Shown here: in pieces, positions 1-64,000 of the stretch | Layout of the letters: each line of letters opens with the position of its first letter | How positions within the stretch are numbered: the first letter of the stretch is position 1 | DNA from: Candidatus Moraniibacteriota bacterium | GTDB lineage: Bacteria; Patescibacteriota; Minisyncoccia; Moranbacterales; UBA2206 | NCBI GenBank assembly: GCA_963775955.1 | Contig: CAVZKT010000002.1 | Span: forward strand, 7,994-71,993 | Reading direction: 5' to 3' | Length of the DNA: 64,000 nucleotides | The notes under the pieces: model-generated | What the model was told of the DNA's origin: nothing | The model's database searches: none | The model's input: only the letters and a program-made list of their open reading frames with translations | Made by a program: the position numbers and the translations under genes

Positions 1-553
1 CTTCCAGGTTGGTTTTAGGCGCTGGTTGTATTTTTATTTTATTTTCCAAATGCAAAATCAAATCAACCAAAGTGCCCACCGGAATAACTGTCAGATCCTC
101 AATAATGGAAGCCTCGGCGGCATTGTCGCGCGGCACATAAATTTCCGTGAGGCCTTTTTCTTTAGCTAAAATAGCCATCGGCAGGACGCCTTTTACCGGA
201 CGGACTTTGCCGTCCAGCGAGAGTTCGCCGAGAAATAATTTGTTGTGCCAGTCAAAGCTTATTTGCCCGGTCGTCAGAAGAAAACCCAAGGCCATCGGCA
301 GATCGTAAATTGGCCCTTCTTTTTTAAGATCGGCTGGAGCCAGATTGACGGTTACCCGGCCGCACTGGTGCGGGGGCTTAAATTTGCTGTTGCGGATAGC
401 CGCGCTGACGCGGTCGCGCGATTCCTTAACGGCGGCATCAGGCAATCCGACCACATTAAATTGATGCAAGTTGGCTTTGACCGTGTCGGCCTCAACTTCA
501 ATTAGCTCGCTTTTGAGTCCGATAGTAACGGCGGATAATATTTTTGAAGGCAT
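1..553 (-). CDS. comM: Mg-chelatase-like ATPase YifB/ComM, N-terminal part (gene continues past window start)
   Basis: Absent from the ORF track because it is open to the window edge. Reverse translation from ATG (complement of 551-553) gives MPSKILSAVTIGLKSELIEVEADTVKANLHQFNVVGLPDAAVKESRDRV...GELSLDGKVRPVKGVLPMAILAKEKGLTEIYVP, typical YifB/ComM N-domain. Confidence 0.8.
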   Translation of the reverse strand, partial: MPSKILSAVTIGLKSELIEVEADTVKANLHQFNVVGLPDAAVKESRDRVSAAIRNSKFKPPHQCGRVTVNLAPADLKKEGPIYDLPMALGFLLTTGQISFDWHNKLFLGELSLDGKVRPVKGVLPMAILAKEKGLTEIYVPRDNAAEASIIEDLTVIPVGTLVDLILHLENKIKIQPAPKTNLE

Positions 554-604
554 AAAAATTCATGGAACATGAAGCATGAAACATAAAACAATTTTTTAAA
601 TTGC

Positions 605-1021
605 TCATATTTCTTTTCTTTTTTGTTTCATGTTGTATGTTATATGTTTTATAATTAATAATATAACACCCGCGCAGATAAAAACATCCGCAATATTGAA
701 TAACGGCCAGATTTTAAAGTCAATGAAATCAGTGATACAGCCTAAATACAAGCGGTCTATAATATTGGAAACTGCACCGGACAGGATAAGTATTAAGCAT
801 AAAGTGTTGGGCATGAAGCATTTCTTGTATAAAAAAACTGTGAGTATGAAAATAATTATCAGCCAGAATGTCCAGAATAAAATATCAGGAATTTTTATGC
901 CGAAAGCAACGCCAGAATTGCAAATATAAAACCCGCCTAAATGGCGGATTAAAGATTTGCTTAACTGGTCAGCCAAGATTAAAAATGCGAAGAGTATGAT
1001 TTTATTTATTTTAAACATCAA
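605..1021 (-). CDS. lspA: lipoprotein signal peptidase (signal peptidase II)
   Basis: 138-aa polytopic ORF with SNIIDRL and FNIADVFI motifs of LspA. Confidence 0.85.
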   Translation of the reverse strand: MMFKINKIILFAFLILADQLSKSLIRHLGGFYICNSGVAFGIKIPDILFWTFWLIIIFILTVFLYKKCFMPNTLCLILILSGAVSNIIDRLYLGCITDFIDFKIWPLFNIADVFICAGVILLIIKHITYNMKQKRKEI

Positions 1022-1030
1022 TTTGGCAAG

Positions 1031-1393
1031 CTATACGGAGGATTTATTTTTGCATTTAATGCAGCGTCTGGCGGAAGGATTAGCGCGCAGCCGTTCAATT
1101 TCAATAGTTTCCCCGCATTCGGCGCAAGTTCCATAAGTTCCGCTTTCCATTTTTCCCAAAGCCGCAATAATGTCCTGCAATTTTTTTTCAAGCGTTATTT
1201 CCACCGGCAGAGTATCCGCATATTGTTCAACTTCGGTGGTATTATCTTCACGATCGCTTCCAATTTCTTCAAAAGATGTTTTATAATCTCCTTTATCATC
1301 CACGGGCTTGGCAATGCGGGATAAATTTTCTTTCAGCTCCACTTTTTCTTTTAATAAGGCTTCTTTTAATTCGGATGATAATTTTTGATCCAT
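1031..1393 (-). CDS. DksA/TraR-family C4 zinc-finger protein
   Basis: 120 aa, acidic N-terminus, C-terminal CAECGETI...CIKC four-Cys finger. Confidence 0.75.
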   Translation of the reverse strand: MDQKLSSELKEALLKEKVELKENLSRIAKPVDDKGDYKTSFEEIGSDREDNTTEVEQYADTLPVEITLEKKLQDIIAALGKMESGTYGTCAECGETIEIERLRANPSARRCIKCKNKSSV

Positions 1394-1465
1394 GGTTTCG
1401 TTGTTAATTTGTTACATTATTAATTTGATATCACGTGATTATTCTATCAAAGTATCATTTAATTG

Positions 1466-1852
1466 TCTATAAATAAATACTTTTTAAGTGCTTAACCTTA
1501 GCCGTTCGGGACTCCCAGTCCAACCAGACGGAAACAGCGTCAAAGCGGTAATCTTTATCCTGCCAGTTCTTTTTATTAAGATAAGAGCCGGCAATGCGGG
1601 AAAGTTTGCGCAATTTGAGCGGGTGATGTTTTCCTCCGGCAAAGTGTCCTCGTTGCCCTGAAGCCGCCGGGTTTTCACTTCCACAAAAACAAGTTCCCCG
1701 GCTTCTTTATCTTCGGCGATAATATCAATTTCTCCCAGCCGTTTGCCCAGCGAATTTTTGTAATTCATTTCCAAAATTTTGTAGCCGTTATTTTGCAAAA
1801 AATTAGCCGCCACCTGCTCGCCGGTTTTCCCGGCCTCTAAAGCTTGTGTCAT
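1466..1852 (-). CDS. yraN: YraN/UPF0102 family endonuclease (one apparent frameshift near 1620)
   Basis: ORF 1484..1852 starts [21 protein letters not shown]...GEIDIIAED...VFVEVKTR. The family-like tail [35 protein letters not shown] is in another frame after about 1620, with stop at 1466-1468. Confidence 0.7.
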
Positions 1853-1897
1853 ATTGGTCTTATATGTCTTATCCGTCCTAGTTTAACATTTTTGAAA

Positions 1898-1920
1898 ACA
1901 AAAAAACACCTGCCTGGTGC
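1898..1920 (-). terminator. rho-independent terminator-like hairpin (CACCAGGCAGGTG + T7 on minus strand)
   Basis: Stem CACC/GGTG followed by TTTTTTT read on the minus strand. It ends the structured region 1920-2335. Confidence 0.5.
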
Positions 1921-2335
1921 ATACTTGTAAACGATTTACTGCAAGGTATGGGAACCAGGGCGCTCGAACGCCCAAATATTATAAATAATAGGCTGGAACG
2001 CCCCGGTGTTCAACATGTATCAACATGTAACACGGAAACGCTCTAGCGTGGGTGAGTACGCATTGATTGTTATGGTGAACATGTATTTTGTATACATGCG
2101 TTTTTCTCTTGCCACTCTCTGGCTTTCGCCTTTATAAAGAACAAATTTTTATTTTTTATTTTTATTTTAATAAAAATTTTTTTGTTTTTGTTTTAGGGTC
2201 TCCGATTTTTATCGGAGCGGTTCTGAAATGTTATTCAGAACACTTGAACAGCAAGAGAGTTTTCAATCGCAAATAGGGGGAAATTGCGATTGAAAACCCT
2301 AGTGCTGTTCTGGTTTATATTTTAACGAACCTTCA
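1920..2335. ncRNA. candidate structured non-coding RNA / structured spacer (class not recognised)
   Basis: About 400 bp without a credible ORF. Nested hairpins include CTCCGATTTTTATCGGAG, GTTCTGAAATGTTATTCAGAAC, the long stem GAACAGCAAGAGAGTTTTCAATCGCAA...TTGCGATTGAAAACCCTAGTGCTGTTC, a GGCGAAAGCC GNRA-type loop and a T-arm-like GGGCGTTCGAGCGCCC (minus). Confidence 0.25.
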
Positions 2336-2673
2336 ACATCCACACGCGCCTTTTTGTAAGGCTTTTCGCATACTGTATAGCCATTATAGCAGAAAAAAAG
2401 GGAAAAGTCAAAGGTATTTTGGGGAAAGTAGCTTGTTTAAGGCAAAAAACGGTATTTTTTAGCTATTTTTTAATCTGTTATATAAAAATTCAATTTTTTG
2501 AAAAAAATTAAAGAAAATCTCTTTTTCCGGACAGCTGGCCAGAACTGTGGATAACATGTTGATACCGTTACAACTTAAACAATTTTAGCTGTACTGTATG
2601 GAAAATCTGCCGGGCAATGTCAATTTATCAGTCTAAAACTAGCATGGATTAAGTTGTAACGGCATTAAAAATG

Positions 2674-3843
2674 CTATTCAGTCTGGGGTTTTAGGTAGTC
2701 TGTAATTGATCTTAGTGTCATTTTGGTAGTTCCGATAACCAGCTTGTCATTGTAAATTGCGTAATCTACTGACAAATCTTCCGGCGATATTATGTTCATG
2801 TAGCGTATGGCTAAGCCGTTATAATCGCTAGTGGCAAATATTTTAGCCGGCAAAGTATATTCGGTTGCCAGAAAAAGCGGGGAGAGTTTTTCGGCCAAAG
2901 TTTTTTCTTCCAGCGCCATTAAGCTTTTTAATTTAACTGGATCTTTGGAATCAATGGCGAGACCCAGCCTGGTGACGGCGTTGTCGTTATAAATAAACAA
3001 GCTGAATGTATCAGACAGGTTTGCGGCGAGCGCCGGCGAAAAGGTGATTTCTGAAATTATCGCAAAATCTTTGAAAAGAATCGAATTTCCCTCCGCGTCA
3101 ATAGTGGTAAATTCAACCGGAGAGGCAATGTTTTCATTTGCCACATCTTGGGCGTAATTTTGCAAAGTTTCTTTCAGCGTGAGGCTGTCAGTAGCGTCAG
3201 TATCAACAACAAGCTCATTTGGTTTGTCAGTTGAAAATTTGGAAACCGGTTCCGGTGTCGGCTCCGGTTCAGTGACGGGCGGGATCACAACAATTTCCGG
3301 AGTGCTTTGGCGGGTAAGCCAAAAATAGTAGCCTCCTCCCGCGATAATTGCAACAATCAAAACAGCTATAACTCCGGCGAATACTTTGCCGAAATTAACG
3401 TGATGCGGGTGCTGTTTTGTTGGGGAACTTTTTTCAGAATCAAAAATAGGTTTTTCAAAAGTTTGAGCCGGGGATTTATGGTCAGCAGCGGCCGGTTTTT
3501 CCGGCTTGGGTGCGGGGCTAACAAACTGAATGCGAGAGTCGGAAGCATCCGATTTTATGGTTTCTGCGCGGGATTCTGTGTTTTCCGGAGCGCTCTTTTT
3601 TGGGGCGGAAAAGTCCAAAAACGGACTGCCCTTTTGCGCTTCCGTAAGTTTTTCCCGGTTTATGGGCTGGATGCGGGCTGTCTCCTCTTGATCTTCATTT
3701 TTTTTAGCCAGTTCGGGATGTTTAATCGCTTCCAAATCTTTTTTCATGGTATGCACCGGCAGATCTTTAACCGGCAAATCGTGTTCCTGGCTTAAGTTGG
3801 CTTGGCTGGCATCAGTTGTTTGATTGTTTTTGTTTTGAAACAT
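2674..3843 (-). CDS. hypothetical membrane-anchored protein (disordered N-terminus, one TM, folded C-domain)
   Basis: 389-aa ORF with single hydrophobic helix FAGVIAVLIVAIIAGGGYYFWL. No recognised motif. Confidence 0.6.
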   Translation of the reverse strand: MFQNKNNQTTDASQANLSQEHDLPVKDLPVHTMKKDLEAIKHPELAKKNEDQEETARIQPINREKLTEAQKGSPFLDFSAPKKSAPENTESRAETIKSDASDSRIQFVSPAPKPEKPAAADHKSPAQTFEKPIFDSEKSSPTKQHPHHVNFGKVFAGVIAVLIVAIIAGGGYYFWLTRQSTPEIVVIPPVTEPEPTPEPVSKFSTDKPNELVVDTDATDSLTLKETLQNYAQDVANENIASPVEFTTIDAEGNSILFKDFAIISEITFSPALAANLSDTFSLFIYNDNAVTRLGLAIDSKDPVKLKSLMALEEKTLAEKLSPLFLATEYTLPAKIFATSDYNGLAIRYMNIISPEDLSVDYAIYNDKLVIGTTKMTLRSITDYLKPQTE

Positions 3844-3960
3844 TTTTTTATTTTTCGCCGGATTATTTTTTCGGCAAATTTTAAATTAAAAATAGAGACG
3901 CTTTGCGCATCTCTATTTTACAACGAAAACGGTTTTATTGCCAATGGTAAGCTGTGGATA

Positions 3961-6083
3961 TCATTTGATAATTTTTGCCGCCGCCTTGATGGACAAATTT
4001 ATCCGGCCCTGGCTGTCAATTTCCCGGACTTTGACCGGAACGATATCGCCGATTTGAACCACGTCTTCAACTTTTTCTACGCGGTGGTCAGCCAGTTCCG
4101 AAATATGAATCAAGCCTTCCTGCCCGGGCAGAATTTCCGCAAAGGCGCCGAAGTTCATAATACGGGTGATTTTAGCGTTGAATATTTCGCCGGCTTTTAC
4201 TTCGTGCGTCAGGTTATCAATCCATTCCTGCGCTTTTTTGGCGGCTACTGCGTCCGGAGAAGTGATAAAAACCGAACCGTCGTCCTCAATGTCAATTTGC
4301 ACGCCGGTTTCGTCAATAATAGCGTTGATAATTTTGCCTCCCGTGCCGATGACATTCCTGATTTTGTCCGGGTTAATCTTCATAATGATAATTCTTGGCG
4401 CATATTGGCTCATTTCCGCTCGCGGAGCAGGGATTGCAACCGTAATTTTCTCCATAATTTCCATTCTGTTTTCCCGGGATTGCTCCAGAACGGCCTTCAG
4501 CATTTCCAGCGTTACGCCATCCAACTTTACATCCATTTGCAGCGCTGTGATGCCGATTTCGGTGCCAGCCGCTTTAAAGTCCATGTCGCCATAATGGTCT
4601 TCCAATCCTTGGATATCGGTGAGAACTTTGAATTTTCCGTCATGTTCCCGACGATAATTCCCATGGCAATTCCGCTAACCGGGCTTTTGATTGGCACGCC
4701 GGCATCCATAAGCGACAGAGTTGATCCGCAAGTGGAAGCCATTGAAGAAGATCCATTGGAGGAAAGCATTTCGGAAACTAAAAGAATAGTGTAGGGAAAT
4801 TCATCTTTGGGAGGCAAAACTGGAACTAAAGCTTTTTCGGCCAGAGCGCCGTGGCCGACTTCGCGCCGTCCCGGTCCGCGCATCGGCTTCACTTCTCCCA
4901 CTGAATACGGAGGAAAATTGTAATGATGGATATATCTTTTTTTCATATCCACTTCCATTGTGTCAATCACCTGTTCATCGCCAGGAGAACCCAGAGTTGT
5001 GACAGTCAGAGCTTGTGTTTCTCCGCGGGTGAATAAGTCCGGTGCCGTGCGTTCTGGGCAAAATTCCAACTTGGCATGCAATTTGTCGAATTTCATTTAA
5101 TTTGCGGCCGTCCGGGCGTTGTTCTTTTTCCTAAAATATTCTGATGCACAATTTCATCCGAAGTTTCTTCAAAAACTTGCTCGGCAATTTCTTTTAATGT
5201 CTTTTCACGTTCGGAGCTTCTGGAAAAGTTTCTTTGATATAGGCGTTGACTTTTTCCTTGATAGCTTTGATTTTTTCCTCAATCACTTGCTTATCTTGGG
5301 TCATACAGGGCTTCAGCCAGGTTTTCTGCCAGCAAAATTTCTTTTATTTTAGCTTCAAATTCAGGCGTGCCTTGCAATAAGGCCGGTTCTGATTTGGCTT
5401 TGCCAACTTCTTTTTGAATATCTTCAATAAAAGCGGCAATTTTTTTGACGGCTTCATGGCCGAATTCAAAAGCTGGACAGAATTTCTGCTTCCGGAACTT
5501 CCTTGGCGGCTGTTTCAATCATATTGATTTTATCCTTGGTTCCGGAAAGCACGATGTCAAAATCTCCGTCCGTAGTTTCGCCATTGACCGGGTTCAAAAT
5601 AAATTCGCCCTTAACTCTGCCGATGCGCACCGCGCCAACCGGGCCGTTCCAAGGAATATTGGAAATAGAAAGGGCGGCGGAAGCGGCGATGATTGCCAAG
5701 ATATCCGGATCGTTTTCTCCATCATAAGAAAAAACCGTGACAATAACTTGCACTTCATTGCGCATCCGGTGGTTAAAAAGCGGGCGGATGGTGCGGTCAA
5801 CCATTCTTCCGGAAAGAACGGCGTCGTCCGAAGGGCGGCCTTCTCTTTTAATAAATCTTGAGCCTTTGATTTTTCCGGCGGCATAATATCTTTCTTCAAA
5901 ATCCACCATCAGCGGGAAATATCCGCTGATTCTGGACGCGCCTTTGCTCATAGTGGCGGCGGCTAAAACAACCGTGTCGCCATAGCGCACAGTTACTGAT
6001 CCATTGGCCTGTCCGGCTAAAAGCCCGGCTTCAACCTCAAGAATTCTCCCTCCGATTTGGAGAGACCATTTTTTATGTTCCAT
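3961..6083 (-). CDS. pnp: polynucleotide phosphorylase (interrupted by at least 3 frame changes)
   Basis: Fragments 5466-6083, 5291-5518, 4527-5096 and 3961-4605 give, in order, RNase PH domain 1, the helical linker, RNase PH domain 2 (RPDGR...[15 protein letters not shown]), then KH and S1 domains. Confidence 0.9.
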
Positions 6084-6333
6084 ATAGAACGTACTAGCCT
6101 TGCGCCAGCAACGTCATAAACACGATACTTATCTCGAGGCTCGTAACTCATAACTCATAACGATTCCGGGTCGGGTTACGGGTTATGCGTGTCGAGAGAA
6201 ATATTGTGCCTGTTACGCACTAGCAAAGACTGATTAATAAATTATTAAGTATTATGATCATATATTACTATGGGCATTTTGTCAAAAAGAAAGGGAGATT
6301 TTTAGTTTCCCGCACCTAATTTTCTTAGGTTTT

Positions 6334-6702
6334 TTAACCGGATACAAATCCAATAAAAGTACACAAATGGTTGTCTTGAATTTTTTTCTCGATAAAAAAA
6401 TGATCGTTAGTAACCAGCCAAACTGGTTTTTTTCGGTGTCTCGTTAAAATCCATTTTTCATCTATTTCTCCGAATTTGCCAACCCGTTGCGTTTCAACCA
6501 GAGTAATTGGATTACAATAATCCATAGTTCTTCGCCAGACGCTTCGTTTTTTGGCAGTTATTTTTTCCAGAAATTCCATGGCTGCCCAATAAGTGGCGAA
6601 TTTTTTTATTACAACTTTTTGCAAAAGGCCTTTTCTGAAAGTATAAAGCAAAACAAGCAACCCGGGTACAATCGTGCACATTAACAAAAACACTTTTTCC
6701 AT
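6334..6702 (-). CDS. hypothetical protein with N-terminal TM helix
   Basis: 122-aa ORF, no recognised motif. Confidence 0.45.
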   Translation of the reverse strand: MEKVFLLMCTIVPGLLVLLYTFRKGLLQKVVIKKFATYWAAMEFLEKITAKKRSVWRRTMDYCNPITLVETQRVGKFGEIDEKWILTRHRKKPVWLVTNDHFFIEKKIQDNHLCTFIGFVSG

Positions 6703-6730
6703 TTTTACCCTCCCTATATTTTTAAAATTA

Positions 6731-7228
6731 CTATATCAAAAACTTCCTTTTATTTTCCGAAAGACTGGTGAATTCGTCAGCGGCTTCAATGAGTTTGGAG
6801 CTGGTGGATTCTTTAAAGGCCATCACTTCCACAATACAACCGGTGGTGTTTTGAATATATTCCACGACTGGAATATAATCTCCGTCGCCGGAAACTAAAA
6901 CTAAAGCATCCAGGCTCTTGGACATTTTGATGGCGTCCACCGCGATGCCGACATCCCAGTCGCCTTTTTTGGCTCCGCCGGGAAAGATTTGCAGATCTTT
7001 GGTTTTTACTTCAAAGCCTTGTTTTCCGAGCGCTTCAAAAAATTTTTCTTCCTGGCCTTCAACAGTTTTGATTCCATAAGCAATCGCGCGGATCAGTTTT
7101 CTTCCCGAAACCGCGTCCAAAAGGACGTTTTTGAAATTAACTTTTTTTCCGTGAAGCACGCGGGCGCTGTAATAGAGATTTTGAATGTCCACTAATACAC
7201 CGACTCTTTGTTCTTTGAACTTTGCCAT
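6731..7228 (-). CDS. NYN-domain (LabA-like) protein
   Basis: MAKFKEQRVGVLVDIQNLYYSAR...LVSGDGDYIPVVEYIQ. The internal ATG at 7226-7228 is the more likely start than the track's 7279. Confidence 0.75.
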   Translation of the reverse strand: MAKFKEQRVGVLVDIQNLYYSARVLHGKKVNFKNVLLDAVSGRKLIRAIAYGIKTVEGQEEKFFEALGKQGFEVKTKDLQIFPGGAKKGDWDVGIAVDAIKMSKSLDALVLVSGDGDYIPVVEYIQNTTGCIVEVMAFKESTSSKLIEAADEFTSLSENKRKFLI

Positions 7229-7439
7229 TTTTGTCTTTGAGCGGAGCGAAAAGCTACAAAAATGAGCATCCCGCACCAATTCATTTATTAAATTATCTAT
7301 TAGTTAAAATTAAGCCGCAGGCGAATCCGTGGAACCATCCAGATATTGGCAGAAAACCAGTTTCGGAATTGGTGCTGGGATAGCCATCGCTTTTTATTTA
7401 GTTAAAACTTCCAAGGTTAAGCCTCGGAAGTTGAAGTGA

Positions 7440-7706
7440 TTATTTCAGATCTAATTGTTTCAGCAGTTTTTTGTAAGCTTTTTCGTCTTTGCCTTCCAGA
7501 TAGCTCATCAGTTTTTTTCTTTTGGAAACCATCTTGAGCAGACCTCTGCGGGAATGAAAATCTTTCGGATTTTTTTTAAGATGAGAAGTGAGCTTTTTGA
7601 TCTGTTCGGTGAAAAGGGCGATCTGGTATTCCGGCGAACCGGAGTCCTTCTCATGCCTTTTTACTTCCTTGGTCACTTTATCTTTTTGTTTGCCTGTGAG
7701 GGCCAT
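7440..7706 (-). CDS. rpsO: 30S ribosomal protein S15
   Basis: 88 aa, ...GSPEYQIALFTEQIKKLTSHLKKNPKDFHSRRGLLKMVSKRKKLMSYL. Sits upstream of pnp as in many bacteria. Confidence 0.9.
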   Translation of the reverse strand: MALTGKQKDKVTKEVKRHEKDSGSPEYQIALFTEQIKKLTSHLKKNPKDFHSRRGLLKMVSKRKKLMSYLEGKDEKAYKKLLKQLDLK

Positions 7707-7913
7707 ATGTTTTGGGGCTGAACATTCGTTCCGATCCGCCGCGGCGGACGAAAACCAATGTCCGCTAAATTAAAATAAATTATTTTTCCAATGCGTCTTT
7801 ATGTCATCGTAAATTTTTTAGGGTCTGATAAGCTTCCATAATTTCAATGCTGACGTTGCACTGTCTTTCAGGGCTTCCTGCTATATTAGTTCTTGAATAT
7901 CTATGTCCTTTCC

Positions 7914-8084
7914 CTAAAATCCGCGGTGAATTTCTTGCCTATTAATCACATCTATATCTTCAGTGCTAAATATTTTTAGCGCAGCAATTCCACTATATCT
8001 TCGGCATATGCCTTTAATTAGAACATTCTTTTTCCGCTTCTTAGTTGCTTTTTCTGGAGTTAATTCCGAATTTTCTTCAAACAT
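7914..8084 (-). CDS. small hypothetical ORF (56 aa, possibly truncated by an indel)
   Basis: Below the ORF-track cutoff. MFEENSELTPEKATKKRKKNVLIKGICRRYSGIAALKIFSTEDIDVINRQEIHRGF. Weak. Confidence 0.2.
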   Translation of the reverse strand: MFEENSELTPEKATKKRKKNVLIKGICRRYSGIAALKIFSTEDIDVINRQEIHRGF

Positions 8085-8142
8085 AAATTTAGCTTAGTGC
8101 ATTATAACCATATCAAAGGAAGAGGATTTTGTCCAGGATGGT

Positions 8143-8320
8143 TTTACTTTTTCTTTCCGCAAGAAAAAGTAACAAAAAGAACTCTCAGCAGGACAAAATT
8201 TCCAAACAAATCCTACGCTCGTTCGCTAAAATTTTTGGTTGCCCCGAGACGGACCTAAAAATTTCTTGATGCTCTCTCACTTGAGTTTGTGGTTGGAAAT
8301 TTTGTATGCTGAAGAATTTT
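8143..8320 (+). repeat. ~190-bp long-hairpin repeat, copy 1 of 3
   Basis: CTTTTTCTTTCCGCAAGAAAAAGTAACAAAAAGAACTCTCAGCAGGACAAAATTTCCAAACAAAT... is repeated almost verbatim at 43452 and (more diverged) 46851. The left and right halves are imperfect reverse complements. Confidence 0.8.
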
Positions 8321-8351
8321 TTAAAATATGCTAGAATGGATAAGTTATTTA

Positions 8352-8451
8352 CCCCGTTAGAGTTTTAATATGAATTATGCGGGGATAAAGCAGTAATCTT
8401 TTTTGGTTTTTCAATATTAAATAAATTTAATTTTGTAAAACTCTAACGGGG
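8352..8451 (+). repeat. CCCCGTTAGA-type inverted-repeat element (16-bp perfect arms)
   Basis: CCCCGTTAGAGTTTTA at 8352-8367 and TAAAACTCTAACGGGG at 8436-8451 flank an AT-rich 68-bp core. The right arm abuts the pcrA GTG start. Confidence 0.8.
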
Positions 8452-10715
8452 TGGAAAACGACATTCTAAAAAATCTGAATCCGGCGCAGAGGGAAGCCGT
8501 GGAAACCACTGAAGGGGCGGTTTTGATCATTGCCGGAGCCGGCTCGGGCAAGACCAGGGCGCTCACGCACCGCGTGGCCTATCTGATCAAAGAAAAAAAG
8601 ATTCCGCCGCGAAATATTCTGGCGGTGACTTTTACCAACAAAGCGGCGCAAGAAATGAAAGAACGAGTGCGGGTATTATTAGATGTTAATAACCAAAAAC
8701 TAAAAACTAAAAACTACGAACTTCCAATAATGGGCACTTTCCATTCTATCTGCGCGCGGATATTGCGCCACGAAATTGAAAAATTGGGCTATAAAAAAAC
8801 TTTCAATATTTTTGACGACCAGGACCAACTGGCGACGATGAAAAAGGCGATGAAGGAAAGTGAGATGGACATGGAGCAATTTAAACCGCAGGCGATGCTT
8901 AATGCGATTTCCAAAGCCAAGAATGAACTGATTGACGCGGCGACTACAGAGAATCCATCGGCAGTTATTATGAAGAAACGGTGTCCAAGGCCTATATTGC
9001 TTACCAAAAAAAACTCAAAGAGCAAAACGCGCTTGATTTTGACGATATTATCATGCTCACCGTCCAATTATTCCGGAAATTTCCGGAAATTTTGGAAAAA
9101 TACCAGAATTTTTTCCGCTATATCATGGTGGACGAATACCAAGACACTAATCGCGCGCAATATACCTTGATTAATATGCTAGCCAAAAGGAACGGCAACA
9201 TCTGCGTCGTGGGCGATGACTGGCAGGGTATATATTCCTGGCGCGGAGCGAACATCCAAAATATCCTGGATTTTGAAAAGGATTATCCTAGCGCCAAAGT
9301 CATAAAATTGGAGCAAAACTACCGTTCCACGCAGAACATTTTGGATGCGGCCTATGGCGTAATTTCCAAAAATATCAACCGCAAGGACAAAAAAATTTGG
9401 ACCCAGAGCGCCAGCGGACAACTCATAACCTCCTATGAAGCCGGAGATGAAAGAGATGAGGCGGAATTTGTGGTGAAGGAAGTTTTGCAAGAGAGAGAAA
9501 AAGAAAAACACAAATTTTCCGATTTTGTAGTTTTGTATCGTACCAACGCGCAATCCCGCATCATGGAAGAAGTGATGCTTCAAAATTCAATTCCCTATAG
9601 GATAATCGGCGGAATAAAATTTTATTTGCGCAAGGAAATAAAAGACATTATCGCCTATTTGCGCCTCATTCAAAATTTCAATGACGCGGTATCGCTGGAG
9701 AGAATAATAAATGAACCCAAAAGAGGCATTGGAGAAGTTACGCTTAAGCATTGGGTTGAAACTTTCAAAAGAAAATAATATTGATCTGATTAATTGCGGA
9801 TTTACAAATCCGAAATCCGAAATCCTAAATCCGAAATAAATTCAAATCCGCCAACCGGCGGACAAAATTCAAAAATCTCGACTGGAAAATATTTTTAAGT
9901 TTTGTGATTTTATCAAAAGGATGAATGAGGCGATCCGCAAATTGCCGCTGACTGATTTTATGGAAAAAGTCTTTGCAGAGTCCGGGTATGAAAAATTTCT
10001 TTTGGACGGCACGGAAGAGGGAGAAATGCGGCGGGAGAATATCCGGGAGCTGCTGACAGTGGCCAAAAAATACACAGAATATAAAGGCGAAGAAGCCCTG
10101 CGGATGTTTTTGGAAGAAGTCGCGCTGGCATCTGACACGGACAATGTGAACCAAAACCTGGATGCCGTGCACCTTATGACGCTTCACAGCGCCAAGGGAT
10201 TGGAATTTAAAGTCGTTTTTATTGCCGGCCTGGAAGAAGGAATCCTGCCTCATTCCCGCAGTATGCTGGATCAGGGCGAAATGGAAGAGGAAAGGCGGCT
10301 GATGTATGTCGGCATCACGCGCGCCAAAGAAAAAGTTTATCTGTTGTTTACCAGCCAGCGCAATATTTTTGGTTCCACGCAAGTTAATCCGCCATCAAGA
10401 TTTCTGGATGATATACCGCCGCACCTTGTGCGGAATTTCCAATTTCCAATTTCCAATTTCCAAACAAATTCCAAATTACAAAATCAAATCCAAAAATTTC
10501 CCCTCACCCGTCCCGATATACATCAGGACACCCTCTCCCGAAAGGAGAGGGAAATACGGAATAAAAACACTTTTAAAGATGGTGATAGGGTAAAACACAA
10601 AATTTTCGGCGAGGGCCTAATAGTTTCCTCGCAAGGCGATACACTCACAATCGCTTTTTCCAAATCCGGGCTAAAGAAGCTTTCCGCTTCCATCGCGCCG
10701 CTTAAGAAGATTTAG
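8451..10715 (+). CDS. pcrA: ATP-dependent DNA helicase PcrA/UvrD (interrupted: frame changes near 8941 and 9765, in-frame TAA at 9837)
   Basis: Fragments 8451-9170, 8981-9778 and 9921-10715. Motifs AGAGSGKT, TFHSICARIL, VDEYQDTN, VGDDWQGIYSWRGA, LEQNYRST, TLHSAKGLEF, MYVGITRAKE. Confidence 0.9.
9806..9837 (+). repeat. tandem heptamer repeat (AAATCCG)x4.5 inside pcrA
   Basis: AAATCCGAAATCCGAAATCCTAAATCCGAAAT, followed by hairpin TCCGCCAACCGGCGGA. Confidence 0.8.
10432..10498 (+). repeat. tandem heptamer repeat (TTCCAAT)n and derivatives inside pcrA C-terminus
   Basis: GGAATTTCCAATTTCCAATTTCCAATTTCCAAACAAATTCCAAATTACAAAATCAAATCC, translated as RNFQFPISNFQTNSKLQNQIQ. Confidence 0.8.
10499..10552 (+). 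repeat. double-hairpin GC-rich element, copy in pcrA
   Basis: TCCCCTCACCCGTCCCGATATACATCAGGACACCCTCTCCCGAAAGGAGAGGG, same architecture as 25343-25390 and (inverted) 12796-12845. Confidence 0.75.
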
Positions 10716-11758
10716 TAAATGTAGCCTTTAATAATCCGGCTTCTGGCGTCAAGAACCCTGAAGTCTTTTTTGGCCCAGCCATTATAGTTCATTTCGGAAA
10801 TAGTTACGTTGCTGCCGCTGACTTTTTCCACAATGCCGACATGGCCCCACCATGACTCCGAAGTCACAATAATCGCTCCCGGGCGCGGAGTCTTGCCGGT
10901 AGAATAGCCCATAGACTTGGCGTGGTAAAGCCAGGTACCGGCGTTTCCCGACCAGGGAACATACCTTCTTTGGGCTACATACCAGGTGCAATACCCATAT
11001 GGAAACTTATGTCCCGCGCCGGCTTTTCCGGAAAGAGCTGTGCCGGATGGAGTAAAAGATTCATACGGGCGGGCGGCAATCGGCGTCCGGGGGACAGCGG
11101 GAGCTGCCACCTCTTTCTGGCCGTTTGGAATTATAATTTGCTCTCCAGCTTTGAGTTCGCCATCAGCCGGCAAATCATTAAAAGCGATAATTTTACCCTT
11201 ATCGGCTTTATATTTGTTGGCAATAGCGTCCAAGCTGTCGCCGGATTTGACCGTATAAGTCAGGCCGGCAACCGGCAAAATAAATATTTTATCTCCAGGC
11301 ATAATTGAATCAACATTATCAAGCTCATTGGACCAGAGGATGGTATTGACGGTGATATTAAATTTTGAAGCGATGGAGCTCACCGTATCTCCGGAGCGGA
11401 CTTCATAAATTTTTACGCCCCCGTCTTCTTCCGGATCCCGTTTAACCGGGCTGGTGCCGGCCACAATTGCCTGGCCCTGGAGGATAAAAGTTTCATTTTC
11501 ATCTTCAAGTTTTGCATTCGGGTCGGGAGCCGTGCTGGATTTAGATAAGTCAACCATGGCTAAATCATGTTTTTTACTGGCCTCCAAAGACATTTTATTG
11601 GCCAGCGGATTTTCATAATTATCTTCACTGCCGAGCGAGCCAAATAAAAAACCACTGGATTCTTTTCCTGCGGCCAAGTTAGTTGCCGAAACCAGAAGAG
11701 CGCTGGAGATAACCACTATAAGCGCGGAGTATCTGCGGAAGAGGTGAAGAGCCTTCAC
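10712..11758 (-). CDS. secreted LysM-repeat / CHAP-domain peptidoglycan hydrolase
   Basis: N-terminal TM/signal, two LysM repeats (YEVRSGDTVSSIASKF..., YTVKSGDSLDAIANKY...), C-terminal CHAP with CTWYV and GHVGIV. Confidence 0.8.
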   Translation of the reverse strand: MKALHLFRRYSALIVVISSALLVSATNLAAGKESSGFLFGSLGSEDNYENPLANKMSLEASKKHDLAMVDLSKSSTAPDPNAKLEDENETFILQGQAIVAGTSPVKRDPEEDGGVKIYEVRSGDTVSSIASKFNITVNTILWSNELDNVDSIMPGDKIFILPVAGLTYTVKSGDSLDAIANKYKADKGKIIAFNDLPADGELKAGEQIIIPNGQKEVAAPAVPRTPIAARPYESFTPSGTALSGKAGAGHKFPYGYCTWYVAQRRYVPWSGNAGTWLYHAKSMGYSTGKTPRPGAIIVTSESWWGHVGIVEKVSGSNVTISEMNYNGWAKKDFRVLDARSRIIKGYIY

Positions 11759-11911
11759 TGTCCGGCGTTCTTTTATAAATGTGGCAATGTTTTTTTGTTG
11801 AATATTTATCTGCTGGCGCAGATTATTCAGGTTTGCCCGCCCTAATAAACCTTGAGTAATGGAGGCGACTAGTTTACTAATGGTGTTGAGCCTTAATTTT
11901 TAACAACTTCC

Positions 11912-11940
11912 ACTATAGCAAACTGAACCAAGCCAGTCAA
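11912..11940 (-). promoter_or_regulatory. sigma70-type promoter for the LysM/CHAP gene
   Basis: Minus strand TTGACT-N17-TATAGT with TGC immediately upstream of the -10. Confidence 0.5.
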
Positions 11941-12071
11941 GGGCGCTGTCAGGAGGGCATATTTTGCTGATCTTAAGCCAAAATAGCCTTTTATAAATTT
12001 TTTGATCTTCGACCATTTTCAATTGTGGTAACTTGGTGTATGATGAAAATGTAAATGTCGCACAATAAATT

Positions 12072-12150
12072 CTCGTAACTCGACTCTCATAACTCGCAAC
12101 AAATCGGACTGGAAATAAAATAGTGTCAAGTTGCGGGTTGCGAGAGTCGA
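12072..12150 (+). repeat. heptad-word hairpin (CGTAACT family) in the xerC-like 5' leader
   Basis: CTCGTAACTCGACTCTCATAACTCGCAAC ... GTTGCGGGTTGCGAGAGTCGA. The arms pair with G:U at the transition differences. Confidence 0.75.
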
Positions 12151-12157
12151 TAAATTT

Positions 12158-13110
12158 ATGATAATTAGAGATCTCAAAAACCAATTTCTGGAATACCTGG
12201 AGATTGAAAAAGGCAAGGCCGGGAAAACTATTGAGAACTATGGCCACTATCTGAATCGGTTTATTGGATGGTCTAAAGTTTTCGATCCCCAGGATATTAC
12301 CGAAGAAACCGTCAGGGGGTTTCGGGTTTATCTTAATCGCTACGAGGACAAAAAAGGGCGGAATCTCAAAAAAATAACCCAAAATTACTATATTATCGCT
12401 CTGCGCAGTTTTTTGAAATATTTGGCCAAAAAGGATATTAAAACGCTGCAAGCGGAGAAAGTGGAAGTGGGAAAAGTGGTCCGTAAAGAAGTGGAATTCC
12501 TGGAAGCGGAGGAAGTGGAGCGAATTTTGGGCGCGGCCGACGGGAATAGTTCCAAGGTTTTGCGGGACCGGGCGATGCTGGAGCTGCTTTTCTCATCCGG
12601 TCTTCGTGTTTCCGAACTCACCAACATTGATCGCGACAAATTGGATCTCAAAAACCAGGAATTTACGGTGCGGGGCAAGGGAGACAAAATAAGGCTGGTT
12701 TTTGTTTCGGACAGCGCCAAAAGAGCGCTGGAAAAATATCTCGATAAGCGGACCGATATTGATCCGGCCTTATTTATTAGAATTCAAGCCAAATTTCCTT
12801 CTCCCTTTGAGGGAAGAAGGTCGGCCGCAGGCCGGATGAGGGTCAGTTAGATCTGCGGCTCACCCCCCGCAGTGTCCAAAGAATGGTCAAATATTACGCG
12901 GCCAAGGCGGGCATCATAAAAGACGTCCATCCGCACACTTTGCGCCATTCTTTCGCCACAGATTTATTGATAAACGGCGCCGATATCCGCAGTGTCCAGG
13001 CCATGCTTGGCCATTCTTCCATTACGACGACGCAAATTTATACCCACATTACCAACCAGCAGCTCAAAGAAGTCCACAAAGCGTTCCACGCGAGAAGAAG
13101 AAAAAAATAA
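12158..13110 (+). CDS. tyrosine site-specific recombinase XerC/XerD-like (frame broken at inserted element about 12796-12850)
   Basis: N-terminal SAM-like domain ([18 protein letters not shown]), [20 protein letters not shown], then after the break [14 protein letters not shown]...[14 protein letters not shown]. Confidence 0.85.
12796..12845 (-). repeat. double-hairpin GC-rich element, inverted copy in the xerC-like gene
   Basis: CCTTCTCCCTTTGAGGGAAGAAGGTCGGCCGCAGGCCGGATGAGGGTC, the reverse-orientation equivalent of the tilS copy. Confidence 0.75.
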
Positions 13111-13133
13111 TCCGCCGCGGCGGATTATTTTTA
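13109..13133 (+). terminator. hairpin AATCCGCCGCGGCGGATT + T-run (xerC-like terminator)
   Basis: Perfect palindrome overlapping the stop codon, followed by ATTTTTAT. Confidence 0.6.
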
Positions 13134-13135
13134 TG

Positions 13136-13208
13136 TGGGCCCGGCTGGATTCGAACCAGCGACCAAGCGATTATGAGTCGCCTGCTACTACCGCTGAGCT
13201 ACGGGCCC
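13136..13208 (-). tRNA. tRNA with CAT anticodon (elongator Met or lysidine-Ile)
   Basis: Minus strand GGGCCCG-TA-GCTC...loop CTCATAA...GCTGG-TTCGAAT-CCAGC-CGGGCCC-A cloverleaf. Confidence 0.85.
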
Positions 13209-13233
13209 GATATTATTTTTTTAATAAATTTAG

Positions 13234-13304
13234 TGGACTCACAGGGAGTCGAACCCTGCACTGAACCATGCCATGGTCCCGTAATACCGATTTACTATGA
13301 GCCC
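13234..13304 (-). tRNA. tRNA-Ala(GGC)
   Basis: Minus strand GGGCTCA...GGACC-ATGGCAT-GGTTC...CAGGG-TTCGACT-CCCTG-TGAGTCC-A, with the G3:U70 Ala identity pair. Confidence 0.85.
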
Positions 13305-13394
13305 GTTTAGCCACGGCTTAAATCCATAATATCATATCAGAAAAAAATTGTTAGTCAAAAAAAAGAGGCTTGTCGTTTGTTCCGACAAGCCCCG

Positions 13395-14507
13395 CTAATC
13401 ATCAGGCGCTAATCCCTTCAGTCTGTTCATTAAATCTTCAACAGACAGAATTTTTTTGACGCGATCAGCGTTTGTTCCTACGGTATAAAGAGCTAAATCT
13501 TCTATGCATCCGGCAGAGGCTAGCAAGCCGCTGCAAATGTCAAAATATTTCTCACAGTCGTGGCGAGCCGGACAAACCGTAAATTTTCCCTCGGCATCTT
13601 TTCGCAGGACATATCCCTTATCGCAAAAGGGTTTGCGGGATTTGCTTCCCATAAACATCGGTGACTGCTTAACCACTCTAAAGGGAAGTCCACAAGGAGA
13701 TCCGGGAGGATTTATTTCAGGATCGGCAATAACAATATCCTCTTTTTTACAGTTAATAACTGCCTGTTTGTATGCGCTTGTCGCGCTGCTTTCTTCCGTT
13801 GCCAGGAATCTTGTTCCCATTTGTACCCCGTCGGCTCCCTGTTTAATCCAATAAAGAATATCCGCATGAGTATAAATTCCTCCAGCGACAATCACCGGAA
13901 AATCACCATGTTTTTTGGCGATATCCTTAATCAGAGGTAAAAGATTTTCCAGTTTGTTTGACTCAAGATTAATCTGGTCAATTTTAAATCCAAGGTGCCC
14001 TCCCGCCAAGGGTCCTTCCAAAACAACTGCATCCGGCTGATATCCCAGCTTTTCCCATTTTTTGCAAATAATTTCCAGCGCGCGGTCAGATGAAGCAATA
14101 GGGATAAGAGCGGTGTCGCCAGGCGGCTTAATCGCGGGCAAATTTGTGGGAAGACCAGCGCCGGAAATAATGAAATCAACTTTAGCATCAATGGCTGCCC
14201 GCACTGAAACTTTAAAATCTCTCTGCAAAGCAAACATTATATTTATTCCTATGAATCCATAATCTCCCCGGGTTTTTGCATTTGCGATTTGAATGCAAAT
14301 TGCTTCATACTGGCCTACATCTCTGTCAACTTTTTTGCTCACGAGGCGATCAAGGCCGGCGCTGGAAATAACTCCGACTCCGCCTTCGCGCGCAACTGCC
14401 CCAGCCAATAGATCCAAAGAAACACCTACTCCCATTCCTCCCTGAATAATGCAAACAGGGATTTTTTTGCCTTTAATAATTAGAGCAGGCAATAAGCTTT
14501 TTTTCAT
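13395..14507 (-). CDS. nitronate monooxygenase / FabK-like FMN oxidoreductase family protein
   Basis: IIQGGMGVGVS, GINIMFALQ, VLEGPLAGGHLGF, VAGGIYTHADI...GADGVQMGTRFLATEES. Confidence 0.75.
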   Translation of the reverse strand: MKKSLLPALIIKGKKIPVCIIQGGMGVGVSLDLLAGAVAREGGVGVISSAGLDRLVSKKVDRDVGQYEAICIQIANAKTRGDYGFIGINIMFALQRDFKVSVRAAIDAKVDFIISGAGLPTNLPAIKPPGDTALIPIASSDRALEIICKKWEKLGYQPDAVVLEGPLAGGHLGFKIDQINLESNKLENLLPLIKDIAKKHGDFPVIVAGGIYTHADILYWIKQGADGVQMGTRFLATEESSATSAYKQAVINCKKEDIVIADPEINPPGSPCGLPFRVVKQSPMFMGSKSRKPFCDKGYVLRKDAEGKFTVCPARHDCEKYFDICSGLLASAGCIEDLALYTVGTNADRVKKILSVEDLMNRLKGLAPDD

Positions 14508-14615
14508 ATTTTACCTCCCTGTTTTTTTGGTTTGTTTTTAAAAAACTTCTTTTCAGTTTGCCAATTTCAGCAATATTTACATAATAAATCTAACTTGTAG
14601 TATAATAAAGGTATT

Positions 14616-16096
14616 ATGGCAATCCTGTCAAGAACGTGGAATAATTTTAGATCCCGGCCGGACGCGTGGTTTTTCTACGGTTTCCTTTTAACCTTCGCAT
14701 TATCTATCCGCAAGGTTTTATTTTTTTATCCGATCAAGGGTAATTTCAATGAATATGCCGGAATTTACCTTTATTTAAGCGATATATTACTAATTTTAAC
14801 AATTCTGGTCTGGTTTTATACTATATTACGAAATAAAAGGTCTGATTTGTCAAGTTGTATCAAATTCTTCAGCCGTCAGGAGGTTTACATTTTGCCACTT
14901 GTGTTAGCGGTCTGGACATTTTTAAGTGTCTCGTGGGCAGACAACACAAACCTGGCGCTTTTTAAATCGCTTAAATTAACCGAATTTGGCTTATTATTTA
15001 TATATATTGCATATAATGCTTTAAATAAGCCTTTTATCCGCAATACAGTCGGCTTAATTGTTATTTTAGGCTTTATACAAGCCATAATTGGCGTAGCACA
15101 GGCCATTTTACAGCATTCCGTCGGCTTATTTTGGCTTAGAGAAAGCCTAATTTCGCTAAATATTGACGGCGTAGCCAAAGTTATGCTTTTTGGGCATAAA
15201 TTTATCCGTGCTTATGGCCTGTTCCCGCATCCTAACATTTTAGGCGGATTTTTACTGATCTCTATAATTTTTACCGTTCTCTATGATAAAATGTTCCATA
15301 CCCGCCCCGTAGGATGTTCCATGTGGAACATTCCTTCCGGGGTGGAACATTTTCGTTTTTTGCATAGTCGAATAGTTTTATTGATTTTGCTCTTATTTCA
15401 AATACTAGCGCTTTTGTTAACCTTTTCTAAGTCGGCTGTTTTAGGGTTATTTATTGTTATTTGCTATGGCAGTTACAAATTTGTTTCACGAGGAACATTG
15501 GGTAGCTTAATTAAATTGTTCCACGTGAAACATTTCTGTAGATATTTGGTTTCGATCGTAATAATGTTCGCTCTTTTACTAACAATTTTGGGCTTTAATA
15601 TAAACTCTCTGCTTTTTAAATCCCTTAATGAAAGGCTTTTATACCTGAATGTTTCACGTGAAACAATTGCGGATAATCCAATAGTTGGGTTGGGTATGGG
15701 GCAATTTGTGGCGGAAATGCAGAGATATAGCTCTGTTTTTCTAGCCAACTGGCAATATCAGCCGGTCCATAATGTTTTCCTTCTGATCTGGAGCGAACTG
15801 GGCATAATCGGTCTGGTGCTGTTTATTTTGTTTTTGTGGAAGGTGTTTAGGGCAAATAAAATGTTCCACCCCGGTAGGAGAATGTTCCACGTGAAACAAT
15901 TTCATCCGACGGGGCAAGCGTGGAACATTTTCATGTTTCAGGGGGTGAAATAATTGTATTTAAAGCCATTTTACTTGGCTTCATAATCATCATGCTTTTT
16001 GACCACTACTTCTGGGACATCCAACAGGGGCAAATAATGCTTTGGATGATTCTGGGACTAGTCGCTGGCGCTGGAGCTAAAAATAATAATCAGTAA
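14616..16096 (+). CDS. O-antigen ligase (Wzy_C)-like polytopic membrane protein (frameshift near 15950)
   Basis: About 12 TM segments, ...RAYGLFPHPNILGGFL..., GLGMGQF. The tail IVFKAILLGFIIIMLFDHYFWDIQQGQIMLWMILGLVAG continues in another frame to stop at 16094-16096. Confidence 0.7.
15291..15928 (+). repeat. cluster of five TGTTCCACGTGAAACA-type palindromes inside the O-antigen-ligase gene
   Basis: Copies at 15291-15350 (nested), 15482-15497, 15517-15532, 15650-15665 and 15861-15928 (nested), translated as MFH../FHVKH/VSRET peptides. Confidence 0.8.
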
Positions 16097-16126
16097 TTGA
16101 CAAAATGCAGAAATTTTTGCTATAAT
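16097..16126 (+). promoter_or_regulatory. strong sigma70-type promoter (TTGACA-N18-TGCTATAAT)
   Basis: TTGACA at 16097-16102 and TATAAT at 16121-16126 with an extended -10 TG. Followed at once by hairpin TGTAAACAAGAGGTTTACA + T-run. Confidence 0.5.
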
Positions 16127-16269
16127 TGTAAACAAGAGGTTTACAATTTTTTATTTGTTGATAATGCTTTAAATAAGCCATAAAATGGCAATAAAATCAT
16201 AATAATTATTAAATTTGTAAGTTTGACTTTACACTTTTGTAAAATCAAGTTACAATGGCTCGTTGGATT

Positions 16270-17042
16270 ATGAAAAAGAAAATTATAGCGGAAAATCTAA
16301 CAAGGGCTCTTTTACAATTAGGGTTAACTGAGAAAGGAAATGGCAACCTATTTAGTGTTGCTGGAAAATGGCACGCTAACTGTGCAGGATATCGCGCGCG
16401 AAAGCCGGCCTAAGCCGGGTGACGACCTATGCCGCGATAGATGAGCTGAAATCCAAGGGGTTGGTGGCTGAAAGCCGAAAAGGCAAAAGGAGACTGTTTG
16501 TAGCTGAAAATCCGGAAAGTCTTAAAGATCTTACTGAAGTGAAAAAACCCAACAGTTGGAAAAAGAAAAAGCATCACTGGAAAATATAATTCTTCCAGCG
16601 CTAAAGGCGATAAATATCAATCAGACTGGACAAACCACAGATAAAGTTCTTTGAAGGCGCGGATGGGATCAACCGGGTTTATGATGAATACATTTTGAAA
16701 GAAAAAGATTGTATCAACTGCGGATCATATGAAACCGCAACGAAAGTGCTGACCTTCAAAGACGAAGAAGATTATATTCAGGAAGTAAAGAAACTAAAAA
16801 TATTTTATCGCATGATTTTGGAAAACACGCCACTCAACAGAAAATTCGGCGAAATGGCCAAAGGCATCGCGCACACAAAATATCTGGCGCCAGAAACAAA
16901 AATTTCCGCGGACATTGTGGTCGCCGGGCCGTTGGTAGCCTTGATTTCCTATGACAGAAAATCCGCGACACTAATCGAAGACGAATCCATCGCGCAAGCG
17001 ATCAAAATGTATTTGGATTTTATGTGGGAACAGTTACGATAA
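16270..17042 (+). pseudogene. TrmB-like winged-helix transcriptional regulator, about 5 frame disruptions
   Basis: Pieces in three frames: MKKKIIAENLTRALLQLGLTEKE / ATYLVLLENGTLTVQDIARES / VTTYAAIDELKSKGLVAESRKGKRRLFVAENPESL / ...FFEGADGINRVYDEYI / intact C-terminal ORF 16695-17042. Confidence 0.6.
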
Positions 17043-17063
17043 AATTGAAAAAGGAGGTGCTGT

Positions 17064-17417
17064 ATGGTAAGCAAGGAATTAAAGCAGCAATGGGAAGATG
17101 AGGCTGATGAAAGGTTTCCCGAGTTTGCTGAAATATTCAAAATATTCTCGGATTATTATTCTCCCGTGCTCATCGCAACTTTTTTCTTGGCAACAAAAGA
17201 AATGGCCGATAAGATTATTGGACCAGGAGGGGCTACAATGGCAAAGGTGCTAGGACTTTTTGCGGAGACTTGGCGGCTGGCAATCAAGAAAAGTTGTCCT
17301 CCGTGTTGCAAAGCCGATTTTCTGTCATTATTGTCAGAAGCAGTAATAATCTGGGAAGAGAATGGGCGCAAAGACGCCACAATAGAAACCCTGCGCAGAG
17401 TGTGGAGGAAAGTTTAA
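17064..17417 (+). CDS. hypothetical protein
   Basis: 117-aa ORF preceded by AAGGAGG. Confidence 0.5.
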   Translation: MVSKELKQQWEDEADERFPEFAEIFKIFSDYYSPVLIATFFLATKEMADKIIGPGGATMAKVLGLFAETWRLAIKKSCPPCCKADFLSLLSEAVIIWEENGRKDATIETLRRVWRKV

Positions 17418-17448
17418 ATTCGCAGAATGCATTCGAGGGAGGAAATAA

Positions 17449-17791
17449 AATGTTAGAAAATTTCTTTTTATTTAGTATGGATGATATGTTAAGGCAGGCG
17501 GTAGATAATTTGGGAGAAATCTACTGGAAATTTTATGCAGAACAAAATGAAATTTCCAAACTCTTAAAAGTAAAAGAGAAGAAAAAGCGTGTATATATCA
17601 CTTTCGAACCTATTTTTTCTTTCGGAGAAACTTCCATTAGACATGAAATGTGTTTTGAGAAATTGGGAACACTTTTGAGTATTTTGGATGATATGATGAA
17701 ATATTTTCCAGAGCGATGTAAGGCGAAAGAACAGATAGTGAGCTTAATAAGGCGTCTTCTTGAAAACGAGAAGAAAAAAGTCATTATTTGA
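17449..17791 (+). CDS. hypothetical protein
   Basis: ATG at 17449 preceded by GAGGGAGG. The track ORF 17270..17791 overlaps the previous gene. Confidence 0.5.
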
Positions 17792-17853
17792 AAAATCACC
17801 GCATTATCTCGTGCTTGCTAATTATCTCAAAAAATTAGAATCAGGAGGATAAA

Positions 17854-18012
17854 ATGAAAGAACAAGGATTAGACTTATTAGAAGCAGCGAAAAGTTTTGC
17901 GGAGAATCGCGACAAGATGACGGAAAAACTAAGTACAGTCAGCGACATGGGTATAGTGAGACAAGTACGGAAAATATTGAGAACAAAGATAATTCCCAAA
18001 TTTTCCCCTTGA
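17854..18012 (+). CDS. small hypothetical protein (52 aa; may continue after an indel)
   Basis: AGGAGGA 7 nt upstream of the ATG. MKEQGLDLLEAAKSFAENRDKMTEKLSTVSDMGIVRQVRKILRTKIIPKFSP. Confidence 0.35.
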   Translation: MKEQGLDLLEAAKSFAENRDKMTEKLSTVSDMGIVRQVRKILRTKIIPKFSP

Positions 18013-18320
18013 TACAGTTTCTTAATTCTTGCTGCCGACACTCTTCAAAAAGATACCACTTACTTAAATATAGGCTTGGGAGAAATACCGTTATAAAACT
18101 GGAGCGAGAAGGATTTCATATGTGTGACTGCTCGGTTTGGATGAAGATTAGAAAAAAATGAATCACTCAAGATAGATAATAAATCAAAAGGCGGACCGGA
18201 ACACCGGCCGCCTTTTTAAATTCTATTTGCTTTTATTTGCGTGCGTAATATAATAGCTTGACGAAAGAAAAAGGTCGCCTGCGCCTATGGCTATGGAAGA
18301 CCGAAGGAGGTGAAATTAAA

Positions 18321-18854
18321 GTGTTAAGCAAGGCGCTAAGTTTGGAAGAGTTCATTAAAATATATAAAAAATCGGGAGTGGCAAAAGACAAACTGGAACA
18401 GTTATATTGGTCAATGGCAAGATCCTGCATTTTAATCGCTATGGGGAGAAAGCAAACTCAAAGAGCGCGCCAAGAAGAAGATGTTTTTCAGCAATCGGTT
18501 ATTAAGTCCATTAATTTTTCAAAAGTGAGCATTCGGGGAAAATTTCTAAGCAAGATATTTGATCGTGAAAGAGATATAAGAGAAGATGCGAAAAGGAAAA
18601 ATTATCCACTACACGTGATTGAAAATTTTGTGATTGAAAGCCGGCTGTCGATATATGTTCCGTTTTTGCGGCTCAGACTTGAAGACACTGAATTGCTGGA
18701 AGAAGTTGAAAAAAGACTTGAAAAAATTCGTAATCCTCAGAAAAATCACAAGTTTTGGAAGATTGGAATCGGAGTGGCGGGCGGAATGCTTGCTTTAAAA
18801 GTGTTTGTTGATCTTTTGTCAAAAAATAAGAATAAAAAGGAAGAAGCAAAATAA
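18321..18854 (+). CDS. hypothetical protein with C-terminal TM helix
   Basis: GTG at 18321 preceded by AAGGAGGTG. C-terminal IGIGVAGGMLALKVFVDLL. Confidence 0.5.
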   Translation: MLSKALSLEEFIKIYKKSGVAKDKLEQLYWSMARSCILIAMGRKQTQRARQEEDVFQQSVIKSINFSKVSIRGKFLSKIFDRERDIREDAKRKNYPLHVIENFVIESRLSIYVPFLRLRLEDTELLEEVEKRLEKIRNPQKNHKFWKIGIGVAGGMLALKVFVDLLSKNKNKKEEAK

Positions 18855-18903
18855 AATCCTGCGCTTGGATCACCTCGCGCAGGATTTTAAATTTGGAAAG
18901 TTT

Positions 18904-21338
18904 TTACAATACCGTAATAGCGCTTACTTTATCCCCGGCTTGAGGTCGCATAACCCGCACGCCCTGGGTGGCGCGTCCGAGAACGGAAATATCTTTGAGC
19001 GGGATGCGGATGATTTGTCCTTTTTCAGAAGTTATAATCACATCCGTTTCAATATCATCAACATTTATGATGCTGGCGCCGATCAGTTTGCCGGTTTTGG
19101 CGGTGACGCTGGCGGTTTTTATTCCGGAGCCGCCGCGCTTTTGAATTTTATACGCTTTAAGGTCGGTTCTTTTGCCATATCCGTTTTCCGAGATGACCAA
19201 AAGTTGATTGCCTTTTTGATTTTTGAGAACTACATCCATGCCGACAACTTTATCTTCTTTCTTAAGCTTGATGCCGCGCACGCCTCCAGCTGTCCGTCCC
19301 ATCGGGCGCACATCTTTTTCTTGAAAATGGATGGCCTGGCCTTTTGAAGTCGTGATCACCGCTTCATCTTCGCCGCTCGTAGCTTCCACCCAACGCAGGG
19401 CGTCGCCCGTTTGCAGTTTGATGGCTAAGAGGCCAGAGCGCCTGACATTTTCAAATTCTTCCATAGCGGTTTTTTTGATGGTGCCCATTTCCGTGGCCAT
19501 CAGCATATATTTATAAGCGTCGTCTTTGCCAAAAGCCACAACCGCAGTCACAGATTCTTCTTGCGATAAGTTGTAAAAAATTGACGATTGACTGCCCTTT
19601 GGCCACGCGCGATGACGCTGGAATTTCATAAGCTTTGGTTTGGAAAACTTTTCCGCTATTGGTGAAAAATAAAAAATTGTCATGCGCCATGACGCCTAAA
19701 ACTTTTTTAATGGAATCTTCTTCTTTGGTGGCCGCGCCGATCACGCCCTTGCCTCCGCGGTGCTGGACTTTATACGCCGAAGGATCCATTCTTTTGATAT
19801 AGCCTTGTTCGGTAATGGTGATGATCGCTTCTTCATTGGGGATCAGATCTTCCTGCTTGAATTCGCCGACGCCGGATTTAATAATTTTGGTTTTTCTTTC
19901 ATCGCCGAATTTTTCTTTCACGCGCAAAAGTTCGTCTTTTACGATTCCTAAAATTTTCTTTTCGCTTTTCAAAATTATTTCCAATTCTTTAATTAACGCC
20001 AGTTTTTCCGCCAGCTCATCTTCAATTTTCTTGCGTTCAAGGCCGGCCAGTGTTTGCAATTTCATTTCCAAAATCGCGGTCGCCTGCTTGTCGGACAGCT
20101 TGAAATTTTTAATCAGATTTTTATGCGCGATTTCCTTGGTTTCGGATTTTTTAATAGTCGCGATAATCGCGTCAATGTGGTCCAGCGCTTTTTTGAGTCC
20201 CTCCAGAATATGCGCGCGTTCGCGCGCCTTGTCCAAATCAAATTGCGTGCGGCGGGTAACCACAATTTTTCTGTGCGCAACGTAATATTCCAGAATATCT
20301 TTTAAATTTAAAACGGTCGGCTCAATGCCGTCCACCAGCGCCAGCATATTGACGCCGAAATTTTTCTGCAGATCCGTCATGGCATAAAGCTTGTTGAGAA
20401 CTTTTTGCGGATAGGCGTCTTTTTTGAGTTCAATCACGATGCGCACGCCGTCCTTGTCCGATTCGTCGCGGATGTCGCGGATGCCCAAAAGTTTTCCTGT
20501 CATGCACCAGATCTGCCATCTTTTCAATCAAAGCCGATTTGTTGGTGGCATAAGTCATTTCGGTAATCACGATCTGAAAGGCGCCGGTTTTTGGCTCAAC
20601 AATATCCGCTTTGGCGCGCGTGAGAATTTTTCCGCGCCCGGTGCGGTAAGCTTCCAGAATATCTTTCTTGTTGTAAATAATTCCGCCGGTCGGAAAATCC
20701 GGCCCTTGGATGAATTCCACTAATTCTTCAATGGTTGCTTCGGGATTGTCGATGAGATGCGCTATCCCGTCCACCAGTTCGCTCAAATTATGCGGCGGGA
20801 TGTTGGTGGCCATGCCGACCGCAATGCCCATACTGCCGTTCAAAAGCAATTGCGGCAGATTGGCCGGCAGTACCGTCGGTTCCTGATGCTGGCCGTCAAA
20901 ATTCGGCACGAAATCCACCGTATTTTTTTCAATATCAACCAGCATTTCTTCGGCGATGGCGGAAAGCTTGGCTTCAGTATAGCGATAAGCCGCCGCGCCG
21001 TCGCCGTCCATGGAGCCGAAGTTTCCCTGGCCGCGCACCAGCGGATAGCGCAAAGAAAAATCCTGCGCCATGCGCACCATGGAATCATAAACCGCCACGT
21101 CGCCGTGCGGATGGTATTTGCCCAGCACTTCTCCGACGACAGTCGCTGATTTTCGGAATTTGGCGTTAGCGCGCAGTCCCGTGTTCCACATGGAATACAA
21201 AATTCGGCGGTGCACCGGTTTCAAGCCGTCGCGCACATCCGGCAGGGCGCGCGCCACAATAACGCTCATCGCGTAATCCAGATATGACTGCTGGACTTCC
21301 TCAACTATTTCCCTTTTAGTTATGCTTCCGATATCCAT
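18904..21338 (-). CDS. gyrA: DNA gyrase subunit A (two frame changes, about 20495 and about 19600)
   Basis: Fragments 20430-21338 ([37 protein letters not shown]), 19511-20527 and 18904-19683 (beta-pinwheel repeats). An extra A in GACAGGAAAA breaks [18 protein letters not shown]. Confidence 0.92.
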
Positions 21339-21347
21339 AAGATAAAA

Positions 21348-21638
21348 TTATTGCGTGTTATTTATAGAATCATCCAGAGTCTGCTGTTGGTCTAGTACAC
21401 TTTGGAATCCTTCTGTCGCGTTTTCAAGCGATTGCTTGCCGGCGTTAAACTGCTCGGTAATTTCAGAAGTATCAATGCCGGCCATTGGCGGAGCAGTTTC
21501 AATCCGGCTCGCCTTAAGCGAAAAAAACCAAATGATAATTATGAAGAACATGGAGATGGCTACCATTGCCCAGACATAACGCAACCTGATATGTTCAGGC
21601 TTTTTTCTTATTTCTTCCAATTTGTCGTTTATATTCAT
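21348..21638 (-). CDS. hypothetical single-TM protein
   Basis: 96 aa, TM VWAMVAISMFFIIIIWFF. Confidence 0.5.
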   Translation of the reverse strand: MNINDKLEEIRKKPEHIRLRYVWAMVAISMFFIIIIWFFSLKASRIETAPPMAGIDTSEITEQFNAGKQSLENATEGFQSVLDQQQTLDDSINNTQ

Positions 21639-21640
21639 AA

Positions 21641-22294
21641 TTATTCAATGCCCATGACTATGACTTCCATGCTTTTTCCTTCCAAATCTTTCTTTTTAAT
21701 ATGCAGCTTGGAAACTTTTTCTTTCGGGCAGTTGCCAATTTCAGCGCAGAACTTCTTTTCATCCGCTACATCAATGGTTGAGCCGTTAATCTTGTAATGC
21801 ATTGGGATAACAATTACCGGTTCTATTTTTCGGATAAGATCCACCGCTTTTTTAGCATCCAAAGTATAATTTCCGCCAATTGGAACCATTAAAACATCTA
21901 TTCCATTAATTTCTTCCAATTGTTTTTCATTAAGATCGGTTCCCAAATCGCCGAGATGGCAAATCCGCAAGTCTTCGGACTCTAAAATAAAGATGACATT
22001 GGTGACCGGATCTTTAGTCGGTCCGTGTTCGGAAGCCAGACCGACAATATTGATGCCCTTTACCGAATATTCTCCGGGAATATCAATAACAGCCGGGTCG
22101 CCCTTGAGCGCGGAAACATTATTGTGGTCGTAATGATCGTGGCTCACCATCACCAAATCCGCCTGCCCCTGCGGAGGGCGCAAGCCGATGCTTTTATCAA
22201 AGGGGTCCAAAAAAATCACCACGTCTTCCCGTCCGCGCCCGGCCGGTTTGGTGGTTATTTTAAAGCAAGAATGGCCGTAATATTGGATAATCAT
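21641..22294 (-). CDS. metallo-beta-lactamase-fold hydrolase (UPF0173-like)
   Basis: MIIQYYGHSCFKI...DLVMVSHDHYDHNN... Confidence 0.75.
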   Translation of the reverse strand: MIIQYYGHSCFKITTKPAGRGREDVVIFLDPFDKSIGLRPPQGQADLVMVSHDHYDHNNVSALKGDPAVIDIPGEYSVKGINIVGLASEHGPTKDPVTNVIFILESEDLRICHLGDLGTDLNEKQLEEINGIDVLMVPIGGNYTLDAKKAVDLIRKIEPVIVIPMHYKINGSTIDVADEKKFCAEIGNCPKEKVSKLHIKKKDLEGKSMEVIVMGIE

Positions 22295-22540
22295 GGAGTT
22301 TACGAACTGCGAATTTAGTGAAATTACGAATCCGCCGCGGCGGACGAATATACGAATGGTTCTTATTTACATAAATAATTATAGCATCTCAGAACCGGTT
22401 TGTCGAGAGGCTTACGATAAAAACTTAGACTTGGAGGTCTAAGTAAGTATATTTTAGAATTTTGGCTTATTCAAAGTCTTTCCTAAAACCCCGTTCTAGG
22501 AAGTGGCTTGTTTAAGCCCTTTGGTTGTTCTAGCTATGTC

Positions 22541-22568
22541 TTGACATCTTTTTATAATCATATATAAT
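22541..22568 (+). promoter_or_regulatory. sigma70-type promoter upstream of rpsA (TTGACA-N16-TATAAT)
   Basis: TTGACA at 22541-22546, TATAAT at 22563-22568. Confidence 0.45.
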
Positions 22569-22674
22569 AAACACACGGTTAATTATTAAGAAAATAGAAT
22601 ATTGGGAATGATTTAATTCCCATGAACCTTTCTTAATAATTTCCTTTCGACAGGAAATTTTTTAAATTTATAAT

Positions 22675-22750
22675 CTACAAAATTACAAAAAAATATAAAA
22701 CTACAAAAACAACTTTTTGTATTTTTGTAAAAATTTGTAAGTTCGTAGAG
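22675..22750 (+). repeat. low-complexity word hairpin in the rpsA leader
   Basis: CTACAAAATTACAAAAAAATATAAAACTACAAAAACAAC / TTTTTGTATTTTTGTAAAAATTTGTAAGTTCGTAG. Confidence 0.6.
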
Positions 22751-22798
22751 ACATAACTAATTTTATGGGAAATATACTTAGATAAACTGGCGGAAGAA

Positions 22799-24188
22799 GT
22801 GGACAAGCTCACGGAAGAAAAACCGAAGGCTGCCAAAAAATCTTCCACGGCAAAAAAGAAAGTAACAGAAGAAACAGTGGAAGAAATTTCGCCGATGGCC
22901 AAGCTTCTGGAAGGATCGGATGTGAGATTTCCTAATCTCGGCGATGTGATTGAAGGAAAAGTTATTGAAGTGGGGACTAACGCCATTTATCTTGACATTG
23001 AGCCGTTTGGCACAGGGATCGTTTTAGGGCGGGAAATTAAAGACGGCATGGGGACTGGAAAACTTAAAATTGGAAATAAGGTTACGGCGACCATCACTGA
23101 CTTGGAAAATGAGGACGGTTATATTGAACTTTCCATCCGGGAGGCTTCTTATGAAAAGGCCTGGGAGGACTTGGAAAGCAAGAAAGATACTCAGGAAAAA
23201 GTGGCCACCAAGGTTTTGAGCGCCAATAAAGGCGGACTTTTGGTGGAAATCAACGGCATTTCCGGGTTTTTGCCGGTGTCCCAGCTTTCCAGCAAAAATT
23301 ATCCGCGCGTGGAAGACGGCGACAAAAATAAAATTCTAACTTTGCTCAAAAAATTGGTCGCGCAGGAATTGGAAGTGCGCATTTTGGATGCTGACCGCGA
23401 AACGGAAAAACTGATCGTCAGCGAAAAAGCCGCGCAAAAAGAAAAAGATCGGGAAGTTATTTCCGGACTTTCAATCGGCGATGTGGTTGAGGGAGAAGTC
23501 AGCGGAGTGGTTGACTTCGGCGCTTTTGTGAAATTTTTTCCGCTCCAACGCCGATACGGCTAATGTGACTGAAGAAAACAAATTGGAAGGCTTGGTGCAT
23601 ATTTCCGAACTGGCCTGGCAGCTGATTGAAAATCCGCGCGATATCGTCAAAGTCGGGCAGAAAGTCGGCGCGCAAATTATCGGGCTGGAAAATGAGAAAA
23701 TTTCCCTTTCCATGCGGGCGCTGGAAAAAGATCCGTGGAGCAAGCTGGAGTATAAAGTCGGAGATGTCGTCAAAGGAACCGTGCACCGCATCAATCATTT
23801 CGGCGCTTTCGTTTATCTCAATAAGGACATCCATGGCCTGGCCCATGTGAGCGAAATGGGCGAACTGTTTCCCGGTAAAAATATCAACGAACTCATAAAA
23901 GCCGAAGGCGAATATTCCTGGAAAATTCTTTCCATTGAACCGAAAGAGCACAGAATGGGACTGGTTTTGGTAACCGGAAAAGTGGAAAAGTCCGCCAAGG
24001 CGGAAAAACCGGCCAAAGAAAAAGCTGCAGAAATTAAAAAAGAAATTAAGGCCGAAAAGAAAGTAGAAAAAAAGGCCAAAAAACCGGTCAAAGCTGTAAA
24101 AGTTAAAAAAGAACCGTCCTCCTCCGCTAAAGCTTCGGCGGATAAAAAAGAAAAGAAAGTTCCAAAAAAGAAAGAGGCTAGGAAGTAG
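22799..24188 (+). CDS. rpsA: 30S ribosomal protein S1 / multi-S1-domain protein (one frameshift at about 23545)
   Basis: Four S1 repeats (GDVIEGKVIEV, GGLLVEINGISGFLPVSQL, GDVVEGEVSGVVDFGAFVKF, GDVVKGTVHRINHFGAFVYL). A T6 run in AAATTTTTTCC shifts the frame. Lys-rich tail. Confidence 0.85.
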
Positions 24189-24272
24189 ACCCTTTGCCAG
24201 TTTGCGCAAATTTACTTGGCTGGCTATAATATCAGCAAGGAAGGAAATAATTATTAACTTAATATAAATAAT

Positions 24273-24458
24273 ATGCCAGAAGTAGAGCGTATACCGTTTC
24301 CGGGGCAAGGAATACCTCCGATGTCTCCCGAAGACATACAAAAAAAGAATGAATATGAAAAAGGGAAGAAAATACAGATGCGAAACGGTAGTATAGTCAC
24401 GGTAAATAGTTTAAAGGAAGAGATGGAGCTTAGAAGAACGGAAACGGAAAATAACTAA
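24273..24458 (+). CDS. small hypothetical protein
   Basis: 61-aa ORF only. Confidence 0.3.
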   Translation: MPEVERIPFPGQGIPPMSPEDIQKKNEYEKGKKIQMRNGSIVTVNSLKEEMELRRTETENN

Positions 24459-24523
24459 GCCATATCGATATCCAGAGAAGCGCTTTACGGCGCTTCTTAA
24501 ATTTGTGGTATTATTAAACTATT

Positions 24524-25081
24524 ATGATAATTTCGTTCAATGGCAGCCATGGTTCGGGTAAAAGCACTATATCAAAAATGGTGGCGGAAAAGCTTGGCTA
24601 TGAAAGATATGACGGTGGCAGTTTTTTTAGGAATACAGCCAAAAAAAACGGAATGACGCTCAAAGAATTGGGCGCACTTCGGCTTAAAGATCCCAAATGG
24701 GACCATGAGATTGATAATTACATAAAAAAATTGGGCGAAACTAAGGATAATTTTATGGCTGACGGCCGGATGGCTTGGTATTTCATTCCGCATTCCCTGA
24801 AAATTTATTTGAAGGCCAATGAGTTGGAGGCAGCCCAAAGAATTTATACTGAACTACAAAAAGACAAAACTAGAAATATTGAAGAAGGGAAAATGGACTC
24901 TATTGAAAAGGTTCTAGAAAAACAGAAAAAAAGAAAAGAGGAAGACACTATGATTTATGGAAAATATTATGGTGTGGATATCCATGATCCGAAAAATTAC
25001 GATTTTGTTCTGGACACAACTGGTCTGAATATTCAGGAAGTTTTTGAAAAAGTTATGAAATTTGTTGAAAGCAAAAAGTAA
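24524..25081 (+). CDS. P-loop nucleotide kinase, cytidylate-kinase-like
   Basis: MIISFNGSHGSGKSTISKMVAEKLGY... Walker A at the N-terminus, about 185 aa. Confidence 0.6.
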   Translation: MIISFNGSHGSGKSTISKMVAEKLGYERYDGGSFFRNTAKKNGMTLKELGALRLKDPKWDHEIDNYIKKLGETKDNFMADGRMAWYFIPHSLKIYLKANELEAAQRIYTELQKDKTRNIEEGKMDSIEKVLEKQKKRKEEDTMIYGKYYGVDIHDPKNYDFVLDTTGLNIQEVFEKVMKFVESKK

Positions 25082-26108
25082 ATGAGAAATTTAGTTAAAA
25101 CAATCCAAAATACGGCGTTTCAACAGGGGCTTTGGCAGAAAGGGTCAAGGATTATTTTAGGTGTGTCAGGCGGGCCGGACTCGGTTTGCCTGTTGGATGT
25201 GATGGCAAAAATCGCGCTGAAATATGATTTGGAACTGATTGTTGCGCATGTAAATTACGGGTTGCGCGGGAAAGATTCAGAGAAAGATAAAGAGTTTGTG
25301 AGAGAACTGGCAGAGAAATACGGAATTGGAATTGAAGTTTTGCACCCTCATCCGCCCTTCGGGCACCTTCTCCCTAAAAAGGGAGAAGGGGGTTAGGAAA
25401 ACTCGTTCAGAGAACGAGTTACGTTTGATTCGTTACAGATTTTTTGAAAAAGTTCGCCAGGAAAATAAATTTGATTCCATTGCGGTGGCGCATAACGCCG
25501 ATGACCAGGTGGAAACATTTTTAATGCGCGTTATTCGCGGATCCGGCCTCGCGGGACTTTCGGCGATGAAATACAAAAATAATCCGCCGCGGCGGATCAT
25601 CCGCCCGCTGCTGGGAATTTCGCGAAAGGAGATTCTGAAGTATTTGAATAAAACGAATAGAACTTATCGGACGGATAGGACAAACAAGGAAAATTTATTT
25701 TTGCGGAATAAAATCCGAAACCAGCTGATTCCGTATCTGGAAAAAAATTTCAATCCTCAGATTAAAAAAACAATTTTTAGTTCAGTCGGTTCAATTGCCG
25801 AAGACGCGGATCTTTTGGAAAAAATCGCGGAAGAAGTTTATGGGACGGATAGGACAAATAAGACGGATAAAGCAAGTAGTTTGTCTGTTAAAAAATTGAT
25901 GGCTCTGCATCCGGCGTTGCAAAGAAGAATAATTTTAAAAGCCATTTGCAAAGTAAAAAGGGATCTGAAGGACATCGACGCGGCGCACGTGGAAGAAATT
26001 TTGAAAGCGCTTAAAAGCACTAAGGGCAAACGCCAAAGCGTGGCATTTAAAGGGTTGAAATTGACACGCATTGGTGATAAGGTTATAATAACAACTCATA
26101 GCACATAA
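25082..26108 (+). CDS. tilS: tRNA(Ile)-lysidine synthetase (frame change next to an inserted element, about 25335)
   Basis: PP-loop GVSGGPDSVCL, then ...IRYRFFEKV...VAHNADDQVETFLMRVIRGSG...IIRPLLGISRKEI. Confidence 0.88.
25343..25390 (+). repeat. double-hairpin GC-rich element, copy in tilS
   Basis: CACCCTCATCCGCCCTTCGGGCACCTTCTCCCTAAAAAGGGAGAAGGGGG, with hairpins GCCCTTCGGGC and CCTTCTCCC/GGGAGAAGG. Confidence 0.75.
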
Positions 26109-26138
26109 CACGTAACACATAACATATAACATAATAAA
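26097..26138 (+). repeat. tandem heptads CATAACA/CGTAACA/CATAACA/TATAACA/TAATAAA abutting the ftsH ATG
   Basis: Period-7 phasing read directly at 26104-26138. Overlaps the tilS stop. Confidence 0.75.
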
Positions 26139-28010
26139 ATGAAAAATTTAGCCAAAAATATTATCCTGATGTTATTTCTTTTCCTGCTTATTTCCGGGCT
26201 GTTTGTGCTATATTCAGGACCAGCCAAAAAGCCGGCCGAAGTGGCTTTAAGCGCGCTGGTGGCGCAGATTAATGAGGGCAAAGTAAAGAAAATTAGCGTG
26301 GATAATAATGATTTGAACATCACGCTCGCGGACGAAACAGCGGAAAAATCAACCAAAGAACAGGAAACCGGGCTCACGGAATCTCTTAAAAACTACGGAG
26401 TGGACCAGGAAAAACTAAACGCAGTGAATATTGAAATTAAGGGGCCGTCGTCAACTTCGATGTGGTTGGGCACTATTTTGCCCTTTCTTCTGCCCTTTAT
26501 ATTAATTGCGGCCTTTATTTGGTTTATGCTGCGTCAGGCGCAAAGAGGAAACTCCCAGGCTTTGTCTTTTGGAATGTCACGCGCGCGCATGACTGATCCG
26601 AAGGATAAAAAAAATCGGGTGACTTTTGCCGATGTGGCCGGAGCTAAAGAGGCCAAGGAAGAACTCCGGGAAATCGTCGAGTTTTTGAAAAGCCCGGGCA
26701 AGTTTTTAAAACTGGGAGCTAAAATTCCCAAAGGCGTCCTTTTGCTGGGGCCTCCAGGAACGGGAAAAACTTTGATTGCCAAAGCTGTGGCCGGAGAGGC
26801 TAATGTGCCGTTTTTCAATATCAGCGGATCGGAATTTGTGGAAATGTTTGTGGGTGTCGGCGCTTCACGCGTGCGCGATCTTTTCAAGCAAGCCAAGAAA
26901 AACGCGCCGGCCATTGTTTTCATTGATGAAATTGACGCTGTCGGGCGCCATCGCGGAGCGGGGCTAGGCGGCGGACATGATGAACGGGAACAGACTTTGA
27001 ATCAGATCCTGGTAGAAATGGACGGTTTTGACACCACAACCAATGTAATTGTTGTGGCGGCTACCAATCGCCCTGATGTTTTGGATCCGGCGTTGCTGCG
27101 GCCTGGACGCTTTGACCGGCGCGTGGTTATGGATTTACCCGACATTGAAGAAAGGCTGGCAATTCTCCAAATTCACTCTAAAAACAAGCCTTTTGAAGAA
27201 AAGGTTAATTTACGCGTGATTGCCGAAAGAACCTCCGGATTTTCCGGCGCTGATCTTTCCAATTTAGTTAATGAGGCAGCGATTCTGGCTGCCCGGCGGG
27301 GAAAAAAGCAGGTTGAAATGGCGGAGCTTACTGAAGCAATTGAAAAAGTTATTCTGGGGCCGGAAAGAAAAAGCCGGATAATTGACGAGCAGGAAAAGAA
27401 AATTATCGCTTATCATGAAGCCGGACATGCTCTTTTGGGAGCCAGTCTTCCGCACGCCGATTCGGTGCAAAAAGTTTCTATAATTTCCCGCGGCCAGGCT
27501 GGAGGCTACACGCTGTCTGCTCCGGAAAAAGACCGCCGGTTGCATTCCAAAAATTATTTTCTGTCAGAGCTGGCCGTCCTTTTGGGAGGATATGTAAGCG
27601 AAGAAATAATTTTTGGCGAGGTTACGACCGGCGCGTCCAATGATTTAGAGCGGGCAACCGCGATGGCGCGCAATTTGGTGACCAGGTTCGGAATGAGCGA
27701 ATTGGGCCCGCGAACCTTCGGACACAAAGAAGAACTGGTTTTTTTGGGCCGGGAAATTTCCGAGGAAAAAAATTATTCCGAAAAAACCGCCGAGGATATT
27801 GATAAGCAGGTGGCTAAATTTATCGGTGAAGCGCACAATACGGCTGAAAAAATTATTCAGGAAAAGAAAGAGATCCTGGAAAAAATTGTCAGCGTGCTGA
27901 TCGAGAAAGAAGTCATTGAACAGGATGAGTTTAATGAAATAGTTGGACTTAAAAAAAGAGAACATAAAATTGAAGAGAAAAAAGCGGATACAAAAACAAA
28001 AATCGCTTAA
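26139..28010 (+). CDS. ftsH: ATP-dependent zinc metalloprotease FtsH
   Basis: [23 protein letters not shown], 623 aa. Confidence 0.95.
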
Positions 28011-28019
28011 TTTAAAAAA

Positions 28020-28997
28020 ATGTCTAAAATTAACTACTTAGATATCATAAAAAAGGCCGCCGCGGTTACCTGGAAAAATAAAAATCTCTGGTGGTTTGGT
28101 TTTTTTGCGTCGCTTACCAGCGCCGGAAGTTATTTTAGCTATTCTTCTGGAAACGAAAAAGAATTTGCTGGCAGTGCAATAACCAAAGAAAGGGTTATGG
28201 GCTTTGTATCTGATCATATTGCGCTTGTGATTGGCGCGGGAGTTGTTTTCGCTGCCATTTTTATTGTATTTCTTGCGCTGGGAATCATCGGGCGGGGCGC
28301 GTTGATTAAGGCGATCGGTAAAACGCTTAAAAATGAACCGGTTGATTTCAAATCCGGAATGCGCGAGGGGAAAAAATATTTTTGGAAAATTTTGAGCATT
28401 GGATTTTTGAGCGCGATGTTTATTTTTCTAGCCGTCGTAATTTTGGCTATCCCGATTGTTTTTCTATTTTTAAACAAGGCTTATGTTTCAGGCGTTTTAC
28501 TGGCGCTTCTAGCCATCGCCATCCTGATCATGTTTATAATTCTTAGCGTTTTCGTTCGAATTTACGGTTATATTTATGTGACACTGGGGGAGTTGAAAAT
28601 CTGGACGTCCATTGAAAACGCTTATACGCTTCTTCGTAAAAACTTGGGCGTGAGCATTGTCATGGGACTTATTTTTGTACTCCTTGGCATAATTCTGGGC
28701 TTGTCTCTCATTATGCTTCTGGCTCCCATTGTGGCTGTGCTTTTTGTTTTAGGCTCATTTTTTTATTTAATCCTGAAGGGCGTCGGAATTGCCATAGCCA
28801 TCGGGCTGGGCGCTATTACTATTCTTGCGATTACACTTTTTGTCCGGTCTGTTTATGAAACATTCGCGCAGACTATTTGGATTTTATTCTTTTACGAAAT
28901 CGCCAAGCCGAAAGTTGAGGAGACCGTAACTGAAGAAGCCGAGGAAATAAAAGCTGCTCCCGCTCCTGATCCGGTGAAAACAAGTGAGATTTTGTAA
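28020..28997 (+). CDS. hypothetical polytopic membrane protein
   Basis: 325 aa, about 6 TM helices, acidic tail. Confidence 0.55.
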   Translation: MSKINYLDIIKKAAAVTWKNKNLWWFGFFASLTSAGSYFSYSSGNEKEFAGSAITKERVMGFVSDHIALVIGAGVVFAAIFIVFLALGIIGRGALIKAIGKTLKNEPVDFKSGMREGKKYFWKILSIGFLSAMFIFLAVVILAIPIVFLFLNKAYVSGVLLALLAIAILIMFIILSVFVRIYGYIYVTLGELKIWTSIENAYTLLRKNLGVSIVMGLIFVLLGIILGLSLIMLLAPIVAVLFVLGSFFYLILKGVGIAIAIGLGAITILAITLFVRSVYETFAQTIWILFFYEIAKPKVEETVTEEAEEIKAAPAPDPVKTSEIL

Positions 28998-29067
28998 TAA
29001 AACGGGCGTGCTCAGTTTCCGCCAAAGGCGGACCCGCCTATGGCGGGGGTTAGAAAGTATAATGCAC

Positions 29068-29140
29068 GGGCAATTAGCTCAGTGGTTAGAGTGCTTCGTT
29101 GACATCGAAGAAGTCACTGGTTCGATTCCAGTATTGCCCA
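29068..29140 (+). tRNA. tRNA-Val(GAC)
   Basis: GGGCAAT-TA-GCTC...CTTCG-TTGACAT-CGAAG...ACTGG-TTCGATT-CCAGT-ATTGCCC-A. Confidence 0.9.
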
Positions 29141-29356
29141 CAAATTTTTTTCAAAAAAGAAAATTTTTCTGTTTAGCCTGTCCGCCTTCAGAGGAGAGTT
29201 CCAAAAATTCGGAATGACGGAAGCGGAGCAATCTCCTTTTTATATTTCTCTCTCTTTATACTCTTGGTCGCCAGCGTCCCACCCAACCCAACGCTGGCGA
29301 CAGCATGGAATTCCCTAAAATAAAAGCGACAAGAAATTTTCTTGCCGCTTTAAATA

Positions 29357-30262
29357 TTAATCTTCCTTAACCTCCTCCTCTATTAGTCTTTTAAGACATT
29401 CCTCGTTTGTAAATAACTCGTCAGCAGCTTCAAGCAGTTTATGTCTGTAGACATCCTCGAAGAAATCGGAAATTGGTAAGCGTAAGACTGTTGCTTGATT
29501 GAAGAAACTTTCACGGTCAAGTCCAGAATGTTTCATCATGCTGCCAGAAAAATGACGATCCATAATCACCCAAGTTTTTGGGGTATTAATTGTTTTAAGG
29601 GCAATCAGATTGACTTCTTTATTTCTAAGAGCCGAAACAATTTCAACCTTGTTTTCGAATTTTTTCGCAAACCATTGTGCAATAACAGGAGCCACAACAT
29701 CCTTTTCGTATTTTCTTTTAATGTCACTGTCATAATCACCATTAATCCCATGTTCCCTGTAATGGAAAGGGGAATGATCCCCGGTGCATTCAGAAACTAC
29801 ATAAATTTTTTCTGGAGCTACGCCATGATTCTTGATTTTTTCAATAAGGTTAGAAACAATAATCTCAGTTCCAACCATGTCATCATTTATTATGTTTGTA
29901 TATCCTTTTTTAAACATAGCTCCGCAGGTGATCCTAACTGCCTTATCGCATAAAGAATCGAGTGTGTCTGTGAAAAATATTGGATTTTCCTTTTTGCCTT
30001 TAAAACTACCACTTGTATACTGGGTTGGATTTGCTTTTTCGTCCTCGTCGCAAATTATGCGGACGCATGTTTTGTCTGAAATAACCAGGTTATTTCTAAA
30101 CTTTGCCAAGTGCTTGTTCATTCCAATTCTAATTTCATCTACATTGGCTGTAGAAAAAAAAGTAATCATTTCAACCTCAAGGTCTTTTAACCACCCCATA
30201 ATTTTAGGTACGAGTTTTTTATAAAGATCGTTTTCTCTATAAACCACAAATATTTTTTTCAT
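29357..30262 (-). CDS. hypothetical protein (orphan, AT-rich islet)
   Basis: 301-aa ORF, no motif recognised. Confidence 0.5.
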   Translation of the reverse strand: MKKIFVVYRENDLYKKLVPKIMGWLKDLEVEMITFFSTANVDEIRIGMNKHLAKFRNNLVISDKTCVRIICDEDEKANPTQYTSGSFKGKKENPIFFTDTLDSLCDKAVRITCGAMFKKGYTNIINDDMVGTEIIVSNLIEKIKNHGVAPEKIYVVSECTGDHSPFHYREHGINGDYDSDIKRKYEKDVVAPVIAQWFAKKFENKVEIVSALRNKEVNLIALKTINTPKTWVIMDRHFSGSMMKHSGLDRESFFNQATVLRLPISDFFEDVYRHKLLEAADELFTNEECLKRLIEEEVKED

Positions 30263-30428
30263 AAAACCCTCCTGCTCTTTATAGTCCCGCGACTTTAGTT
30301 TTTTTAAAGAACATTTTTATTCTGTGTCGAGTTTTAATCCTCAACATGTCTTTATACATCAAAAAAGTAATCTCGTCCAAAAAAGAGGTGATATTGACAA
30401 GAAAGTAAACTAATGGTTTACTTATGGT

Positions 30429-31289
30429 ATGGATATCTTTGGGGAAAACAATATAAGAGGCCTGATTTTGGATAGTTTATCCAAGGAACCTAAAAAGGGG
30501 GCTGTTTTGGTCGAAGAAATCAAAAATATTCGCAAAAGCACGACCAAGCAAGGGGTTTATAAGGCCTTGAGAGTTTTAATTAAAGAAAAATTAGTAGTGA
30601 AATACCGCAGAAATTTGATGCTGAATCAGATTTGGTTAAACAAAGTAAACAAGTTTTTAAAACAAACTGACGAAAACTATCTAGGTAAAAAGGGCGATCA
30701 AGACATAGATACTCTTGAATGGATGACAGAAGGAAGCAGAATGTCCTATGTTTTTAATAGTTATGATTCGCTTGATCGATTTCACTCGCACATTTTTTCG
30801 TTGATCATTAAAAAAACCGACCCGCAAGCACCGCTGTATGTCTATAATCCTCATGAATGGTTTGTGTTGAAAACAAATTTGAAAGAAAATGAAGATTTTC
30901 TTTTTGATTGGTTAAAAGAAAGAGGCAGACAGGTATATTTTACTATCGGACATGGCACTTTTTTAGACAAAAATTTCAGAAAAAATTACTCATCCGAAGA
31001 ATTTGAAATTGCTATAGATGAAAAAACCAATTATCCTGAAAACTGCTACATTAACATAATTGGAAATTATATTATAGAGATGAAGAATAATAAGGAATTT
31101 GCAGGAAAATTACATGCAATTTACGAAAATTCGACAGACGAAAACGAGGCTAGCGAGAAAATAACGGCGTTGCTGAAAACCAAACACAAAATAAAGATGA
31201 TTCTGTCTTGCAACAGTCAGAAGGCGAAAAAAGTGAAAGCGAAGCTTGGAAAAAATTTCTTTATTCCTAAAGAATTAAAAAATAAATAG
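30429..31289 (+). CDS. hypothetical protein with N-terminal winged-helix-like segment
   Basis: GAVLVEEIKNIRKSTTKQGVYKALRVLIKEKLVVKY resembles a wHTH. Divergent from 29357-30262. Confidence 0.45.
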   Translation: MDIFGENNIRGLILDSLSKEPKKGAVLVEEIKNIRKSTTKQGVYKALRVLIKEKLVVKYRRNLMLNQIWLNKVNKFLKQTDENYLGKKGDQDIDTLEWMTEGSRMSYVFNSYDSLDRFHSHIFSLIIKKTDPQAPLYVYNPHEWFVLKTNLKENEDFLFDWLKERGRQVYFTIGHGTFLDKNFRKNYSSEEFEIAIDEKTNYPENCYINIIGNYIIEMKNNKEFAGKLHAIYENSTDENEASEKITALLKTKHKIKMILSCNSQKAKKVKAKLGKNFFIPKELKNK

Positions 31290-31508
31290 ACAGCTTTAGC
31301 TTCGAGGTGTGAAAGCATATAATCGATGCGGAAAACTGAAAAAACTTTAACTATTGTCTTATTTAATAATTTCTATCTGCGAACTTTTGCTAAACCATCA
31401 AAAGGGAGTCATATTGGTTTAAGTGTGTGCGAATGGGGCGGAGACTAAGTAGAATTTTGAAAAAAAGTTTGAGCTTGGTTGTAAATTCGCACCAAATAAT
31501 ATAAAATC

Positions 31509-31530
31509 GTCCTTATAGTTCAATGAATAG
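31509..31530 (+). pseudogene. 5' fragment resembling tRNA-Arg(CCT) (acceptor + D-arm only)
   Basis: GTCCTTATAGTTCAATGAATAG matches GTCCCCATAGTTCAATGGATAG of the intact gene at 32208 (19/22), then diverges into GGCAAGC... Confidence 0.55.
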
Positions 31531-31555
31531 GGCAAGCCCGTCCTTGGACTTTGTC

Positions 31556-31571
31556 GCTGTTCATGCTATAA
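31556..31571 (+). promoter_or_regulatory. extended -10 promoter element TGCTATAAT
   Basis: CATGCTATAATTTATTT sits directly upstream of the ATG at 31579, giving a near-leaderless arrangement. Confidence 0.4.
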
Positions 31572-31578
31572 TTTATTT

Positions 31579-32151
31579 ATGAGAGGAAAACCTGTTTCAA
31601 AAAAAGAAATACAGAAAATAGAGCAACTGAGAAAAACGGGGCATAGTCTGCCTGAAATTTGCAGAGTTTTGAAGCGAAGAAAATCCACGGTTCATGGATA
31701 TGCAAAGGATGTGGTTGTATTGCCGGAATATATAAATATTTTAAGACAAAAACAAGGTGGTAGTGCAGCAAGAGCTGAAAAATTTTGGAATAAAGCAAGA
31801 TTTAACGCAAAAAAACTATTAAGAAAAATCGGAAAAAGGGAAAAACTTTTTATTTTAGCTGCTATTTATTGGGGAGAAGGAGCAAAAAAAGAATTTAATC
31901 TTATTAACAGCGATCCGGCACTTATTCAAGTCTCCCTTTCCTGCTTAAGAGAGATTGGAGTTAAGGAAAAAGATCTTCGTATCACACTTAGGGTTTATGA
32001 GGGCATAAATATTGAAGATGCTAAAAAATATTGGTCGAAAATATGCAAAGTAAACTCAAGGAATATCAAAAATGTTAATGTTTTGGAAGGTAATAAAATC
32101 GGAAAGCTTCCATATGGAATGTGCAGAATACGCATAACCAAAGGCGGATAA
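31579..32151 (+). CDS. HTH + LAGLIDADG-like putative homing endonuclease
   Basis: N-terminal resolvase-type HTH (IEQLRKTGHSLPEICRVLKRRKSTVHGY). LFILAAIYWGEGAKKEFNLINSD resembles a LAGLIDADG motif. Flanked by a tRNA fragment and an intact tRNA. Confidence 0.35.
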   Translation: MRGKPVSKKEIQKIEQLRKTGHSLPEICRVLKRRKSTVHGYAKDVVVLPEYINILRQKQGGSAARAEKFWNKARFNAKKLLRKIGKREKLFILAAIYWGEGAKKEFNLINSDPALIQVSLSCLREIGVKEKDLRITLRVYEGINIEDAKKYWSKICKVNSRNIKNVNVLEGNKIGKLPYGMCRIRITKGG

Positions 32152-32207
32152 TCATTCAAACTGATTATGAGTATGATTGAACATATTAAATTTCAAATTA
32201 TAAAAAT

Positions 32208-32279
32208 GTCCCCATAGTTCAATGGATAGAACGAGAGACTCCTAAGCTCTAGATCCACGTCCGATTCGTGGTGGGGACA
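32208..32279 (+). tRNA. tRNA-Arg(CCT)
   Basis: GTCCCCA-TA-GTTC...loop CTCCTAA...CCACG-TCCGATT-CGTGG-TGGGGAC-A. Unusual TCCGA T-loop and an A:G at pair 31:39. Confidence 0.75.
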
Positions 32280-32318
32280 CACTTTGACTCGCTTCACTTG
32301 TTCAGTGCAAGCAAAAAA

Positions 32319-33852
32319 ATGATCAAAAAAATTCCAACTCAAGTCATTGAAGTTTTACAAAAACTGGAAGAATCAGGCTTCGAGGCTTTTATCGTGGGCG
32401 GATGCGTGCGGGATTTGCTCACATTGTGGTGAGCCTGTGAACCAAAAGACTGGGATGTAGCGACTAATGCCAAGCCGGAAGAAGTGCAAAAAATATTCCC
32501 GGACAGTTTTTATGAAAATGAATTTGGAACGGTCGGAGTGAAAGTAAAGCCGTTTATTAAAAATGGAAATCCGAATCGTGAGCATGACGTGATAGAAGTA
32601 ACCACCTATCGCATTGAATCGAAATATTCCGACAAGCGCCGGCCGGATAAAGTTGAATTTGCAAAAACATTAGAGGAAGATTTATCAAGAAGGGATTTTA
32701 CCATCAACGCGATCGCATTAAAACTCGTAACTCATAACGCACAACTCGACACCCGAAGAGGAAAAAATAGCTACGAGCTACGAGCTATGGGTTACGAGAT
32801 CATTGATCCATATGATGGTCAGAAAGATATTAAGAAAAAAATAATCCGCGCAGTGGGTGACCCGCATGAAAGATTTGATGAAGATGCTTGCGGATGATGC
32901 GAGCGGTGCGGTTTCACGCGGAGCTGGGATATAAAATTGAAAAAAATACTTTTGAAGCCATTAAAAAAATATAGCCGGGGATTTAAAACACATTGCTCTT
33001 GAAAGAATAAAAGACGAACTGGCCAAAATTATATTATCCGACAATCCATGCTGAAGGCATTGATATGCTGCATAAAACTAAATCTTCTGGAATATATTAT
33101 TCCGGAATTGGAAAAGGGCGTGGGCGTGAAACAAAACCGCCATCATATCTATACGATATACAAACACAGCATTTTATCTTTAAAACATTGTCCTTCGCAA
33201 AAAATTGGAAGTGCGCTTGGCTGCGCTTCTGCATGACATTGCTAAGCCGCAAACCAAAAGAGGCGAAGGCGAATATGCGACTTTCTATAACCACGATCAT
33301 GTGGGTGCGCGGGTGGCGGCCAAAATTCTTGAGCGTCTGCGTTTTTCACGTGAAACAATTGAAAAGGTGAAACTTCTCGTGGATAATCATATGTTTTATT
33401 ACAATCCGGAAGAAGTGGGAGCCAGTTCCGTCAGAAAATTAATTCAAAAAGTCGGCTTGGAAAATATGAAAGATTTGATTGATGTGCGCATTGCCGATCG
33501 TTTGGGTTCGGGCGTGCCGAAGGCCAAGCCGTATAAATTGCGCCACTTGGAATATATGATTGAAAAAGTTTCCCACGATGCCATTTCCGTAAAGATGCTA
33601 AAAATCAACGGCAATGATCTGATGAAAGAATTAAATTTAAAACCCGGTCCCAAAATCGGCGCGATTCTGGATGTTTTGCTCTCGGAAGTTATTGAAGATG
33701 CTTCCAAAAATAATCGCGAGCATCTTTTAACGCGCGCTAAAGAATTGGATAAGGAGGATTTGAAAAAACTCCGCCAGATGGCGAAGGTAAAGATTGAAGA
33801 GAAAAAAGAAGAGGAAGACAAGGAAATTAAGAGAAAACATTGGGTGAAGTAG
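32319..33852 (+). CDS. cca: CCA-adding enzyme / poly(A) polymerase family with HD domain (5-6 frame changes)
   Basis: Pieces: MIKKIPTQVIEVLQKLEESGFEAFIVGGCVRDLL / PKDWDVATNAKPEEVQKIF...RDFTINAIAL...IIDPYDGQKDIKKKIIRAVGDPHERFDEDA / LRMMRAVRF.. / ...LAALLHDIAKP...YNHDHVGA. Confidence 0.85.
32724..32798 (+). repeat. 75-nt heptad-word hairpin inserted in frame in cca
   Basis: CTCGTAACTCATAACGCACAACTCGAC...AGCTACGAGCTACGAGCTATGGGTTACGAG encodes VTHNAQLDTRRGKNSYELRAMGY between the conserved RDFTINA and IIDP motifs. Confidence 0.8.
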
Positions 33853-33943
33853 GACCATTAGCTCAGTTGATTACCCGCCTCGGCTCGTGGAAGACACTTT
33901 GCGAGGCAGGGAGCACTGCATTTTCACCCCGCACCAAATTTAT

Positions 33944-34129
33944 GGATGCGTAGCTCAACCGGTTAGAGCGCTGCATTTTCATCCCGTTAGATATATGGAC
34001 GATTAGCTCAGTTGGTTAGAGCGTTGCATTCACATTGCAAAAGTCACTGGTTCGAGTCCAGTATCGTCCACAGAAAATCTAACGGGACAAGCATTGCAGG
34101 GGTCACAAGTTCAAGTCTTGTGCCATCCA
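33944..34129 (+). other. middle interrupted tRNA-like gene (same UUC anticodon arm) containing tRNA-Val(CAC)
   Basis: 5' part 33944-33981, 3' part 34094-34129. Bounding repeat CCCGTTAGAT (33983-33992) / ATCTAACGGG (34077-34086). Acceptor pairs 5/7. Confidence 0.5.
33997..34070 (+). tRNA. tRNA-Val(CAC)
   Basis: GGACGAT-TA-GCTC-AGTTGGTTA-GAGC-G-TTGCA-TTCACAT-TGCAA-AAGTC-ACTGG-TTCGAGT-CCAGT-ATCGTCC-A. Confidence 0.9.
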
Positions 34130-34230
34130 CATAAAATTGGTGCGGGGCAGGTTGCAGGGGTCAGTGGTCCGAGTCCGCTAGTGACCACAAATACTAAAAA
34201 CCAAATACAAAAAACTAAAAACTAACCAAA

Positions 34231-34846
34231 ATGGCTTCGCAAGTTTCCCACATAATTTACGCCCGCAAATATTTCGAAAAAAATCCGGCTTTGCCTAATT
34301 TTGAAGATGAATTTATGCTGGGCTGTGTTTTTCCGGACATCCGCCGGATTGACGAAAGTATAAAAAGAAAAGACACGCATCGCTGTTTTTCGCCGCTGGA
34401 TTTGAATTTTTCAGGACTTTCTCCGTTCCAGGCCGGCTGGAAATTTCATTTGTATTGCGATATGAAGCGGGAGGAGATTTTAAATAAATATAAATTTTAT
34501 GAAATTCCCGGAACTGCTGATTTTTGGCACCAGTCAGCCAAACAACTGGAAGATGAAATTATTTATGAAGAGTATAATAATTGGGAAAAAGTCGTGCATT
34601 ATTTCAATAATGTTCCAAAGATAGAAATAGGCATAGGATGTTACACATGAAACTTTCCAGCTGTGGTATGCGATAATCGCCAAATATATTGAGAAAAAAC
34701 CGGACAACAAATCAGCGCATATTTTTTTATCAAAACAACTGTCATGGGCGGAAAAAGCCGACGATATAGTCAAATCAGTTGACAATTTGCGCAAAAATGA
34801 GAGAGTTATAGGGATACTCAGGAAGGTGAAGGATGAAATATTATAG
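34231..34846 (+). CDS. hypothetical protein (one frameshift near 34645)
   Basis: ORF 34231-34650 continues as HETFQLWYAIIAKYIEKKPDNKSAHIFLSKQLSWAEKADDIVKSVDNLRKNERVIGILRKVKDEIL in another frame. Confidence 0.5.
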
Positions 34847-34927
34847 GCCTTGGGGTGTGGTGGAACCCGCGCAGCAGAGCGAGGCGTGGTGCGGGGCAAG
34901 CTGGCAGATTTACCTCGTGCAAATGGC

Positions 34928-35010
34928 GGGCATGTGGCGAAATTGGTATACACGCATGCTTCAGGTGCATGTGGGAGCAATCCTTGAGAGTTCGAGTCTC
35001 TCCATGCCCA
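34928..35010 (+). tRNA. tRNA-Leu(CAG)
   Basis: GGGCATG-TG-GCG...CATGC-TTCAGGT-GCATG, long variable arm, GAGAG-TTCGAGT-CTCTC-CATGCCC-A. Confidence 0.85.
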
Positions 35011-35146
35011 CTTTATTTTTCGGAGCGTGGTATAGTGGTATTACCTGCAGCACCAGAGCGAGGCGCTCGGTGCGAGGCAGGCGCCCGTTAAATACCGGAG
35101 CATAGTATACCGGTAGTACGCGCCCCCTGCCCCGTTAAATATTTTT

Positions 35147-35217
35147 CGGGATATAGTATAGTGGTAGTACGCGCGATTCGGGTTCGTGAAGTCCCAGTTC
35201 GATTCCGGGTATCCCGA
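35147..35217 (+). tRNA. tRNA-Pro(CGG)
   Basis: CGGGATA-TA-GTAT-AGTGGTA-GTAC-G-CGCGA-TTCGGGT-TCGTG-AAGT-CCCAG-TTCGATT-CCGGG-TATCCCG-A (one A:C in the T-stem). Confidence 0.8.
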
Positions 35218-35449
35218 CATCGAAAAATTTAACGGGGTGAAGGTGGGTGTAGACCGGGTTCGATTCCCGGCATCCCGACCGAAAATTTAACAGGGTGAAG
35301 GTTCGTGAAAACCGGGCTCGCCCCGCGCCATTTCTCGGGATAATTGTGGTTTTATTAGGCATTAAGGCGAAGCCGCTTCGCTTTAGTTCTGATGAATATC
35401 ACAGATTATGTTTGGAAATGGTGCGGGGTGAAATTCCCGGCATCCCGAC

Positions 35450-35743
35450 ATGAAAATAATTATAAAAAAAATTAAAGAAAATCCGACAAGTCTGCTGCGG
35501 ATGGCCGGCTATATTTTTCAGCGCAACGAGGGCGAAGAAATGAGTTTTATCCGTCCTTTGGCGCGCGCGGGCTTTCCGCGTTTCCATATGTATGCTAGTG
35601 TGGCTGGAACTGATTTAGCAATAAACATCCATCTGGATCAGAAAAAAGAAACCTACGGAAATTCTAATCGCCATCATGGAGAATATGGAGATGAAGGCGC
35701 ATTAAAGGCGGAGATTGAGAGAATAAAAAGTATTTTGCAATAA
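35450..35743 (+). CDS. hypothetical protein
   Basis: 97-aa ORF between tRNA clusters. Confidence 0.5.
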   Translation: MKIIIKKIKENPTSLLRMAGYIFQRNEGEEMSFIRPLARAGFPRFHMYASVAGTDLAINIHLDQKKETYGNSNRHHGEYGDEGALKAEIERIKSILQ

Positions 35744-35748
35744 ATTAT

Positions 35749-35831
35749 GCCCGGGTGGTGAAACGGCAGACACGCTAGGTTTAGGACCTAGTGAGAGAAA
35801 TCTCGTGAAGGTTCAACTCCTTTCCCGGGCA
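35749..35831 (+). tRNA. tRNA-Leu(TAG)
   Basis: GCCCGGG-TG-GTG...CTAGG-TTTAGGA-CCTAG, long variable arm, GAAGG-TTCAACT-CCTTT-CCCGGGC-A. Confidence 0.88.
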
Positions 35832-35834
35832 CAT

Positions 35835-36776
35835 ATGAAAAAAATATCAGTTACCAAAATTAACGCAGGCAATCGCCTTGACAAATTCCTCGCCAGGGAA
35901 TTTTTTTCGCTTGGATTAACGCGGGGAGAAATAATACGAAATATAAAGTCGGGGAATATATTAGTTAATAAAAACAAAGTTAAGCCAAGCTATCAGCTTC
36001 GTCTTAATGACGAAATAAGATTCAAGATACAAGATACAAAAAGCGAATTAGTCAAAAATCAAAACCTGAAAATAAAAATAATTTATCAGGACAAAAACAT
36101 TATTGTTATAGACAAACCGGCCGGTACTTCTGTCCATCCTGCGAAAGCTGACGAGAAAAATACTTTAGTAAATTTTTTAGTTTACAAATTTCCAGAAATA
36201 AAAAATGTGCATGATAACACCAAGGACTCTTATTTGCGTCCAGGGATTGTGCATAGATTAGACAAGGATACTTCCGGTGTGATGGTTGTGGCGAGAAATA
36301 TAAAAGCTTTTCAAGAACTGAAGAATTTGTTTAAAGAACATAAGGTTGAAAAAAAATATCTGGCGCTGGTTTACGGAAAATTAAAAGATAAAAAAGGCGT
36401 GATTGAAAAGCCGATTGCGCGCGCGGCGACTTATAAAAAACAGGTGATTGCCGGACGGAAAACCAAAACCAAAATCCGCGAAGCCGTGACGAGATATAAA
36501 GTTATCAAAGAATATCAAAACTATTCATTGGTTGAGGCTATGCCCAAAACCGGAAGAATGCACCAAATTCGGATCCATCTTTTTTCCATCGGCCATCCGA
36601 TTGTCGGGGATAAAATTTATAAAACAAAGAGGAGAGACATTCCACAGGGAGTTGCTCGCCAGCTTTTACACGCTAAAAGCCTGAGTTTTAAGCTGCTAGG
36701 CAAACAATATAATTTTCAAGCAGATCTGCCGGAAGACTTTTCAAAACTTCTGATGGGGTTGACTAAAGGAGCATAA
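35835..36776 (+). CDS. rluD: RluA-family 23S rRNA pseudouridine synthase (RluD-like)
   Basis: S4-like N-terminus, HRLDKDTSGVMVVA, GRMHQIRIHL. ATG at 35835 avoids overlap with the tRNA. Confidence 0.85.
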   Translation: MKKISVTKINAGNRLDKFLAREFFSLGLTRGEIIRNIKSGNILVNKNKVKPSYQLRLNDEIRFKIQDTKSELVKNQNLKIKIIYQDKNIIVIDKPAGTSVHPAKADEKNTLVNFLVYKFPEIKNVHDNTKDSYLRPGIVHRLDKDTSGVMVVARNIKAFQELKNLFKEHKVEKKYLALVYGKLKDKKGVIEKPIARAATYKKQVIAGRKTKTKIREAVTRYKVIKEYQNYSLVEAMPKTGRMHQIRIHLFSIGHPIVGDKIYKTKRRDIPQGVARQLLHAKSLSFKLLGKQYNFQADLPEDFSKLLMGLTKGA

Positions 36777-36897
36777 AAAGGTAGGATAATAAGGCTAAAA
36801 TTTAATCAAATTTGCACATACTCAATGGTGGGTTTTTTATTGTCAAGCGAGTGATGATAACTATTTTATTTAAACAAACTTCGAGTATAATAAAGTC

Positions 36898-37338
36898 ATG
36901 CAGAAAAAAATTATCGAATTTAACCAGGCGCAGAGATCCAAAAAGTTTCCGGATTTTCAAGCCGGAGATGTAGTCAAGGTTCACCGGAAAATCAAGGAAG
37001 GAGACAAGGAAAGAATCCAAATTTTTCAGGGCATCATAATTTCCATTAAGGGCAAACAGAGTTCCTCACCGATGATCACAGTGCGCAAAGTTTCCGACGG
37101 CATTGGAGTGGAATTGATTCTGCCGATTTTTTCACCGGGCATAGAAAAAATAGAAGTGGTGAAAAGAGCCAATGTCAGAAGGTCCAAGCTCTTTTATCTG
37201 CGGGGGCTTACCGCCAAAAAAAGCCGGATGAAATACAAAGAACTGGCCGAATTCATACCAGAGGAAGAAAAAGCCAAAGAGCCGGTGGCCGAAAATATTT
37301 CTGCTGAAGAAGCAAAGGAAACTAGCGGAGAAAAATAA
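36898..37338 (+). CDS. rplS: 50S ribosomal protein L19 with acidic C-terminal extension
   Basis: FPDFQAGDVVKVHRKIKEGDKERIQIFQGIIISIKG...VRKVSDGIGVE. Confidence 0.9.
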   Translation: MQKKIIEFNQAQRSKKFPDFQAGDVVKVHRKIKEGDKERIQIFQGIIISIKGKQSSSPMITVRKVSDGIGVELILPIFSPGIEKIEVVKRANVRRSKLFYLRGLTAKKSRMKYKELAEFIPEEEKAKEPVAENISAEEAKETSGEK

Positions 37339-37362
37339 AAAATGTTTTTGCGGATGTCTTTT

Positions 37363-37445
37363 GGGGATATGGCGGAATCGGTATACGCGATAGGTTGAGG
37401 ACCTATGCTCGTAAGAGCGTGAGGGTTCAAGTCCCTCTATCCCCA
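37363..37445 (+). tRNA. tRNA-Leu(GAG)
   Basis: GGGGATA-TG-GCGG...ATAGG-TTGAGGA-CCTAT, long variable arm, GAGGG-TTCAAGT-CCCTC-TATCCCC-A. Confidence 0.9.
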
Positions 37446-37450
37446 CACAG

Positions 37451-37500
37451 GCGCGCTTAGCTCAGTTGGCTAGAGTCCGCCACGGCGGATTTACACCGAG
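37451..37500 (+). pseudogene. partial copy of tRNA-Val(TAC) (acceptor, D-arm, modified anticodon arm)
   Basis: GCGCGCTTAGCTCAGTTGGCTAGAG is identical to 37745-37769, followed by TCCGCCACGGCGGA-TTTACAC-CGAG. Confidence 0.7.
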
Positions 37501-37511
37501 AGGGTAAAATT

Positions 37512-37754
37512 ATGTTTTTTGTATACATTATCGAAAATAATGACGGAAAGCTGTATATTGGTCAAACCTATAATTTAGAAAAAAGAATTCTAGATCATAA
37601 CGAATTAGGAATAGGATATACTTCTAAATTTAGACCATGGAAATTAATATATTCAGAAAGTTTTTATTCCAGGAAAGATGCTATGAAAAGAGAAAAATAT
37701 TTAAAAACCGGAGCTGGCAGGGACTGGATTAAAAATAATATCAGGCGCGCTTAG
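37512..37754 (+). CDS. GIY-YIG nuclease-domain protein (80 aa)
   Basis: MFFVYIIENNDGKLYIGQTYNLEKRILDHN...KREKYLK. The stop codon TAG lies inside the 5' end of the downstream tRNA-Val(TAC). Confidence 0.8.
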   Translation: MFFVYIIENNDGKLYIGQTYNLEKRILDHNELGIGYTSKFRPWKLIYSESFYSRKDAMKREKYLKTGAGRDWIKNNIRRA

Positions 37755-37821
37755 CTCAGTTGGCTAGAGCGCCTCGTTTACACCGAGGATGTCGGGGGTT
37801 CAAGTCCCTCAGCGCGCACCA
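37745..37821 (+). tRNA. tRNA-Val(TAC), the only tRNA here with an encoded CCA
   Basis: GCGCGCT-TA-GCTC-AGTTGGCTA-GAGC-G-CCTCG-TTTACAC-CGAGG-ATGTC-GGGGG-TTCAAGT-CCCTC-AGCGCGC-A-CCA. Confidence 0.9.
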
Positions 37822-37933
37822 TTTCGGAAAAGTGCGGATGGAGTCCGCCACGGCGGATTTACAACAGAGAGTTTGGGGGCTGAAAGTTCGCCGTGGCGAA
37901 TTCGAGTCCTATAGGATCCACCCTTAAAAATAA

Positions 37934-38181
37934 CCTGGATAGCTCAGTTCCGCCAAGGGCGGACAGGGTTCGAGCACACGACCCCGCACTAAAATTTTGC
38001 CGAGTTAGCTCAGTGGTAGAGCACACGACTGAAAATCGTGGTGTCCCCAGTTCGATCCTGGGACTCGGCACATAAATGGCAAAATTTAGTACGGGGCAAG
38101 CTGAAAATTTTACCCCGCACCAATCCGCCGCGGATTTGGTGTCGGGGCCTTGCGTGCCCAGTTCGACTCTGGGATCTGGCA
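37934..38181 (+). other. interrupted tRNA-Phe-like gene enclosing intact tRNA-Phe(GAA)
   Basis: CCTGGATAGCTCAGTT[CCGCCAAGGGCGG]...GAGCACACGAC | CCCGCACTAAAATTTT | tRNA-Phe | AAAATTTAGTACGGGG CAAG CTGAAAA [TTTTACCCCGCACCAATCCGCCGCGGATTTGGTGTCGGGG] CCTTGCGTG-CCCAG-TTCGACT-CTGGG-ATCTGGC-A. Confidence 0.5.
37999..38070 (+). tRNA. tRNA-Phe(GAA)
   Basis: GCCGAGT-TA-GCTC-AGTGGTA-GAGC-A-CACGA-CTGAAAA-TCGTG-GTGTC-CCCAG-TTCGATC-CTGGG-ACTCGGC-A. Confidence 0.9.
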
Positions 38182-38231
38182 CAAAATATTGCTTTGCATG
38201 AAGCGGGTCTGCCCGCCAAGGCGAAGCGCAG

Positions 38232-38303
38232 GCGGGTATCGTATAGCGGCTATTATATTACCTTGCCAAGGTAGAGATACGGGTTCGACTCCCGTTACCC
38301 GCT
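38232..38303 (+). tRNA. tRNA-Gly(GCC)
   Basis: GCGGGTA...TTACC-TTGCCAA-GGTAG...ACGGG-TTCGACT-CCCGT-TACCCGC-T. Preceded by a duplicated GCGGGT + GC hairpin. Confidence 0.8.
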
Positions 38304-38405
38304 CAGCGAAAAATGAGGCTAATTGAAGCCTTGTTTTTTATTACCCATGAGGGAAATCGAACTGTGTGGTATAATAAAAATGTAATAAATTAAAAAAATA
38401 ATGTT

Positions 38406-38786
38406 ATGAAGATAGAACAGGGACCCCAAAAACCTCTCAATAAAGATGAAGCGCATGAGTTAGCTAATATGATGAAAGCTAAATGGCCGCTAGTATCAAG
38501 AACTGCGGAAGACTACAATCGAGCGCTTATTTTAGTTGAGGAAATAAAACAAGAAGCTGAAAAGGAATCTAATGTGGAAAAAGTTTTTAATGATGTGGCT
38601 CGTCGGGCAGTAACAAATTATCATGACTTCCTTGATTTTGTTCTTGGATTATGCGGAAGTGGAGATGATTTGGAAAAAAGATCTATGTCACTTCATGATC
38701 TTGAAGATGCGGCAAAAAAATTAAAAGATTTGAAATTCGAAGCAAAAAAAGTTGCAGAACGAGAAAATAATGGAGTTGCCCAGTAG
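38406..38786 (+). CDS. hypothetical protein
   Basis: 126-aa ORF. Hairpin terminator at about 38936-38961. Confidence 0.5.
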   Translation: MKIEQGPQKPLNKDEAHELANMMKAKWPLVSRTAEDYNRALILVEEIKQEAEKESNVEKVFNDVARRAVTNYHDFLDFVLGLCGSGDDLEKRSMSLHDLEDAAKKLKDLKFEAKKVAERENNGVAQ

Positions 38787-39068
38787 TTTATTTTTAAACA
38801 TTGCAAAGCATTAGAAGGTTTGGGTAAATACGATTTAAAATGAAGTTTGAACTTCTTCGGGAAGGCAAGGCTTAAACAAAGTAGTTCTCTCTGAATCCAG
38901 TTCTAATCGTGTAGCTTAAAGAGCTCAAAATTCATAAAAACGGCTTAAATGGGCCGTTTTTATATTGCAGGGATTGACATTACTAATTTTAATTGCTAAC
39001 TTTGTATATCAAGCTGTACCTGAAAAATCTAGAGCTATTAAGCTCAATAAATAGAAGGAGGAATTAAG

Positions 39069-39503
39069 ATGAACGACAATGATCGTGCCGAGGCATTGCG
39101 GGAAATGAGACTTTTTAAAGTTGGCAGCAGCTTTCTCTTTGCAGTTCAAATACCTGATGACTCAGTCGGGTGTAGCGGCTCTCGTTGCTCAAATTGCAAT
39201 AATACGGTGGCTTACTGCGAGCAAAGATGCACATCGTGCGGTTTTCCGTTTATTGGGCCGTCAGGCTTTCCTCAATTCTCTAAGTGGAAGACTCTTGATT
39301 CAAGCAGAAAAAGAATACTAGTCGAAGATGTTTACGCAAGCGGTGTTTCCAGGGGTCGTCTTGGATATTCAAATGTTGAGTTTGTCCCGCTAACCGTCAG
39401 GGAGTTAAGTAGAGTTGAAAGACTGGAAGGGTGTGACGCCAGACACTTTATCTCGGCTCACTTAATATCGCCAAAGGTAATCAGGGTAACTCTTTTTGAG
39501 TGA
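39069..39503 (+). CDS. hypothetical Cys-rich (zinc-ribbon-like) protein
   Basis: GGAGGA RBS. CSGSRCSNCNNTVAYCEQRCTSCGFPF. Confidence 0.5.
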   Translation: MNDNDRAEALREMRLFKVGSSFLFAVQIPDDSVGCSGSRCSNCNNTVAYCEQRCTSCGFPFIGPSGFPQFSKWKTLDSSRKRILVEDVYASGVSRGRLGYSNVEFVPLTVRELSRVERLEGCDARHFISAHLISPKVIRVTLFE

Positions 39504-39537
39504 GTAAAAAACAAAACGTCAGCTCTAATAAGCTGTG

Positions 39538-39562
39538 CCAGGTACGATAACCCTGGTTTTTT
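39538..39562 (+). terminator. rho-independent terminator
   Basis: CCAGGTACGATAACCCTGG + TTTTTT. Confidence 0.6.
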
Positions 39563-39841
39563 ATTTAAAACAAACACTTTCTCTCATAAACCCAGTTCAA
39601 ACCCCAGAAGTATCCGCCTCGGGCGGAACTACGGGGTAGGCTGTATGAACCCCGGTAGCAAATCCGCGGCGGATTGCTACAGGGTAAACTTCCCAGCTCA
39701 AAAATAGTCCAAAACACCCTTTTTCAAGCCGAAAATCCTACCCGGGGATTTTTTGGTTTTTATGGCTTAAATCAGCCTAAAACAAAAAGCGGGAGAAATC
39801 TGTATGGCTTAAATAAGCCAAAAAGTCGAATCGGCCTTTTA

Positions 39842-39918
39842 CCCCGTTAGAAGTTATATATTTTGCTTATTAAAGCCTTAAATGGCAATTTTTCGCTTGA
39901 AAAAGACTTCTAACGGGG
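39842..39918 (+). repeat. CCCCGTTAGA-type inverted-repeat element
   Basis: CCCCGTTAGAAGT (39842-39854) / ACTTCTAACGGGG (39906-39918). Confidence 0.8.
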
Positions 39919-39947
39919 TTGACAGCTGGATGAGGATCTGCTATACT
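39919..39947 (+). promoter_or_regulatory. sigma70-type promoter TTGACA-N17-TATACT (extended -10 TGC) abutting the repeat arm
   Basis: GGGGTTGACAGCTGGATGAGGATCTGCTATACTGG, 70 nt upstream of the 40016 gene. Confidence 0.6.
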
Positions 39948-40015
39948 GGTTGGTCAGCCTGGAAAGGCTATTTTATTTGGAGTCTGGGCCTGACATTAAC
40001 AATTAAAAGCAATAC

Positions 40016-40585
40016 ATGCGTATCATTAGTAAGTTGATGGTCGCGCTGGCGCTTTTGGCGGTAATTATGCCTCAAGTAGCCCTGGCGGCCGAAAACGAGG
40101 ACACTAATGAAACACAAACAAAATTTAAAATACAAGAGAATAATCAGGCTGTTGATGGCCTTGTCTATGACAACATACTGATTCAAGCGCCTTACAATTA
40201 TCCCGGATACGAGCCGGTTAAGACTCCCGATGAGCTTAAGCGGGAAGCGATGGCCGAGAAGTATAAAAATTTAATTGCTTCTGCCAACTTTCCACAAGGA
40301 AAATTTGTGCTTAACGCTTCAGCCTATACGGCGGCGGCGGATGAGTGCGGAAAAAGCAACGGCATTACGGCCAGCGGCGTCAAAGTTATGGAAAACAGAA
40401 CTTTGGCCTGCCCGCCCCAATATCCTTTTGGAACCAAAATCCAAATTGATGGCATGGGAACCTATGTTTGCGAAGACCGCGGGGGAGCGATCAAGGGCAA
40501 TCATGTGGACATCTATATGGAAACCAAGTCCCAAGCTTTCGCTTTCGGACGAAGAAATCTGGTGGCGGAAATAGTCCTGAACTAA
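40016..40585 (+). CDS. secreted 3D-domain protein (MltA/RlpA-like fold)
   Basis: Signal peptide. ASAYTAAADECGKSNGITASG...YPFGTKIQIDGMGTYVCEDRGGAIKGNHVDIYM. Confidence 0.75.
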   Translation: MRIISKLMVALALLAVIMPQVALAAENEDTNETQTKFKIQENNQAVDGLVYDNILIQAPYNYPGYEPVKTPDELKREAMAEKYKNLIASANFPQGKFVLNASAYTAAADECGKSNGITASGVKVMENRTLACPPQYPFGTKIQIDGMGTYVCEDRGGAIKGNHVDIYMETKSQAFAFGRRNLVAEIVLN

Positions 40586-40768
40586 AAATTCAAAATAAAA
40601 TATGCAAAAACATCCCGAGCAATTGGGATGTTTTTGTTTACTCCCGCATCAACTTTTTATTTTATTAAATTTCGATTATTAACCAATTAATTTCTATGTA
40701 AAAAGTTGGTGCGGGGTTTGACCTAAGGAGTTGTTTTTGGTAAACTAAGCCTTGTAATATAGTATTTT

Positions 40769-40841
40769 GGTCGCGTGGCGAAGCAGCTAACGCGGCGGTC
40801 TGCAAAACCGCTATTCGTGGGTGCAACTCCCACCGCGACCT
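40769..40841 (+). tRNA. tRNA-Cys(GCA)
   Basis: GGTCGCG...GCGGT-CTGCAAA-ACCGC...GTGGG-TGCAACT-CCCAC-CGCGACC-T. Confidence 0.8.
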
Positions 40842-40855
40842 CAATAAAATTAAAC

Positions 40856-40939
40856 GCCCGGGTGGTGGAACCGGTAGACACAAGGGACTTAAAATCCCTC
40901 GGTAGCAATACCGTGCGAGTTCGAGTCTCGCCCCGGGCA
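40856..40939 (+). tRNA. tRNA-Leu(TAA)
   Basis: GCCCGGG-TG-GTGG...AGGGA-CTTAAAA-TCCCT, long variable arm, GCGAG-TTCGAGT-CTCGC-CCCGGGC-A. Confidence 0.9.
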
Positions 40940-40943
40940 CAAA

Positions 40944-40967
40944 AAAACAGGCAGTAAGCCTGTTTTT
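40944..40967. terminator. bidirectional hairpin terminator
   Basis: AAAAAAACAGGCAGTAAGCCTGTTTTT lies between the convergent tRNA genes and the speH-like gene. Confidence 0.65.
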
Positions 40968-40979
40968 AACTTTATAAAT

Positions 40980-41372
40980 CTAGTATCTGAAATTTATTGA
41001 AATTTTATAACTATTCGCTCCGAAAAATTTTTTGGCGAATTCAGCTGTTTTATAGGGCGGGTATTCCTTGCAACTGAAAATATCCAGATAGACGGCATTG
41101 CTTTGGTTGGCGAAATGGCCGGAAATGAGAGAGGTTTCAATAAGTTGTGTCATGGAAAAACCGGTAACCCGCGGATCGTCGCCAAAATCAATAACCACAG
41201 TTTTTCCAAACCGGCGCATCTTTATCAAGTCGCATAGTTCTTTCACGAACTGTTTCACCTTTTTGGCGCTGCGGATCGTTTTTGGATTGCAATCGTAAAG
41301 ATCAACGCAAGTGCTCATGCCCCACGGATTTTTCTTTTTGTATTTTTTGATTATTTTTTGGTCTTTAGCCAT
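40980..41372 (-). CDS. S-adenosylmethionine decarboxylase-related protein (SpeH-like)
   Basis: 130 aa, LIETSLISGHF resembles the self-processing ES site region. Confidence 0.55.
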   Translation of the reverse strand: MAKDQKIIKKYKKKNPWGMSTCVDLYDCNPKTIRSAKKVKQFVKELCDLIKMRRFGKTVVIDFGDDPRVTGFSMTQLIETSLISGHFANQSNAVYLDIFSCKEYPPYKTAEFAKKFFGANSYKISINFRY

Positions 41373-41461
41373 TTCATTTCCCCTCCCGCCTCTAGCGGAA
41401 ATTTGCCAATAGTTTTAGTTAGTGGATTTAATTATAAGATAAACTGAAATTTATGCAATAG

Positions 41462-42055
41462 TTATTTTTGTTCTTCTCTGAGCTTTTTCAAAACTTTCGG
41501 AATTCGTTTGAAATCTTTAATCAAAACTTCGCGCATACTGCCGTTATATAGCGCGGCGGCAGGATGATAAAGCGTATAAAAAACCTGTTTTCCCAGGCCT
41601 TCCATTTCCCGGCGCAGGGCTTTGCCGTGGACTTGGGAAATTTTTTGTCTGGGCAAAAAGCGCTCCATGCTGTGACGCCCCAGAGTCACTATTAATCCGG
41701 GCTGGATTATTTTTATTTGCTCTAAAAGCCACGGCCAGCAGGCTTCCGCCTCCTCCGGGAGCGGATCGCGGTTTGCCGGCGGGCGGCACTTAACGACATT
41801 GGCAATATAAACCTGGTCGCGCTTGAGTTTTATAGAGGCAAGCATTTCATCCAGAAATTTTCCCGCCGCGCCCACAAACGGACGGCCCAGCTCGTCCTCT
41901 TTCTGTCCCGGCCCCTCGCCGATAAACATAATTTCAGCGTCTGCCGATCCTTCGCCGGGAACAACCTGCTTGCAAGTCGCGCGCAAGACACAGTGGCTGC
42001 AGGCCAGCATTTTTTTATTCAGTTGGCCTAGTTGTTCTTGTTTGTTTAAGGTCAT
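41462..42055 (-). CDS. udg: uracil-DNA glycosylase, family 4
   Basis: CSHCVL...C, GEGPGQKEDELGRPFVGAAGKFL, ...HPAAAL. Confidence 0.85.
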   Translation of the reverse strand: MTLNKQEQLGQLNKKMLACSHCVLRATCKQVVPGEGSADAEIMFIGEGPGQKEDELGRPFVGAAGKFLDEMLASIKLKRDQVYIANVVKCRPPANRDPLPEEAEACWPWLLEQIKIIQPGLIVTLGRHSMERFLPRQKISQVHGKALRREMEGLGKQVFYTLYHPAAALYNGSMREVLIKDFKRIPKVLKKLREEQK

Positions 42056-42566
42056 GGATTTTGATTAATGCAAAGTTATTATTTTCCGTATTCCAAACAG
42101 CAAAAGTCGGCAGGTAAAGTTCCCCGGCCACGTTGCCGGGATTTAGCATCACACAGTTCCTTTCTTGTCCGTCCGTAGCCTTGGCGAAGGAGGACCACGG
42201 CCTATGCGTATGGCCGCAAAAAACGAAGTCATATTTTCCAGTGCTGCATAATTCTTTTGCTTTTTCCGGATAGTGGACAAACGCGATATTATAATTGCCT
42301 ATTTTGGCTTCCCCATAATCCCTGAAAATCCAAGTGTTTTTGTATTCAGCTTCAAAATCGTAATTTTTAAGATGACTATCATCCATATTTCCGAAGCAAA
42401 AATATGTTTCACCGGAAAAATTGTCATTCAAAAAATCTAAAGTATCCATCGATCCTAAATCTCCGCAGCAGATGACCGTCTGGATATTTTCTTTTGCGCA
42501 ATAATCCAGGACCTTTTTAAGGTTAACCTCGTTATTATGGATGTCTGATATAATCGCAACTTTCAT
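42015..42566 (-). CDS. YfcE/MJ0936-type metallophosphoesterase
   Basis: MKVAIISDIHNN, GDLG, GNMD, CGHTH. Confidence 0.75.
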   Translation of the reverse strand: MKVAIISDIHNNEVNLKKVLDYCAKENIQTVICCGDLGSMDTLDFLNDNFSGETYFCFGNMDDSHLKNYDFEAEYKNTWIFRDYGEAKIGNYNIAFVHYPEKAKELCSTGKYDFVFCGHTHRPWSSFAKATDGQERNCVMLNPGNVAGELYLPTFAVWNTENNNFALIKIHDLKQTRTTRPTE

Positions 42567-43394
42567 TTATTTTGAATCCCTTAATTTTTTTAGAAGTTTT
42601 ATGTCCTCCTCCACTTCCGGCCATTCGGTTTCGCAGAGCATGTCAATATTATTTTTTTTAGCGAAGGCGGCGATGTTTTCAAAAGCTTTGAGGCCGATTT
42701 TACCTTTGCCTATGTGTTCGTGGCGGTCTTTATTGGAACCGCAATCAGATTGGCTGTCGTTGGCGTGGATGAGTTTTATATTTTCAATCCCAATGTCTTT
42801 GTCAACTTTTTTAATTGCAGTTTCAAAATCCCGCCAATCATATCCTGATGCAAAAGAATGCTGGGTGTCCAAGCAAATGCCGGCTATGGCGGGGCTTTTC
42901 ACGCCGTCAATAATTTCTTTCAATTCTTTCAAATCATCACCGATAATTTCTCCCGCGCCGGCGCTGTTTTCCAATAATAATCTAGTGCTTCCGGAATATC
43001 CTTCCAAAGTTTTTTTGAGCATCTCAATGGTTTTTTTTATGGCTTCTATTTGACCAAGATCTTTGGCAGTGCCAATGTGGGTCATGACATATTTGGCGCC
43101 GAGGAGGCTGCCTCTTTCCAGTTCATCGCGGATAGTTTTTACAGATCCATAGCGAATGCGGCTATTAGCAGAAGCCAGGTTGATATAGTAGGGGGTGTGA
43201 ATATAGACATCTCGTAACTCGTAACTCGTAACTCTTAACTTAAATTCATGAATTAATTCAGGAGTTAACTCTGGCGCTTTGCCGCCCTGGGGCGCGCGGG
43301 TGAAAATTTGAATGACTTCGCATCCTAAAGCATGCCCGTTCTTAGGGGCGTTCCAAATTCCGCCGGCGATGGAAACATGACAGCCGATGTGCAT
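42567..43394 (-). CDS. nfo: endonuclease IV
   Basis: IGCHVSIAGG, HTPYYINLAS, ENSAGAG, CLDTQHSFASGYD, HANDS. Contains the (GAGTTAC)x3 repeat encoding LRVTSYELRD. Confidence 0.88.
   Translation of the reverse strand: MHIGCHVSIAGGIWNAPKNGHALGCEVIQIFTRAPQGGKAPELTPELIHEFKLRVTSYELRDVYIHTPYYINLASANSRIRYGSVKTIRDELERGSLLGAKYVMTHIGTAKDLGQIEAIKKTIEMLKKTLEGYSGSTRLLLENSAGAGEIIGDDLKELKEIIDGVKSPAIAGICLDTQHSFASGYDWRDFETAIKKVDKDIGIENIKLIHANDSQSDCGSNKDRHEHIGKGKIGLKAFENIAAFAKKNNIDMLCETEWPEVEEDIKLLKKLRDSK
43211..43239. repeat. tandem heptamer CTCGTAA/CTCGTAA/CTCGTAA inside nfo
   Basis: CTCGTAACTCGTAACTCGTAACTCTTAAC. Confidence 0.8.
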
Positions 43395-43451
43395 GTTTAT
43401 ATTTTAGCATATAATTGCAATTTCCACTTTCTTTTGGCAGCAAAGCCTTCC

Positions 43452-43630
43452 TTTTACTTTTTCTTTCCGCAAGAAAAAGTAACAAAAAGAACTCTCAGCC
43501 GGACAAAATTTCCAAACAAATTCTGCGTTCGCGAGCTAAAAGTTCACGGCTGCTTCCGCCAGGGGCGGAATCAAGGAACTTTTTTAACGCTCACTCGCTT
43601 GAATTTCGGGGAAATTTTATAGGCTGAATG
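43452..43630 (+). repeat. ~190-bp long-hairpin repeat, copy 2 of 3
   Basis: The first about 75 nt are near-identical to 8143-8217. Apex differs (TCCGCCAGGGGCGGA). Confidence 0.8.
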
Positions 43631-43652
43631 TTTTTTAAAAAATTTATATAAG

Positions 43653-44702
43653 CTAGATTATCTCCCAACCATTCTCGGTTTCAACTATTTTTCCCTTAAT
43701 CTCAAATCCGCTGGCGAGTTTGTGGCCGCCGCCGCCAAATCGGGCGGCAATTTTTGATACGTCCACATCCTTATATTCTTCCGAGCGCAGGCTGCCTTTT
43801 ATTACGCCGTCATCTCTTTCCGAAAGTATTAAGGAAAATTTCGTGTCTGGAACGGTGTTGAGAATGCCGGCCACTTGCGCAATGTCTTCTGTTCCGGCGG
43901 AGCATTCTTCCAGATCTTTTTGTGTCAGCACGGAAATAATCATGCCGTTATTCGGGTTTATTTTTGCCCGCTTAAAAGCCTTGCCCCAGAGCTTGAGCGT
44001 GGAAATGTTTTTATTGGCAAATGCCGTTTCAATGATTTTAGAAAGCGGGGCGCCTTTTTTTAGAAGCACAGAAGCGATTTCCATGACGCGCGGGGTGGTA
44101 TTTGAATGCTGGAAAGATCCGGTGTCGCCCAAAATGCCGAGCATAAGAAAAGTGGCCATCGGGCGCGTGAACTCGATTTTGCTAAATTCAAAAAAAGCAT
44201 AGACAATTTCGCAGACGGATGAATAATGAGCGTCAATGATATTGATATCGCCCTTAAGAGTGATATCGGGGTGATGATCTAAAAGTGCTACAATCTGGTT
44301 TTCTTTGTTTATAAAACTACTCCGATTAAATACGGCTTCGCCGTCCCAGTTAAGCGGGGATTTAACAGGGTAAATTTTTTGGAAGCCGCGCTCCACGCTG
44401 TCCGCGGCGATGATTAAATTGTATTTTTTCAAGTCCAGTTTGCCCGGATGAATAAAATTTTCCGCAGAGAGAGGACGTAAGTATTCCGGGTATGGATCAA
44501 AGCAGGCAATGTCCGCGGATTTCCCCAAGTTTTTTATATATTCCTTGAGCGCCAGGCATGATCCGACAGTATCGCCGTCCGGGCGGGAATGGGCAAAAAG
44601 AAGAATCCGTCCCGATTCCTTAATAACGTAATTTAAAGTATGAAATTCTTGGGAAAATTTTTTCACCGGATGGTTTAATAAAAAATGCGACTTTTGCCGC
44701 AC
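43653..44702 (-). CDS. nrnA: DHH/DHHA1 phosphoesterase (NrnA-like)
   Basis: HSRPDGDTVGS, LLDHHPD, GGGGHKLASG. Confidence 0.8.
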   Translation of the reverse strand: MRQKSHFLLNHPVKKFSQEFHTLNYVIKESGRILLFAHSRPDGDTVGSCLALKEYIKNLGKSADIACFDPYPEYLRPLSAENFIHPGKLDLKKYNLIIAADSVERGFQKIYPVKSPLNWDGEAVFNRSSFINKENQIVALLDHHPDITLKGDINIIDAHYSSVCEIVYAFFEFSKIEFTRPMATFLMLGILGDTGSFQHSNTTPRVMEIASVLLKKGAPLSKIIETAFANKNISTLKLWGKAFKRAKINPNNGMIISVLTQKDLEECSAGTEDIAQVAGILNTVPDTKFSLILSERDDGVIKGSLRSEEYKDVDVSKIAARFGGGGHKLASGFEIKGKIVETENGWEII

Positions 44703-44705
44703 TCC

Positions 44706-45041
44706 TTATTTATTGATTTCTTTTAGCAGTTTTTCGATTTCATCCGCTTTGGACTCAGTCATATCGATTTTGAATTCAATCTTTGGAAGCGGTTTCATTA
44801 CGAGTTTTTTATTGAGAGCGCCCTGGATCCGGTAAAGTTCTTTCTTAAGAGTTTTGGCGGCGTAATCAATTTCTTTTTCCGGGAAAATACTTACGAATAT
44901 CCGAGTATAGCGGAGGTCGGGGGTTGTGTCAACCTTGGCGACCGTGACAAAAACACCGGGCTTTAAATCCAGTTCTCTGGCAATAATTTCGCCCAGGTGT
45001 TTTTTTATAAGCTCGTTTATTTTGAGGAGACGGTCGGACAT
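44706..45041 (-). CDS. rbfA: ribosome-binding factor A
   Basis: 111 aa, directly downstream of infB. VTVAKVDTTPDLRYTRIFVSIF. Confidence 0.85.
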   Translation of the reverse strand: MSDRLLKINELIKKHLGEIIARELDLKPGVFVTVAKVDTTPDLRYTRIFVSIFPEKEIDYAAKTLKKELYRIQGALNKKLVMKPLPKIEFKIDMTESKADEIEKLLKEINK

Positions 45042-45050
45042 ATTTTATTG

Positions 45051-46835
45051 TTATAAACTTTTTTTCTTTACCTCTTCTTTATATGAAACAAGAACATCGC
45101 CCTCTTTGATTTTCGTTTCGCCGTCAAAAGTAATTCCACATTCATTGCCGGAGGCCACTTCGTCCACATTTACTTTGTTCTGCTGAAGATTGAAAAGTTT
45201 TCCCTTGCCAATCACGGCGTCGCTCCGCATAACTTCAATGAGCGAACTGTTTGCAATTTTTCCCGAAGCAACCTTGCCGCCGACGATCATATCTTTTTTC
45301 CCGGTCTTGAAAATGGCCAGCACCTTCATTTTACCGAGATCCGTTCTTTCAATTTCCGGAGGCAGCATGGCGATCAGCTTGTTTTTAATGTCAGTCACCA
45401 GCTCGTAAATAATCTTGTAATTTTTGATTTCAACCCTGCTTGATTCGGCCAGCCGGCTTGCGACCGGGGTGGTTTCCACATTAAATCCGTAAATAATGGC
45501 GCCGGAGGCTTGCGCCAGGCGCACCTCGGATTCAGTGGTGTTTCCCACGCCGGTAGCGATGTAATGGACTGCCACTTCGTCTGATTTTATTTCAGCCAGT
45601 ATTTGTTCCACGGCTTCCAGCGATCCCTGCACGTCGGCTTTTAAAATTATATTCAGTTTTTTTATTTTTTCGTCGGCGATGGATTTGAAAAGTTTTTGCG
45701 CGGTAAAATCTCCCATCTTCCCGGTTTGGGTCTTAGAAAGACCGCGGAGCTCCTCTAATTTTGATTTAGCCGACTTTCCTGTCACTGCCTGCAAGATGTC
45801 ATTGGCATTAGGGGCGATGTTGAGGCCGATTATGGCAACCGGAGCGGAAGGTCCGGCCTCCAGAATTTTTTTTCCGGTAAAGTCCTCGATTTTTCTTACG
45901 CGGCCATGGGCGGAGCCGGCAATAATATCCTGGCCTTCTTTAAGTATTCCGGTTTTTATAAGAACAATAGCCACCGGGCCCTTGTGAGGATCAAGATGCG
46001 ATTCAAGGACTATGCCCAAAGCCGGATTTTTGCCCGCGGCTTTAAAATCTTCAACTTCGGAAACCAAAAGAATATTTTCAAGCAAGCCGTCGATGCCGAT
46101 ATTTTGTTTGGCGCTGATTTCAGAACTCAAAACCTGTCCGCCCCAGTCTTCCAGAAGAATGCCATGGTCAGCCAGATCTTTTTTGACTCTCTGGATATTG
46201 GCTTCGGGCTTGTCAATTTTGTTGATAGCGACAATAGTTGGAATTTTTTTAGCCAGCAGATACTCAATAACTTCTTTGGTTTGCGGGCGCACGCCGTCAT
46301 CGGCCGCGACAACCAAAACAGCGATGTCAGCGATGCTTACGCCGCGTTCGCGCATAGCGCTGAAAGCTTCATGTCCCGGAGTATCCACAAAAGTAATAAG
46401 CTGTCCCTTCTTTTTAACTTGATAAGCGCGGATATGCTGGGTAATGCCGCCGGCTTCTTTAGCCGCCACATTAGTTTTGCGGATGGTATCCAAAAGCGTG
46501 GTTTTTCCGTGATCAACATGTCCGAGAATAGTGACAACCGGCGGACGCGGATGCAAATTTTCTCCAGATTCCTTTTCCTTTTTTAAAATTTCCAGAAGCT
46601 TTTCCAGGGTCATGGCGGCTCCCGCCTCAATAATTTCTTCTGAAGCTTCATATCCCAAATCCTGGGCGATTATGGAAGCGGTCTCAAAATCAATTTGCTC
46701 ATTGATGGTGGCTAGAATCCCGTTTTTCATAAGTTCCGTGATCACAGTGTTAAGCGACAAGCCCAAAAGCTCGCTGAATTTTTTGACAGTGATGGTGGGA
46801 GGAAGATTTACTTTTTTCTTTTCTATTTCAGGCAT
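45051..46835 (-). CDS. infB: translation initiation factor IF-2
   Basis: RPPVVTILGHVDHGKTTLLD, DTPGHEAF, NKIDK, 594 aa. Confidence 0.95.
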   Translation of the reverse strand: MPEIEKKKVNLPPTITVKKFSELLGLSLNTVITELMKNGILATINEQIDFETASIIAQDLGYEASEEIIEAGAAMTLEKLLEILKKEKESGENLHPRPPVVTILGHVDHGKTTLLDTIRKTNVAAKEAGGITQHIRAYQVKKKGQLITFVDTPGHEAFSAMRERGVSIADIAVLVVAADDGVRPQTKEVIEYLLAKKIPTIVAINKIDKPEANIQRVKKDLADHGILLEDWGGQVLSSEISAKQNIGIDGLLENILLVSEVEDFKAAGKNPALGIVLESHLDPHKGPVAIVLIKTGILKEGQDIIAGSAHGRVRKIEDFTGKKILEAGPSAPVAIIGLNIAPNANDILQAVTGKSAKSKLEELRGLSKTQTGKMGDFTAQKLFKSIADEKIKKLNIILKADVQGSLEAVEQILAEIKSDEVAVHYIATGVGNTTESEVRLAQASGAIIYGFNVETTPVASRLAESSRVEIKNYKIIYELVTDIKNKLIAMLPPEIERTDLGKMKVLAIFKTGKKDMIVGGKVASGKIANSSLIEVMRSDAVIGKGKLFNLQQNKVNVDEVASGNECGITFDGETKIKEGDVLVSYKEEVKKKSL

Positions 46836-46850
46836 AAATATTTTATTTAA

Positions 46851-47040
46851 CTTTCTTTGGCCGCAAAGAAAGTTACAAAGAAACTCTCGAGCAGGCGAAA
46901 TATTCTAACAAATTCTGCGCTCGTTCGCTAAAATTTTTGGTTGCCCCGCTCCTCGCCCGTAGGCTACGGCCGAGGGGCGGACCTAAAATTTTTTAACGCT
47001 CTCTTGCTTGAATTTGTAATAGAATATTTTGCACGCTCGA
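46851..47040 (+). repeat. ~190-bp long-hairpin repeat, copy 3 of 3 (most diverged)
   Basis: CTTTCTTTGGCCGCAAAGAAAGTTACAAAGAAACTCTCGAGCAGGCGAAATATTCTAACAAATTCTGCGCTCGTTCGCTAAAATTTTTGGTTGCCCC... Confidence 0.75.
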
Positions 47041-47072
47041 TCTTATTTTAAAAAATATATTTTTTTGATTTT

Positions 47073-47597
47073 TCAATTTATCTTTTTCGGTTCCTGTAGC
47101 ATGGCGATTTTGATGGCCTGCTCTTCTTCTTCGGTGAGCGGATATTTTTCTGATTTTCCGGCAGCGACAGCTTTGGCATAAATCCGGGTGCCTTCGCGGG
47201 TGTATAAGGAAGAAATGATAATCCCGCTATTTTTTCCATTGAGAAGCGCAATGGCGAAGCTTTGATCTCCGCCGACTTCCTTAAAAGGATTAAAACGTAC
47301 CAGTCCGGTTTTATGCAATCCGCGGAATGATAAGCTGTTTATTTGATTGGAAATTCCATAAAGCTCCTGAATTTCTTTGTCCAAAGTTTTAAGACTCCCG
47401 GCCTGATTCAGGAGGATTTCTTCCAAGTTTTTAATCTTATTTCCGGAAAAAAGCAAATTGTTCTTCTTTTTAATTCTTGAGATGCCGACCTGCAGGAAAA
47501 TATTCCAAAGCAGAATAACGCCGGAAACAGCGGCTAAGGCGATAATAATATTTTCTGAATTGTTTTTGATTAGTTCCACCCCATTAGAGTTTTCCAA
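47073..47597 (-). CDS. DUF4446-like membrane-anchored protein
   Basis: N-terminal TM. GLVRFNPFKEVGGDQSFAIALLNGKNSGIIISSLYTREGTRIYAKAV. Confidence 0.6.
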   Translation of the reverse strand: MENSNGVELIKNNSENIIIALAAVSGVILLWNIFLQVGISRIKKKNNLLFSGNKIKNLEEILLNQAGSLKTLDKEIQELYGISNQINSLSFRGLHKTGLVRFNPFKEVGGDQSFAIALLNGKNSGIIISSLYTREGTRIYAKAVAAGKSEKYPLTEEEEQAIKIAMLQEPKKIN

Positions 47598-47642
47598 AAT
47601 TATGAAAAATAATATTGGAATCGTAAAAATAATTAGACGCAG

Positions 47643-47676
47643 CCCCGTTTTAAATTAGATAAAAGCTCTAACGGGG
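47643..47676. repeat. short CCCCGTT...TCTAACGGGG hairpin (truncated member of the family)
   Basis: CCCCGTTTTAAATTAGATAAAAGCTCTAACGGGG, 45 nt upstream of the minus-strand gene start at 47597. Confidence 0.65.
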
Positions 47677-47749
47677 TCCATATCCGGCCTAAATAAAAAA
47701 TTGCGCTTATTCCAGGCTAGCATTAACTTTGGCTTGTGTAAACCTTTTG

Positions 47750-47836
47750 CGGAAGAGGTGAGATTCGAACTCACGAAGAGATTTCTCCCTTACGGCTTTT
47801 CGAGAGCCGCGCCTTCAACCACTCGGCCACTCTTCC
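47750..47836 (-). tRNA. tRNA-Ser(CGA)
   Basis: Minus strand GGAAGAG-TG-GCCG...CGGCT-CTCGAAA-AGCCG, long variable arm, GTGAG-TTCGAAT-CTCAC-CTCTTCC-G. Confidence 0.88.
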
Positions 47837-48002
47837 TAATATTTTTTAAAAACTTTTTTCACAAACCCACCCACCGCCTTTGGCGGGGCCCCGCTTTAGC
47901 GGTGGTCTGCCAACCCTCCATACCATTAAATCTATAAAAAATCGCAGCTATTGGCAAATGTCTGGCGGGCTATTTGGTGAATTTGGATTTTTGTTGTAAA
48001 AT

Positions 48003-48560
48003 ATGGATATGGAGAACAACTCAACTTTTGACGTAAAATTTCTTAATCCGCAAGCGGTGATTGACCAGCTGGATATCCGGGATGGAATGAAAATTGCGGA
48101 CTTCGGTTGCGGAGCCGGACATTTTTCTGTGGTGGCGGCTAAAAAAGTCGGGGAAAAAGGAGTGGTTTTTGCAATTGACATTTTGCCTGAGAAACTGGAA
48201 ACAGTGCAGAGCCAGGCAAAAAATTTGAGCCTTACTAATATTTTGGTCAAACGGGAAAATTTGGAGCTGGAAAACGGCTCCAAATTGCCGGACAAAAGCG
48301 TTGATTGGGTAATAATTAAAGATATGCTTTACCAGAATAAAGAAAAAGGAAAAATTCTCTCTGAGGCCAAAAAAATTCTGGCGGAAAAAGGAAAAATTTT
48401 AGTGGTGGAATGGATAATAGAAGACACTTCTATCGGTCCCTCAAAAGAATTGCGCATCAGCAAAGACGACTTGATAGATTTGGCGCAAAAAAACGGGCTG
48501 GGAGTTCTTAAGGAAGTCAGCGCGGGCGATTTTCATTATGGGCTGGTGCTTATAAAGTAG
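48003..48560 (+). CDS. class I SAM-dependent methyltransferase
   Basis: IADFGCGAGHFS motif I, 185 aa. Confidence 0.7.
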   Translation: MDMENNSTFDVKFLNPQAVIDQLDIRDGMKIADFGCGAGHFSVVAAKKVGEKGVVFAIDILPEKLETVQSQAKNLSLTNILVKRENLELENGSKLPDKSVDWVIIKDMLYQNKEKGKILSEAKKILAEKGKILVVEWIIEDTSIGPSKELRISKDDLIDLAQKNGLGVLKEVSAGDFHYGLVLIK

Positions 48561-48578
48561 AAAGTATAAAGCAGATTA

Positions 48579-49990
48579 ATGTTAATAAATACAAAAACTA
48601 AATTAGTTCTATCTATTCTTGCGTTGAGCGGCATTTTGCTTTTGGGCGGATGCGGGTGCAAGCAGACCAATCCAAATAAATACAGCCTGAAACTTGAAGT
48701 TTGGGGGCTTTTTGACAACCAGGAAGCATTTGGCGATATTATTGAAAATTACAAGCGGATTAATCCCAATATTGCCGATATCAGCTATAAAAAGTTGGCA
48801 CCGGACACTTATGAAAAAGACCTGGTTGAAGCGCTGGCTTCCGGGCAGGGGCCTGATATATTTTTAATTCAAAACAACTGGCTGCCCAGCTTCACGGACA
48901 AGTTAGCGCCGGCTCCGGCTAATATCCTAACCGAACAAAAGTTCCGCAATGATTTTGTGGATGTGGCGGCTAATGATTTTTTGAACCAAGGCAAGATTTA
49001 CGCCGTGCCCTTGAGCGTGGATACATTAGGGCTTTACTATAACAAGGATCTTTTCAATGAAGCCGGGATAACCGCCCCTCCTAAAAACTGGACGGAATTT
49101 ATGGATGACGTGAGAAGGCTAACTCGCTTGGGAAAAAGCGGGGAGGTGATCCGCTCGGGAGCGGCTATTGGCACTGCCTACAATATTAACCGCTCAACAG
49201 ACATTCTTAACTTACTAATGCTTCAAAACGGGACAGAAATGGTCAATGGCCAGGTTGGCCGGGCGCTTTTTGACCAGGTTGTGAAAAATGGCGATCAAAG
49301 CATGTCTCCTGGAGAAAACGCTCTTAATTTTTACACTCAATTTGCGGAAAACAGTTCTTCGGTTTATTGCTGGAATCCAAGAATGCATTATTCCATTGAT
49401 GCTTTCAGCGAGGGTGCGGCGGCTATGATGCTTAATTATTCCTGGCACATAGACACTGTTTCAGCCAAATCCCCCAAGCTTAACTTTGCCGTGGCGCCCG
49501 TTCCCCAGCTGCCGAATATGCCGGCCGTGAACTATGCCAACTACTGGGGCTACGCGGTGGCGAAAAACAAAAAATCAGCAGATGTCTCTAACCCGAATCA
49601 GACGCCGGTGGCGGATGATATTCGCACGGGCGAAGCCTGGAAATTTCTGGTCTTTTTTGCCACCAGGCCGGAAGCGGCTATGAATATTTCTGCGAATGTA
49701 GCCGGCCAGCAAAAGACAATGACAACCAATTTTGATCCGGCTGTCAGTTATCTTGAAAAAACCAGAAAGCCGGCGGCCCGGCGGGATCTTATTGAAATCC
49801 AGAAAAATGATCCCAAAATCGGAATATTCGCGGCGCAGAATCTTTTCGCCAAAAGCTGGTATGAAACCGATCCGAATGCCATTGAAGCATTTTTGCCGAG
49901 ATGATAGACAAGGTGAACCGCGGAGCCGGAACTCCTGCCGATGTTATCCGGGCGGCGGCTTCGCAAGTGAATGTGATTATGAATCGGTGA
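48579..49990 (+). CDS. ABC-transporter extracellular solute-binding lipoprotein (frameshift near 49895)
   Basis: Lipobox LLLGGCGC. The family-1 SBP-like body and the tail EMIDKVNRGAGTPADVIRAAASQVNVIMNR are in different frames. Confidence 0.7.
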
Positions 49991-50047
49991 TTTAAAAATA
50001 CAAATTTGAAATTTTTAATTTTTAAATAAACTAAATTTTTAAACAAA

Positions 50048-50989
50048 ATGAGAAATAAAAATTACATAATAGTTGCGCTTTTGGCTTGTGGATTGTTTGC
50101 TGTTGGCAACAGGGCAATCGCAGCGGATTGCATGAGCGAACTAAAAGGCAGTTGCACCTCAATAACTACATGCACTGGGTCAGGCAAAAAATTTGTCGAT
50201 GCTACCGGCTGTCCCAAGGATACTTACTGTTGTGTTGCGCAAAGTTCATCTGGAGGGGTTTGCAGCGGATCATGTATAACCAAAGAAATCTGTGACAATA
50301 ATGGGGGAACGGTGGATGAAACTGCCAGTTGTGAGGAATCCTATGTTTGCTGCGTGGTAAAATCTCAAATTTCTCCAGTTGTTAATCCATCAGAAAATAA
50401 TATAGAGAGTAACGGTACGCAAACCGAGCAAACAACAACGCCGGCGGCCAGCAATAAGGATATAACTTTCCCCAACCCGATCAAGGCTTCAACGATGAGC
50501 GAGTTTTTGGGCAATGTTCTCAACGCGCTTTTGGGAGTAGTGGCTTTTATTTCTCTTATTTTTATTATCATCGGCGCGGTGATGTATATGCTTTCCGCCG
50601 GCAATGAGCAAAATATTGAACGCGCCAAAAAAACCATCACCGGCGCAGTGGTGGGACTAGCAATCGCGGCGGCAGCTCCGACTTTTCTCAAAGAAATAAA
50701 AAAGATCCTGGGCGGGGCCAGCGGCACGAACGCGGATGATATTGTGAATAAAGCCTATACGCTCAAAGACATCGCCATTAACGTGCTCAACTTCTTATTG
50801 GCGGTTACCGGGATTGTTGCTATAATTGGTTTGATAGTCGGGGCGATATTTTATCTGACTTCCTATGGCGACGAAGAGCGGATGGAAAAAGGCAAGAAAA
50901 TTTTAGTGGCTTCAATTATCGGAATCGTTATCGCTTTTTCCTCGCTGGTGATTGTCCGGCAAGTGGCTAAATTAATAGCGGCGCAGTAG
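50048..50989 (+). CDS. secreted Cys-rich protein with two VirB2/TrbC-like pilin domains (paralog 1)
   Basis: Signal peptide, two C..C..C..CCV modules, then two repeats of helix-(SAGNEQNIERAKK / SYGDEERMEKGKK)-helix. Confidence 0.65.
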   Translation: MRNKNYIIVALLACGLFAVGNRAIAADCMSELKGSCTSITTCTGSGKKFVDATGCPKDTYCCVAQSSSGGVCSGSCITKEICDNNGGTVDETASCEESYVCCVVKSQISPVVNPSENNIESNGTQTEQTTTPAASNKDITFPNPIKASTMSEFLGNVLNALLGVVAFISLIFIIIGAVMYMLSAGNEQNIERAKKTITGAVVGLAIAAAAPTFLKEIKKILGGASGTNADDIVNKAYTLKDIAINVLNFLLAVTGIVAIIGLIVGAIFYLTSYGDEERMEKGKKILVASIIGIVIAFSSLVIVRQVAKLIAAQ

Positions 50990-51109
50990 GATTAGTATTT
51001 AGTATGGAGTATTAAGAATAATTTAAAATAAAAATAAAAATTCACCCTGTTGAGTAATCCGCCTGAGGCGGATTACTCAACAGGGTAAAGCTAGAAAGGC
51101 TGGTGAAAT

Positions 51110-51466
51110 ATGAAAAATAAAATTAAATCAATAGCGGCATCCGCATCAGTGGCGATCTTGACAATTCCGGCGCTGGCCATGGCCCAATTCCAGTCTCCAT
51201 CCGGAACAAATCTTCCAACAGGTTCAATTTCAGGAATCGTTAAGAATATTATGAACTGGATACTGGGAATTGTGGGAATTTTAGGCGTTATCGGCTTTGC
51301 CATCGCGGGCATTCTGTATCTCACCGCGGCCGGAGATGAAGACAGGATTGCGACGGCCAAGAAGGCAATGACTTGGGCAATCGTGGGCGTGGTAGTGGCC
51401 CTTCTCGGGCTGGTTATTCTTAAGGCGGCGGAATCAATGCTGGGCGGATCATCAACGACATTTTAG
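51110..51466 (+). CDS. VirB2/TrbC-like pilin (paralog 2)
   Basis: Signal peptide ...ALAMA. IMNWILGIVGILGVIGFAIAGILYLTAAGDEDRIATAKKAMTWAIVGVVVALLGLVIL. Confidence 0.65.
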   Translation: MKNKIKSIAASASVAILTIPALAMAQFQSPSGTNLPTGSISGIVKNIMNWILGIVGILGVIGFAIAGILYLTAAGDEDRIATAKKAMTWAIVGVVVALLGLVILKAAESMLGGSSTTF

Positions 51467-51558
51467 GGCACTCAAATAAACAGATATATATCAAACAAAA
51501 GCGACTTAAGGTTATCCACAGGTCGTTTTTGTTTATTTGTGGAATATTTTTGAAATTG

Positions 51559-51567
51559 TGGTATAAT
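51559..51567 (+). promoter_or_regulatory. extended -10 element TGGTATAAT upstream of pilin paralog 3
   Basis: TTGTGGTATAATAT, followed by heptad words CATGTAG/CGTAAAA/CATGGAA/CATAAAA. Confidence 0.4.
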
Positions 51568-51639
51568 ATATTCACGAAGCATGTAGCGTAAAACATGGAA
51601 CATAAAACAATAAAGTAAATAATAAATAATAAAATAAAT

Positions 51640-52041
51640 ATGAATAAAAAAGTTATCAGTCTTTTAATTCTCTCGTTAATATTAATTCCGTCGGTTGCTT
51701 TAGCGGCGACGGACTGGGGATTTTCCCTTAGTATTGGCAGCGGTTCTGGCGGAGGCGGATGGAACGTAGGAAACTTTACCGGCTTCGGCCTGCCAGCCGG
51801 CTCTATTACCGGAATATTTTTAAATATCCTGCTTTGGATCTTGTATATTTTCGGCATCCTGGGCGTCATCGGGTTTGTGATTTCCGGCATACTTTATCTG
51901 ACTGCGGCCGGCAATGAAGACCGGATGGCGTCGGCTAAGCGCGCCCTGTTTTATTCCATTATTGGCGTGGTAGTCGGGCTCTTGGGCGTGGTTATTTTGC
52001 AGGCAGTCGATCTGGCGCTGAACAGCGTGTCCAGCTTCTAA
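51640..52041 (+). CDS. VirB2/TrbC-like pilin (paralog 3)
   Basis: Signal peptide. FLNILLWILYIFGILGVIGFVISGILYLTAAGNEDRMASAKRALFYSIIGVVVGLLGVVIL. Confidence 0.65.
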   Translation: MNKKVISLLILSLILIPSVALAATDWGFSLSIGSGSGGGGWNVGNFTGFGLPAGSITGIFLNILLWILYIFGILGVIGFVISGILYLTAAGNEDRMASAKRALFYSIIGVVVGLLGVVILQAVDLALNSVSSF

Positions 52042-52120
52042 ATTGTTAATTGCCAAAGTGCTAAATGGCTATGAATATAAACAATTTAACCATTTAATAA
52101 TTTAGCCATAAAGTATATTT

Positions 52121-52809
52121 ATGCAACATAAAAAAGTATTTTTTCTTACAATTTTTGTTTAGCTTTTCTTTTTTCAATCAATTTTGTTTTCGCGCAGACT
52201 TGCAGCGATCCGATTGATCCAACGAGTGAAACGGGGCGGTGCCTTTCCACGTGCGATTCGGCCACGGAACATGAGATTTCCGGAACTTGCATGGGGCAGG
52301 TTTGCTGCGCGTCCGAATCCTTCGGGTGATATCCCAAGCATTTCCGTAAAAAGGCGATGATGGGAGCTGCAGCCTCTCATCGGAACTTGTTGCAAACGGC
52401 CATTGAGGTGTTATGCAGATTCTGGGGCTGCGCAGGCACTTGTCAGTCAGTGAGCTACTCCGGCGATACTGCTCCGGCAGAATCTTCCGGACTTCCGGCT
52501 GCTTCCTCCGGGACTGCTAGCGGAGGCTGGAGTTTGGGCAGTATTAATAGCTTTGGACTGCCGGGCGGTTCGGTAATGGGTATTGCGGTTAATGTTTTGA
52601 TTTGGATACTGGGGATTTTCGGAATCATCGGAATCATCGGTTTTCTCATTTCCGGCATTATCTATCTTACCGCGGCGGGCGATGAAGATCGCATGGCATA
52701 CGCCAAGCGGGCGATGCAATATTCCATCATCGGCGTGATTGTGGGGCTGGTCGGATTCGTGGTTATCCAGGCGATAGATTACGCGTTGAACGCATATTCA
52801 AGTTTTTAA
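52121..52809 (+). pseudogene. Cys-rich + VirB2/TrbC-like pilin (paralog 4), disrupted (frameshift about 52155, in-frame TGA 52327-52329)
   Basis: MQHKKVFFLTIFV* / LAFLFSINFVFAQTCSDPIDPTSETGRCLSTCDSATEHEISGTCMGQVCCASESFG* / ...VLIWILGIFGIIGIIGFLISGIIYLTAAGDEDRMAYAKRAMQYSIIGVIVGLVGFVVI. Confidence 0.55.
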
Positions 52810-52868
52810 GATCCCTACGAATATACGAATAATTTTGGAAATAAATTTTTTATAAAACTAAAAACATT

Positions 52869-53597
52869 ATGGCAAACAAAAAAATATTATTTTTAACGCT
52901 AATTTGTGGAGTAGTTTTATTTTTAGCGGGTAGCTACAATGCTTATGCGGACTGCGCCGGTTGTATGCAGGACTGTAATAATAACAATATCAACGCAGAC
53001 GTGCCAACTGATTGTGATGCGCAGTGCTTAACTCAGTGCGCCACCTCTGCCACCTCTAGTAATCCATGTTTCAACAAAACAAACGGGTTTTCCTGCACGG
53101 CGGACGGGGGAGGTGCCGGCTCTTGTTATGGCGAGATTTGCATTCGATGCGGACAAGCAGGAGATAGTTGTGAGGATAATTGCTGTTCCGGACTGGAATG
53201 TGTTTCTTCACAATGTGTGAGTGCTACATCTACGCCAGGTGCTACGCCCCAGACTCCTGTGGCTACGCCAGGAGCAAATCCAAACAATTCCTCGGTACAA
53301 CCTTCCGGAACAGGAATTGTAATTCCCACAGGAACTGGTCTGCCTGATCCTTCCGGCGGAATCGCCCAAATTGTCCGCAATCTTCTGACCTGGCTTTTGG
53401 GAATCGTGGGTGTGATTGCGATCATTGGGTTTGTAATTTCCGGCATTCAGTATTTGACTTCGGCGGGCGATGAAGATCGGATGAAATCGGCCAAAAGAAA
53501 TATGCTTTATGCCATTATCGGCGTGGTGGTGGTTCTGTCATCTTATGTCATCATTCAGGCGATTCAATACGCGTTGGAGGCGAAATCAATGTTTTAA
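52869..53597 (+). CDS. secreted Cys-rich + VirB2/TrbC-like pilin (paralog 5)
   Basis: Signal peptide, 17-Cys N-domain, Pro/Thr linker, LLTWLLGIVGVIAIIGFVISGIQYLTSAGDEDRMKSAKRNMLYAIIGVVVVLSSYVII. Confidence 0.65.
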   Translation: MANKKILFLTLICGVVLFLAGSYNAYADCAGCMQDCNNNNINADVPTDCDAQCLTQCATSATSSNPCFNKTNGFSCTADGGGAGSCYGEICIRCGQAGDSCEDNCCSGLECVSSQCVSATSTPGATPQTPVATPGANPNNSSVQPSGTGIVIPTGTGLPDPSGGIAQIVRNLLTWLLGIVGVIAIIGFVISGIQYLTSAGDEDRMKSAKRNMLYAIIGVVVVLSSYVIIQAIQYALEAKSMF

Positions 53598-53654
53598 TCC
53601 TGTAGCCTGAAACCTGGAACCCAAAACCAAAATTTTATAACACTTGAAAAATAT

Positions 53655-53686
53655 AAAAGCACCAGTTGTTAAAACATGGTGCTTTT
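53655..53686. terminator. bidirectional hairpin terminator between convergent operons
   Basis: AAAAGCACCAGTTGTTAAAACATGGTGCTTTT. Confidence 0.65.
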
Positions 53687-53723
53687 CTTCCCCTTTCTTT
53701 TTCTGAAATTTTTCGGATTTTTT

Positions 53724-54251
53724 TTATGATATTTTTTTGACAGTTATTACGCCAGATCCAAAAGAACTATCAAAATGACCAGATCCGAATACTTTGCCAT
53801 TTTTTGATTCAAAGCGTAATTCGGAAATTATCCACTGCATATCTTCATATGCGGGTGGACGTTTTTCCTCTAAAAGAGTACCGCTAAATATATTCGGAGC
53901 AGTCTCATTCAGTTCCAGCACAAGCTTTCTGCCATCAGGATATGTTGATTTACTTATGATGTTTGTGTCTGGCCACAGATCGAAATTTGAGCAAGAAGTA
54001 TTTTGGCAAACCTGAAATCTTCCAGACAAGTTGACTTTTTCCGGTTCCGGCGCTACGGCTGTAATTTGCGCGGCCGGTGCCGGCGCAGGCATGGGAATTG
54101 GATTGTAACCGGCTGACCTTACGCCTGCCGGTTCTTTCTCATACTTCCACATAATATTTTTGGAAGCAATCCATCCACGGCGGTTTTTTCCGATAGGGTC
54201 TCCAAACTCATTCGGCAGAACAACCGGAAGTCGTCCGATTGCGTCTTTCAT
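53724..54251 (-). CDS. hypothetical protein
   Basis: 175-aa ORF. Overlaps the upstream gene by 44 nt, so it could be fused to it through an indel. Confidence 0.45.
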   Translation of the reverse strand: MKDAIGRLPVVLPNEFGDPIGKNRRGWIASKNIMWKYEKEPAGVRSAGYNPIPMPAPAPAAQITAVAPEPEKVNLSGRFQVCQNTSCSNFDLWPDTNIISKSTYPDGRKLVLELNETAPNIFSGTLLEEKRPPAYEDMQWIISELRFESKNGKVFGSGHFDSSFGSGVITVKKIS

Positions 54252-54930
54252 CCGCAGGCTTGCCCTCCAGATTAAAAACTCTGAATGCGTCGCCTCTTTT
54301 CAGAAGTTTTTTAATTTCAGTGCCGTTTTCGTTAGTGTAAACGGCTACATTATCTTCGGCCGCGAATCCCTGGATTCCGGCCTCTCTTTCAGATTGGGCG
54401 GATTTTTTGTCCACTGAATTTGCCCAGCCTTGTTCCGCGTTTTTCCATCCTCTGGCCGTACTTTGGCTTAAGTTTGGAAAAATTGTTCCATATATCAGCA
54501 GTCCGAAAAGTATTGCGACCGTGGGTGCTGTCAGCCAGCGAGTAAATTTGATTATTTTACCCATGACTGGCAGGCTATTGAATATTCTCGGCAGAGTAAA
54601 AAGGAAAAACCAGAGAGGAAACAACAAGCCGAAAACTATCCCGGTTTTCCCCCATCCGATTGCGTAGCCAAAGGTAGTAGATGCTGTGAAAAATAGCAGT
54701 CCGAACAGCACATATACTGCCAGCGAGATCACGAGAATTATGAGTACAACTATTCCAGCTGCTGCAAGAGCGCTTCCAATTTGCTGCCAGGTTGGCATAA
54801 AAGCCGCGATGTTCCAGAATGTGCCGCCGATAAAACGGGCGATGGCAGCGCGGACAGTTGCACTGAAAATGCAAGCTACTCCAATTACTGCTACCATAGT
54901 CAGAATTAATATAATGGCTGCCTGTATCAT
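54208..54930 (-). CDS. hypothetical polytopic membrane protein
   Basis: 240 aa, about 6 TM helices. AGGAGG RBS and a TAATG overlap with the upstream gene. Confidence 0.55.
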   Translation of the reverse strand: MIQAAIILILTMVAVIGVACIFSATVRAAIARFIGGTFWNIAAFMPTWQQIGSALAAAGIVVLIILVISLAVYVLFGLLFFTASTTFGYAIGWGKTGIVFGLLFPLWFFLFTLPRIFNSLPVMGKIIKFTRWLTAPTVAILFGLLIYGTIFPNLSQSTARGWKNAEQGWANSVDKKSAQSEREAGIQGFAAEDNVAVYTNENGTEIKKLLKRGDAFRVFNLEGKPADERRNRTTSGCSAE

Positions 54931-55704
54931 TATTTTATCCTCCTGTTCTGGTATCTTTCTTTGGCTTTCTCGAAGTAGCTCAAAGAGCTTTTGTCGAGTT
55001 CGGCTAGGTTTTCTTTTTGACCTTCCGTAATACTTTTACCTGCCTGAATTGCTGCACCGCTGGTGGCTTTTACAACCCTTCGCAATGTTTCAGGAATCGT
55101 TGCTTTCTTTTTCTCGGAGATCAGCGAAAAAACATTTTTCCCCTGAAGAAATAAAACTTTTTCTTCAGGCTTGTCTCGCTTGAGAAGTTCTTTGAAAAAT
55201 TTCTCCCGCGAGAACGAAACCTTTTTCGTAATCAGTAAACGATGTTTCTTCCCGAGGACCAGTTTCCCCCTTTTTTGGATTTTGGGATTTTTTAGTTTCC
55301 CGCTTTAACTGCTGGACGATATGTGCTACAAAAAGCACATAAGCTTCCGCTTTTTTGGGATTCTGGTTGCGCAGATAGACTTCAAAGTCGTCTATCTTTG
55401 CTCGATCATCCGTCGTAAGCTTTGCCTCGGTTGAATAAAGCGCGGCGGCATAAACTATTTCATCCGCTACGCTTTTACTGGCTGCTGCCGTGTCAAAACC
55501 GAGAATAGTTTCTAATTTTTTAGTAAGCTTCTCGGCTCCTTTCTCACTTAGCTTCTGAAAGGCTGTTTTCAGAATAATACCAAAAACCGGTATTGCCGTG
55601 AGTGCTGTTACCCAGCGATCAATTTTTTCAAATTTACCCGGGCCTCTTCTTCCTTCTTCCTTCTTTTCGTCAGTCATAATAAACCTCCTTCGCCTTTTCG
55701 GCAT
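54930..55704 (-). CDS. hypothetical membrane-anchored protein (frameshift near 55200)
   Basis: ORF 55165-55704 continues in another frame as ELLKRDKPEEKVLFLQGKNVFSLISEKKKATIPETLRRVVKATSGAAIQAGKSITEGQKENLAELDKSSLSYFEKAKERYQNRRIK. Confidence 0.45.
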
Positions 55705-55891
55705 TCTTTATAGATTTTTTGGTTAATTTATTCACTTTTCAAAGGGCTTTCGTCTCATCCATGCCCATCCCTTCATTACATTCTGTAACAGGGAATACTA
55801 GCATAAATACAGCTGGAAGTCAATGGCTTGGCTGTTTTTGGCTTATACAAGCCTCCTCAAAAGCGGGAGAAATATGTGAACATCCACTTGA

Positions 55892-56000
55892 CCCCGTTAG
55901 AAGTTCACAGACGTCTTTTTTCACATAGATACGCGCGAGCGAAGCGGCTTTACCTTTAAGTATTCTTTTTGGTGGATACTTTCCAAAAATTCTAACGGGG
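55892..56000 (+). repeat. CCCCGTTAGA-type inverted-repeat element
   Basis: CCCCGTTAGAA (55892-55902) / TTCTAACGGGG (55990-56000). Confidence 0.8.
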
Positions 56001-56029
56001 TTGACTTTCTGATGGAGGCTTGCTAAGAT
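56001..56029 (+). promoter_or_regulatory. sigma70-type promoter TTGACT-N17-TAAGAT (extended -10 TGC) abutting the repeat arm, upstream of nusA
   Basis: GGGGTTGACTTTCTGATGGAGGCTTGCTAAGATAT, paralogous to 39915-39949. Confidence 0.55.
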
Positions 56030-56107
56030 ATAAATGTGATACAGTTATGAGTGATCCGCATGAGGCGGGTCTTTTTTTAAGAAATTAACTAAATCTAAAT
56101 AAAACTT

Positions 56108-57538
56108 ATGAGAAAAAAGAAGAATAATAAATCACAGGATAATATTCAGGGAGGACTGGGTGATTTTAGCAGCGCTATCTCGGCGCTCTGCGAAGAAAAA
56201 GGCATCTCCAAAGAGAAGGTGATTGAAACGATTGAAGCGGCGCTGGCAGCGGCCTATAAAAAAGATTATGGCAAAAAGGGACAAAACATCAAGGCGGTTT
56301 TTGATGAAAAAACCGGCGGCACCAAGTTTTTTCTGGTAAAAGAAGTAGTGGACGAAACTCTGCGGGAATTTGTCACTGAAGAAGAATTGGCAAAGCGGGT
56401 AGCGCAGAGAGAAGCAGAAAAAAAAGCGGGTGAATCCGCCTCTGTCCCGATGGACATCGGGGCTAAGGCGGATGAGGCAGAAAAACTGCCGAGGTATAAC
56501 CCGGAAAGAGACTTAACGCAAAAAGAAGCCAAAAAAATAAAAAAAGACGCGGCTGTCGGGGACGTGATTGAAATTGAACTGGAAACCAAGCGGGATTACG
56601 GGCGCGTAGCGGCGCAAACTGCCAAGCAGGTTATCATCCAGCGGATTCGGGAAGCGGAAAGGGACGCGATGTATGACGAATACAAAGACAAGGAAGGACA
56701 GATTGTGAGCGGCGTTGTGCAAAGGATTGAAGGCCGCAATGTTTTTGTGGATCTGGGAAAATCCATCGGAGTTTTATTTCCGTCCGAGCAGGTGGAGCGG
56801 GAAAGCTATCGCATCGGGCAAAGGCTTAAGATTTATATCCAGAAAGTGGAAGCCGGATCAAAAGGTCCCGGCATCACTTTGAGCCGGGTGCATCCCTTGA
56901 TGATCCAGAAACTGTTTGAACTGGAAGTTCCGGAAATTTTCGCGGGCACAGTGGAAATCAAGGCTATCGCGCGCGAAGCGGGGGAGCGGACCAAGATAGC
57001 GGTGTCTTCCACGGAAGAAGGAATTGATCCAATCGGATCCTGTGTCGGGCAGAAAGGCACGCGGGTGCAGACTGTGATCGAAGAGCTGGGCGGGGAAAAA
57101 ATTGATATTATTCTTTGGAACGACGATGTGGCGAAATTTATCGCGTCGGCTTTGTCGCCGGCCAAGGTTTTAAAAGTGGATATCAAAGAGGCGCAGAAAG
57201 ATGCAGTGGTAAGCGTTCCGGAAGACCAATTGTCTCTGGCCATCGGGAAGCGCGGGCAGAATGTCCGCCTGGCGGCCAAGCTTACCGGCTGGAAAATTGA
57301 TATTATGGGAGTGAAAATCGGCGGCCAGCCCGCAGCGGGTGCAGCGCTTCTGGCGGGCGAAGTTGTAAAAGCGGAAGAAGTTATCGCGGACGCGGAGGAA
57401 GCCGCGGAACCTGCGGAAAAAGTAGTGGATACGGAAGTAAAGACCGAAGAAGTAGTCGAAGAAAAGAAAGAAAAAAAGAGCAAGAAAAAAACGAAAAATA
57501 AAGAAGCAAAAAAAGATGAAGGAGAAATCAAAAAATAA
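56108..57538 (+). CDS. nusA: transcription termination/antitermination factor NusA with long acidic/Lys-rich tail
   Basis: S1 (GQIVSGVVQRIEGRNVFVDLG) and two KH domains (GSCVGQKGTRVQ, AIGKRGQNVRLA). Confidence 0.92.
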   Translation: MRKKKNNKSQDNIQGGLGDFSSAISALCEEKGISKEKVIETIEAALAAAYKKDYGKKGQNIKAVFDEKTGGTKFFLVKEVVDETLREFVTEEELAKRVAQREAEKKAGESASVPMDIGAKADEAEKLPRYNPERDLTQKEAKKIKKDAAVGDVIEIELETKRDYGRVAAQTAKQVIIQRIREAERDAMYDEYKDKEGQIVSGVVQRIEGRNVFVDLGKSIGVLFPSEQVERESYRIGQRLKIYIQKVEAGSKGPGITLSRVHPLMIQKLFELEVPEIFAGTVEIKAIAREAGERTKIAVSSTEEGIDPIGSCVGQKGTRVQTVIEELGGEKIDIILWNDDVAKFIASALSPAKVLKVDIKEAQKDAVVSVPEDQLSLAIGKRGQNVRLAAKLTGWKIDIMGVKIGGQPAAGAALLAGEVVKAEEVIADAEEAAEPAEKVVDTEVKTEEVVEEKKEKKSKKKTKNKEAKKDEGEIKK

Positions 57539-57597
57539 AAGATATCCTCGCCTTATGATTTTTCTAAAAACTAATTAATTATATAAAGTAAAAATAT

Positions 57598-59709
<2,112 letters not shown>

Positions 59710-59723
59710 TATAAAGTTTTGTT

Positions 59724-60539
59724 ATGCCGGAAAAATTTGAAAATCTGTATTCCCTAGATAAAGCTCAAGACGAAGCCAATTTAGTGCGGGAAAAAATTGA
59801 AAAAGGATATACAATGGATTGTACTGAAGATGAAAAGTTAATTAAAGATGAGAAAAAGGAAGATTGGAAGAAAAAGTATGAGGAGAGAAAAGCTGAAATT
59901 AAAACTCCAGATGAGAAATTGATAAAAAGAATCGGGGGAAAAAAAGGCAATGCATATCAGGACAGCGGAATGAAGTGGATGTGGCGTAATTTGATTGAAA
60001 ATGAAGATAGTTTAAGGAATTATTTAAAAAATAAAACATTGTTTGACGTTGGATGTGGAAAAGTTGGAAATAGAACCGCAGCTTATTTAACTGGAAAGAA
60101 AAGATTTTGGGATCCAAATCTCCGTGAGTTTAAGGATGGTCATCAGTTTGATTTAAAAATAAAAAACATAATTTCAGTCGATCCCTTTGTTGATCTCAAT
60201 GCCAAGACAAAATCAGAAATAGATAAAGGACGTATTAAAGAAAAAGCTAGTCAATTTATAAAAAATGATGGCTTATCATTTTTAATTTCACAGGAAGCTG
60301 GATCTGGAAATAATCTTACGATCAACATAAATTATGCCCTGATTCCAGATGAGGAGTATTTGAAAAGACTAGCCCAAGAAATATTTAGAGTGACCCCAAA
60401 TGACGGAATATTTATATCAGGAGGTTCTGATTTAATAGAAAGAGAAGCAAAAACCCTTTTTCCTTTTTATAGAAGCCTAGGAACTTTAGTAGTATTCGCT
60501 AAAAAAGATGTTGAAGGATTTTTTCAAAAATCAAAATAA
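59724..60539 (+). CDS. hypothetical protein (possible methyltransferase fold, weak)
   Basis: 271 aa. LFDVGCGKVGN resembles SAM motif I. Confidence 0.4.
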   Translation: MPEKFENLYSLDKAQDEANLVREKIEKGYTMDCTEDEKLIKDEKKEDWKKKYEERKAEIKTPDEKLIKRIGGKKGNAYQDSGMKWMWRNLIENEDSLRNYLKNKTLFDVGCGKVGNRTAAYLTGKKRFWDPNLREFKDGHQFDLKIKNIISVDPFVDLNAKTKSEIDKGRIKEKASQFIKNDGLSFLISQEAGSGNNLTININYALIPDEEYLKRLAQEIFRVTPNDGIFISGGSDLIEREAKTLFPFYRSLGTLVVFAKKDVEGFFQKSK

Positions 60540-60557
60540 TCTAAAACAAAAAAGATA

Positions 60558-61184
60558 ATGTTAATTTTCATTGATGATTCCGGGGATGCCGGGTTTAAAT
60601 TAGATAAAGGCTCAAGCAAGTTTTTTGTAATCAGCGCGGTTATTTTTGACGATAATCTCGAAGCCGAAAAAACAGCCGTGGCGATCAAGCAGTTTCGCAG
60701 GGACGCGGGATTTTCCGATAGGGTAGAATTTAAGTTCAATAAATCCAGGAGAAAAATTCGCGAAGGCTTCCTGAAAACAGTAAACACTTTCAATTTCAGA
60801 ATTAGGAATCTGATTATTGACAAAAGTTTAATACGAAGCGAAGAGCTGCGAAATAACAGAGAATCATTTTACAGTTACGCGATAAAGATGCTTTTGAAAT
60901 ACAGCAACAAGACCATTTCAGAAGCCTCCATAAAAATAGATGGAAGCGGAGACAGGATTTTCAGGAAAACATTTCTTTCCTATTTGAGAAAACAGCTGAA
61001 TACTAAAGAAGCAAAAATTATAAAAAAGTGCAAACTGGTAAATTCAAAAAACAATGTTTTGATTCAACTGGCGGATATGGTTGCGGGAAGTGTGAGAAGA
61101 TCTTATGATAAGGAAAAGACCGATCACGATGTCTATAAAAATATCATAAAAAAGCACATTGAAGACGAATGGAAATTCAAGTAG
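60558..61184 (+). CDS. DUF3800-domain protein
   Basis: MLIFIDDSGDAGF...FFVISAVIF...QLADMVAGSV. Confidence 0.7.
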   Translation: MLIFIDDSGDAGFKLDKGSSKFFVISAVIFDDNLEAEKTAVAIKQFRRDAGFSDRVEFKFNKSRRKIREGFLKTVNTFNFRIRNLIIDKSLIRSEELRNNRESFYSYAIKMLLKYSNKTISEASIKIDGSGDRIFRKTFLSYLRKQLNTKEAKIIKKCKLVNSKNNVLIQLADMVAGSVRRSYDKEKTDHDVYKNIIKKHIEDEWKFK

Positions 61185-61364
61185 AATAAAAAACAGCCCC
61201 GAAGGGCTATTTCCGACCACGTTCCTATGCTGGATGTCCCAGCCACACCACCATCCGGTGATAGTTCAGAATACAGGTCTTTGTGCTTATAATACTAGCA
61301 TAACTAAAAAATATTTCAAGTTAAATTGTCCACAGCCTAAAATATGGCTTAAATAAGGAATTTT

Positions 61365-62675
61365 ATGAATATGAATAATGCGAGTATAAAAAAACTGCCA
61401 AAATCTAAAATTGAATTTGAAATAACCGTTCTGTGGGCGGAATGGGGGAAATATCTGGACCGGGCGGCCAGCGAAGTTTCGGGAGAAATAAAAATTCCCG
61501 GTTTTCGTCCGGGAAAAGCGCCGCGGAACATTGTGGAACAAAAAGTCGGCAAGGGCGCGGTCTTGAATACAGCGGCGGAAAAAGCGGTGCAAAAAGCTTA
61601 TGCTGATTTTGTCATGAAGGAAAAGCTGGAAGTAATCGGCAGTCCGGAAATTACCATTGAAAAATTAGAAGAAGGCAATGACTTTATTTTTAAAGCGCAA
61701 GTGGCGATAATGCCGGGAGTCGAACTTAAAGAAAAATATAAAAAAGCCGTTAAAAAAATCAACGCGGAACATAAAGAAAAAAAAGCGGAAATAAGCGAAG
61801 ACGAAATTGAACTGGAAATGGAAAAGCTGGCCAATTCCAGGGTAAAATTAGTGACAGTGAGAAGAGAAGCGAAAAGCAATGATAGCGTGGAAATAGATTT
61901 TACGGTTCTGGTAAATAATGTTCCGATTGAAGGCGGCACTTCCAAAAATCATCCGCTGATTATCGGCCGCGGAGTTTTTATTCCCGGATTTGAAGACAAT
62001 ATCATCGGTATGCGGGAAGGCGAAGAAAAAGAATTTGAGCTGGCGTTTCCCGCGGATTATCACAAAAAAGACCTGGCCGGGGAAAACGCAACCTTCAAAG
62101 TAAAAATGAATCTGGTGCAGGAAAGGCAGGTGCCGGAACTCAATAATGAGTTCGCGAAATCTTTGGGAAATTTTGAAAATTTGGAAGCGCTCAAAAAAAA
62201 TATCCAGGAAGGCATGATTGAGGAGCGGGCGATAAAATTAAAGGAGCGGAAAAGAAATGAATTTATTGAAAAAATAATCGAAAATTCCGAAATTGAACTG
62301 CCGGAAATTTTAACGCGCGGTGAAATCCATCAGATGATGCACGAATTTGAGCAAAACCTGGCGCCGATGGGAATGAATTTGGACCAGTATCTCGCCAAAC
62401 TGAAAAAAGACAAAAAAGAACTGGAAAAAGACTGGGAACCGGTGGCCGAAAAGCGGGTGAAGTCAGCGCTGCTGCTCAAGGAAATCGCCAAACTGGAAAA
62501 TATCGCCGCCGATTCAGCGGAAATTGAAGCGGAAATGAACAAGACGATGCAATTCGCCGTGGCGAACAAGAATGTCAAAAATCTGGAGAAGAATATTGAT
62601 ATGGAAAGATTGTATAACCATATGAAGGGAATGCTGGAAAATGAAAAAGTGTTTAATTACCTTGAAAAATTATAA
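61365..62675 (+). CDS. tig: trigger factor
   Basis: PGFRPGKAPRNIVEQK, FKBP-type middle domain, 436 aa. Upstream of clpP. Confidence 0.92.
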   Translation: MNMNNASIKKLPKSKIEFEITVLWAEWGKYLDRAASEVSGEIKIPGFRPGKAPRNIVEQKVGKGAVLNTAAEKAVQKAYADFVMKEKLEVIGSPEITIEKLEEGNDFIFKAQVAIMPGVELKEKYKKAVKKINAEHKEKKAEISEDEIELEMEKLANSRVKLVTVRREAKSNDSVEIDFTVLVNNVPIEGGTSKNHPLIIGRGVFIPGFEDNIIGMREGEEKEFELAFPADYHKKDLAGENATFKVKMNLVQERQVPELNNEFAKSLGNFENLEALKKNIQEGMIEERAIKLKERKRNEFIEKIIENSEIELPEILTRGEIHQMMHEFEQNLAPMGMNLDQYLAKLKKDKKELEKDWEPVAEKRVKSALLLKEIAKLENIAADSAEIEAEMNKTMQFAVANKNVKNLEKNIDMERLYNHMKGMLENEKVFNYLEKL

Positions 62676-62679
62676 TTTT

Positions 62680-62815
62680 TCAAAAATCCAAAATTCAAAA
62701 TCTCAAATTCCAAATAAATCACAATGACCAAAATCAAAAATTTTAAACTGTTTTGAATTTAAAAAATTCGAATTTGGAATTTATTTAGGATTTGTAATTT
62801 ATAATTTGTAATTTT
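62680..62815 (+). repeat. low-complexity word hairpin in the tig-clpP spacer
   Basis: CAAAAATCCAAAATTCAAAATCTCAAATTCCAAATAAATC ... GAATTTGGAATTTATTTAGGATTTGTAATTTATAATTTG. Confidence 0.7.
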
Positions 62816-62829
62816 TTAATTCATTTGAT

Positions 62830-63430
62830 ATGAATAAAAATAATATAGTTAACCAATATCTAATTCCCACAGTCATTGAAAAAACCACCTATGGCGAACG
62901 CGCTTATGATATTTATTCGCGCCTGCTTAAAAGACCGGATAATTTTTCTAGGCGGGCCGATTGATGATCTGGCGGCCAACAGCATCATCGCCCAGCTTTT
63001 ATTTTTGGATTCGCAGAACAACAAAGAGGATATCAAAATTTATATCAATTCTCCGGGCGGATCGGTGACGGCGGCGCTGGCAATTTATGACACGATGCAG
63101 TATGTGAAAGCGGACGTAGCCACGATTTGCATCGGCATGGCGGCTTCGGCCGCGGCTCTTCTGCTTTCGGCCGGAGCCAAAGGCAAGCGCAATATTCTTC
63201 CCAACGGAGAAGTGATGATCCACCAGATTATGGGCGGCGCGGAGGGGCAGGCGACGGATGTGGCGATCCACGCCAATCATATTTTAAAAATCAAGCAGAA
63301 GCTGAATGAAATTATGGCTAGGCATACCGGCCAGCCGGTTTCCAAAGTGGAAAAAGACGCCGAACGGGACTATTTTATGAGCGCCGACGAAGCCAAAAAA
63401 TATGGGATTGTGGATAGGATTATCAAATAG
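62830..63430 (+). CDS. clpP: ATP-dependent Clp protease proteolytic subunit (one frameshift near 62927)
   Basis: [34 protein letters not shown] / [12 protein letters not shown]...[18 protein letters not shown]...[11 protein letters not shown]...MIHQ. An extra A in an A-run. Confidence 0.92.
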
Positions 63431-63585
63431 AATGTACAAAGTATAAAGATAAAAATTCCCTTCAGTTCGGGGAATTTTTGCTTTATTTGAGCCAGTTTAT
63501 TTGAAAGTGAAATAAATCTATTGACATATATGTAAATATGATATATCCTTGCAATAGCGTAACTAATTGGCTAAATAAATAACAT

Positions 63586-63810
63586 ATGACAGAAGTAACA
63601 ACAAATAAGCGAGAACGCTTTAAACGGCTAGGTGCATATAGAACAAATGAAGTGCTTAAAAAGCTCAAGGTTCTTGGTAATTGCTCCAATCGGAGTGCTT
63701 ATGAATATACAGAAGAAGAAATTGGAAAGATTTTTTCAGAAATTGAAAGAGCAGTTAGAGAAACAAAATCAAAATTTCACTTTAGCAAACATAAAGAATT
63801 TAAATTATAA
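63586..63810 (+). CDS. hypothetical protein
   Basis: 74-aa ORF in an AT-rich segment. Confidence 0.4.
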   Translation: MTEVTTNKRERFKRLGAYRTNEVLKKLKVLGNCSNRSAYEYTEEEIGKIFSEIERAVRETKSKFHFSKHKEFKL

Positions 63811-63816
63811 AAAAAT

Positions 63817-64000
63817 ATGAAATCAGTAAAATTATCCAAACAAGAAAAAATATTGTTAGCACTGCTTGAGCTTTCGAAAAGTTCAAAAAATAATTTGAAG
63901 TTCGAAGATGTTGTTGTTAGTATATTCAGAAAATTTCCCGATGACTTTCATTTAAAGGGATACAAAGAATATCCTGATGCCGATGCAATACGAAGACCTC
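63817..64000 (+). CDS. hypothetical protein, N-terminal part (runs off window end)
   Basis: MKSVKLSKQEKILLALLELSKSSKNNLKFEDVVVSIFRKFPDDFHLKGYKEYPDADAIRRP, open to the edge. Confidence 0.4.
   Translation, partial: MKSVKLSKQEKILLALLELSKSSKNNLKFEDVVVSIFRKFPDDFHLKGYKEYPDADAIRRP

Follow-up and report, generated by a model that had tools for sequence, protein, structure and literature searches.

An asymmetric intergenic hairpin element, most likely mobile, in Candidatus Moranbacteria and a phage

We describe a previously uncatalogued family of non-coding, intergenic elements of ~170–225 nt that is found in Candidatus Moranbacteria (Parcubacteria, CPR) and in at least one phage, and that most likely represents a mobile intergenic hairpin element of unusual asymmetric design. 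Three copies lie in the window, by which we mean the whole 64-kb stretch of DNA that was analysed. Compensatory changes preserve the fold of the element, related genomes have gained and lost copies at particular intergenic junctions, and copy density differs greatly between relatives.

Results

Three copies of one element in the window

The first-pass annotation had reported a long-hairpin repeat with three copies in one orientation (8143–8320, 43452–43630 and 46851–47040). All three are present: a search with our covariance model (CM) R1, whose seed consists of 8 well-aligned copies in the window's minus-strand sense, placed their cores on the minus strand at 8144–8314 (copy 1; 170.8 bits, E = 2e-37), 43454–43629 (copy 2; 109.5 bits, E = 4e-23) and 46848–47041 (copy 3; 153.3 bits, E = 2.5e-33). 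When the whole window was searched with the model, no fourth copy was found in the 64 kb. The core extents given before hold, but the right ends have to be moved, as the inserted DNA reaches ~20–30 nt further. A repeat finder placed the three copies in one family, their three-way alignment has a mean column identity of 77%, and an anchored 21-base pattern matched three times, at exactly these copies (0.00 matches expected from 100 dinucleotide-preserving shuffles). A pattern for the right arm gave three matches in the window versus 0.17 expected.

Read on the plus strand, the element starts with a 12-bp A/T hairpin (TTACTTTTTCTT-TCCGC-AAGAAAAAGTAA), followed by the linker CAAAAAGAACTC and a ~130-nt imperfect hairpin capped by a variable GC-rich stem-loop. 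We read the window's minus strand as the element strand, termed S. On S the order is an AT-rich lead-in, the ~130-nt imperfect hairpin, the U-rich linker GAGAGUUCUUUUUGU and the 12-bp A/U hairpin, which places the small hairpin at the 3′ end; in many copies it is followed by a GAAnnnGUAAU tail. In copy 1 the small hairpin occupies 8144–8172, the linker 8173–8183, the long hairpin ~8184–8313 and its apex 8237–8255. The small hairpins of copies 2 and 3 lie at 43454–43482 and 46848–46875, and their apices at ~43545–43576 and, in extended form, at 46939–46983. The sequences of the first hairpin that had been quoted before, including the variant in copy 3, are correct, and so are the quoted apex sequences, which do vary.

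Past the right end, an AT-rich motif (...TTTTTTAAAAAA..ATAT) is common to all three window copies, a T-run/A-run/ATAT motif thus adjoining each of them (3/3). The corresponding AT-rich extensions on the minus strand run from 8315 to 8336 in copy 1 (5′ side of the folded strand; AATTTTTTAAAATATGCTAGAA on the plus strand), from 43630 to 43652 in copy 2, where the extension occupies the entire gap to the stop codon of a DHH-family gene, and from 47042 to 47072 in copy 3. The last of these, ~31 nt of AT-rich DNA on the 5′ side of S, is missing at empty sites, and the comparison of filled and empty sites identifies it as inserted.

A second, separate family of the form CCCGTTAGAGTTTT...AAAACTCTAACGGG occurs in the window at 8354–8449 and 47581–47674. 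An insertion of this second family at the nfo ATG, accompanied by an ATGAA duplication, is found in L061 (loci from other genomes carry L numbers throughout), and the family resembles a classical MITE.

The family in other genomes and in a phage

Homologues of the window's proteins bear names that assign it to Candidatus Moranbacteria/Parcubacteria. Beyond the window we found ~45 further copies in Moranbacteria/Parcubacteria MAGs and metagenomes, plus four in a phage contig. A scan of species-representative (GTDB) genomes yielded 24 matches, nine of which are true copies and the others chance matches without further similarity; the true copies belong to the Parcubacteria MAG SO_2017_GW1_11 (3 contigs), Moraniibacteriota UBA11098 (3 contigs), DBS1-3.bin117 (2 contigs) and SO_2016_GW1_96. 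Approximately 20 additional true copies came from a scan of JGI metagenomes. R1 recovers every known copy with 70–193 bits and adds copies that were missed by the exact pattern. Several loci carry more than one copy: three were found within 13.7 kb in L041 and two each in L030, L032 and L066. In L044 two copies stand head to head, and a second copy in L022 is arranged tail to tail.

The phage contig (IMGVR_UViG_3300040801_005162; L056, 10.9 kb) was found by scanning IMG/VR with the conserved internal segments of the element. It contains four CM matches of 33–59 bits in one orientation, and its ORFs were assigned via Pfam to a major capsid protein E, two cement proteins, a Mu-type portal and a large terminase. 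Two near-identical copies directly follow the capsid gene and a cement gene in sense orientation, and one copy is located among genes of the opposite strand. Searches of Rfam 15 gave no match for the whole window at gathering score, nothing relevant for copy 1 at E up to 10, and no match at E up to 1 for nine loci with diverse copies and the phage contig; nor did blastn find one among INPHARED phages or PLSDB plasmids. No description of the family was found in literature searches.

Compensatory changes maintain the fold

The window copies show fold energies 4–8 SD below those of shuffled sequences on either strand. The compensatory-looking changes noted in the first-pass annotation are real, for example TTTCC/GGAAA versus TATTC/GAATA. 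RNAalifold on a plain MAFFT alignment of 27 copies returned 8 pairs only, and this alignment was replaced by the 8-copy seed and CM realignment, from which pairs were counted for 32 distinct copies and 60 pairs. Standard pairs made up 93.7% of the pair cells, compared with 79% in column shuffles and 32–54% when partners were slid by 1–3 columns; a CM-fitted alignment favours structure, yet the stems are mostly ungapped and single-sequence folds agree for every subfamily. Changes on both sides were observed in 40 of the 60 pairs (22.8 in shuffles), double-change cells numbered 249 versus 65 in shuffles, and none of 500 shuffles reached any of the observed pairing measures. The small hairpin alone shows double changes in 9 of its 12 pairs at 99.5% pairing. 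The covariation part of the test that had been proposed earlier was thereby passed against shuffled and slid controls (40/60 pairs; 93.7% versus ~50% in slid controls), and the earlier suggestion of a structured RNA or a MITE instead of a chance similarity is borne out: the family is genuine and its covariation strong, with 0/500 shuffles matching it.

The basal stem and the lower arm vary freely by covariation between subfamilies, the basal and middle stems of the long hairpin covary freely, and the termini are not the conserved part of the element. The element ends covary between subfamilies as well (TCAGCC/GGCTGA, TCGAGC/GCTCGA and TCTGCC/GGCAGA). The positions kept best lie inside the element, namely in the upper helix (GAGCGTTAAAAAA and AAATTTTAGC), the middle helix (ACAAATT/AATTTGT) and the U-rich linker. 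On S, the internal segments GAGCGUUAAAAAA and UUUUAGC of the long hairpin are nearly invariant. A functional RNA would more typically show such internal conservation than would a substrate of a transposase. We rejected the idea that the element encodes a peptide of the type I toxin kind: the apex is variable and its indels break every frame, and therefore the element contains no ORF.

Strand preference and the possibility of an RNA gene

In 35 of 38 copies, all four from the phage (4/4) among them, S was the more stable strand, with a difference of typically 5–13 kcal/mol. The CM alignment contains 108 G·U cells versus 17 A·C cells, the latter being equivalent to G·U on the opposite strand, and 31 of 32 copies retain one particular internal U·G. 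Two conserved wobble positions provide about half of the G·U excess, and a scoring-neutral comparison of the arms shows little excess once these two are set aside. As so much of the signal comes from two positions, S is probably, but not provenly, the strand that folds.

The main rival to a mobile element is a functional RNA family: the copies could be small structured RNA genes of ~170 nt on S that act in trans, for example on a conserved protein via the invariant segments, and that were duplicated and copied by a phage. Strong covariation together with strand-specific G·U pairs fits this idea, as do the best conservation of internal segments and a fold asymmetry that is also seen in divergent subfamilies and in the phage. 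About half of the copies have a TAAAAT/TAAAAA box 2–5 nt before the core, but there is no promoter at a constant distance: a search for a conserved sigma-70 promoter at a fixed distance upstream found none on either strand, and several cores lie only 14–23 nt from an upstream stop codon or terminator. Furthermore, there is no canonical terminator after the small hairpin. At shared junctions, copies are 91–95% identical versus 70–74% in the flanks, which again would suit a gene under constraint, but close relatives do without the element at all three window sites and in ~107 kb, and the truncated remnants and the head-to-head and tail-to-tail pairs resemble insertion debris. We regard such RNA genes as rather unlikely.

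The same-junction identities can be read in two ways. Copy 2 is 94.7% identical to L025a in the element and 73.7% in the flank; the corresponding values are 91.4% and 70.4% for copy 2 and L066b, and 91.8% and 76.9% for L041a and L025b. Near-identical copies also occur at unrelated loci, as copy 2 shares 94–96% identity with copies of its subfamily at L024 (after rplL), L030b and L035. The 8 nt between copy 2 and an adjoining remnant (see below) have diverged. Judging from these sequence comparisons, either strong purifying selection or a recent replacement by a horizontally spreading subfamily could account for the high identity.

Gain and loss at intergenic junctions

Loci syntenic with the window share 70–78% nucleotide identity with it, which allowed us to compare filled and empty sites. 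At the junction between DUF4446 and infB, which carries copy 3, only the window is filled, with 31 nt, the core and 12 nt between the two genes. The site is empty in six relatives: L041, L061, L062, L063 and L067 have just 7–12 nt from the stop codon to the infB ATG, and L065 has 50 nt that contain no copy. L064 carries an unrelated palindromic insert of 128 nt at this position. At the next junction of the operon, between infB and rbfA, copies are found in L041, L025 and L066 and empty sites of 3–9 nt in the window, L061, L063, L065 and L067. The junction between the DHH-family gene and nfo (copy 2) is filled in the window, L025, L038, L041 and L066; in L061 and L065 only a mini-hairpin (ATTCAGAC-TTTA-GTCTGAAT) with a T-run is found directly after the stop codon, and its stem equals the base of the element. 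A tRNA-Leu junction is filled in L041 and L029, and in the window has an ordinary terminator. The site of copy 1 is filled in the window and empty in L068 and L069. We also considered L031 and the window as a filled/empty pair, but dropped it owing to tRNA fragments at the window site. Overall, ~107 kb of relatives (L061–L065 and L067–L069) contain no copy versus three in the 64 kb of the window.

Next to copy 2, a further stretch on the minus strand (43424–43445; CTTTGCTGCCAAAAGAAAGTGG on that strand) corresponds to the 3′ half of a small hairpin. It matches small hairpins of the type found in L044b and L041b and also follows the copies in L025 and L066; a longer 3′ remnant is present in L030. 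These remnants beside newer copies look like debris of earlier ones. The true fragments are a handful, with 3′ as well as 5′ ends, and a 5′-truncation bias, the signature of retroposition, was not established among them. Flanking direct repeats of at least 7 bp were found for 22.6% of the copies and for 25.6% of controls with mismatched flanks and are thus not enriched; neither a 9–11-nt repeat around L030a nor TAAAATA around copy 3 exceeds chance expectation.

Gene context and cis-acting roles

The genes named as neighbours in the first-pass annotation (a small ORF starting at 8084, nfo at 43394 and infB at 46835) agree with Pfam and with the relatives: 42567–43394 encodes an AP_endonuc_2 (nfo-like) protein and 45051–46835 IF-2. 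The minus-strand operon has the order DUF4446, copy 3, infB, rbfA, DHH-family gene, copy 2 and nfo. Copy 3 is placed between DUF4446 and infB, and copy 2 between the stop codon of the DHH-family gene (43653) and the nfo promoter. Copy 1 has a uvrD-like plus-strand gene on one side and, on the other, a minus-strand unit of the small ORF and then rpsO; its site is a divergent promoter region with no gene end. The start of the small ORF and its promoter block are conserved in relatives, where the ORF comprises 79–92 aa; the window version is cut to 56 aa by a TAG.

All loci were oriented on the element, and neighbouring ORFs were identified by eye from translations, with Pfam used for the window and phage proteins. 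It had been claimed that the copies lie just upstream of minus-strand gene starts. This is true in the window, where the first hairpin is 59, 59 and 12 nt away from the start for copies 1, 2 and 3, respectively, but among ~30 copies in other genomes co-directional and opposite neighbours are about equally common, and the gene-start part of the earlier proposal fails as a general rule. Neighbours are co-directional with S at the copies in the infB operon and at those after RecG, RNase J, UDG and KsgA; they are opposite to S at the copies between atpG and atpD and at those after uvrA, uvrC, holA, a PBP, a ribokinase-like gene and a CCA-adding enzyme. After orthologous copies were collapsed, the two classes were about equal. 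The link to gene starts is a coincidence of this window.

A regulator in the 5′-UTR (riboswitch or leader) of the next minus-strand gene would have been suggested by the 3/3 window copies located 12–59 nt upstream of minus-strand starts. The genes downstream are however unrelated, and elsewhere the element is equally often convergent or antisense. An extended −10 box of nfo (TGCTAAAAT), also present in L041 and L061, is located 6 nt before the ATG, between copy 2 and the gene, and the conserved promoter block of the small ORF/rpsO unit begins 6 nt past copy 1, which is therefore upstream of it. With promoters between them and their genes, copies 1 and 2 both fall outside the respective 5′ leaders. 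The same genes are expressed in relatives that lack the element, and the same operon carries it at different junctions across genomes; we therefore reject a 5′-UTR regulator as highly improbable.

The element frequently starts 1–14 nt from a stop codon, on either side, and frequently adjoins a canonical terminator hairpin or a tRNA gene. Its position close to stop codons might point to a portable cis-acting RNA module, a hairpin flanked by an A-tract and a U-tract that is kept as a useful bidirectional terminator or attenuator, or as a site of the RNase III type or for 3′ stabilization. On S, all copies have a U-rich tract after the long hairpin, and about two thirds have a T-run on the opposite strand, so that most copies carry such tracts on both strands; a consensus terminator scan nevertheless calls none of the window copies (0/3). 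In the phage, copies directly follow the genes for the major capsid and cement proteins, and the mini-hairpin with its T-run at the copy 2 site of L061 and L065 has a stem that matches the element base. On the other hand, the element is found within operons with essential genes downstream (DUF4446–infB in the window; infB–rbfA in L041, L025 and L066), and a strong terminator inside the DUF4446–infB–rbfA operon can therefore be ruled out. Many copies are inserted immediately beside an existing canonical terminator, and copy 1 is not at a gene end at all. A function independent of direction would also leave the strand-specific G·U pairs unexplained. As the primary nature of the family we consider a cis-acting module unlikely; a secondary cis effect, by way of termination, attenuation or processing, is possible.

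Discussion

We favour, with slightly better than even confidence, the interpretation that the repeats are non-autonomous, mobile, structure-constrained intergenic elements of a MITE- or REPIN-like kind. The signs of mobility are a patchy abundance, precise empty sites, nested debris, arbitrary orientation, copies in a phage and the presence of other palindromic insertions, which fill similar sites in the same genomes. We infer the mechanism of mobility as follows. The element would spread as a non-autonomous mobile element, and a single-stranded fold, as ssDNA or RNA, would be needed for this, because the G·U pairs are strand-specific and neither classical terminal inverted repeats nor target duplications were found. 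Its mode of mobility may be closer to the REPIN/IS200 type than to that of a cut-and-paste DDE MITE, and phages may ferry the element between hosts. After insertion it would be co-transcribed with its neighbours and present a long hairpin beside a U-tract; transcripts could perhaps be attenuated, processed or stabilized as a secondary effect. At the loci examined, no autonomous partner (such as a transposase or reverse transcriptase) was found, and no parent IS adjoins any copy.

Mobility and an RNA function could also coincide. A mobile S-strand RNA gene with a function of its own, for example binding of a conserved host or phage protein via GAGCGUUAAAAAA or UUUUAGC, and spread by phages, possibly through an RNA or ssDNA intermediate, would jointly explain the strand-specific wobbles, the insertion polymorphism and an identity of 91–95% where genes show only ~72%. 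We hold this combination to be doubtful.

Several known systems resemble the mobile element that we propose. REPINs, as far as the cited descriptions go, are symmetric doublets of 20–40-nt REPs that have a GTAG or CGTC head and are mobilized by RAYT (PMC3116915, PMC3733652). Within the scope of these descriptions, the element is like REPINs in being non-coding, intergenic and multi-copy, with a long hairpin kept by compensatory change and an abundance that varies between lineages; both would also share the lack of a classical target duplication and a presumed single-stranded mode of action. Unlike REPINs, the element is asymmetric: the additional 12-bp hairpin is found on just one side, and the conserved internal segments are not palindromic. 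The consensus has no GTAG/CGTC head, and no RAYT gene has been connected with the element.

Palindromic repeats of other bacteria come close as well. Correia/NEMIS, ERIC, RUP, BOX and the RPE of Rickettsia are intergenic repeats of 100–200 nt that form long hairpins once transcribed, and bacterial MITE-type repeats are polymorphic between strains, co-transcribed and sometimes act as terminators, promoters or RNase III sites. Like these, our element is intergenic, has a long hairpin and is polymorphic between genomes. Classical MITEs derive from known IS, with defined terminal inverted repeats and with target-site duplications. With DDE MITEs the element shares its shortness, its non-coding nature, its multiple copies and its presence/absence polymorphism. 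Being a hairpin throughout, it has ends that form inverted repeats, but we found no terminal inverted repeats other than the hairpin arms. Unlike classical MITEs, it shows no enrichment of flanking repeats and has covarying ends. Since no target duplication is detectable (at least 7 bp) and no parent IS is known, it is not a classical DDE MITE.

The PATEs of the IS200/IS605 type share with the element a strand-specific structure; they lack terminal inverted repeats and target duplications, and neither was found for our element. In about half of the copies (0/3 in the window) TTAC lies beyond the small hairpin, at a distance of 9–11 nt, which recalls the TTAC target of IS608. IS200/IS605 elements have similar small subterminal hairpins at both ends, and a fixed target of 4–5 nt abuts their left end; unlike them, our element combines one small and one very long hairpin, and no TnpA or TnpB gene adjoins any of the ~45 copies. 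The element thus lies outside the definitions of both REPINs and IS200/IS605 derivatives.

Phages carry intergenic hairpins of their own, such as the RNase III sites of T7 and the PeSL cassettes of T4-type phages. The copies in L056 are like these processing or stabilizing hairpins in that they recur between late genes, in sense, after capsid and decoration genes. The T7 and PeSL signals are phage-specific and much shorter, in contrast to our element, which also occurs on host chromosomes, there in both orientations. Integron attC sites have RYYYAAC/GTTRRRY core sites at the base of the hairpin and stand in the context of gene cassettes; they were ruled out, as the GTTAAAA-like segment of the element is internal, not basal, and its neighbours are housekeeping genes (infB, rbfA, atpG/atpD, uvrA and rplL). 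Architecture, copy number and context rule out attC as well as retron msr/msd, 6S RNA and T-box.

The genomes of CPR bacteria are very small, and mobile elements and known non-coding RNAs are considered scarce in them. Here an element common to Moranbacteria chromosomes and phage enters even essential operons such as DUF4446–infB–rbfA and is far better conserved than the surrounding genes. The covariance model is ready for annotating CPR genomes, and the element may mark genetic exchange that took place recently. Should it prove to be no more than a MITE-like repeat, it would matter chiefly for annotation, where it helps to avoid false 'riboswitch' calls; its interest would be high if the RNA on S has a function of its own, and otherwise moderate. 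The family offers a test case for whether hairpin repeats are selfish DNA, mobile RNA genes or domesticated signals for transcript processing.

Element copies in a phage contig and a possibly related mini-hairpin

The long-hairpin element also occurs in four divergent copies (1089-1254, 7029-7204, 7859-8034 and 10278-10445) on the phage contig IMGVR_UViG_3300040801_005162, which encodes capsid, cement, Mu-type portal and terminase proteins. Two of these copies, near-identical to each other, lie directly 3′ of the major capsid gene and of a cement gene. At two loci from related genomes, L061 (13756-13780) and L065 (4000-4024), a 25-nt mini-hairpin, ATTCAGACTTTAGTCTGAATTTTTT, immediately follows the stop codon of the DHH-family gene; it is identical in both despite genomes that are only ~76% identical. 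Its stem is the same as the basal stem of the long-hairpin element; the mini-hairpin may be what a deletion left of the element, or else a terminator-like precursor from which the element arose.

Genes and signals near the element and elsewhere in the window

The nfo gene is preceded by an extended −10 box, TGCTAAAAT (window 43401-43409, minus strand), 6 nt upstream of its ATG (43394-43392) and kept in the related loci L041, L061 and L038. This implies that the predicted nfo mRNA is leaderless or near-leaderless.

Near copy 1, the start and promoter block of the small ORF (MFEEN..., 7914-8084, minus strand) are conserved. The ORF encodes 79-92 aa in the related loci L068 and L069 but 56 aa in the window, where it ends at a TAG in place of the TGG found in L069; the window form may therefore be a pseudogene or a shortened version. 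Just 5′ of rpsO on the minus strand lies a hairpin, GCGGACATTGGTTTTCGTCCGCCGCGGCGGATCGGAACGAATGTTCAGC (~7715-7800), conserved nearly base for base in L068 and partially in L069, which may represent an S15 leader or the terminator of the small ORF. On the plus strand, the UvrD/PcrA-like helicase is split into two overlapping frames (8451-9170 and 8981-9778), whereas L068 carries a single gene of 768 aa; a frameshift, or else a mistake in the assembly, is the likely cause of the split.

Elsewhere in the window, tRNA-Val and tRNA-Pro are surrounded by fragments resembling tRNAs and by repeats of 5′ and 3′ tRNA halves (repeat families D8, D14 and D15; 33852-34231 and 35014-35451). The syntenic region of the related locus L031 instead contains another tRNA, together with a copy of the element. 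A DUF3800-IX RNA (RF02968) was matched at 61211-61279 on the minus strand with 48.8 bits, exceeding the gathering score. Four 159-nt units of repeat family D1 (51245-53537), spaced by 578-788 nt, probably reflect tandem paralogous genes.

Other palindromic repeats

A second palindromic family of ~100 nt, with the termini CCCGTTAGAGTTTT ... AAAACTCTAACGGG, bears no relation to the long-hairpin element. One window copy adjoins the start of the uvrD-like gene (8354-8449) and the other lies at the DUF4446 start (47581-47674). The L061 copy (13799-13903) coincides precisely with the start of nfo and is flanked on either side by ATGAA, like a classical MITE with its target duplication. Relatives carry further, unrelated palindromic insertions at the same intergenic sites: AAATCCAAA...TTTGGATTT at the DUF4446-infB junction of locus L064 (5585-5712) and CCCCCACACCAATTTA...TAAATTGGTGTGGGGG in L069 (~2452-2560), on the 5′ side of the rpsO unit. 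Multiple hairpin-repeat families appear to share these genomes.

Follow-up and report, generated by a model that had tools for sequence, protein, structure and literature searches.

Short palindromic or hairpin-forming repeats are known from several bacterial and organellar genomes. The Rickettsia palindromic elements (RPEs), reportedly described by Ogata et al. in 2000, are AT-rich, about 100-150 bp long and confined to Rickettsia. The REP/BIME/REPIN elements are mobilised by RAYT transposases, the REPs being species-specific and RAYT-linked, and the GC clusters of yeast mitochondria and the 'byp' elements are GC-rich hairpins, of which the byps interrupt the reading frame, with the ribosome skipping over them. 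The repeat that stands closest to the element described below is BoxC of Escherichia coli, also named PIT (potential intrastrand triplex) or 'TMECO', of which earlier accounts are said to have been given by Bachellier in the 1990s and by Hoyne and Maher in 2000. To our knowledge, neither a function nor a spreading mechanism has become known for this repeat in 25 years, and it has been treated as an enterobacterial intergenic curiosity.

The E. coli repeat is built as CCCTCNCCC-N3-6-GGGNGAGGG-N3-GGGNGAGGG (Holder et al. 2015, PMC4666352). It forms a triplex in vitro according to CD and NMR, a pyrimidine-motif strand is able to form triplexes in RNA, and by in-vivo DMS footprinting in E. coli a stable triplex was not detected (PMC4666352). 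In E. coli K-12, the copies are intergenic without exception, occur in two types and often stand as inverted pairs; they are associated with local small indels, a promoter, terminator or regulatory role was not found for them, and their function and mobility are not known (PMC4666352). The published search for such triplexes allowed loops of 1-6 nt only (PMC4666352), so that a form with a hairpin in the place of a loop would escape it. Here, we describe copies of a hairpin-linker form within open reading frames of the Moranbacteria lineage, in a 64-kb stretch of DNA that is referred to as the window in its full length. By homology searches, the window is assigned to Candidatus Moranbacteria (Patescibacteria/CPR).

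Three copies of a double-hairpin element in the window

An earlier note, made from the sequence alone, had pointed to a GC-rich element of about 50 nt with two hairpins in three copies, all of which are present. The recurrence of the motif was likewise borne out, since a regular-expression scan of both strands of the 64-kb window gave exactly three copies of 46-53 nt each, as compared to 0 copies in 300 simulated windows with matching dinucleotide transition frequencies (first-order Markov). A profile HMM built from copies of other phyla only found the same three sites of the window and none besides, with E-values of 3.6e-9, 3.7e-9 and 1.6e-5.

The copies share a common layout consisting, in this order, of box 1 (CCCTCAYCC), a G, a hairpin of variable sequence (hairpin 1), a spacer and hairpin 2, the arms of which are box 2 (CCYTCTCCC) and GGGAGARGG and enclose a loop of 5-6 nt. 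Box 1 and box 2 are separated by a linker of 11-20 nt among the window copies, the spacer before hairpin 2 is CA in copies A and B and a single A in copy C, and the loops of hairpin 2 are TAAAAA (6 nt), CGAAA (5 nt) and TTTGA (5 nt) in copies A, B and C, respectively. Copy A, of the T-type, lies on the plus strand in tilS (25344-25389) and reads CCCTCATCC-G-CCCTTCGGG-CA-CCTTCTCCC-TAAAAA-GGGAGAAGG, with box 1 CCCTCATCC at 25345-25353, hairpin 1 (GCCC-TTC-GGGC) at 25354-25364, box 2 CCTTCTCCC at 25366-25374, the loop TAAAAA at 25375-25380 and the arm GGGAGAAGG at 25381-25389. Copy B, of the C-type, lies on the plus strand in pcrA (10500-10552) and reads CCCTCACCC-G-TCCCGATATACATCAGGA-CA-CCCTCTCC-CGAAA-GGAGAGGG, with box 1 CCCTCACCC at 10501-10509, an imperfect hairpin 1 of 18 nt at 10511-10528, box 2 CCCTCTCCC at 10531-10539 and the arm GGAGAGGG at 10544-10551. 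Copy C, again of the T-type, lies on the minus strand in a xerC-like gene (12797-12842), its reverse complement being CCCTCATCC-GGCCTGCGGCCG-A-CCTTCTTCC-CTCAAA-GGGAGAAGG. Its parts are box 2 (12797-12805), the loop (12806-12810), the arm GGGAAGAAGG with one extra A (12811-12820), hairpin 1 (CGGCC-GCA-GGCCG, 12822-12834) and the complement of box 1, GGATGAGGG (12834-12842), and in this gene it is the G-rich strand that is carried by the mRNA.

In single-strand folding, the minimum-free-energy fold of all copies is the double hairpin with box 1 unpaired, the z-scores being about -4 for copies A and B and about -3 for copy C (element strand). No Rfam family was matched, be it at the gathering threshold (the window and 12 element-bearing loci) or by E-value (25300-25430), and the only hits were chance ones with E ~4 or more.

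The copies sit in variable linkers of three genes

The variability of the sites was assessed in alignments of 30 (tilS), 120 (pcrA) and 59 (xerC-like) orthologues, which show a hypervariable linker at each of the sites in the Moranbacteria lineage; the earlier proposal that the element of tilS and pcrA occupies family-variable positions was thus confirmed, and the same applies to the xerC-like gene. Pfam confirmed the identity of the three genes and placed the element between positions 65 and 74 of the PP-loop profile in tilS, in the linker from UvrD_C to the C-terminal Tudor domain in pcrA and between positions 98 and 104 of Phage_integrase in the xerC-like gene. In Moranbacteria, only in-ORF copies were seen (3 of 3 window copies and all orthologous copies), and in other lineages the same sites are held by other, unrelated hairpin elements. 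DNA of the orthologous loci was taken from independent assemblies of ENA, JGI and Logan (L121, L202/L203, L204, L206 and L207), with L329 coming from the same contig as L121, the GyrA of which is 91-98% identical in amino acids to that of the window. Intact orthologues with the element in frame were obtained for tilS (L121, L204 and L202), xerC (L206) and pcrA (L207), and relatives without the proposed insert exist as well (tilS of L205; pcrA and xerC of L329).

The tilS gene, coding for tRNA-Ile lysidine synthetase, extends over 25082-26108 on the plus strand, in frame 2 at 25082-25396 and in frame 0 at ~25395-26108. The change from frame 2 to frame 0 falls inside the element, with the stop TAG at 25394, and the TilS protein called in the public record (P0008, 360,084-bp contig) is a C-terminal fragment. 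At the 3' edge of copy A stands a run of five G (25388-25392, plus strand), and one G fewer leads to an intact TilS (...KKGEGVRKTRSENELRLIRY) that is similar to TilS of L121, an intact orthologue reading ...AAGGAGAAGGATGTAAGGAAG in one frame at this edge; the position of the indel is ambiguous between the G5 run, a T4 at 25338-25341 and hairpin 1. The element is translated into TLIRPSGTFSLKREKG in the downstream frame and into HPHPPFGHLLPKKGEGG followed by a stop in the upstream frame. An example of a peptide spanning the element would be HLLPKKGEGVRK. In the AlphaFold2 model of the repaired TilS, the element-encoded residues 90-105 have a pLDDT <50 and the insert forms a coil that connects strand 83-87 to helix 110-127.

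Several orthologues have the short form 'LNPKNxKATEN' without insert at this site, and of the others some have the element in frame and some have unrelated inserts. The element of L121 is CCCTCATCCG-CCCCGATGGTCATCGGGG-CACCTTCTCC-CTAAAAA-GGAGAAGG in a single open frame (...LLPHPPRWSSGHLLPKKEKDVRK...), and that of L204 is CCCTCATCCG-CCCTACGGG-CACCTTCTCCC-AAGG-GGAGAAGG in a frame other than that of L121 (...KSLIRPTGTFSQGEKGVM...), the element peptides being PHPP..LLPKKEKD in L121 versus SLIRPTGTFSQGEKG in L204. In the protein P0001, the element begins in the L121-type frame and ends in the L204-type frame (...CPHPALRATFSQKREKG...), and in L202 the element is in frame with box 1 duplicated. The empty tilS site of L205 ('VLNPKNTKATEN') has flanks near-identical to those of the filled site of L121, and with 24 nt it cannot be derived by simple excision from the filled site of 75 nt. 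A metagenome scan with the TilS alignment yielded no further element-bearing locus among the matches listed, most of which were distant TilS genes.

The gene of the pcrA/uvrD-type helicase (8451-10715, plus strand) consists of three frame pieces (8451-9170, 8981-9778 and 9921-10715), the breaks between which, near 8940 and at 9780-9900, lie away from the element, and copy B is in frame (PLTRPDIHQDTLSRKEREI). In L207, the pcrA element has the place and the frame of that in the window, and pcrA of L329 is without it. The gene of the xerC/D-like tyrosine recombinase (12131-13110, plus strand) runs in frame 2 to the stop at 12848-12850 and in frame 1 from ~12844, the switch being located within the element and the stop TAG at 12848. 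Its orthologue in L206 is intact and has the opposite strand of the element read in frame (IQTKSPSPLKGEGGQRPDEGILRL), with 38 nt versus 40 nt in the window, the extras of the window being an A in the arm and a C before hairpin 1. An explanation of the xerC copy requires two extra bases, or one missing base. The xerC gene of L329 is without the element and has a different hairpin, with a 12-bp stem, at this site.

Exact insert boundaries, which the earlier note had hoped to define, are available to a limited extent: in the alignments of filled and empty sites, the 3' boundary in pcrA (...GGAGAGGG directly followed by AAATAC...) is clean, but no other boundary is. The length of the element, for which the earlier note had suggested a multiple of three as a check, is not such a multiple in tilS and xerC. 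The similar peptides that had been described for tilS and pcrA do result from the same nucleotides being read in one frame, but in tilS this concerns the downstream frame only. Since one and the same stretch of nucleotides is read in more than one frame and from either strand, and the three 9-mers are nearly constant, conservation lies at the nucleotide level, in DNA or RNA, and not in the peptide.

Frame breaks in the window and in the element

At least 14 frame breaks were counted in the 64 kb of the window. Compared to L121, there are single-base insertions in gyrA (two breaks, near 19568 and 20499), in rpsA (near 23544) and, near 34636, in the counterpart of an L121 gene for a 204-aa protein; furthermore, cca, the gene of the CCA-adding enzyme, is split across two frames and the H+-pyrophosphatase gene (57592-59711) is in at least six frame pieces, i.e. 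has at least five breaks. Several of these breaks affect indispensable genes, and it follows from this and from their number that the assembly carries consensus indels. The frame changes within or beside the element that had been observed in tilS and the xerC-like gene are thus present in the sequence, but they are no property of the element, as breaks occur elsewhere as well (gyrA, rpsA, cca, the H+-pyrophosphatase gene and pcrA); most likely, they go back to indels wrongly introduced into the consensus of an error-prone assembly, with a concentration at GC-rich structures that are hard to read. The elements, with ~150 nt (0.23% of the window), hold two of the at least 14 breaks, as compared to ~0.03 expected by uniform error, and therefore random error alone is no explanation for the breaks inside the elements and the indels there could be real. 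The elements are either GC-rich structures that are hard to read or polish, or really indel-prone. In practice, frame breaks in such elements of long-read MAGs should be given no biological reading without read-level support.

Spread of the hairpin-linker form and covariation of a possible base triple

A pattern scan with one genome per species gave at least 163 matches from at least 120 loci, with 157 distinct copies among the matches listed. The matches listed are from Alpha- and Gammaproteobacteria, Geobacterales, Thermodesulfobacteriota, Acidobacteriota, Planctomycetota, Verrucomicrobiota, Armatimonadota, Chloroflexota, Binatia and Saganbacteria, i.e. the hairpin-linker form is found in about ten phyla among the matches listed. 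A separate scan of IMG/VR gave matches on viral contigs, too. Copies in Xanthomonas (L022), Pseudoxanthomonas (L029), Rhodanobacter (L036) and Devosia (L044) share the 30-nt core of copy A without a mismatch. In the flanks of 154 copies, no position other than a C at -1 is conserved, and hence the unit is the 42-56-nt element itself. Terminal inverted repeats or target-site duplications were found neither in the flanks of these 154 copies nor between filled and empty sites, and there was no transposase among the window ORFs scanned and no RAYT in the window parts examined. In Rhizobium, Shinella and Sinorhizobium, no gene lies under the match in 56 of 57 annotated rows (the gene table of the plasmids is incomplete). 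The exception is the gene of branched-chain 2-oxoacid dehydrogenase E2 of Shinella, in which an inverted pair of elements is read in frame in a flexible inter-domain linker (...PLPSLQRGEG...LRADEG...PTPSSGPSGHLLPAGEKGK...); hence, CPR are not the only bacteria in which the element is translated within a permissive linker.

Over the 157 copies, the linker measures 8-24 nt, which is the range allowed by the search pattern, and folds into a hairpin in 139 of them. Altogether, there are 119 distinct linkers, 96% of which fold more stably than shuffled versions of themselves, at a mean of -8.1 vs -2.4 kcal/mol. Box 1 is the mirror image of box 2, and mirror repeats typify triplex-forming sequences. 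When GGRTGAGGG of the G-rich strand is placed antiparallel on GGGAGARGG, allowed triples result at 9 of 9 positions (G.G-C, A.A-T and T.A-T), and on the C-rich strand the pyrimidine motif fits at 8 of 9 positions; in its sequence, the G-rich strand is compatible with a purine-motif triplex. At position 7 of box 1, position 3 of box 2 and position 7 of the arm, 98 of the 157 distinct copies (at least 120 loci) have T-T-A, 54 have C-C-G and 5 have another combination. The three positions thus covary in the triplex register in 152 of 157 copies, as T.A-T versus C+.G-C (or A.A-T versus G.G-C). Given that there are only T-type and C-type states, this covariation could mark two subfamilies instead of selection for a triplex.

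BoxC assembled from the 9-mers of the window matches in 4,905 of 5,426 complete E. coli genomes, at a median of 9 places, with no annotated feature beneath the matches listed; one actual copy from E. coli has the sequence CCCTCACCC-CGG-CCCTCTCCC-TGA-GGGAGAGGG-TTA-GGGTGAGGG. With the blocks of E. coli BoxC found in the same order and the hairpin-linker form in about ten phyla, the view of an undescribed element specific to this lineage did not hold. Literature searches by the 9-mers of the element returned unrelated eukaryotic papers only, and those for RIME and for CPR together with RPE returned no usable description.

Discussion

We consider it likely that the element is a triplex-type repeat of the BoxC class, in which a hairpin replaces the 3-nt loop, which sits in variable linkers and of which the nucleic-acid structure is maintained. 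In such a repeat, the Hoogsteen block would be joined to the duplex by a variable hairpin in the place of the 3-nt loop, and what is maintained would be the three 9-mers in their mirror and complement relation together with a sequence-free hairpin, and not the peptide. The element would spread as DNA, its mobility being read from its distribution and its presence or absence alone, since no mobilising gene turned up among the window ORFs scanned and neither terminal repeats nor a target-site duplication could be seen at the copies. In the compact genome of Moranbacteria, copies would survive in genes only at length-variable, disordered linkers of housekeeping proteins; as these linkers tolerate any stop-free in-frame peptide, the copies would be translated. 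The G-rich strand, when single-stranded, may fold into a hairpin plus a purine-motif triplex, as seen in vitro for the E. coli form only, and these structures might make the sites of the element indel-prone. A further-reaching version is possible, albeit tentative and in our eyes rather to be doubted than believed: a single family would be selected for its structure, a hairpin plus a helix of nine triples, and be conserved nearly at the nucleotide across about ten phyla and viral contigs; it would propagate and colonise CPR linkers as an indel hot spot of non-B DNA, driving the hypervariability of the linkers in length, and some of the frame breaks would be real.

Instead of a selfish or structural repeat that the host tolerates, the element might be a cis-acting structure selected by the host, be it a pause site of transcription, replication or translation between domains, an mRNA-stability element or a hot spot of recombination or indels that diversifies linkers. 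Such a role would agree with structural features that are strongly conserved across phyla, with copies that sit between domains, with a linker length that is hypervariable at precisely these sites and with the mRNA of tilS and pcrA carrying the pyrimidine-motif strand, which is triplex-capable in RNA (PMC4666352). We nevertheless regard it as unlikely, considering that the element is present in both orientations in genes, that close relatives are without it at the same sites, that unrelated hairpin elements occupy these sites in other lineages and that a promoter, terminator or regulatory role was not found in E. coli (PMC4666352).

The three remaining explanations are much less probable still. 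If the frame breaks were real and the element was a recoding signal for a ribosomal frameshift or hop, a GC-rich element of ~50 nt that forms hairpins within an AT-rich genome, with a stop of the incoming frame soon after it in tilS (TAG 25394) and xerC (TAG 12848) and with frame breaks enriched in the elements, is what one would look for, and hopping has parallels in gene 60 of T4 and the 'byp' elements of Magnusiomyces mitochondria. The same element is, however, read straight through in intact orthologues, the frame is kept in the pcrA copy, at least 12 frame breaks of the window are without element, among them those due to single inserted bases in gyrA, as judged by a protein with 91-98% identity, the two breaks require different shifts (+1 and +2/-1) and matching take-off and landing codons were not identified, which makes recoding highly improbable. 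A translational bypass or an intron, to which a length that is not a multiple of three in tilS and xerC had led us, was rejected in view of the read-through orthologues and the pervasive breaks elsewhere. We give just as little credence to a peptide motif with a function at the protein level (PSP..GEG or LIRP..TFS..EKG) in the place of a nucleotide element: tilS, pcrA and their orthologues do have similar peptides, but the frames differ among the tilS orthologues, the opposite strand is used in xerC, the segment is predicted to be disordered and the great majority of copies in Rhizobium, Shinella and E. coli lie between genes. The identity of the 30-nt core of copy A with Xanthomonas, Pseudoxanthomonas, Rhodanobacter and Devosia, finally, could hint at a chimeric assembly or contamination with proteobacterial reads misjoined into a CPR contig, but the element comprises only ~50 nt with a CPR gene on both flanks and the same sites recur in the independent ENA, JGI and Logan assemblies of L121, L202/L203, L204, L206 and L207, so this is to be dismissed almost entirely.

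New about the BoxC-type repeat of the window are the hairpin linker, the location in ORFs and the CPR host; its BoxC-type blocks are known. From Proteobacteria to CPR, the three blocks of BoxC recur almost unchanged in the hairpin-linker form; its three-way covariation fits a base triple and would be rare comparative evidence for selection on triplex geometry, and it can inhabit essential genes and be translated in any frame. The copies provide a comparative data set for the questions of what copies BoxC-type elements and of a role of non-B DNA in shaping protein linkers, and near-identity across phyla, base-triple covariation and the in-ORF setting together merit a focused comparative study.

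Comparison with known systems

Like the GC clusters and byps, the element is a GC-rich hairpin structure invading coding regions of an AT-rich, compact genome, but intact orthologues translate it, and the setting of byps is eukaryotic organelles. With REPs, it shares short GC-rich hairpins that often stand as inverted pairs and a part that is conserved in structure rather than in sequence; it differs in its conservation across phyla and in the third block of its mirror repeat, which has no REP counterpart, and an origin of the MITE or REP type would go along with terminal repeats, target-site duplication or a transposase, none of which was found among the sites and ORFs scanned. The likeness to RPEs that the earlier note had put forward is valid as a functional analogy only. 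In both cases, short palindromic elements stand in frame at variable or surface positions of housekeeping ORFs, are translated and tolerated and differ in presence between relatives, some orthologues lacking the insert, but the element of the window is probably not a member of the RPEs: judged by the description of the latter, it is distinguished by being GC-rich, ~50 nt long, a triplex-type mirror repeat, cross-phylum in its spread and hosted by Moranbacteria. In Rhizobium, Sinorhizobium and Shinella, the hairpin-linker form is abundant in intergenic regions and may correspond to the large palindromes catalogued there as RIME and Sm-repeats, to which we liken it by their description.

The closest match is BoxC, with which the element shares its three 9-mers and their order (CCCTCACCC, CCCTCTCCC and GGGAGAGGG) and the single non-mirror position, as well as a loop 1 of 3-6 nt, two sequence types, frequent inverted pairs, a size of ~40-55 nt, local indel variability and the lack of an associated transposase. 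Copy B has the blocks CCCTCACCC/CCCTCTCCC/GGAGAGGG, and copies A and C are of the T-type with the covarying change. The differences concern loop 2, which has 3 nt (TTA or CCG) in BoxC and is a hairpin of 8-24 nt with compensatory variation here, the T-type CCCTCATCC/CCTTCTCCC/GGGAGAAGG, which is dominant here, and the location, as the window copies and their orthologues lie inside ORFs and TMECO in K-12 is intergenic. On the strength of their blocks, the copies of the window would thus be assigned to the BoxC/PIT/TMECO class, as its hairpin-linker variant, the hosts of which span about ten phyla including CPR.

Small repeats within coding sequences

The linkers of xerC and tilS seem to serve generally as landing sites for small palindromes. 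In the xerC linker of a close Moranbacteria relative (L329, 3090-3160), we observed a hairpin element with the stem AAAGCCGAGCTT…AAGCTCGGCTTT that is different from the BoxC-like element, the ~50-nt GC-rich hairpin-linker repeat present in tilS, pcrA and the xerC/D-like gene of the window. This hairpin element encodes the peptide KKPSLKTGKSSAL / ILKPSFRKSENSALG and is located, in other Moranbacteria, at the same hypervariable xerC and tilS sites as the BoxC-like element. The proteins concerned at the hairpin/insert site are P0121-P0133, P0138, P0168 and P0176 for XerC, and P0007, P0011, P0013, P0021 and P0065 for TilS. Additional insert types, LQRGTTSKIQEANRRSDL and KRGTTALDQNDQKRSDL, were found at these hypervariable sites.

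The perfect palindrome AATCCGCCGCGGCGGATT constitutes a second repeat family in the window. Its copy inside tilS (window 25575-25600) is in frame and contributes 'PPRR' to the protein; the respective 3-residue insert is present in only some of the TilS orthologues (P0004, P0009 and P0016). The other copies (13107-13128, 22318-22348, 38099-38147 and 39650-39698) look like terminators 3' of genes.

AT-rich low-complexity repeats, AAATCCGAAATCC / AATTTCCAATTTCC, are located inside pcrA (window 9800-9846 and 10434-10488) and in an intergenic region (62684-62843). In the pcrA linkers, these repeats are translated as 'NFQFPISNFQTNSKLQNQIQK', and the pcrA orthologues P0242, P0253 and P0287 carry related 'SKIQN' peptides. 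A frame break in pcrA coincides with the repeat copy at window 9780-9900.

Frame breaks

Frameshifts are pervasive in essential genes of the window. The frameshifted genes include pcrA (8451-10715), gyrA (18907-21347), rpsA (22757-24185), cca (32259-33849), a further gene at 34219-34843, and the H+-PPase gene (57592-59711), which is split into at least six frame pieces. Where the window was aligned to the close relative L121, the frameshifts are mostly single-base insertions. The assembly (a public contig of 360 kb) looks like a long-read consensus without polishing.

Intergenic and tandem repeats

Three copies of a ~200-nt intergenic repeat (window 8142-8300, 43452-43620 and 46844-47030; 66-91% identity), one of which is located upstream of pcrA, start with the hairpin CTTTTTCTTTCCGCAAGAAAAAG and end with a promoter-like TTGAAT…TATGCT; the repeat could be a shared leader, promoter or small RNA. 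A match to the DUF3800-IX RNA of Rfam was obtained at 61211-61279 on the minus strand, with 48.8 bits versus a gathering score of 36.8. The tRNA-Pro (35147-35218) is followed by two ~50-nt repeats resembling tRNA 3' halves (35224-35273 and 35282-35331); these could represent fragments of a tRNA or the scar of an integration event. Heptamer-like units, CGTAACT / CATAACT, form short tandem repeats that recur in both orientations (6131-6161, 12070-12100, 26093-26123, 32715-32800 and 43209-43240), and at least the copy at 26093-26123 covers both the stop codon of tilS and the spacer between tilS and ftsH. A small family of tandem genes is indicated by four tandem paralogous segments at 51245-53537, which share a 159-nt repeat with 69-74% identity at a spacing of 578-788 nt.

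BoxC-like elements in other replicons

An inverted pair of the BoxC-like element is present in the dihydrolipoamide acyltransferase gene of a Shinella sp. WSD5-1 plasmid (L208, 1400-1560), where it is translated in frame within the E2 inter-domain linker of this proteobacterium. In a scan of IMG/VR, at least 120 contigs predicted to be viral or prophage (L209-L288) carried the element pattern, and inverted pairs are frequent among those listed.

Follow-up and report, generated by a model that had tools for sequence, protein, structure and literature searches.

Among described systems, the mobile endonuclease ORFs (mORFs) of fungal mitochondria appear, by analogy, to come closest to the mechanism that we propose here for a bacterial tRNA gene. 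In the passages of PMC3630166 that deal with these elements, which occur in atp6 of Allomyces and in atp6, atp9, cox2, and nad3 of Glomus, a LAGLIDADG or GIY-YIG ORF invades a gene and brings with it a foreign copy of the part that it displaces, while the native part stays behind next to it, as a remnant out of use, with no loss of host gene function (PMC3630166). Set against these passages, the locus described below differs both in its target, a bacterial tRNA gene instead of a mitochondrial gene, and in its make-up—i.e. a 5' remnant, a promoter and a tRNA gene of its own, an N-terminal HTH, and a noncanonical domain.

Other systems share parts of this arrangement. As summarized in the abstract of PMC2330249, SegB of T4 is a free-standing GIY-YIG homing endonuclease that sits in a tRNA cluster and drives intronless homing of its own region; the likeness lies in a free-standing nuclease or nuclease-like gene amid tRNA genes. 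SegB differs in its nuclease family and its phage host, and its abstract mentions no split or replaced tRNA gene (PMC2330249). In CPR bacteria, LAGLIDADG homing endonucleases are described in the main text of PMC11270868 as residing in rRNA insertions, and they resemble our case as selfish nuclease genes of the same radiation that occupy RNA genes. They differ in being seated in rRNA introns or insertions, and "tRNA" occurs 0 times in the main text of that paper, whose supplements could list such genes (PMC11270868). A full-text literature search returned no description of tRNA-abutting HTH/LAGLIDADG-like genes of these bacteria.

Genomic islands and phages also integrate into tRNA genes, often in the anticodon loop, and restore them with a copy of their own; such elements are kilobases long, depend on tyrosine integrases, and substitute the 3' part of the gene. 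By contrast, the putative cassette at our locus has no integrase, would have displaced the 5' side, and measures ~0.7–0.8 kb.

Organization of the locus

The window, i.e. the whole stretch of 64,000 nucleotides analyzed here, carries a tRNA-Arg(CCT) gene that is preceded by a fragment resembling its own 5' part and by an ORF that runs up to it. The features of the locus are as follows, in window coordinates.

29145–31508, no strand: DNA lacking from G401, a genome of the same genus, and lying between tRNA-Val(GAC) and the relic; collinearity ends at 29144 and resumes at 32210
29357–30262, minus strand: ORF of unknown family inside the extra DNA
30429–31289, plus strand: ORF of unknown family inside the extra DNA
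31479–31507, plus strand: promoter-like site TTGTAA-17-TAAAAT directly 5' of the relic (consensus match only)
31509–31544, plus strand: relic of a resident tRNA-Arg(CCT) gene, nt 1–36, recognized by comparison across loci; it comprises the acceptor strand, D arm, 5' anticodon stem, and anticodon CCT
31544–31572, plus strand: predicted promoter of the ORF, TGGACT-16-TATAAT, 10 of 12 consensus positions, TG present
31579–32151, plus strand: HTH + LAGLIDADG-like gene of 190 codons, with a premature TAA at 32149–32151
32152–32217, plus strand: in-frame continuation of 21 codons past the TAA, with its TAG inside the tRNA gene (10-nt overlap)
32208–32280, plus strand: intact tRNA-Arg(CCT), the presumed replacement gene, no encoded CCA (ARAGORN; Rfam 58 bits)

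The initial annotation had noticed that 31509–31530 resembles the first 22 nt of the tRNA gene (32208–32229), and this similarity is well above chance: the two segments agree in 19 of 22 positions, they are the only two matches with at most 3 mismatches in the 64 kb, and none of 100 shuffles gave any match at that level. The same annotation placed the end of the similarity at nt 22, where it saw a switch to GGCAAGC. Comparison across loci corrects this, as the relic reaches nt 36 and the supposed switch is tRNA sequence that has diverged at nt 23–32 in the window. Nor does the motif GGGCAAGC link the tRNA nests of the window as had been suggested, with 5 occurrences against 2.9 expected, a count reached in 15 of 100 shuffles; at one of the proposed places, near 58462, no exact match is found.

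Other elements of the first description hold. A single ORF of 190 codons lies between fragment and tRNA, and the promoter element attributed to it, TGcTATAAT at 31564–31572, is scored as promoter-like. This extended -10 stands 6 nt ahead of the ATG, implying an mRNA with little or no leader, while the -35-like box begins at the relic's anticodon base T36 and is separated from the -10 by a spacer of 16–17 nt. The ORF begins ~35 nt from the relic, and relic, ORF, and tRNA make up a unit of ~0.7–0.8 kb. The site at 31479–31507 may possibly be the old tRNA promoter, judged by its consensus match and position; promoter-like sites in the region number 4, against 4.3 expected from shuffles. The layout had also been likened to that of a GIY-YIG ORF beside tRNA-Val(TAC), and the neighboring locus is indeed arranged alike.

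An Rfam scan of 29000–33000 yields two tRNA genes and two weak, sub-threshold matches to unrelated families, with no intron family at E ≤ 1, in agreement with the earlier statement that an intron core is lacking. For the two ORFs of 29145–31508, searches with PADLOC, PHROGs, and Pfam gave one weak PHROG of unknown function. The downstream cca gene contains an in-frame TGA, and translation table 25 (TGA=Gly) was tried for this reason and rejected, given that nearby long genes (ftsH among them) are TGA-free and that the cca frame is shifted besides its TGA.

A large protein family with an HTH

A word-indexed search with the window protein recovered 90 relatives at E ≤ 0.001 from 288 candidates, all of them from uncultured Moranbacteria/Paceibacterota-type sources and mostly 207–212 aa long. 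These proteins share an N-terminal HTH and a C-terminal domain and belong to a large family of Patescibacteria (CPR). Specifically, an exhaustive profile search finds 3,834 representative clusters at E ≤ 0.001, 1,809 of which are retained at E ≤ 1e-10. Among the matches listed, at least 8 relatives of 396–576 aa align to the domain profile twice, in separate segments; active LAGLIDADG enzymes likewise have two motif-bearing domains, as a homodimer or as a tandem repeat, and the single-domain form may dimerize.

The HTH proposed at first is confirmed by profile. HTH_38 matches the window protein with an E of 1.6e-5 (below the Pfam cutoff) and 36 of 53 family members, while HTH_7 matches 18 of the 53. 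Searches with Pfam, NCBIfam, and PHROGs return HTH models and no catalytic domain of serine or tyrosine recombinases or of DDE transposases. The window protein on its own gives only HTH-type or chance-level matches in PDB, NCBIfam, and PHROGs, and no usable match in the ESM Atlas.

Aligned with its homologs, the window protein ends ~20 residues early, and the 21 codons that follow its TAA align with the conserved C-terminal helix of the family. All family-invariant residues (Y97, E100, G101, N110, D112, W152, and G180) are kept. The window copy is probably decaying, its last helix removed by the TAA, unless the TAA is an assembly error; no sequencing run covers more than 0.12 of the stretch's sampled words, and no RNA run is among those listed.

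Relationship of the C-terminal domain to LAGLIDADG nucleases

The segment LAAIYWGEG had been regarded as reminiscent of LAGLIDADG, and this is the part of the suggestion that stands. A profile of 53 members searched against all PDB sequences has I-DmoI as its best match (E 3.1e-5) and as the sole nuclease among the matches, and a profile of the C-terminal domain (69 sequences) finds I-DmoI alone (E 0.0026). The alignment pairs the YWGEG helix of the family, along with the strand and the helix that come after it, with residues ~100–150 of I-DmoI, the region of its second motif. Y, E, and G of YWGEG are invariant in alignments of 26, 53, and 69 sequences, and the invariant Glu of the family pairs with the Glu of I-DmoI GLYVAEG. 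This Glu is catalytic in I-DmoI, which is encoded in an archaeal rRNA intron.

The profile searches advised by the initial annotation divide accordingly: the HTH models match, while the Pfam LAGLIDADG models match neither the window protein (E ≤ 10), nor any of the 53 members (E ≤ 1), nor any of 10 long relatives (E ≤ 0.01). AlphaFold models are confident (pLDDT 91 for a full-length homolog; 92, with pTM 0.84, for the domain alone) and predict the topology a-b-a-b-a-b-b-a, with four strands and four helices. The LAGLIDADG reference fold is alpha-beta-beta-alpha-beta-beta-alpha, with a four-stranded DNA-binding sheet. In a Foldseek search of PDB, nothing reaches E ≤ 1e-3; the matches listed include no LAGLIDADG chain, and the top ones are weak and IspF-like (best E 1.9e-3, TM ~0.35).

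Since the profile match to I-DmoI comes without support from Pfam or Foldseek, we term the domain LAGLIDADG-like, on the basis of its sequence, and withhold membership in the LAGLIDADG family. Compared with I-DmoI (PDB 1b24, 2vs7, 5o6g, and others), the proteins of the window family have a single domain joined to an HTH and, in the predicted topology, an extra helix and strand, besides lacking Foldseek and Pfam matches. The models would allow that the domain was possibly derived from the LAGLIDADG fold by insertion. The canonical fold was not recovered; the tRNA similarity and the ORF recur together in other genomes, as detailed below.

Linkage to tRNA genes

We scanned one genome per species and obtained 150 loci that encode relatives, 80 of which were kept. 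A tRNA-Arg(CCT) gene on the same strand follows the ORF in 79 of these 80 loci, and in the one exception (L037) the contig ends 68 nt past the match. The stop codon of the ORF lies inside the tRNA gene in 50 of the 79 loci, 0–22 nt before it in 26, and 45–92 nt before it in 3. Where the stop codon is inside the tRNA gene, the annotated protein ends in translated tRNA.

This linkage extends to other tRNA identities. In four multi-copy genomes, a same-strand tRNA begins at the ORF end in 17 of 20 paralog loci, the remainder being one locus at a contig end and two without a tRNA. The adjoining genes are Gly-TCC, Gly-GCC, Ile-TAT (×2), Ile-GAT, Arg-GCG, Arg-CCT, Gln-TTG (×3), Met-CAT (×3), Trp, Val-GAC, Tyr, and Ser. 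The window genome itself has a second family copy that adjoins tRNA-Tyr(GTA), with a gap of 3 nt. Across the Patescibacteria, the family is associated with the 5' ends of tRNA genes.

Relics of tRNA genes in other loci

Comparison of tRNA-Arg(CCT) loci, which had been recommended as a check, finds the order of 5' fragment, ORF, and intact tRNA again in other genomes. A copy of the first 22 nt of the neighboring tRNA is present in 12 of 78 other evaluable loci, with 14–21 matching positions (shuffle P ≤ 0.025). These copies precede the called start codon by 49–98 nt, in most cases by 69–74 nt, like the one in the window. Read side by side, the relics reach nt 36 of the tRNA, the last base of the anticodon CCT, which puts the breakpoint in the anticodon loop (nt 36/37) and not in the D loop.

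The end of the relic coincides with the start of the predicted promoter. Across loci, a TTGACA-like -35 is found at the relic end, followed by a spacer of 16–18 nt and a -10 located ~6 nt before the ATG. A junction signature, TCC[CT][TA]G, precedes the start codon by 37–47 nt in 30 of 75 loci (shuffle mean 1.0, maximum 4), and many other loci have degenerate remnants of the D loop and anticodon arm at the same place. That the inner part is kept where the acceptor part is gone suggests, from sequence conservation, that it is under selection as a promoter or operator; conservation this deep counts against recent insertion as the whole explanation.

An old 3' tRNA part directly follows the intact tRNA in two loci, L078 (from nt 37) and L053, and none is present in the window. 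A further candidate, in L045, was rejected, as its supposed old 3' half is a genuine tRNA-Arg(TCT) gene. One locus, L009, is a more complex tRNA nest. Upstream of the paralogs, most of the 17 loci have no detectable cognate 5' relic; only L103 has one, a whole tRNA-Ser, and L094 has an odd tRNA-like gene.

Relics and linked tRNAs also differ in the anticodon arm. G32 is found in each of the 13 clear relics and C31 in 12 of them, whereas the tRNAs beside them have A31 together with C or T at position 32 in 12 of 13 cases. The G32 loop type of the relics is nonetheless present in 18 of the 80 ORF-linked tRNAs, and protection of the linked gene through its anticodon arm is thus possible but not general.

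Empty site and distribution

Among 41 related genomes, tRNA-Arg(CCT) was found in 17, and the ORF accompanies it in 2 of these (the window genome and G423). In G401, which belongs to the same genus, the site is uninterrupted—i.e. tRNA-Val(GAC), 19 nt, and tRNA-Arg(CCT). Its flanks are collinear with window positions 27636–29144 and 32210–33818 at 76% identity, and the surplus of the window amounts to 3,065 bases, comprising the relic, the promoter, the ORF, and 2.4 kb with two ORFs. Where relatives have a long gap ahead of tRNA-Arg(CCT), it contains unrelated small ORFs; degraded copies of the family sought there were rejected, as tblastn returned translated tRNA only.

The relic resembles the tRNA of the empty site slightly more than the tRNA at its side, sharing 28 of 36 positions with the G401 tRNA vs 26 of 36 with the tRNA of the window. 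For nt 26–32 the values are 5 of 7 and 2 of 7, respectively, and the anticodon-arm type of the relics is also that of the G401 tRNA. At 19 discriminating sites, the intact tRNA of the window has 15 of the L008 type and 4 of the G401 type, 3 of the latter in the T arm, a pattern that no more than hints at a mosaic origin.

Of 401 sampled genomes of the phylum, 95 contain the family; the count is 86 of 338 when high-quality genomes are considered, and 77 of 320 for genera. Single genomes have as many as 7 copies, and internal stops occur in some of the copies. In a quick maximum-likelihood tree of 75 ORFs, sequences from one host class cluster wherever the labels can be used, many bin labels being unreliable: Moranbacteria, Microgenomates, and Azambacteria each form a group. 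As the tree follows host class, horizontal spread fits no better than long vertical descent accompanied by losses. The patchiness and decay fit the cycle of invasion, decay, and loss of homing endonucleases, and they fit old vertical descent with many losses equally.

Origin of the locus

We consider it fairly probable that a putative homing-endonuclease-like cassette invaded tRNA-Arg(CCU) in a "disrupt and replace" event and that the locus is what this event left as a scar. Such a cassette would combine a tRNA-Arg(CCU) gene with a promoter and the HTH/LAGLIDADG-like gene, whose product is a putative homing endonuclease, and would have entered the resident tRNA-Arg(CCU) gene in its anticodon loop, behind nt 36. 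The 5' part of the resident gene (nt 1–36) would have been displaced upstream, where it would persist as the relic at 31509–31544, and the tRNA borne by the cassette would have taken over the job of the resident tRNA-Arg. The ORF would originally have run 10 nt into this tRNA. By the same reasoning, the protein may dimerize and cut uninvaded tRNA-Arg(CCU) genes near nt 36/37, after which the cassette would be copied in during repair. Its anticodon arm (A31 and C/T32, vs C31-G32 in the relics) might spare the linked tRNA from cutting, and the relic may act through its conserved inner part as promoter or operator. The tRNA itself could be released by RNase P from read-through transcripts, or be transcribed from a weak promoter in the 3' end of the ORF.

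The most serious competitor, which we nevertheless regard as unlikely, holds that the protein is a vertically inherited, domesticated DNA-binding regulator (LAGLIDADG-derived, WhiA-like) of the adjoining tRNA, with the upstream box as its operator and no scar involved. It would account for an ORF tree that broadly tracks host taxonomy, for the constant spacing between start codon and inner relic sequence that 30 of 75 loci keep, even without the acceptor part, for the tight unit of ORF and tRNA in 76 of 79 loci, and for a predicted fold that differs from that of canonical LAGLIDADG nucleases. It sits poorly with the patchy presence (2 of 17 relatives with tRNA-Arg(CCT), 95 of 401 phylum genomes), the empty site in G401, the stops in some copies, the invariance of the motif's acidic residue, and the existence of full-length 5' relics and old 3' parts from a second tRNA copy.

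Direct repeats of part of a tRNA gene on both sides of the insert, together with an HTH like those of resolvases and of IS30/Tc1-type transposases, could also point to a miniature integrative element that entered by site-specific recombination at the anticodon loop, the HTH protein being its recombinase or transposase. We hold this to be very improbable, considering that Pfam, NCBIfam, and PHROGs find no serine, tyrosine, or DDE catalytic domain, that the C-terminal domain resembles a LAGLIDADG motif, and that the 5' part is displaced here, as opposed to the 3' part replaced by known tRNA-integrating elements. We give least credence of all, next to none, to a degenerate ORF-bearing intron of tRNA-Arg(CCU), of group I or archaeal type, with the fragment as its 5' exon. 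Bacterial tRNA group I introns are located right after the anticodon, exactly where the break lies, and I-DmoI, the best structural relative by sequence, is intron-encoded; against these points, the Rfam scan shows no intron in 29000–33000 at E ≤ 1, the spacing (~35 nt from relic to ORF, zero from ORF to tRNA) is unfavorable to an intron, and the downstream tRNA is complete by itself.

Returning to the invasion by a nuclease-like cassette, a wider version of it may be put forward only tentatively, and we would sooner doubt than accept it as it stands: the family could be a set of LAGLIDADG-derived nucleases that spans the phylum (at least 3,834 clusters), with paralogs for at least a dozen tRNA identities, each cutting one kind of tRNA gene and overwriting it with the copy borne by its cassette, and with a relic whose retained inner part doubles as promoter or operator of the nuclease gene. 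If this were true, the tRNA genes of ultra-small bacteria would be continually replaced and exchanged by selfish elements, and the enzyme would regulate itself by sensing in the relic the sequence that it targets.

Implications for tRNA genes and their annotation

The invasion, if true, would account for the frequent tRNA-gene fragments and "tRNA inside tRNA" arrangements in genomes of the candidate phyla radiation. It would show how a selfish nuclease could enter an essential, extremely conserved RNA gene without cost to the host. The family would also be a large untapped source of natural enzymes, whose members may each recognize a different tRNA gene sequence. For annotation, ORFs that read into tRNA genes yield spurious C-terminal tails. 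In current databases, the genes of this family are annotated as "hypothetical" or as "MerR/XRE regulator".

Variable occupancy upstream of tRNA-Arg(CCT)

The region 5' of tRNA-Arg(CCT) looks like a hotspot of variable gene content. In relatives without the nuclease-like gene, it is filled by other small genes, namely an ORF of ~180 aa that is hydrolase-like in L108, L121, and L123, and a Cys-rich ORF of ~100 aa that is zinc-ribbon-like in L109 and L110 (both judged by eye). Small non-coding cassettes seem to have acted on this tRNA gene as well. For example, locus L113 (genome G437) has a solo 21-nt 5' tRNA fragment and a 19-nt GC-rich spacer directly 5' of its intact tRNA-Arg(CCT), with the fragment lying ~40 nt upstream of the tRNA and no ORF between the two. 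Locus L009 carries a similar spacer, and its intact tRNA is followed by a partial tRNA interrupted by a hairpin.

In the window, the 2.4 kb between tRNA-Val(GAC) and the relic of an old tRNA-Arg(CCT) are missing from G401, a genome of the same genus. This segment contains two ORFs:

Within 29145-31508, minus strand: ORF of 301 aa
Within 29145-31508, plus strand: ORF of 286 aa

Neither ORF has a match in Pfam or PADLOC, and PHROGs returned a single weak match for the pair, to a PHROG of unknown function.

Integrity of the downstream gene

Directly downstream of the studied locus, the gene for the CCA-adding enzyme (32319-33852) looks broken: a TGA interrupts it in frame at 32430-32432, and its reading frame changes near 32900-32965. 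In G401, from the same genus, this gene is a single unbroken open frame of ~517 codons. Because the window's tRNA-Arg has no encoded CCA, the breaks either stem from faulty assembly or mark a pseudogene worth noting. These breaks also weaken confidence in the premature TAA (32149-32151) that ends the HTH + LAGLIDADG-like ORF.

Family members at other tRNAs

The window genome harbors a second, intact family member ~167 kb beyond the studied locus, and another paralog (L103) is found between two tRNAs:

L002, 1291-2004 (G000:C2): family member of 208 aa, adjoining tRNA-Tyr(GTA)
L103, 711-1518 (G106:C2): paralog with an intact tRNA-Ser(GCT) upstream

The box upstream of the L002 gene resembles the D-arm of the Arg relic, not that of tRNA-Tyr. 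The tRNA downstream of the L103 paralog was called by ARAGORN as Ser with an unusual anticodon, ACT.

Identical family ORFs come from bins labelled Wildermuthbacteria vs "Gammaproteobacteria" (L057 and L059) and "Nanoarchaeota" vs Patescibacteria (L023 and L025), and several further loci are assigned to Woesearchaeota, Bathyarchaeia, or Bdellovibrionales. Such contigs are probably of CPR origin and were placed in the wrong bin or given the wrong label.

Related arrangements in the window

The initial annotation had likened the tRNA-Arg(CCT) locus to one at tRNA-Val(TAC) with a different nuclease family, and the features of the latter bear this out:

37512-37754: GIY-YIG gene, 80 aa (Pfam E 2.4e-18)
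37448-37475 and 37742-37769: exact 28-nt repeat of the tRNA-Val(TAC) 5' end, on both sides of the gene

The GIY-YIG ORF terminates within the intact tRNA-Val(TAC); the whole arrangement spans 37448-37769.

Fragments of tRNA genes are also densely clustered at 33850-35350 and 38040-38190, around the tRNA-Val(CAC), Leu, Pro, and Phe genes. Repeat families D2-D10 in these clusters consist of tandem 5' and 3' tRNA pieces, and a word resembling the tRNA 3' end is present in inverted copies (e.g. I17, 33927-33944 / 34130-34147).

Follow-up and report, generated by a model that had tools for sequence, protein, structure and literature searches.

Selfish DNA usually spares its host either by self-splicing, as introns and inteins do, or by landing in safe sites. 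Some integrative elements insert into tRNA genes and restore them with part of the gene that they bring along, as reported, for example, by Williams in 2002. Two known systems are built around GIY-YIG nucleases. In the Ssn system, whose authors remark on the IS-like architecture of NTS-ssnA-NTS, SsnA cleaves single-stranded DNA beside a folded repeat; this cleavage is strand-specific, requires non-palindromic flanks and tolerates any loop, and neither tRNA nor Patescibacteria are mentioned in that work (PMC11893778). Such tolerance fits a stem whose 'loop' is an entire gene. In phage T4, the GIY-YIG homing endonuclease SegB resides among tRNA genes, where it recognizes the T-psi-C motif and drives the co-conversion, and even the amplification, of these genes (PMC2330249, PMC13096335). 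In our searches of the literature we met no account of tRNA genes nested in one another or of GIY-YIG elements with a tRNA as cargo.

Such a nest occupies positions 33852-34187 of a 64-kb stretch of DNA from a Candidatus Moraniibacteriota bacterium (hereafter the window). We consider it probable that it comprises one live tRNA-Val(CAC) gene lodged inside two dead tRNA-Val(CAC) genes, a state reached through two insertions of inverted-repeat (IR) element cassettes, each of which brought a replacement tRNA. All its parts lie on the forward strand. The outermost and apparently oldest layer, shell A, opens with a 5' half (33852-33926) made up of the acceptor strand GGACCAT, the D-arm, the anticodon-stem strand CTGCA, and then TT plus TTCA at the junction. 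Its first base is the G of the stop codon of the CCA-enzyme gene, the same start as that of shell B in the related locus L111. Without the 37-nt GC-rich hairpin (CCCGCCTCG...CGAGGCAGG, 33874-33910) that separates the TTA of the D-loop from the GAGC of the D-stem, this half matches the Val(CAC) cargo of L015, another related locus, at 30 of 33 positions; the hairpin is a secondary insertion into a gene that was already dead by then. There follow the left arm of IR-A (CCCCGCACCAAATTT, 33927-33941), which bounds the outer cassette as its terminal inverted repeat; the 5' half of shell B (GGATGCG...CTGCA-TTTTCA, 33944-33981), the middle layer and another former tRNA-Val(CAC), with 27 of 32 positions as in shell B of L111; and the left arm of IR-B (TCCCGTTAGAT, 33982-33992), which has the same role for the inner cassette. 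At the center stands a complete tRNA-Val(CAC) with no encoded CCA (33997-34070/71), called by ARAGORN and by Rfam (RF00005, 72.1 bits, positions 1-71 of 71), which is the sole Val(CAC) gene within the window. The right arm of IR-B (ATCTAACGGGA, 34077-34087) pairs perfectly with its left counterpart and bears the tail CAAGCA. It precedes the 3' half of shell B (T-TGCAG-GGGTC-ACAAG-TTCAAGT-CTTGT-GCCATCC-A, 34094-34129), which agrees with shell B of L111 at 33 and with the shell of L001 at 32 of 35 positions. The right arm of IR-A (AAATTGGTGCGGGG, 34134-34147), with the tail CAGG, pairs with the left arm at 14 of 15 positions, leaving one bulged T, and the 3' half of shell A (T-TGCAG-GGGTC-AGTGG-TCCGAGT-CCGCT-AGTGACC-A, 34152-34187; 30 of 35 as in the L015 cargo) closes the nest. 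Each named part occurs once. The layout of the original prediction, with an intact tRNA-Val(CAC), two concentric pairs of halves, two IR clamps and a D-loop hairpin, was recovered in full, as were its acceptor counts of 5/7 and 4/7, with shell A pairing at 4/7 and shell B at 5/7. The clamps were also expected to bring the halves together, and the minimum-free-energy fold predicted for the RNA 33852-34188 does reproduce the nesting at -133.5 kcal/mol, against -99.3 +/- 5.8 for shuffled sequences (z = -5.9), of which 0/100 fold as well.

Such a perfectly nested fold would also suit a functional nested intron or split-tRNA system, in which the IR helices join the halves, the outer RNAs are ligated into tRNA(UUC) and the inner tRNAs are freed. 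ARAGORN does call the B halves, joined at TTTTCA/TTGCAG, as tRNA-Glu(ttc), with acceptor mismatches at 6:67 and 7:66; shell B of L111, joined at TTTTCA/T, gives a cloverleaf with a 7/7 acceptor stem and the same call; and not one substitution separates the window from L111 in the arms of IR-B, the spacers or the junctions. In L035, moreover, a Val(CAC) gene is perfect but for a 20-nt D-loop palindrome and holds no cargo, hinting that some inserts may be tolerated or removed. Nevertheless, we regard this reading as highly improbable. The A halves elicit an ARAGORN call only after the D-loop hairpin is deleted and the acceptor stem shifted; joining the 5' half of A to the 3' half of B, or that of B to that of A, yields no tRNA; with introns of 0-400 nt allowed over the window, ARAGORN reports no interrupted tRNA and the central tRNA alone at the nest; and an Rfam E-value scan of 33800-34250 likewise detects only the central tRNA, the halves remaining without score. 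A bulge-helix-bulge motif (3-nt bulge, 4-bp helix, 3-nt bulge) was sought at the boundaries, both in the sequence and in the fold, and is absent: B has 7 x 8 unpaired nucleotides separating its anticodon stem from an IR helix of 10-11 bp, and A has 6 x 5 before a helix of 14 bp. Among the ~50 ORFs of the window that were scanned, Pfam reveals neither EndA nor RtcB, and Rfam no group I intron in the window at the gathering score or, with the limit set at E <= 10, within 33800-34250; the inserts are made up of a tRNA and arms of 10-15 nt.

The ancestry of the shells also speaks against it. Shell B has Val(CAC) homologues in L001, L111 and L112, and shell A has them in the Val(CAC) cargo of L015, L001 and L038. 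Both score lower against Val(TAC), Val(GAC), Phe and Glu than against Val(CAC), and are identical to an E. coli tRNA-Glu(UUC) at only 15-22 of 33-37 positions. Those relatives of the shells that are uninterrupted, or interrupted at another place, have the loop TTCACAT (CTGCA-TTCACAT-TGCAG in the uninterrupted shell of L001), and the homologues are orthologous in position, lying between the CCA-enzyme gene and a 204-aa gene family. Both shells are former tRNA-Val(CAC) genes, derived from different Val(CAC) lineages. As A and B are homologous to Val(CAC) genes with the loop TTCACAT, TTTTCA is a remnant of the native loop fused to the element end, and not positions 32-37 of a UUC loop. The two tRNA(UUC) genes that had been proposed hence dissolve into a junction artefact, the joined products being a UUC anticodon on a Val(CAC)-type body, in which body and anticodon disagree and the stems are incompletely paired. 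The decoding of Glu codons by a Val-bodied tRNA would presumably be harmful. Shell B of L111 has an extra D-loop hairpin, and at most junctions in the relatives the anticodon or G18-G19 is deleted, so that no excision could restore a tRNA. A split at the canonical 37/38 position, rejoined in the manner of archaea or Nanoarchaeum, is not supported, the acceptor stems being broken and the bulge-helix-bulge absent.

The palindrome of L035, CCTGCCTGCCGGCAGGCAGG, occupies there, and again in shell B of L111, the very D-loop position that the 37-nt hairpin has in shell A; it is also present in the D-loops of a 5' tRNA shell in L010 and of the Leu shells of L051 and L111.

Comparison of the Val locus among relatives reveals both filled and empty sites. 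L014 has an intact Val(CAC) gene after the CCA gene, whereas in L015 a gene differing from it at two positions is split in the D-loop by CCCGCCCACCTTTG-[Val(CAC)]-CAAAGGTGGGCGGG-TGAAA; the flanks of the two loci are 81-85% identical. L001 has an A-type gene as cargo within a B-type shell; L111 has the B[Val] unit with no A layer; and in L112 the B-type 3' half is outermost downstream, with no A 3' half, at which point the contig ends. Pro is un-nested in L112 and nested in L001 and the window. Close relatives hence differ in the number and order of layers. The B[Val] units of the window and L111 are 98.2% identical, whereas the flanking genes reach only 80% and 89%, which makes a recent exchange between the two lineages possible. 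The junction CTGCATTTTCATCCCGTTAGAT is identical in both, and the cargo tRNAs differ at 1/75 positions. The two differences in the 3' half of shell B fall in the T-loop and, non-compensatorily, at acceptor position 67, and none of the three acceptor changes in shell B as a whole is compensatory. Differences between the cargos of L001 and L015, by contrast, form compensatory pairs. The cargo thus behaves as a live tRNA, while the shells decay, as their acceptor pairing, non-compensatory changes and extra hairpins indicate. Shells are still perfectly paired in some relatives (shell B of L111 and the shells of L149, L077 and L046), so that death, shown for the shells of this window, is for those an extrapolation. 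Of the two readings that the original prediction had left standing, the intron or split-tRNA reading falls, and the one it favored, serial insertion of an IR-bounded tRNA cassette that leaves decaying hosts behind, is supported by the filled and empty sites and by the nature of the repeats as element ends.

That strain variants of one Val locus were concatenated in error during assembly is scarcely conceivable. The A layer is confined to this window, and frameshifts in many of its essential genes (gyrA and uvrD each in three pieces, the CCA enzyme and the 34231 ORF broken) do suggest indel errors; yet the B/Val junction is matched base for base in L111, an independent JGI assembly, and is therefore no assembly artefact. 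Nests of the same design are present in dozens of unrelated assemblies, and perfectly nested palindromic frames are not a product of mis-assembly.

IR-A and IR-B are the ends of GIY-YIG elements. These elements are ~290 bp long, with IR-A or IR-B as their terminal inverted repeats, and occur widely across bacteria of the candidate phyla radiation (CPR); duplications of 4-5 bp often flank them, and their usual ORF encodes an ~86-92-aa single-domain GIY-YIG nuclease. IR-B forms such an end in L046, P0122, P0188 and P0137, and repeats like it (TCCCGTTAGAGAC, CCCCGTTAGAAAG and similar) bracket GIY-YIG ORFs in L046, L113-120, L121-128 and L129-134. IR-A arms were found at 15 metagenome loci, of which six frame an intact ~92-aa GIY-YIG ORF (seven with one ORF containing an ambiguous residue) and three frame tRNA nests. 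The right arm of IR-B, read as codons, specifies the C-terminal F-L-x-L-T-G found in 86/120 of the best homologues; the family counts 6222 members at E <= 1e-8. Pfam PF01541 spans nearly the whole of the 80-96-aa nucleases, with no second domain, and they conform to the single-domain, ~90-100-aa format of Ssn proteins. Their closest solved relative is the UPF0213 protein 1zg2 (E = 7e-9), and NCBIfam offers no family name, TIGR01453 matching only below threshold. Arms of the CCCCGTTAGA type enclose GIY-YIG ORFs (L046, L113, L121, L129), tRNA genes (Val in L111, and both Val and Pro in the window) and short AT-rich inserts (at 8352, 39842 and 55892 of the window), and CCCCGCACC-type arms enclose the same kinds of insert, so that copies with a protein gene and short copies with none have their terminal repeats in common. 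In the tRNA cassettes, which are probably non-autonomous relatives of the GIY-YIG elements, a tRNA gene stands in the nuclease's place.

Direct repeats flank many copies (TTGA three times, CTTG, TGGA, ATGAA, GTAAA and GTGA), and target duplications are absent or unclear at the Val junctions of the window, where native loop bases are missing and no clean duplication is seen, and at most TGAA-tailed tRNA frames. Frames carrying tRNAs end in constant tails (GGGG-TGAA, CNYG-CCCC, CAAG/CAGG) that the nuclease-carrying copies lack. Neither simple duplication of the target nor carried tetranucleotides like those of IS91 or IS608 can account for the TGAA, CNYG and CAAG tails in all cases. The only ORF of the autonomous copy encodes a single GIY-YIG domain and no transposase of a recognized class; GIY-YIG enzymes are hydrolytic nucleases and are not known to act as transposases. 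No element-borne recombinase (DDE, HUH, serine or other) was found, the Pfam scan of the ~50 window ORFs returning neither DDE nor HUH; a Xer-type tyrosine recombinase is present in the window as one copy (12131-12847). A tblastn search of the window for a nuclease of the kind bounded by these terminal repeats, intact or decayed, recovered none, and the single GIY-YIG ORF there (37512-37751) is of a third subfamily, which lacks these repeats. In the loci examined, a search for paired arms as far as 2.5 kb from each other yielded no larger autonomous element.

The 26 matches to TTGGTGCGGGGTGAA in viral contigs all lack a left arm; they are chance matches and give no sign of phage carriage. The 190-aa ORF at 31579, first taken for a LAGLIDADG endonuclease, has only a sub-threshold HTH match in Pfam.

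The arrangement extends well beyond Val. Frames in Moranbacteria hold Val, Pro, Phe, Arg, Leu, Thr and Gly tRNAs in the nuclease's place, and we count ~20 nests up to three layers deep, spanning eight isoacceptors (Val-CAC, Val-GAC, Pro-CGG, Phe, Arg-CCT, Leu-TAG, Thr-TGT and Gly-CCC). All but two of them were typed, and none of the typed nests pairs a cargo with a non-cognate shell. In the three-layer Gly(CCC) nest of L149, CAAG stands on both sides of both frames, and removal of the element with one CAAG leaves an exact tRNA-Gly(CCC) in both layers. Exact GC-rich inverted repeats of >=9 nt occur in the flanks of 13/386 tRNAs of the lineage, against 0.7 expected when flanks are swapped; the loose arm motif alone shows no enrichment (96 versus 80 in shuffles), the significance coming from the paired arms only.

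The window also has a Pro nest and a Phe nest. The former has two layers with near-identical arms, CCCGTTAAAT and CCCCGTTAAAT on the left and ATTTAACAGGG-TGAAG and ATTTAACGGGG-TGAAG on the right, and is a mosaic, its outer 5' half being of one type and its outer 3' halves of another; some layers of this kind resemble recombination between layers rather than fresh insertion. One-sided shells lie at 29004-29054 and 34846-34912. At 37450-37821 the aforementioned third-subfamily GIY-YIG ORF, accompanied by a displaced 5' copy of Val(TAC), sits inside a broken tRNA gene with a complete copy adjoining, an arrangement also seen in L013, L051, L111, L055 and L039. L076 and L077 share identical junctions with different shells.

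We infer the order of events and the insertion chemistry to have been as follows, with the cassettes mobilized by a GIY-YIG nuclease. A resident Val(CAC) gene, A, would have been struck in its anticodon loop by a CCCCGCACCAAATTT-bounded cassette carrying a complete Val(CAC) gene, B, which would have assumed its function; B would in turn have been struck at the same place by a second, TCCCGTTAGAT-bounded cassette carrying the present Val(CAC). A cell hit in a single-copy tRNA gene would survive only if the insert supplied the same tRNA, and the insert, once supplying it, could no longer be lost; this would explain why cargo and shell always match. Immediately 5' of the nest there is no convincing promoter. 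Read-through from the CCA-enzyme gene would yield transcripts of the inner tRNA, which RNase P and 3' processing would set free before its CCA end is added.

Rather than by insertion, nests might spread by homing, with a GIY-YIG nuclease cutting intact tRNA genes, repair proceeding by homologous recombination from a relative's nested allele with the shell halves as homology arms, and the inverted repeats serving as nuclease sites or being passengers. The precedent of SegB, the GIY-YIG ORFs within broken tRNA genes beside complete copies, the mosaic shell halves as in the Pro nest, and the identical junctions with different shells in L076 and L077 all favor it, as does the end of the 98% identical tract of the window and L111 in the D-loop of B, in the manner of a conversion tract. 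Yet homing can only copy a nested allele that already exists and cannot give rise to the first; nor does it predict the 4-5-bp flanking duplications or the frames in protein-gene contexts; and the element nucleases lack the DNA-binding domain of SegB-type enzymes. We hold homing unlikely as the explanation, though with a real minority chance, and it can coexist with cassette insertion. Alternatively, once one insertion has made direct repeats of the shell and cargo halves, misaligned crossovers could duplicate a 5' half together with its left arm, and a right arm together with its 3' half, and so deepen a nest with no new insertion, as the nearly identical arms and chimeric halves of the two-layered Pro nest and the one-sided shells suggest. 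In the Val nest, however, one frame is of the CCCCGCACC and the other of the TCCCGTTAGA repeat family, and A and B come from different Val(CAC) lineages, so that its second layer was not made by duplication; such unequal recombination is decidedly improbable as the explanation.

With serial cassette insertion as the preferred reading, we tentatively entertain the stronger proposal, somewhat more doubtful than not, that the tRNA frames are an active new mobile element: a trans-acting, Ssn-like GIY-YIG nuclease of ~90 aa that acts on single-stranded DNA would recognize the terminal repeat in its folded form and mobilize the DNA between the arms, and the tRNA copies would home into cognate loops, kill the gene there and become indispensable. 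As a rarer corollary, cells may tolerate some small inserts, such as the 20-nt palindrome in the Val(CAC) gene of L035, or take them out of the RNA. If the proposal holds, these frames would amount to a drive that propagates itself by replacing essential RNA genes. Our results point to a third route into an essential gene, in which the invader brings a spare copy of the gene that it destroys. The nested 'fossil' layers would then record successive replacements of the same tRNA gene and imply a rapid horizontal turnover of tRNA alleles in the tiny-genome CPR bacteria. The recently described Ssn-type single-domain GIY-YIG nucleases thereby gain a possible role in concrete mobile-element behavior, target duplications and cargo exchange both being observed. 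On the practical side, tRNA finders report the innermost gene alone at such nests, intron-aware or split-tRNA searches may call false tRNAs, here a 'tRNA-Glu(UUC)', and assemblies are prone to break at nested tRNA loci.

Set against known systems, the elements resemble Ssn/SRM in their ~90-aa single-domain GIY-YIG gene bracketed by hairpin-forming inverted repeats and in the many genomic repeat copies without the gene in both; SRM-like hairpins (e.g. CGTCATCCCGAGCGAAGTCGAGGGATC) also occur in these genomes. They differ in that the cargo lies between the arms of a single long-range repeat, whereas Ssn has a local hairpin on each side, and in the right arm lying within the coding sequence, the flanking duplications and the possibility of a tRNA as cargo. 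With T4 SegB they share a GIY-YIG nuclease embedded among tRNA genes, the target of SegB being a conserved tRNA-gene motif; SegB, however, is a multi-domain phage protein encoded between genes, with no nested shells and no IR frame. Like MITEs, REPINs and IS200/IS605 elements, they include short non-coding derivatives sharing ends with a protein-coding parent, with hairpin ends, numerous copies, short or absent target duplications and mutual nesting; unlike these, the parent is a GIY-YIG nuclease and not a DDE or HUH transposase, and the derivatives bear a functional essential gene and persist inside the gene replaced. The tRNA-targeting integrative elements likewise use a tRNA gene as landing site and preserve its function through the invader's tRNA sequence, a logic that the window ORF 37512-37751 and its displaced 5' Val(TAC) copy follow, but they are kilobases long and integrase-driven, with a partial tRNA direct repeat and no whole-gene nesting. 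Finally, archaeal and eukaryal introns, the split tRNAs of Nanoarchaeum and the group I introns of Patescibacteria (PMC13011429) also interrupt tRNA loops with pairable flanks, whereas here there is neither bulge-helix-bulge nor ribozyme, the decaying genes are unrestorable by excision, and it is the insert, not the gene interrupted by it, that carries the function.

The component parts of the Val(CAC) nest listed in the original prediction were all recovered in place in the window, each in a single copy. Read along the + strand, they comprise the 5' half of an outer shell, A (33852-33926, including a 37-nt hairpin in its D-loop at 33874-33910), the left arm of an outer inverted repeat, IR-A (33927-33941), the 5' half of a middle shell, B (33944-33981), the left arm of an inner inverted repeat, IR-B (33982-33992), and a complete tRNA-Val(CAC) (33997-34071; called by ARAGORN, and by Rfam at 72.1 bits). 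These are followed in mirror order by the right arm of IR-B (34077-34087), the 3' half of shell B (34094-34129), the right arm of IR-A (34134-34147) and the 3' half of shell A (34152-34187). The RNA fold of the entire nest recovers this nesting, with an energy of -133.5 kcal/mol (z = -5.9 versus shuffles). At this locus ARAGORN, including its intron mode, and Rfam detected the inner tRNA-Val(CAC) alone and none of the interrupted tRNAs that had been predicted. When its halves are joined at TTTTCA|TTGCAG, shell B is called by ARAGORN as a tRNA-Glu(ttc) with two acceptor mismatches; shell A is called only once its hairpin is removed and the acceptor shifted. The inner Val(CAC) is the sole intact gene of the nest. 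Promoter prediction upstream of the nest found none. The T-loop TCCGA, with C at the nearly universal U55 position, is present in the apparently functional tRNA-Arg(CCT) of the window (32208-32280) and Val(CAC) of two comparison loci (L049 and L058), so that the same feature in shell A is by itself no sign of decay.

The identity of the shells emerges from the closest species representative (L001), whose orthologous site, 5' of the same 204-aa gene, carries a Val(CAC). There the shell (GGATGAC...CTGCA-TTCACAT-TGCAG-GGGTC-GCAAG-TTCGAGT-CTTGT-GTCATCC) has every stem perfect, and its D-loop is interrupted by a second, inverted-repeat-framed Val(CAC) (GGACATA...AGTGG-TTCAAGT-CCACT-TATGTCC). Shell B is the homologue of this L001 shell type and shell A that of the L001 cargo type, cargo being the gene between the arms of a frame. 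The 3' side of B matches the L001 shell at 32/35 positions and the shell of L111, an independent JGI metagenome contig, at 33/35, and A matches the cargo of the relative L015 at 30/33 and 30/35; matches of both to other Val isoacceptors, Phe and an E. coli tRNA-Glu are lower. Wherever the anticodon loop is uninterrupted in these lineages it reads TTCACAT. By homology and these loops, A and B are hence shown to be former tRNA-Val(CAC) genes. The 'anticodon UUC' cut at 'position 37/38' was thus a counting artefact, the loop now consisting of TT and the end of an element. Nor is there an archaeal-type splicing motif: the unpaired nucleotides between the anticodon stem and the inverted-repeat helix number 7 x 8 in B and 6 x 5 in A, and form no bulge-helix-bulge. 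Neither EndA nor RtcB, both named in the original prediction, was found within the 64-kb window, and Rfam and Pfam searches of it found no group I intron or classical transposase. The Val(CAC) ancestry of the shells, the lack of a bulge-helix-bulge and the lineage-specific layering described below lead us to reject an intron-containing or split tRNA(UUC).

Searching with the CCA-adding enzyme gene beside the nest, we retrieved 80 syntenic loci, nearly all of them from Candidatus Moranbacteria (Moraniibacteriota) of the CPR/Patescibacteria. L014 and L015 come from different species with flanks 81-85% identical and have the same Val(CAC) following the CCA gene: L014 has it intact, and in L015 its D-loop is split by CTTG-CCCGCCCACCTTTG-TCT-[complete Val(CAC)]-CAAAGGTGGGCGGG-TGAAA, with loss of the conserved TGG. 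In L111 the junction of B and Val, the arms and the cargo are base for base those of the window, and shell B is the outermost layer; its acceptor stem pairs at 7/7 positions and its D-loop holds a 20-nt palindrome. The window and L111 share 98.2% identity over the B[Val] unit, versus only 80% and 89% for the flanking genes, and the tract of identity stops in the D-loop of shell B; the few shell differences, of which three fall in the acceptor stem, are non-compensatory. The order of the nest is inverted in L001, with a B-type shell and A-type cargo, relative to the window, where A is the shell and B lies inside. L112, with 94% protein identity in the downstream gene, has a B-type 3' half directly 5' of that gene and no A 3' half, on a contig that ends inside this half before any 5' side; its Pro(CGG) is un-nested. 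Cargo copies in L001 and L015 differ by compensatory pairs; shells, unlike cargos, gather mismatches and extra hairpins. These differences among relatives fit repeated, lineage-specific replacement and not a conserved processing design. With filled and empty sites (L014/L015) and a variable order of layers, the other reading originally offered, serial insertion of an inverted-repeat-bounded tRNA cassette, is upheld and sharpened into a specific model.

The origin of the clamps lies in minute elements coding for a nuclease. IR-B is the terminal inverted repeat (TIR) of a ~290-bp element encoding an 86-96-aa protein with one GIY-YIG domain (PF01541). Such elements occur between two protein genes in L046 (CCCCGTTAGAAAC...GTTTCTAATGGGG, TGGA flanking each side), at the P0122 loci (TCCCGTTAGAGAC-aaat-ATG...GTCTCTAACGGGA-TAA), between secY and ybaB/adk at the P0188 loci and, with ATGAA flanking each side, at the P0137 loci (L129-L134). 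The last sits tightly between two ORFs, both matching a PEP-utilising enzyme family, and overlaps the start of the second; it may have split one protein-coding gene into two pieces. The family is vast, with 6222 proteins at E <= 1e-8 and 75-85% identity across CPR phyla, and 86 of the 120 best matches end in F-L-x-L-T-G, the translation of the right arm. A metagenome scan for IR-A arms 240-268 nt apart gave 15 loci, of which six contain an intact ~92-aa GIY-YIG ORF, with ...LANLVRG encoded by the right arm in four of these, and three contain tRNA nests; L143 is a seventh IR-A-framed GIY-YIG ORF with one ambiguous residue. The IR-A-framed GIY-YIG loci are flanked by repeats of GTAAA and GTGA, and cargo-less copies in the window and its relatives by TTGA/TTGA and CTTG/CTTG. 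These arm matches establish, at the level of sequence, that both clamps of the Val nest correspond to ends of GIY-YIG mini-elements, for which insertion polymorphism and flanking duplications exist. The tRNA frames carry constant tails, GGGG-TGAA with CNYG-CCCC or the reverse orientation (A and B), and native loop bases are missing at many junctions. The 64-kb window has no gene for a TIR-type nuclease. It has four frames of the same repeat families whose cargo is short and AT-rich and includes neither a tRNA nor an ORF: 8352-8451 (5' of uvrD), 39842-39918, 40653-40716 (5' of tRNA-Cys and tRNA-Leu(TAA)) and 55892-56000 (TTGA on each side). Three of the four abut a promoter-like -35 box (GGGG-TTGACA, TTGACT or TTTGAC) with a -10 box ~17 nt on, and it looks as if the elements insert into the TTGA(C) of promoters.

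Such nests are not confined to Val(CAC). Of 386 tRNAs in the comparison loci, 13 carry in their flanks an exact GC-rich inverted repeat 9 nt or longer, versus 0.7 expected, and framed tRNAs lie inside halves of the same isoacceptor gene for Val(CAC), Val(GAC), Pro(CGG), Phe(GAA), Arg(CCT), Leu(TAG), Thr(TGT) and Gly(CCC). We counted ~20 nests, with the shell typed in all but two and none non-cognate; by sequence typing, cargo is thus seen to be always cognate to its shell among the typed nests. Insertion points are the D-loop, anticodon loop and T-loop, and occasionally stem edges. The cleanest case, L149, is a three-layer Gly(CCC) nest with CAAG flanking each side of both frames and 7/7 acceptor stems in both shells; taking out a frame together with one CAAG regenerates a tRNA-Gly(CCC) at each of the two levels. 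The window's Pro(CGG) nest (35021-35450) has at least two layers. Its live Pro(CGG) (35147-35218) is framed by CCCCGTTAAAT/ATTTAACGGGG-TGAAG; the shells contribute 5' segments (35021-35044, 35096-35129) and 3' segments (35243-35278, and 35301-35320 with 35433-35448). The nest also has a hairpin (35045-35081), and the T-loop of the outer 3' half is interrupted by another framed insert (35321-35432). The outer 5' half belongs to the type of the L001 shell and the outer 3' halves to the L001-cargo/L112 type, implying that the Pro layers have recombined. In the Phe(GAA) nest (37934-38181), a double insertion common to the window and L007, a live Phe(GAA) (37999-38071) framed by CCCCGCACTAAA/TTTAGTACGGGG-CAAG lies in a decayed Phe shell, whose D-loop bears a hairpin (CCGCCAAGGGCGG) and whose 3' half contains an 'empty' arm-arm hairpin (38113-38146); 37822-37925 may hold an even older Phe-like remnant. 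We also observed one-sided shells: a Val 5' fragment with two D-loop hairpins (29004-29054) directly 5' of a live Val(GAC), and a Leu 5' fragment with an arm-type hairpin (...GGTGCGGGG-CAAG; 34846-34912) 5' of a live Leu(CAG). Both probably derive from nests that lost their other side through recombination.

Smaller insertions are also found at tRNA genes. tRNA genes from different genomes share one identical perfect palindrome of 20 nt, CCTGCCTGCCGGCAGGCAGG (L035 2645-2739, L111 951, L010 1561, L051 8764, L038 77), which usually lies between the D-loop TTA and the D-stem. Its Val(CAC) host in L035 is otherwise perfect and holds no replacement gene, implying either that the gene has only very recently become a pseudogene or that the tRNA tolerates the insert or sheds it. 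The window's GIY-YIG ORF at 37512-37751 (PF01541, 66.6 bits) belongs to a third subfamily without inverted repeats. In this region (37450-37821) a displaced 5' copy of tRNA-Val(TAC), positions 1-46 with a hairpin TCCGCCACGGCGGA, lies at 37450-37503 and the complete Val(TAC) at 37745-37821 on the other side of the ORF, whose TAG stop is inside the 5' end of the latter. The same design is seen in L013, for Leu in L051 and L111, for Val in L055 and for Gly in L039.

The rest of the window has an ordinary bacterial set of housekeeping genes (gyrA, uvrD/pcrA, ftsH, tilS, infB, nusA, tig, rplS). Essential or conserved genes are frameshifted at 8451-10715, 18904-21338, 32484-33852 and 34231-34650: gyrA is in three overlapping ORFs, uvrD/pcrA in three pieces and the CCA-adding enzyme in at least two, and the ORF at 34231 has 139 aa versus 204 aa in homologues. 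As several essential genes are affected, assembly indel errors are the most likely cause, rather than pseudogenisation, and exact homopolymer lengths in the window call for caution. A Xer-type tyrosine recombinase gene (12131-12847) adjoins tRNA-Met and tRNA-Ala. A 190-aa ORF (31579-32151) just 5' of tRNA-Arg(CCT) has a weak HTH match in Pfam; a LAGLIDADG motif discerned in it by eye was unconfirmed by Pfam, and we dismissed that endonuclease as a candidate. A DUF3800-IX RNA match in Rfam (61211-61279, - strand; 48.8 bits versus a gathering score of 36.8) is unrelated to the nests.

We posit that tRNA cassettes would be mobilised in trans by a GIY-YIG nuclease, perhaps on folded ssDNA as for Ssn, and that only insertions into a cognate gene would survive, the survivors then being irreplaceable. 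Since each element brings a full replacement of the gene that it disrupts, nested gene fossils would build up. Halves would be reshuffled by recombination between layers and between alleles, as the Pro nest, the one-sided shells and the Phe shells of the window and L007, which match their own cargo, suggest. The inner tRNA might be produced by read-through from the CCA-enzyme gene and standard end processing. A serious alternative or complement to mobilisation in trans is homing by repair. T4 SegB is a homing endonuclease of the GIY-YIG type that lies among tRNA genes; its target is the T-psi-C motif, and it drives tRNA-gene inheritance and amplification (PMC2330249, PMC13096335).

For the cassette model, the nearest description is that of the Ssn family, in a paper that mentions neither tRNAs nor Patescibacteria (PMC11893778). 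SsnA, a 94-aa single-domain GIY-YIG protein, binds a folded palindromic ssDNA repeat and cuts beside it, strand-specifically, requiring non-palindromic flanks and irrespective of the loop; its gene is bracketed by repeats in an 'IS-like' layout, mobility not having been shown (PMC11893778). Hairpins of the form (CGTCA)TCCCGAG...CTCGGGA(TC), closely resembling the published Ssn-related NTS/SRM motif (CGTCATTCCCGCG..GCGGGAATC), were observed after the CCA-enzyme gene and in D-arms of dead tRNA shells, often as tandem pairs (L001 6650-6700, L058 2600-2650, and tRNA shells of L055, L056, L066 and L067). A recent survey of tRNA introns in Patescibacteria reported group I introns only (PMC13011429), and neither the nesting of tRNA genes in cognate ones nor a tRNA-carrying derivative of a GIY-YIG element turned up in our literature search. 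A mobile element that disrupts an essential gene, brings a complete substitute for it and thereby builds nested gene fossils appears to be undescribed so far; the related known kinds are IS/MITE-like elements, Ssn-type nucleases and tRNA-targeting selfish DNA.
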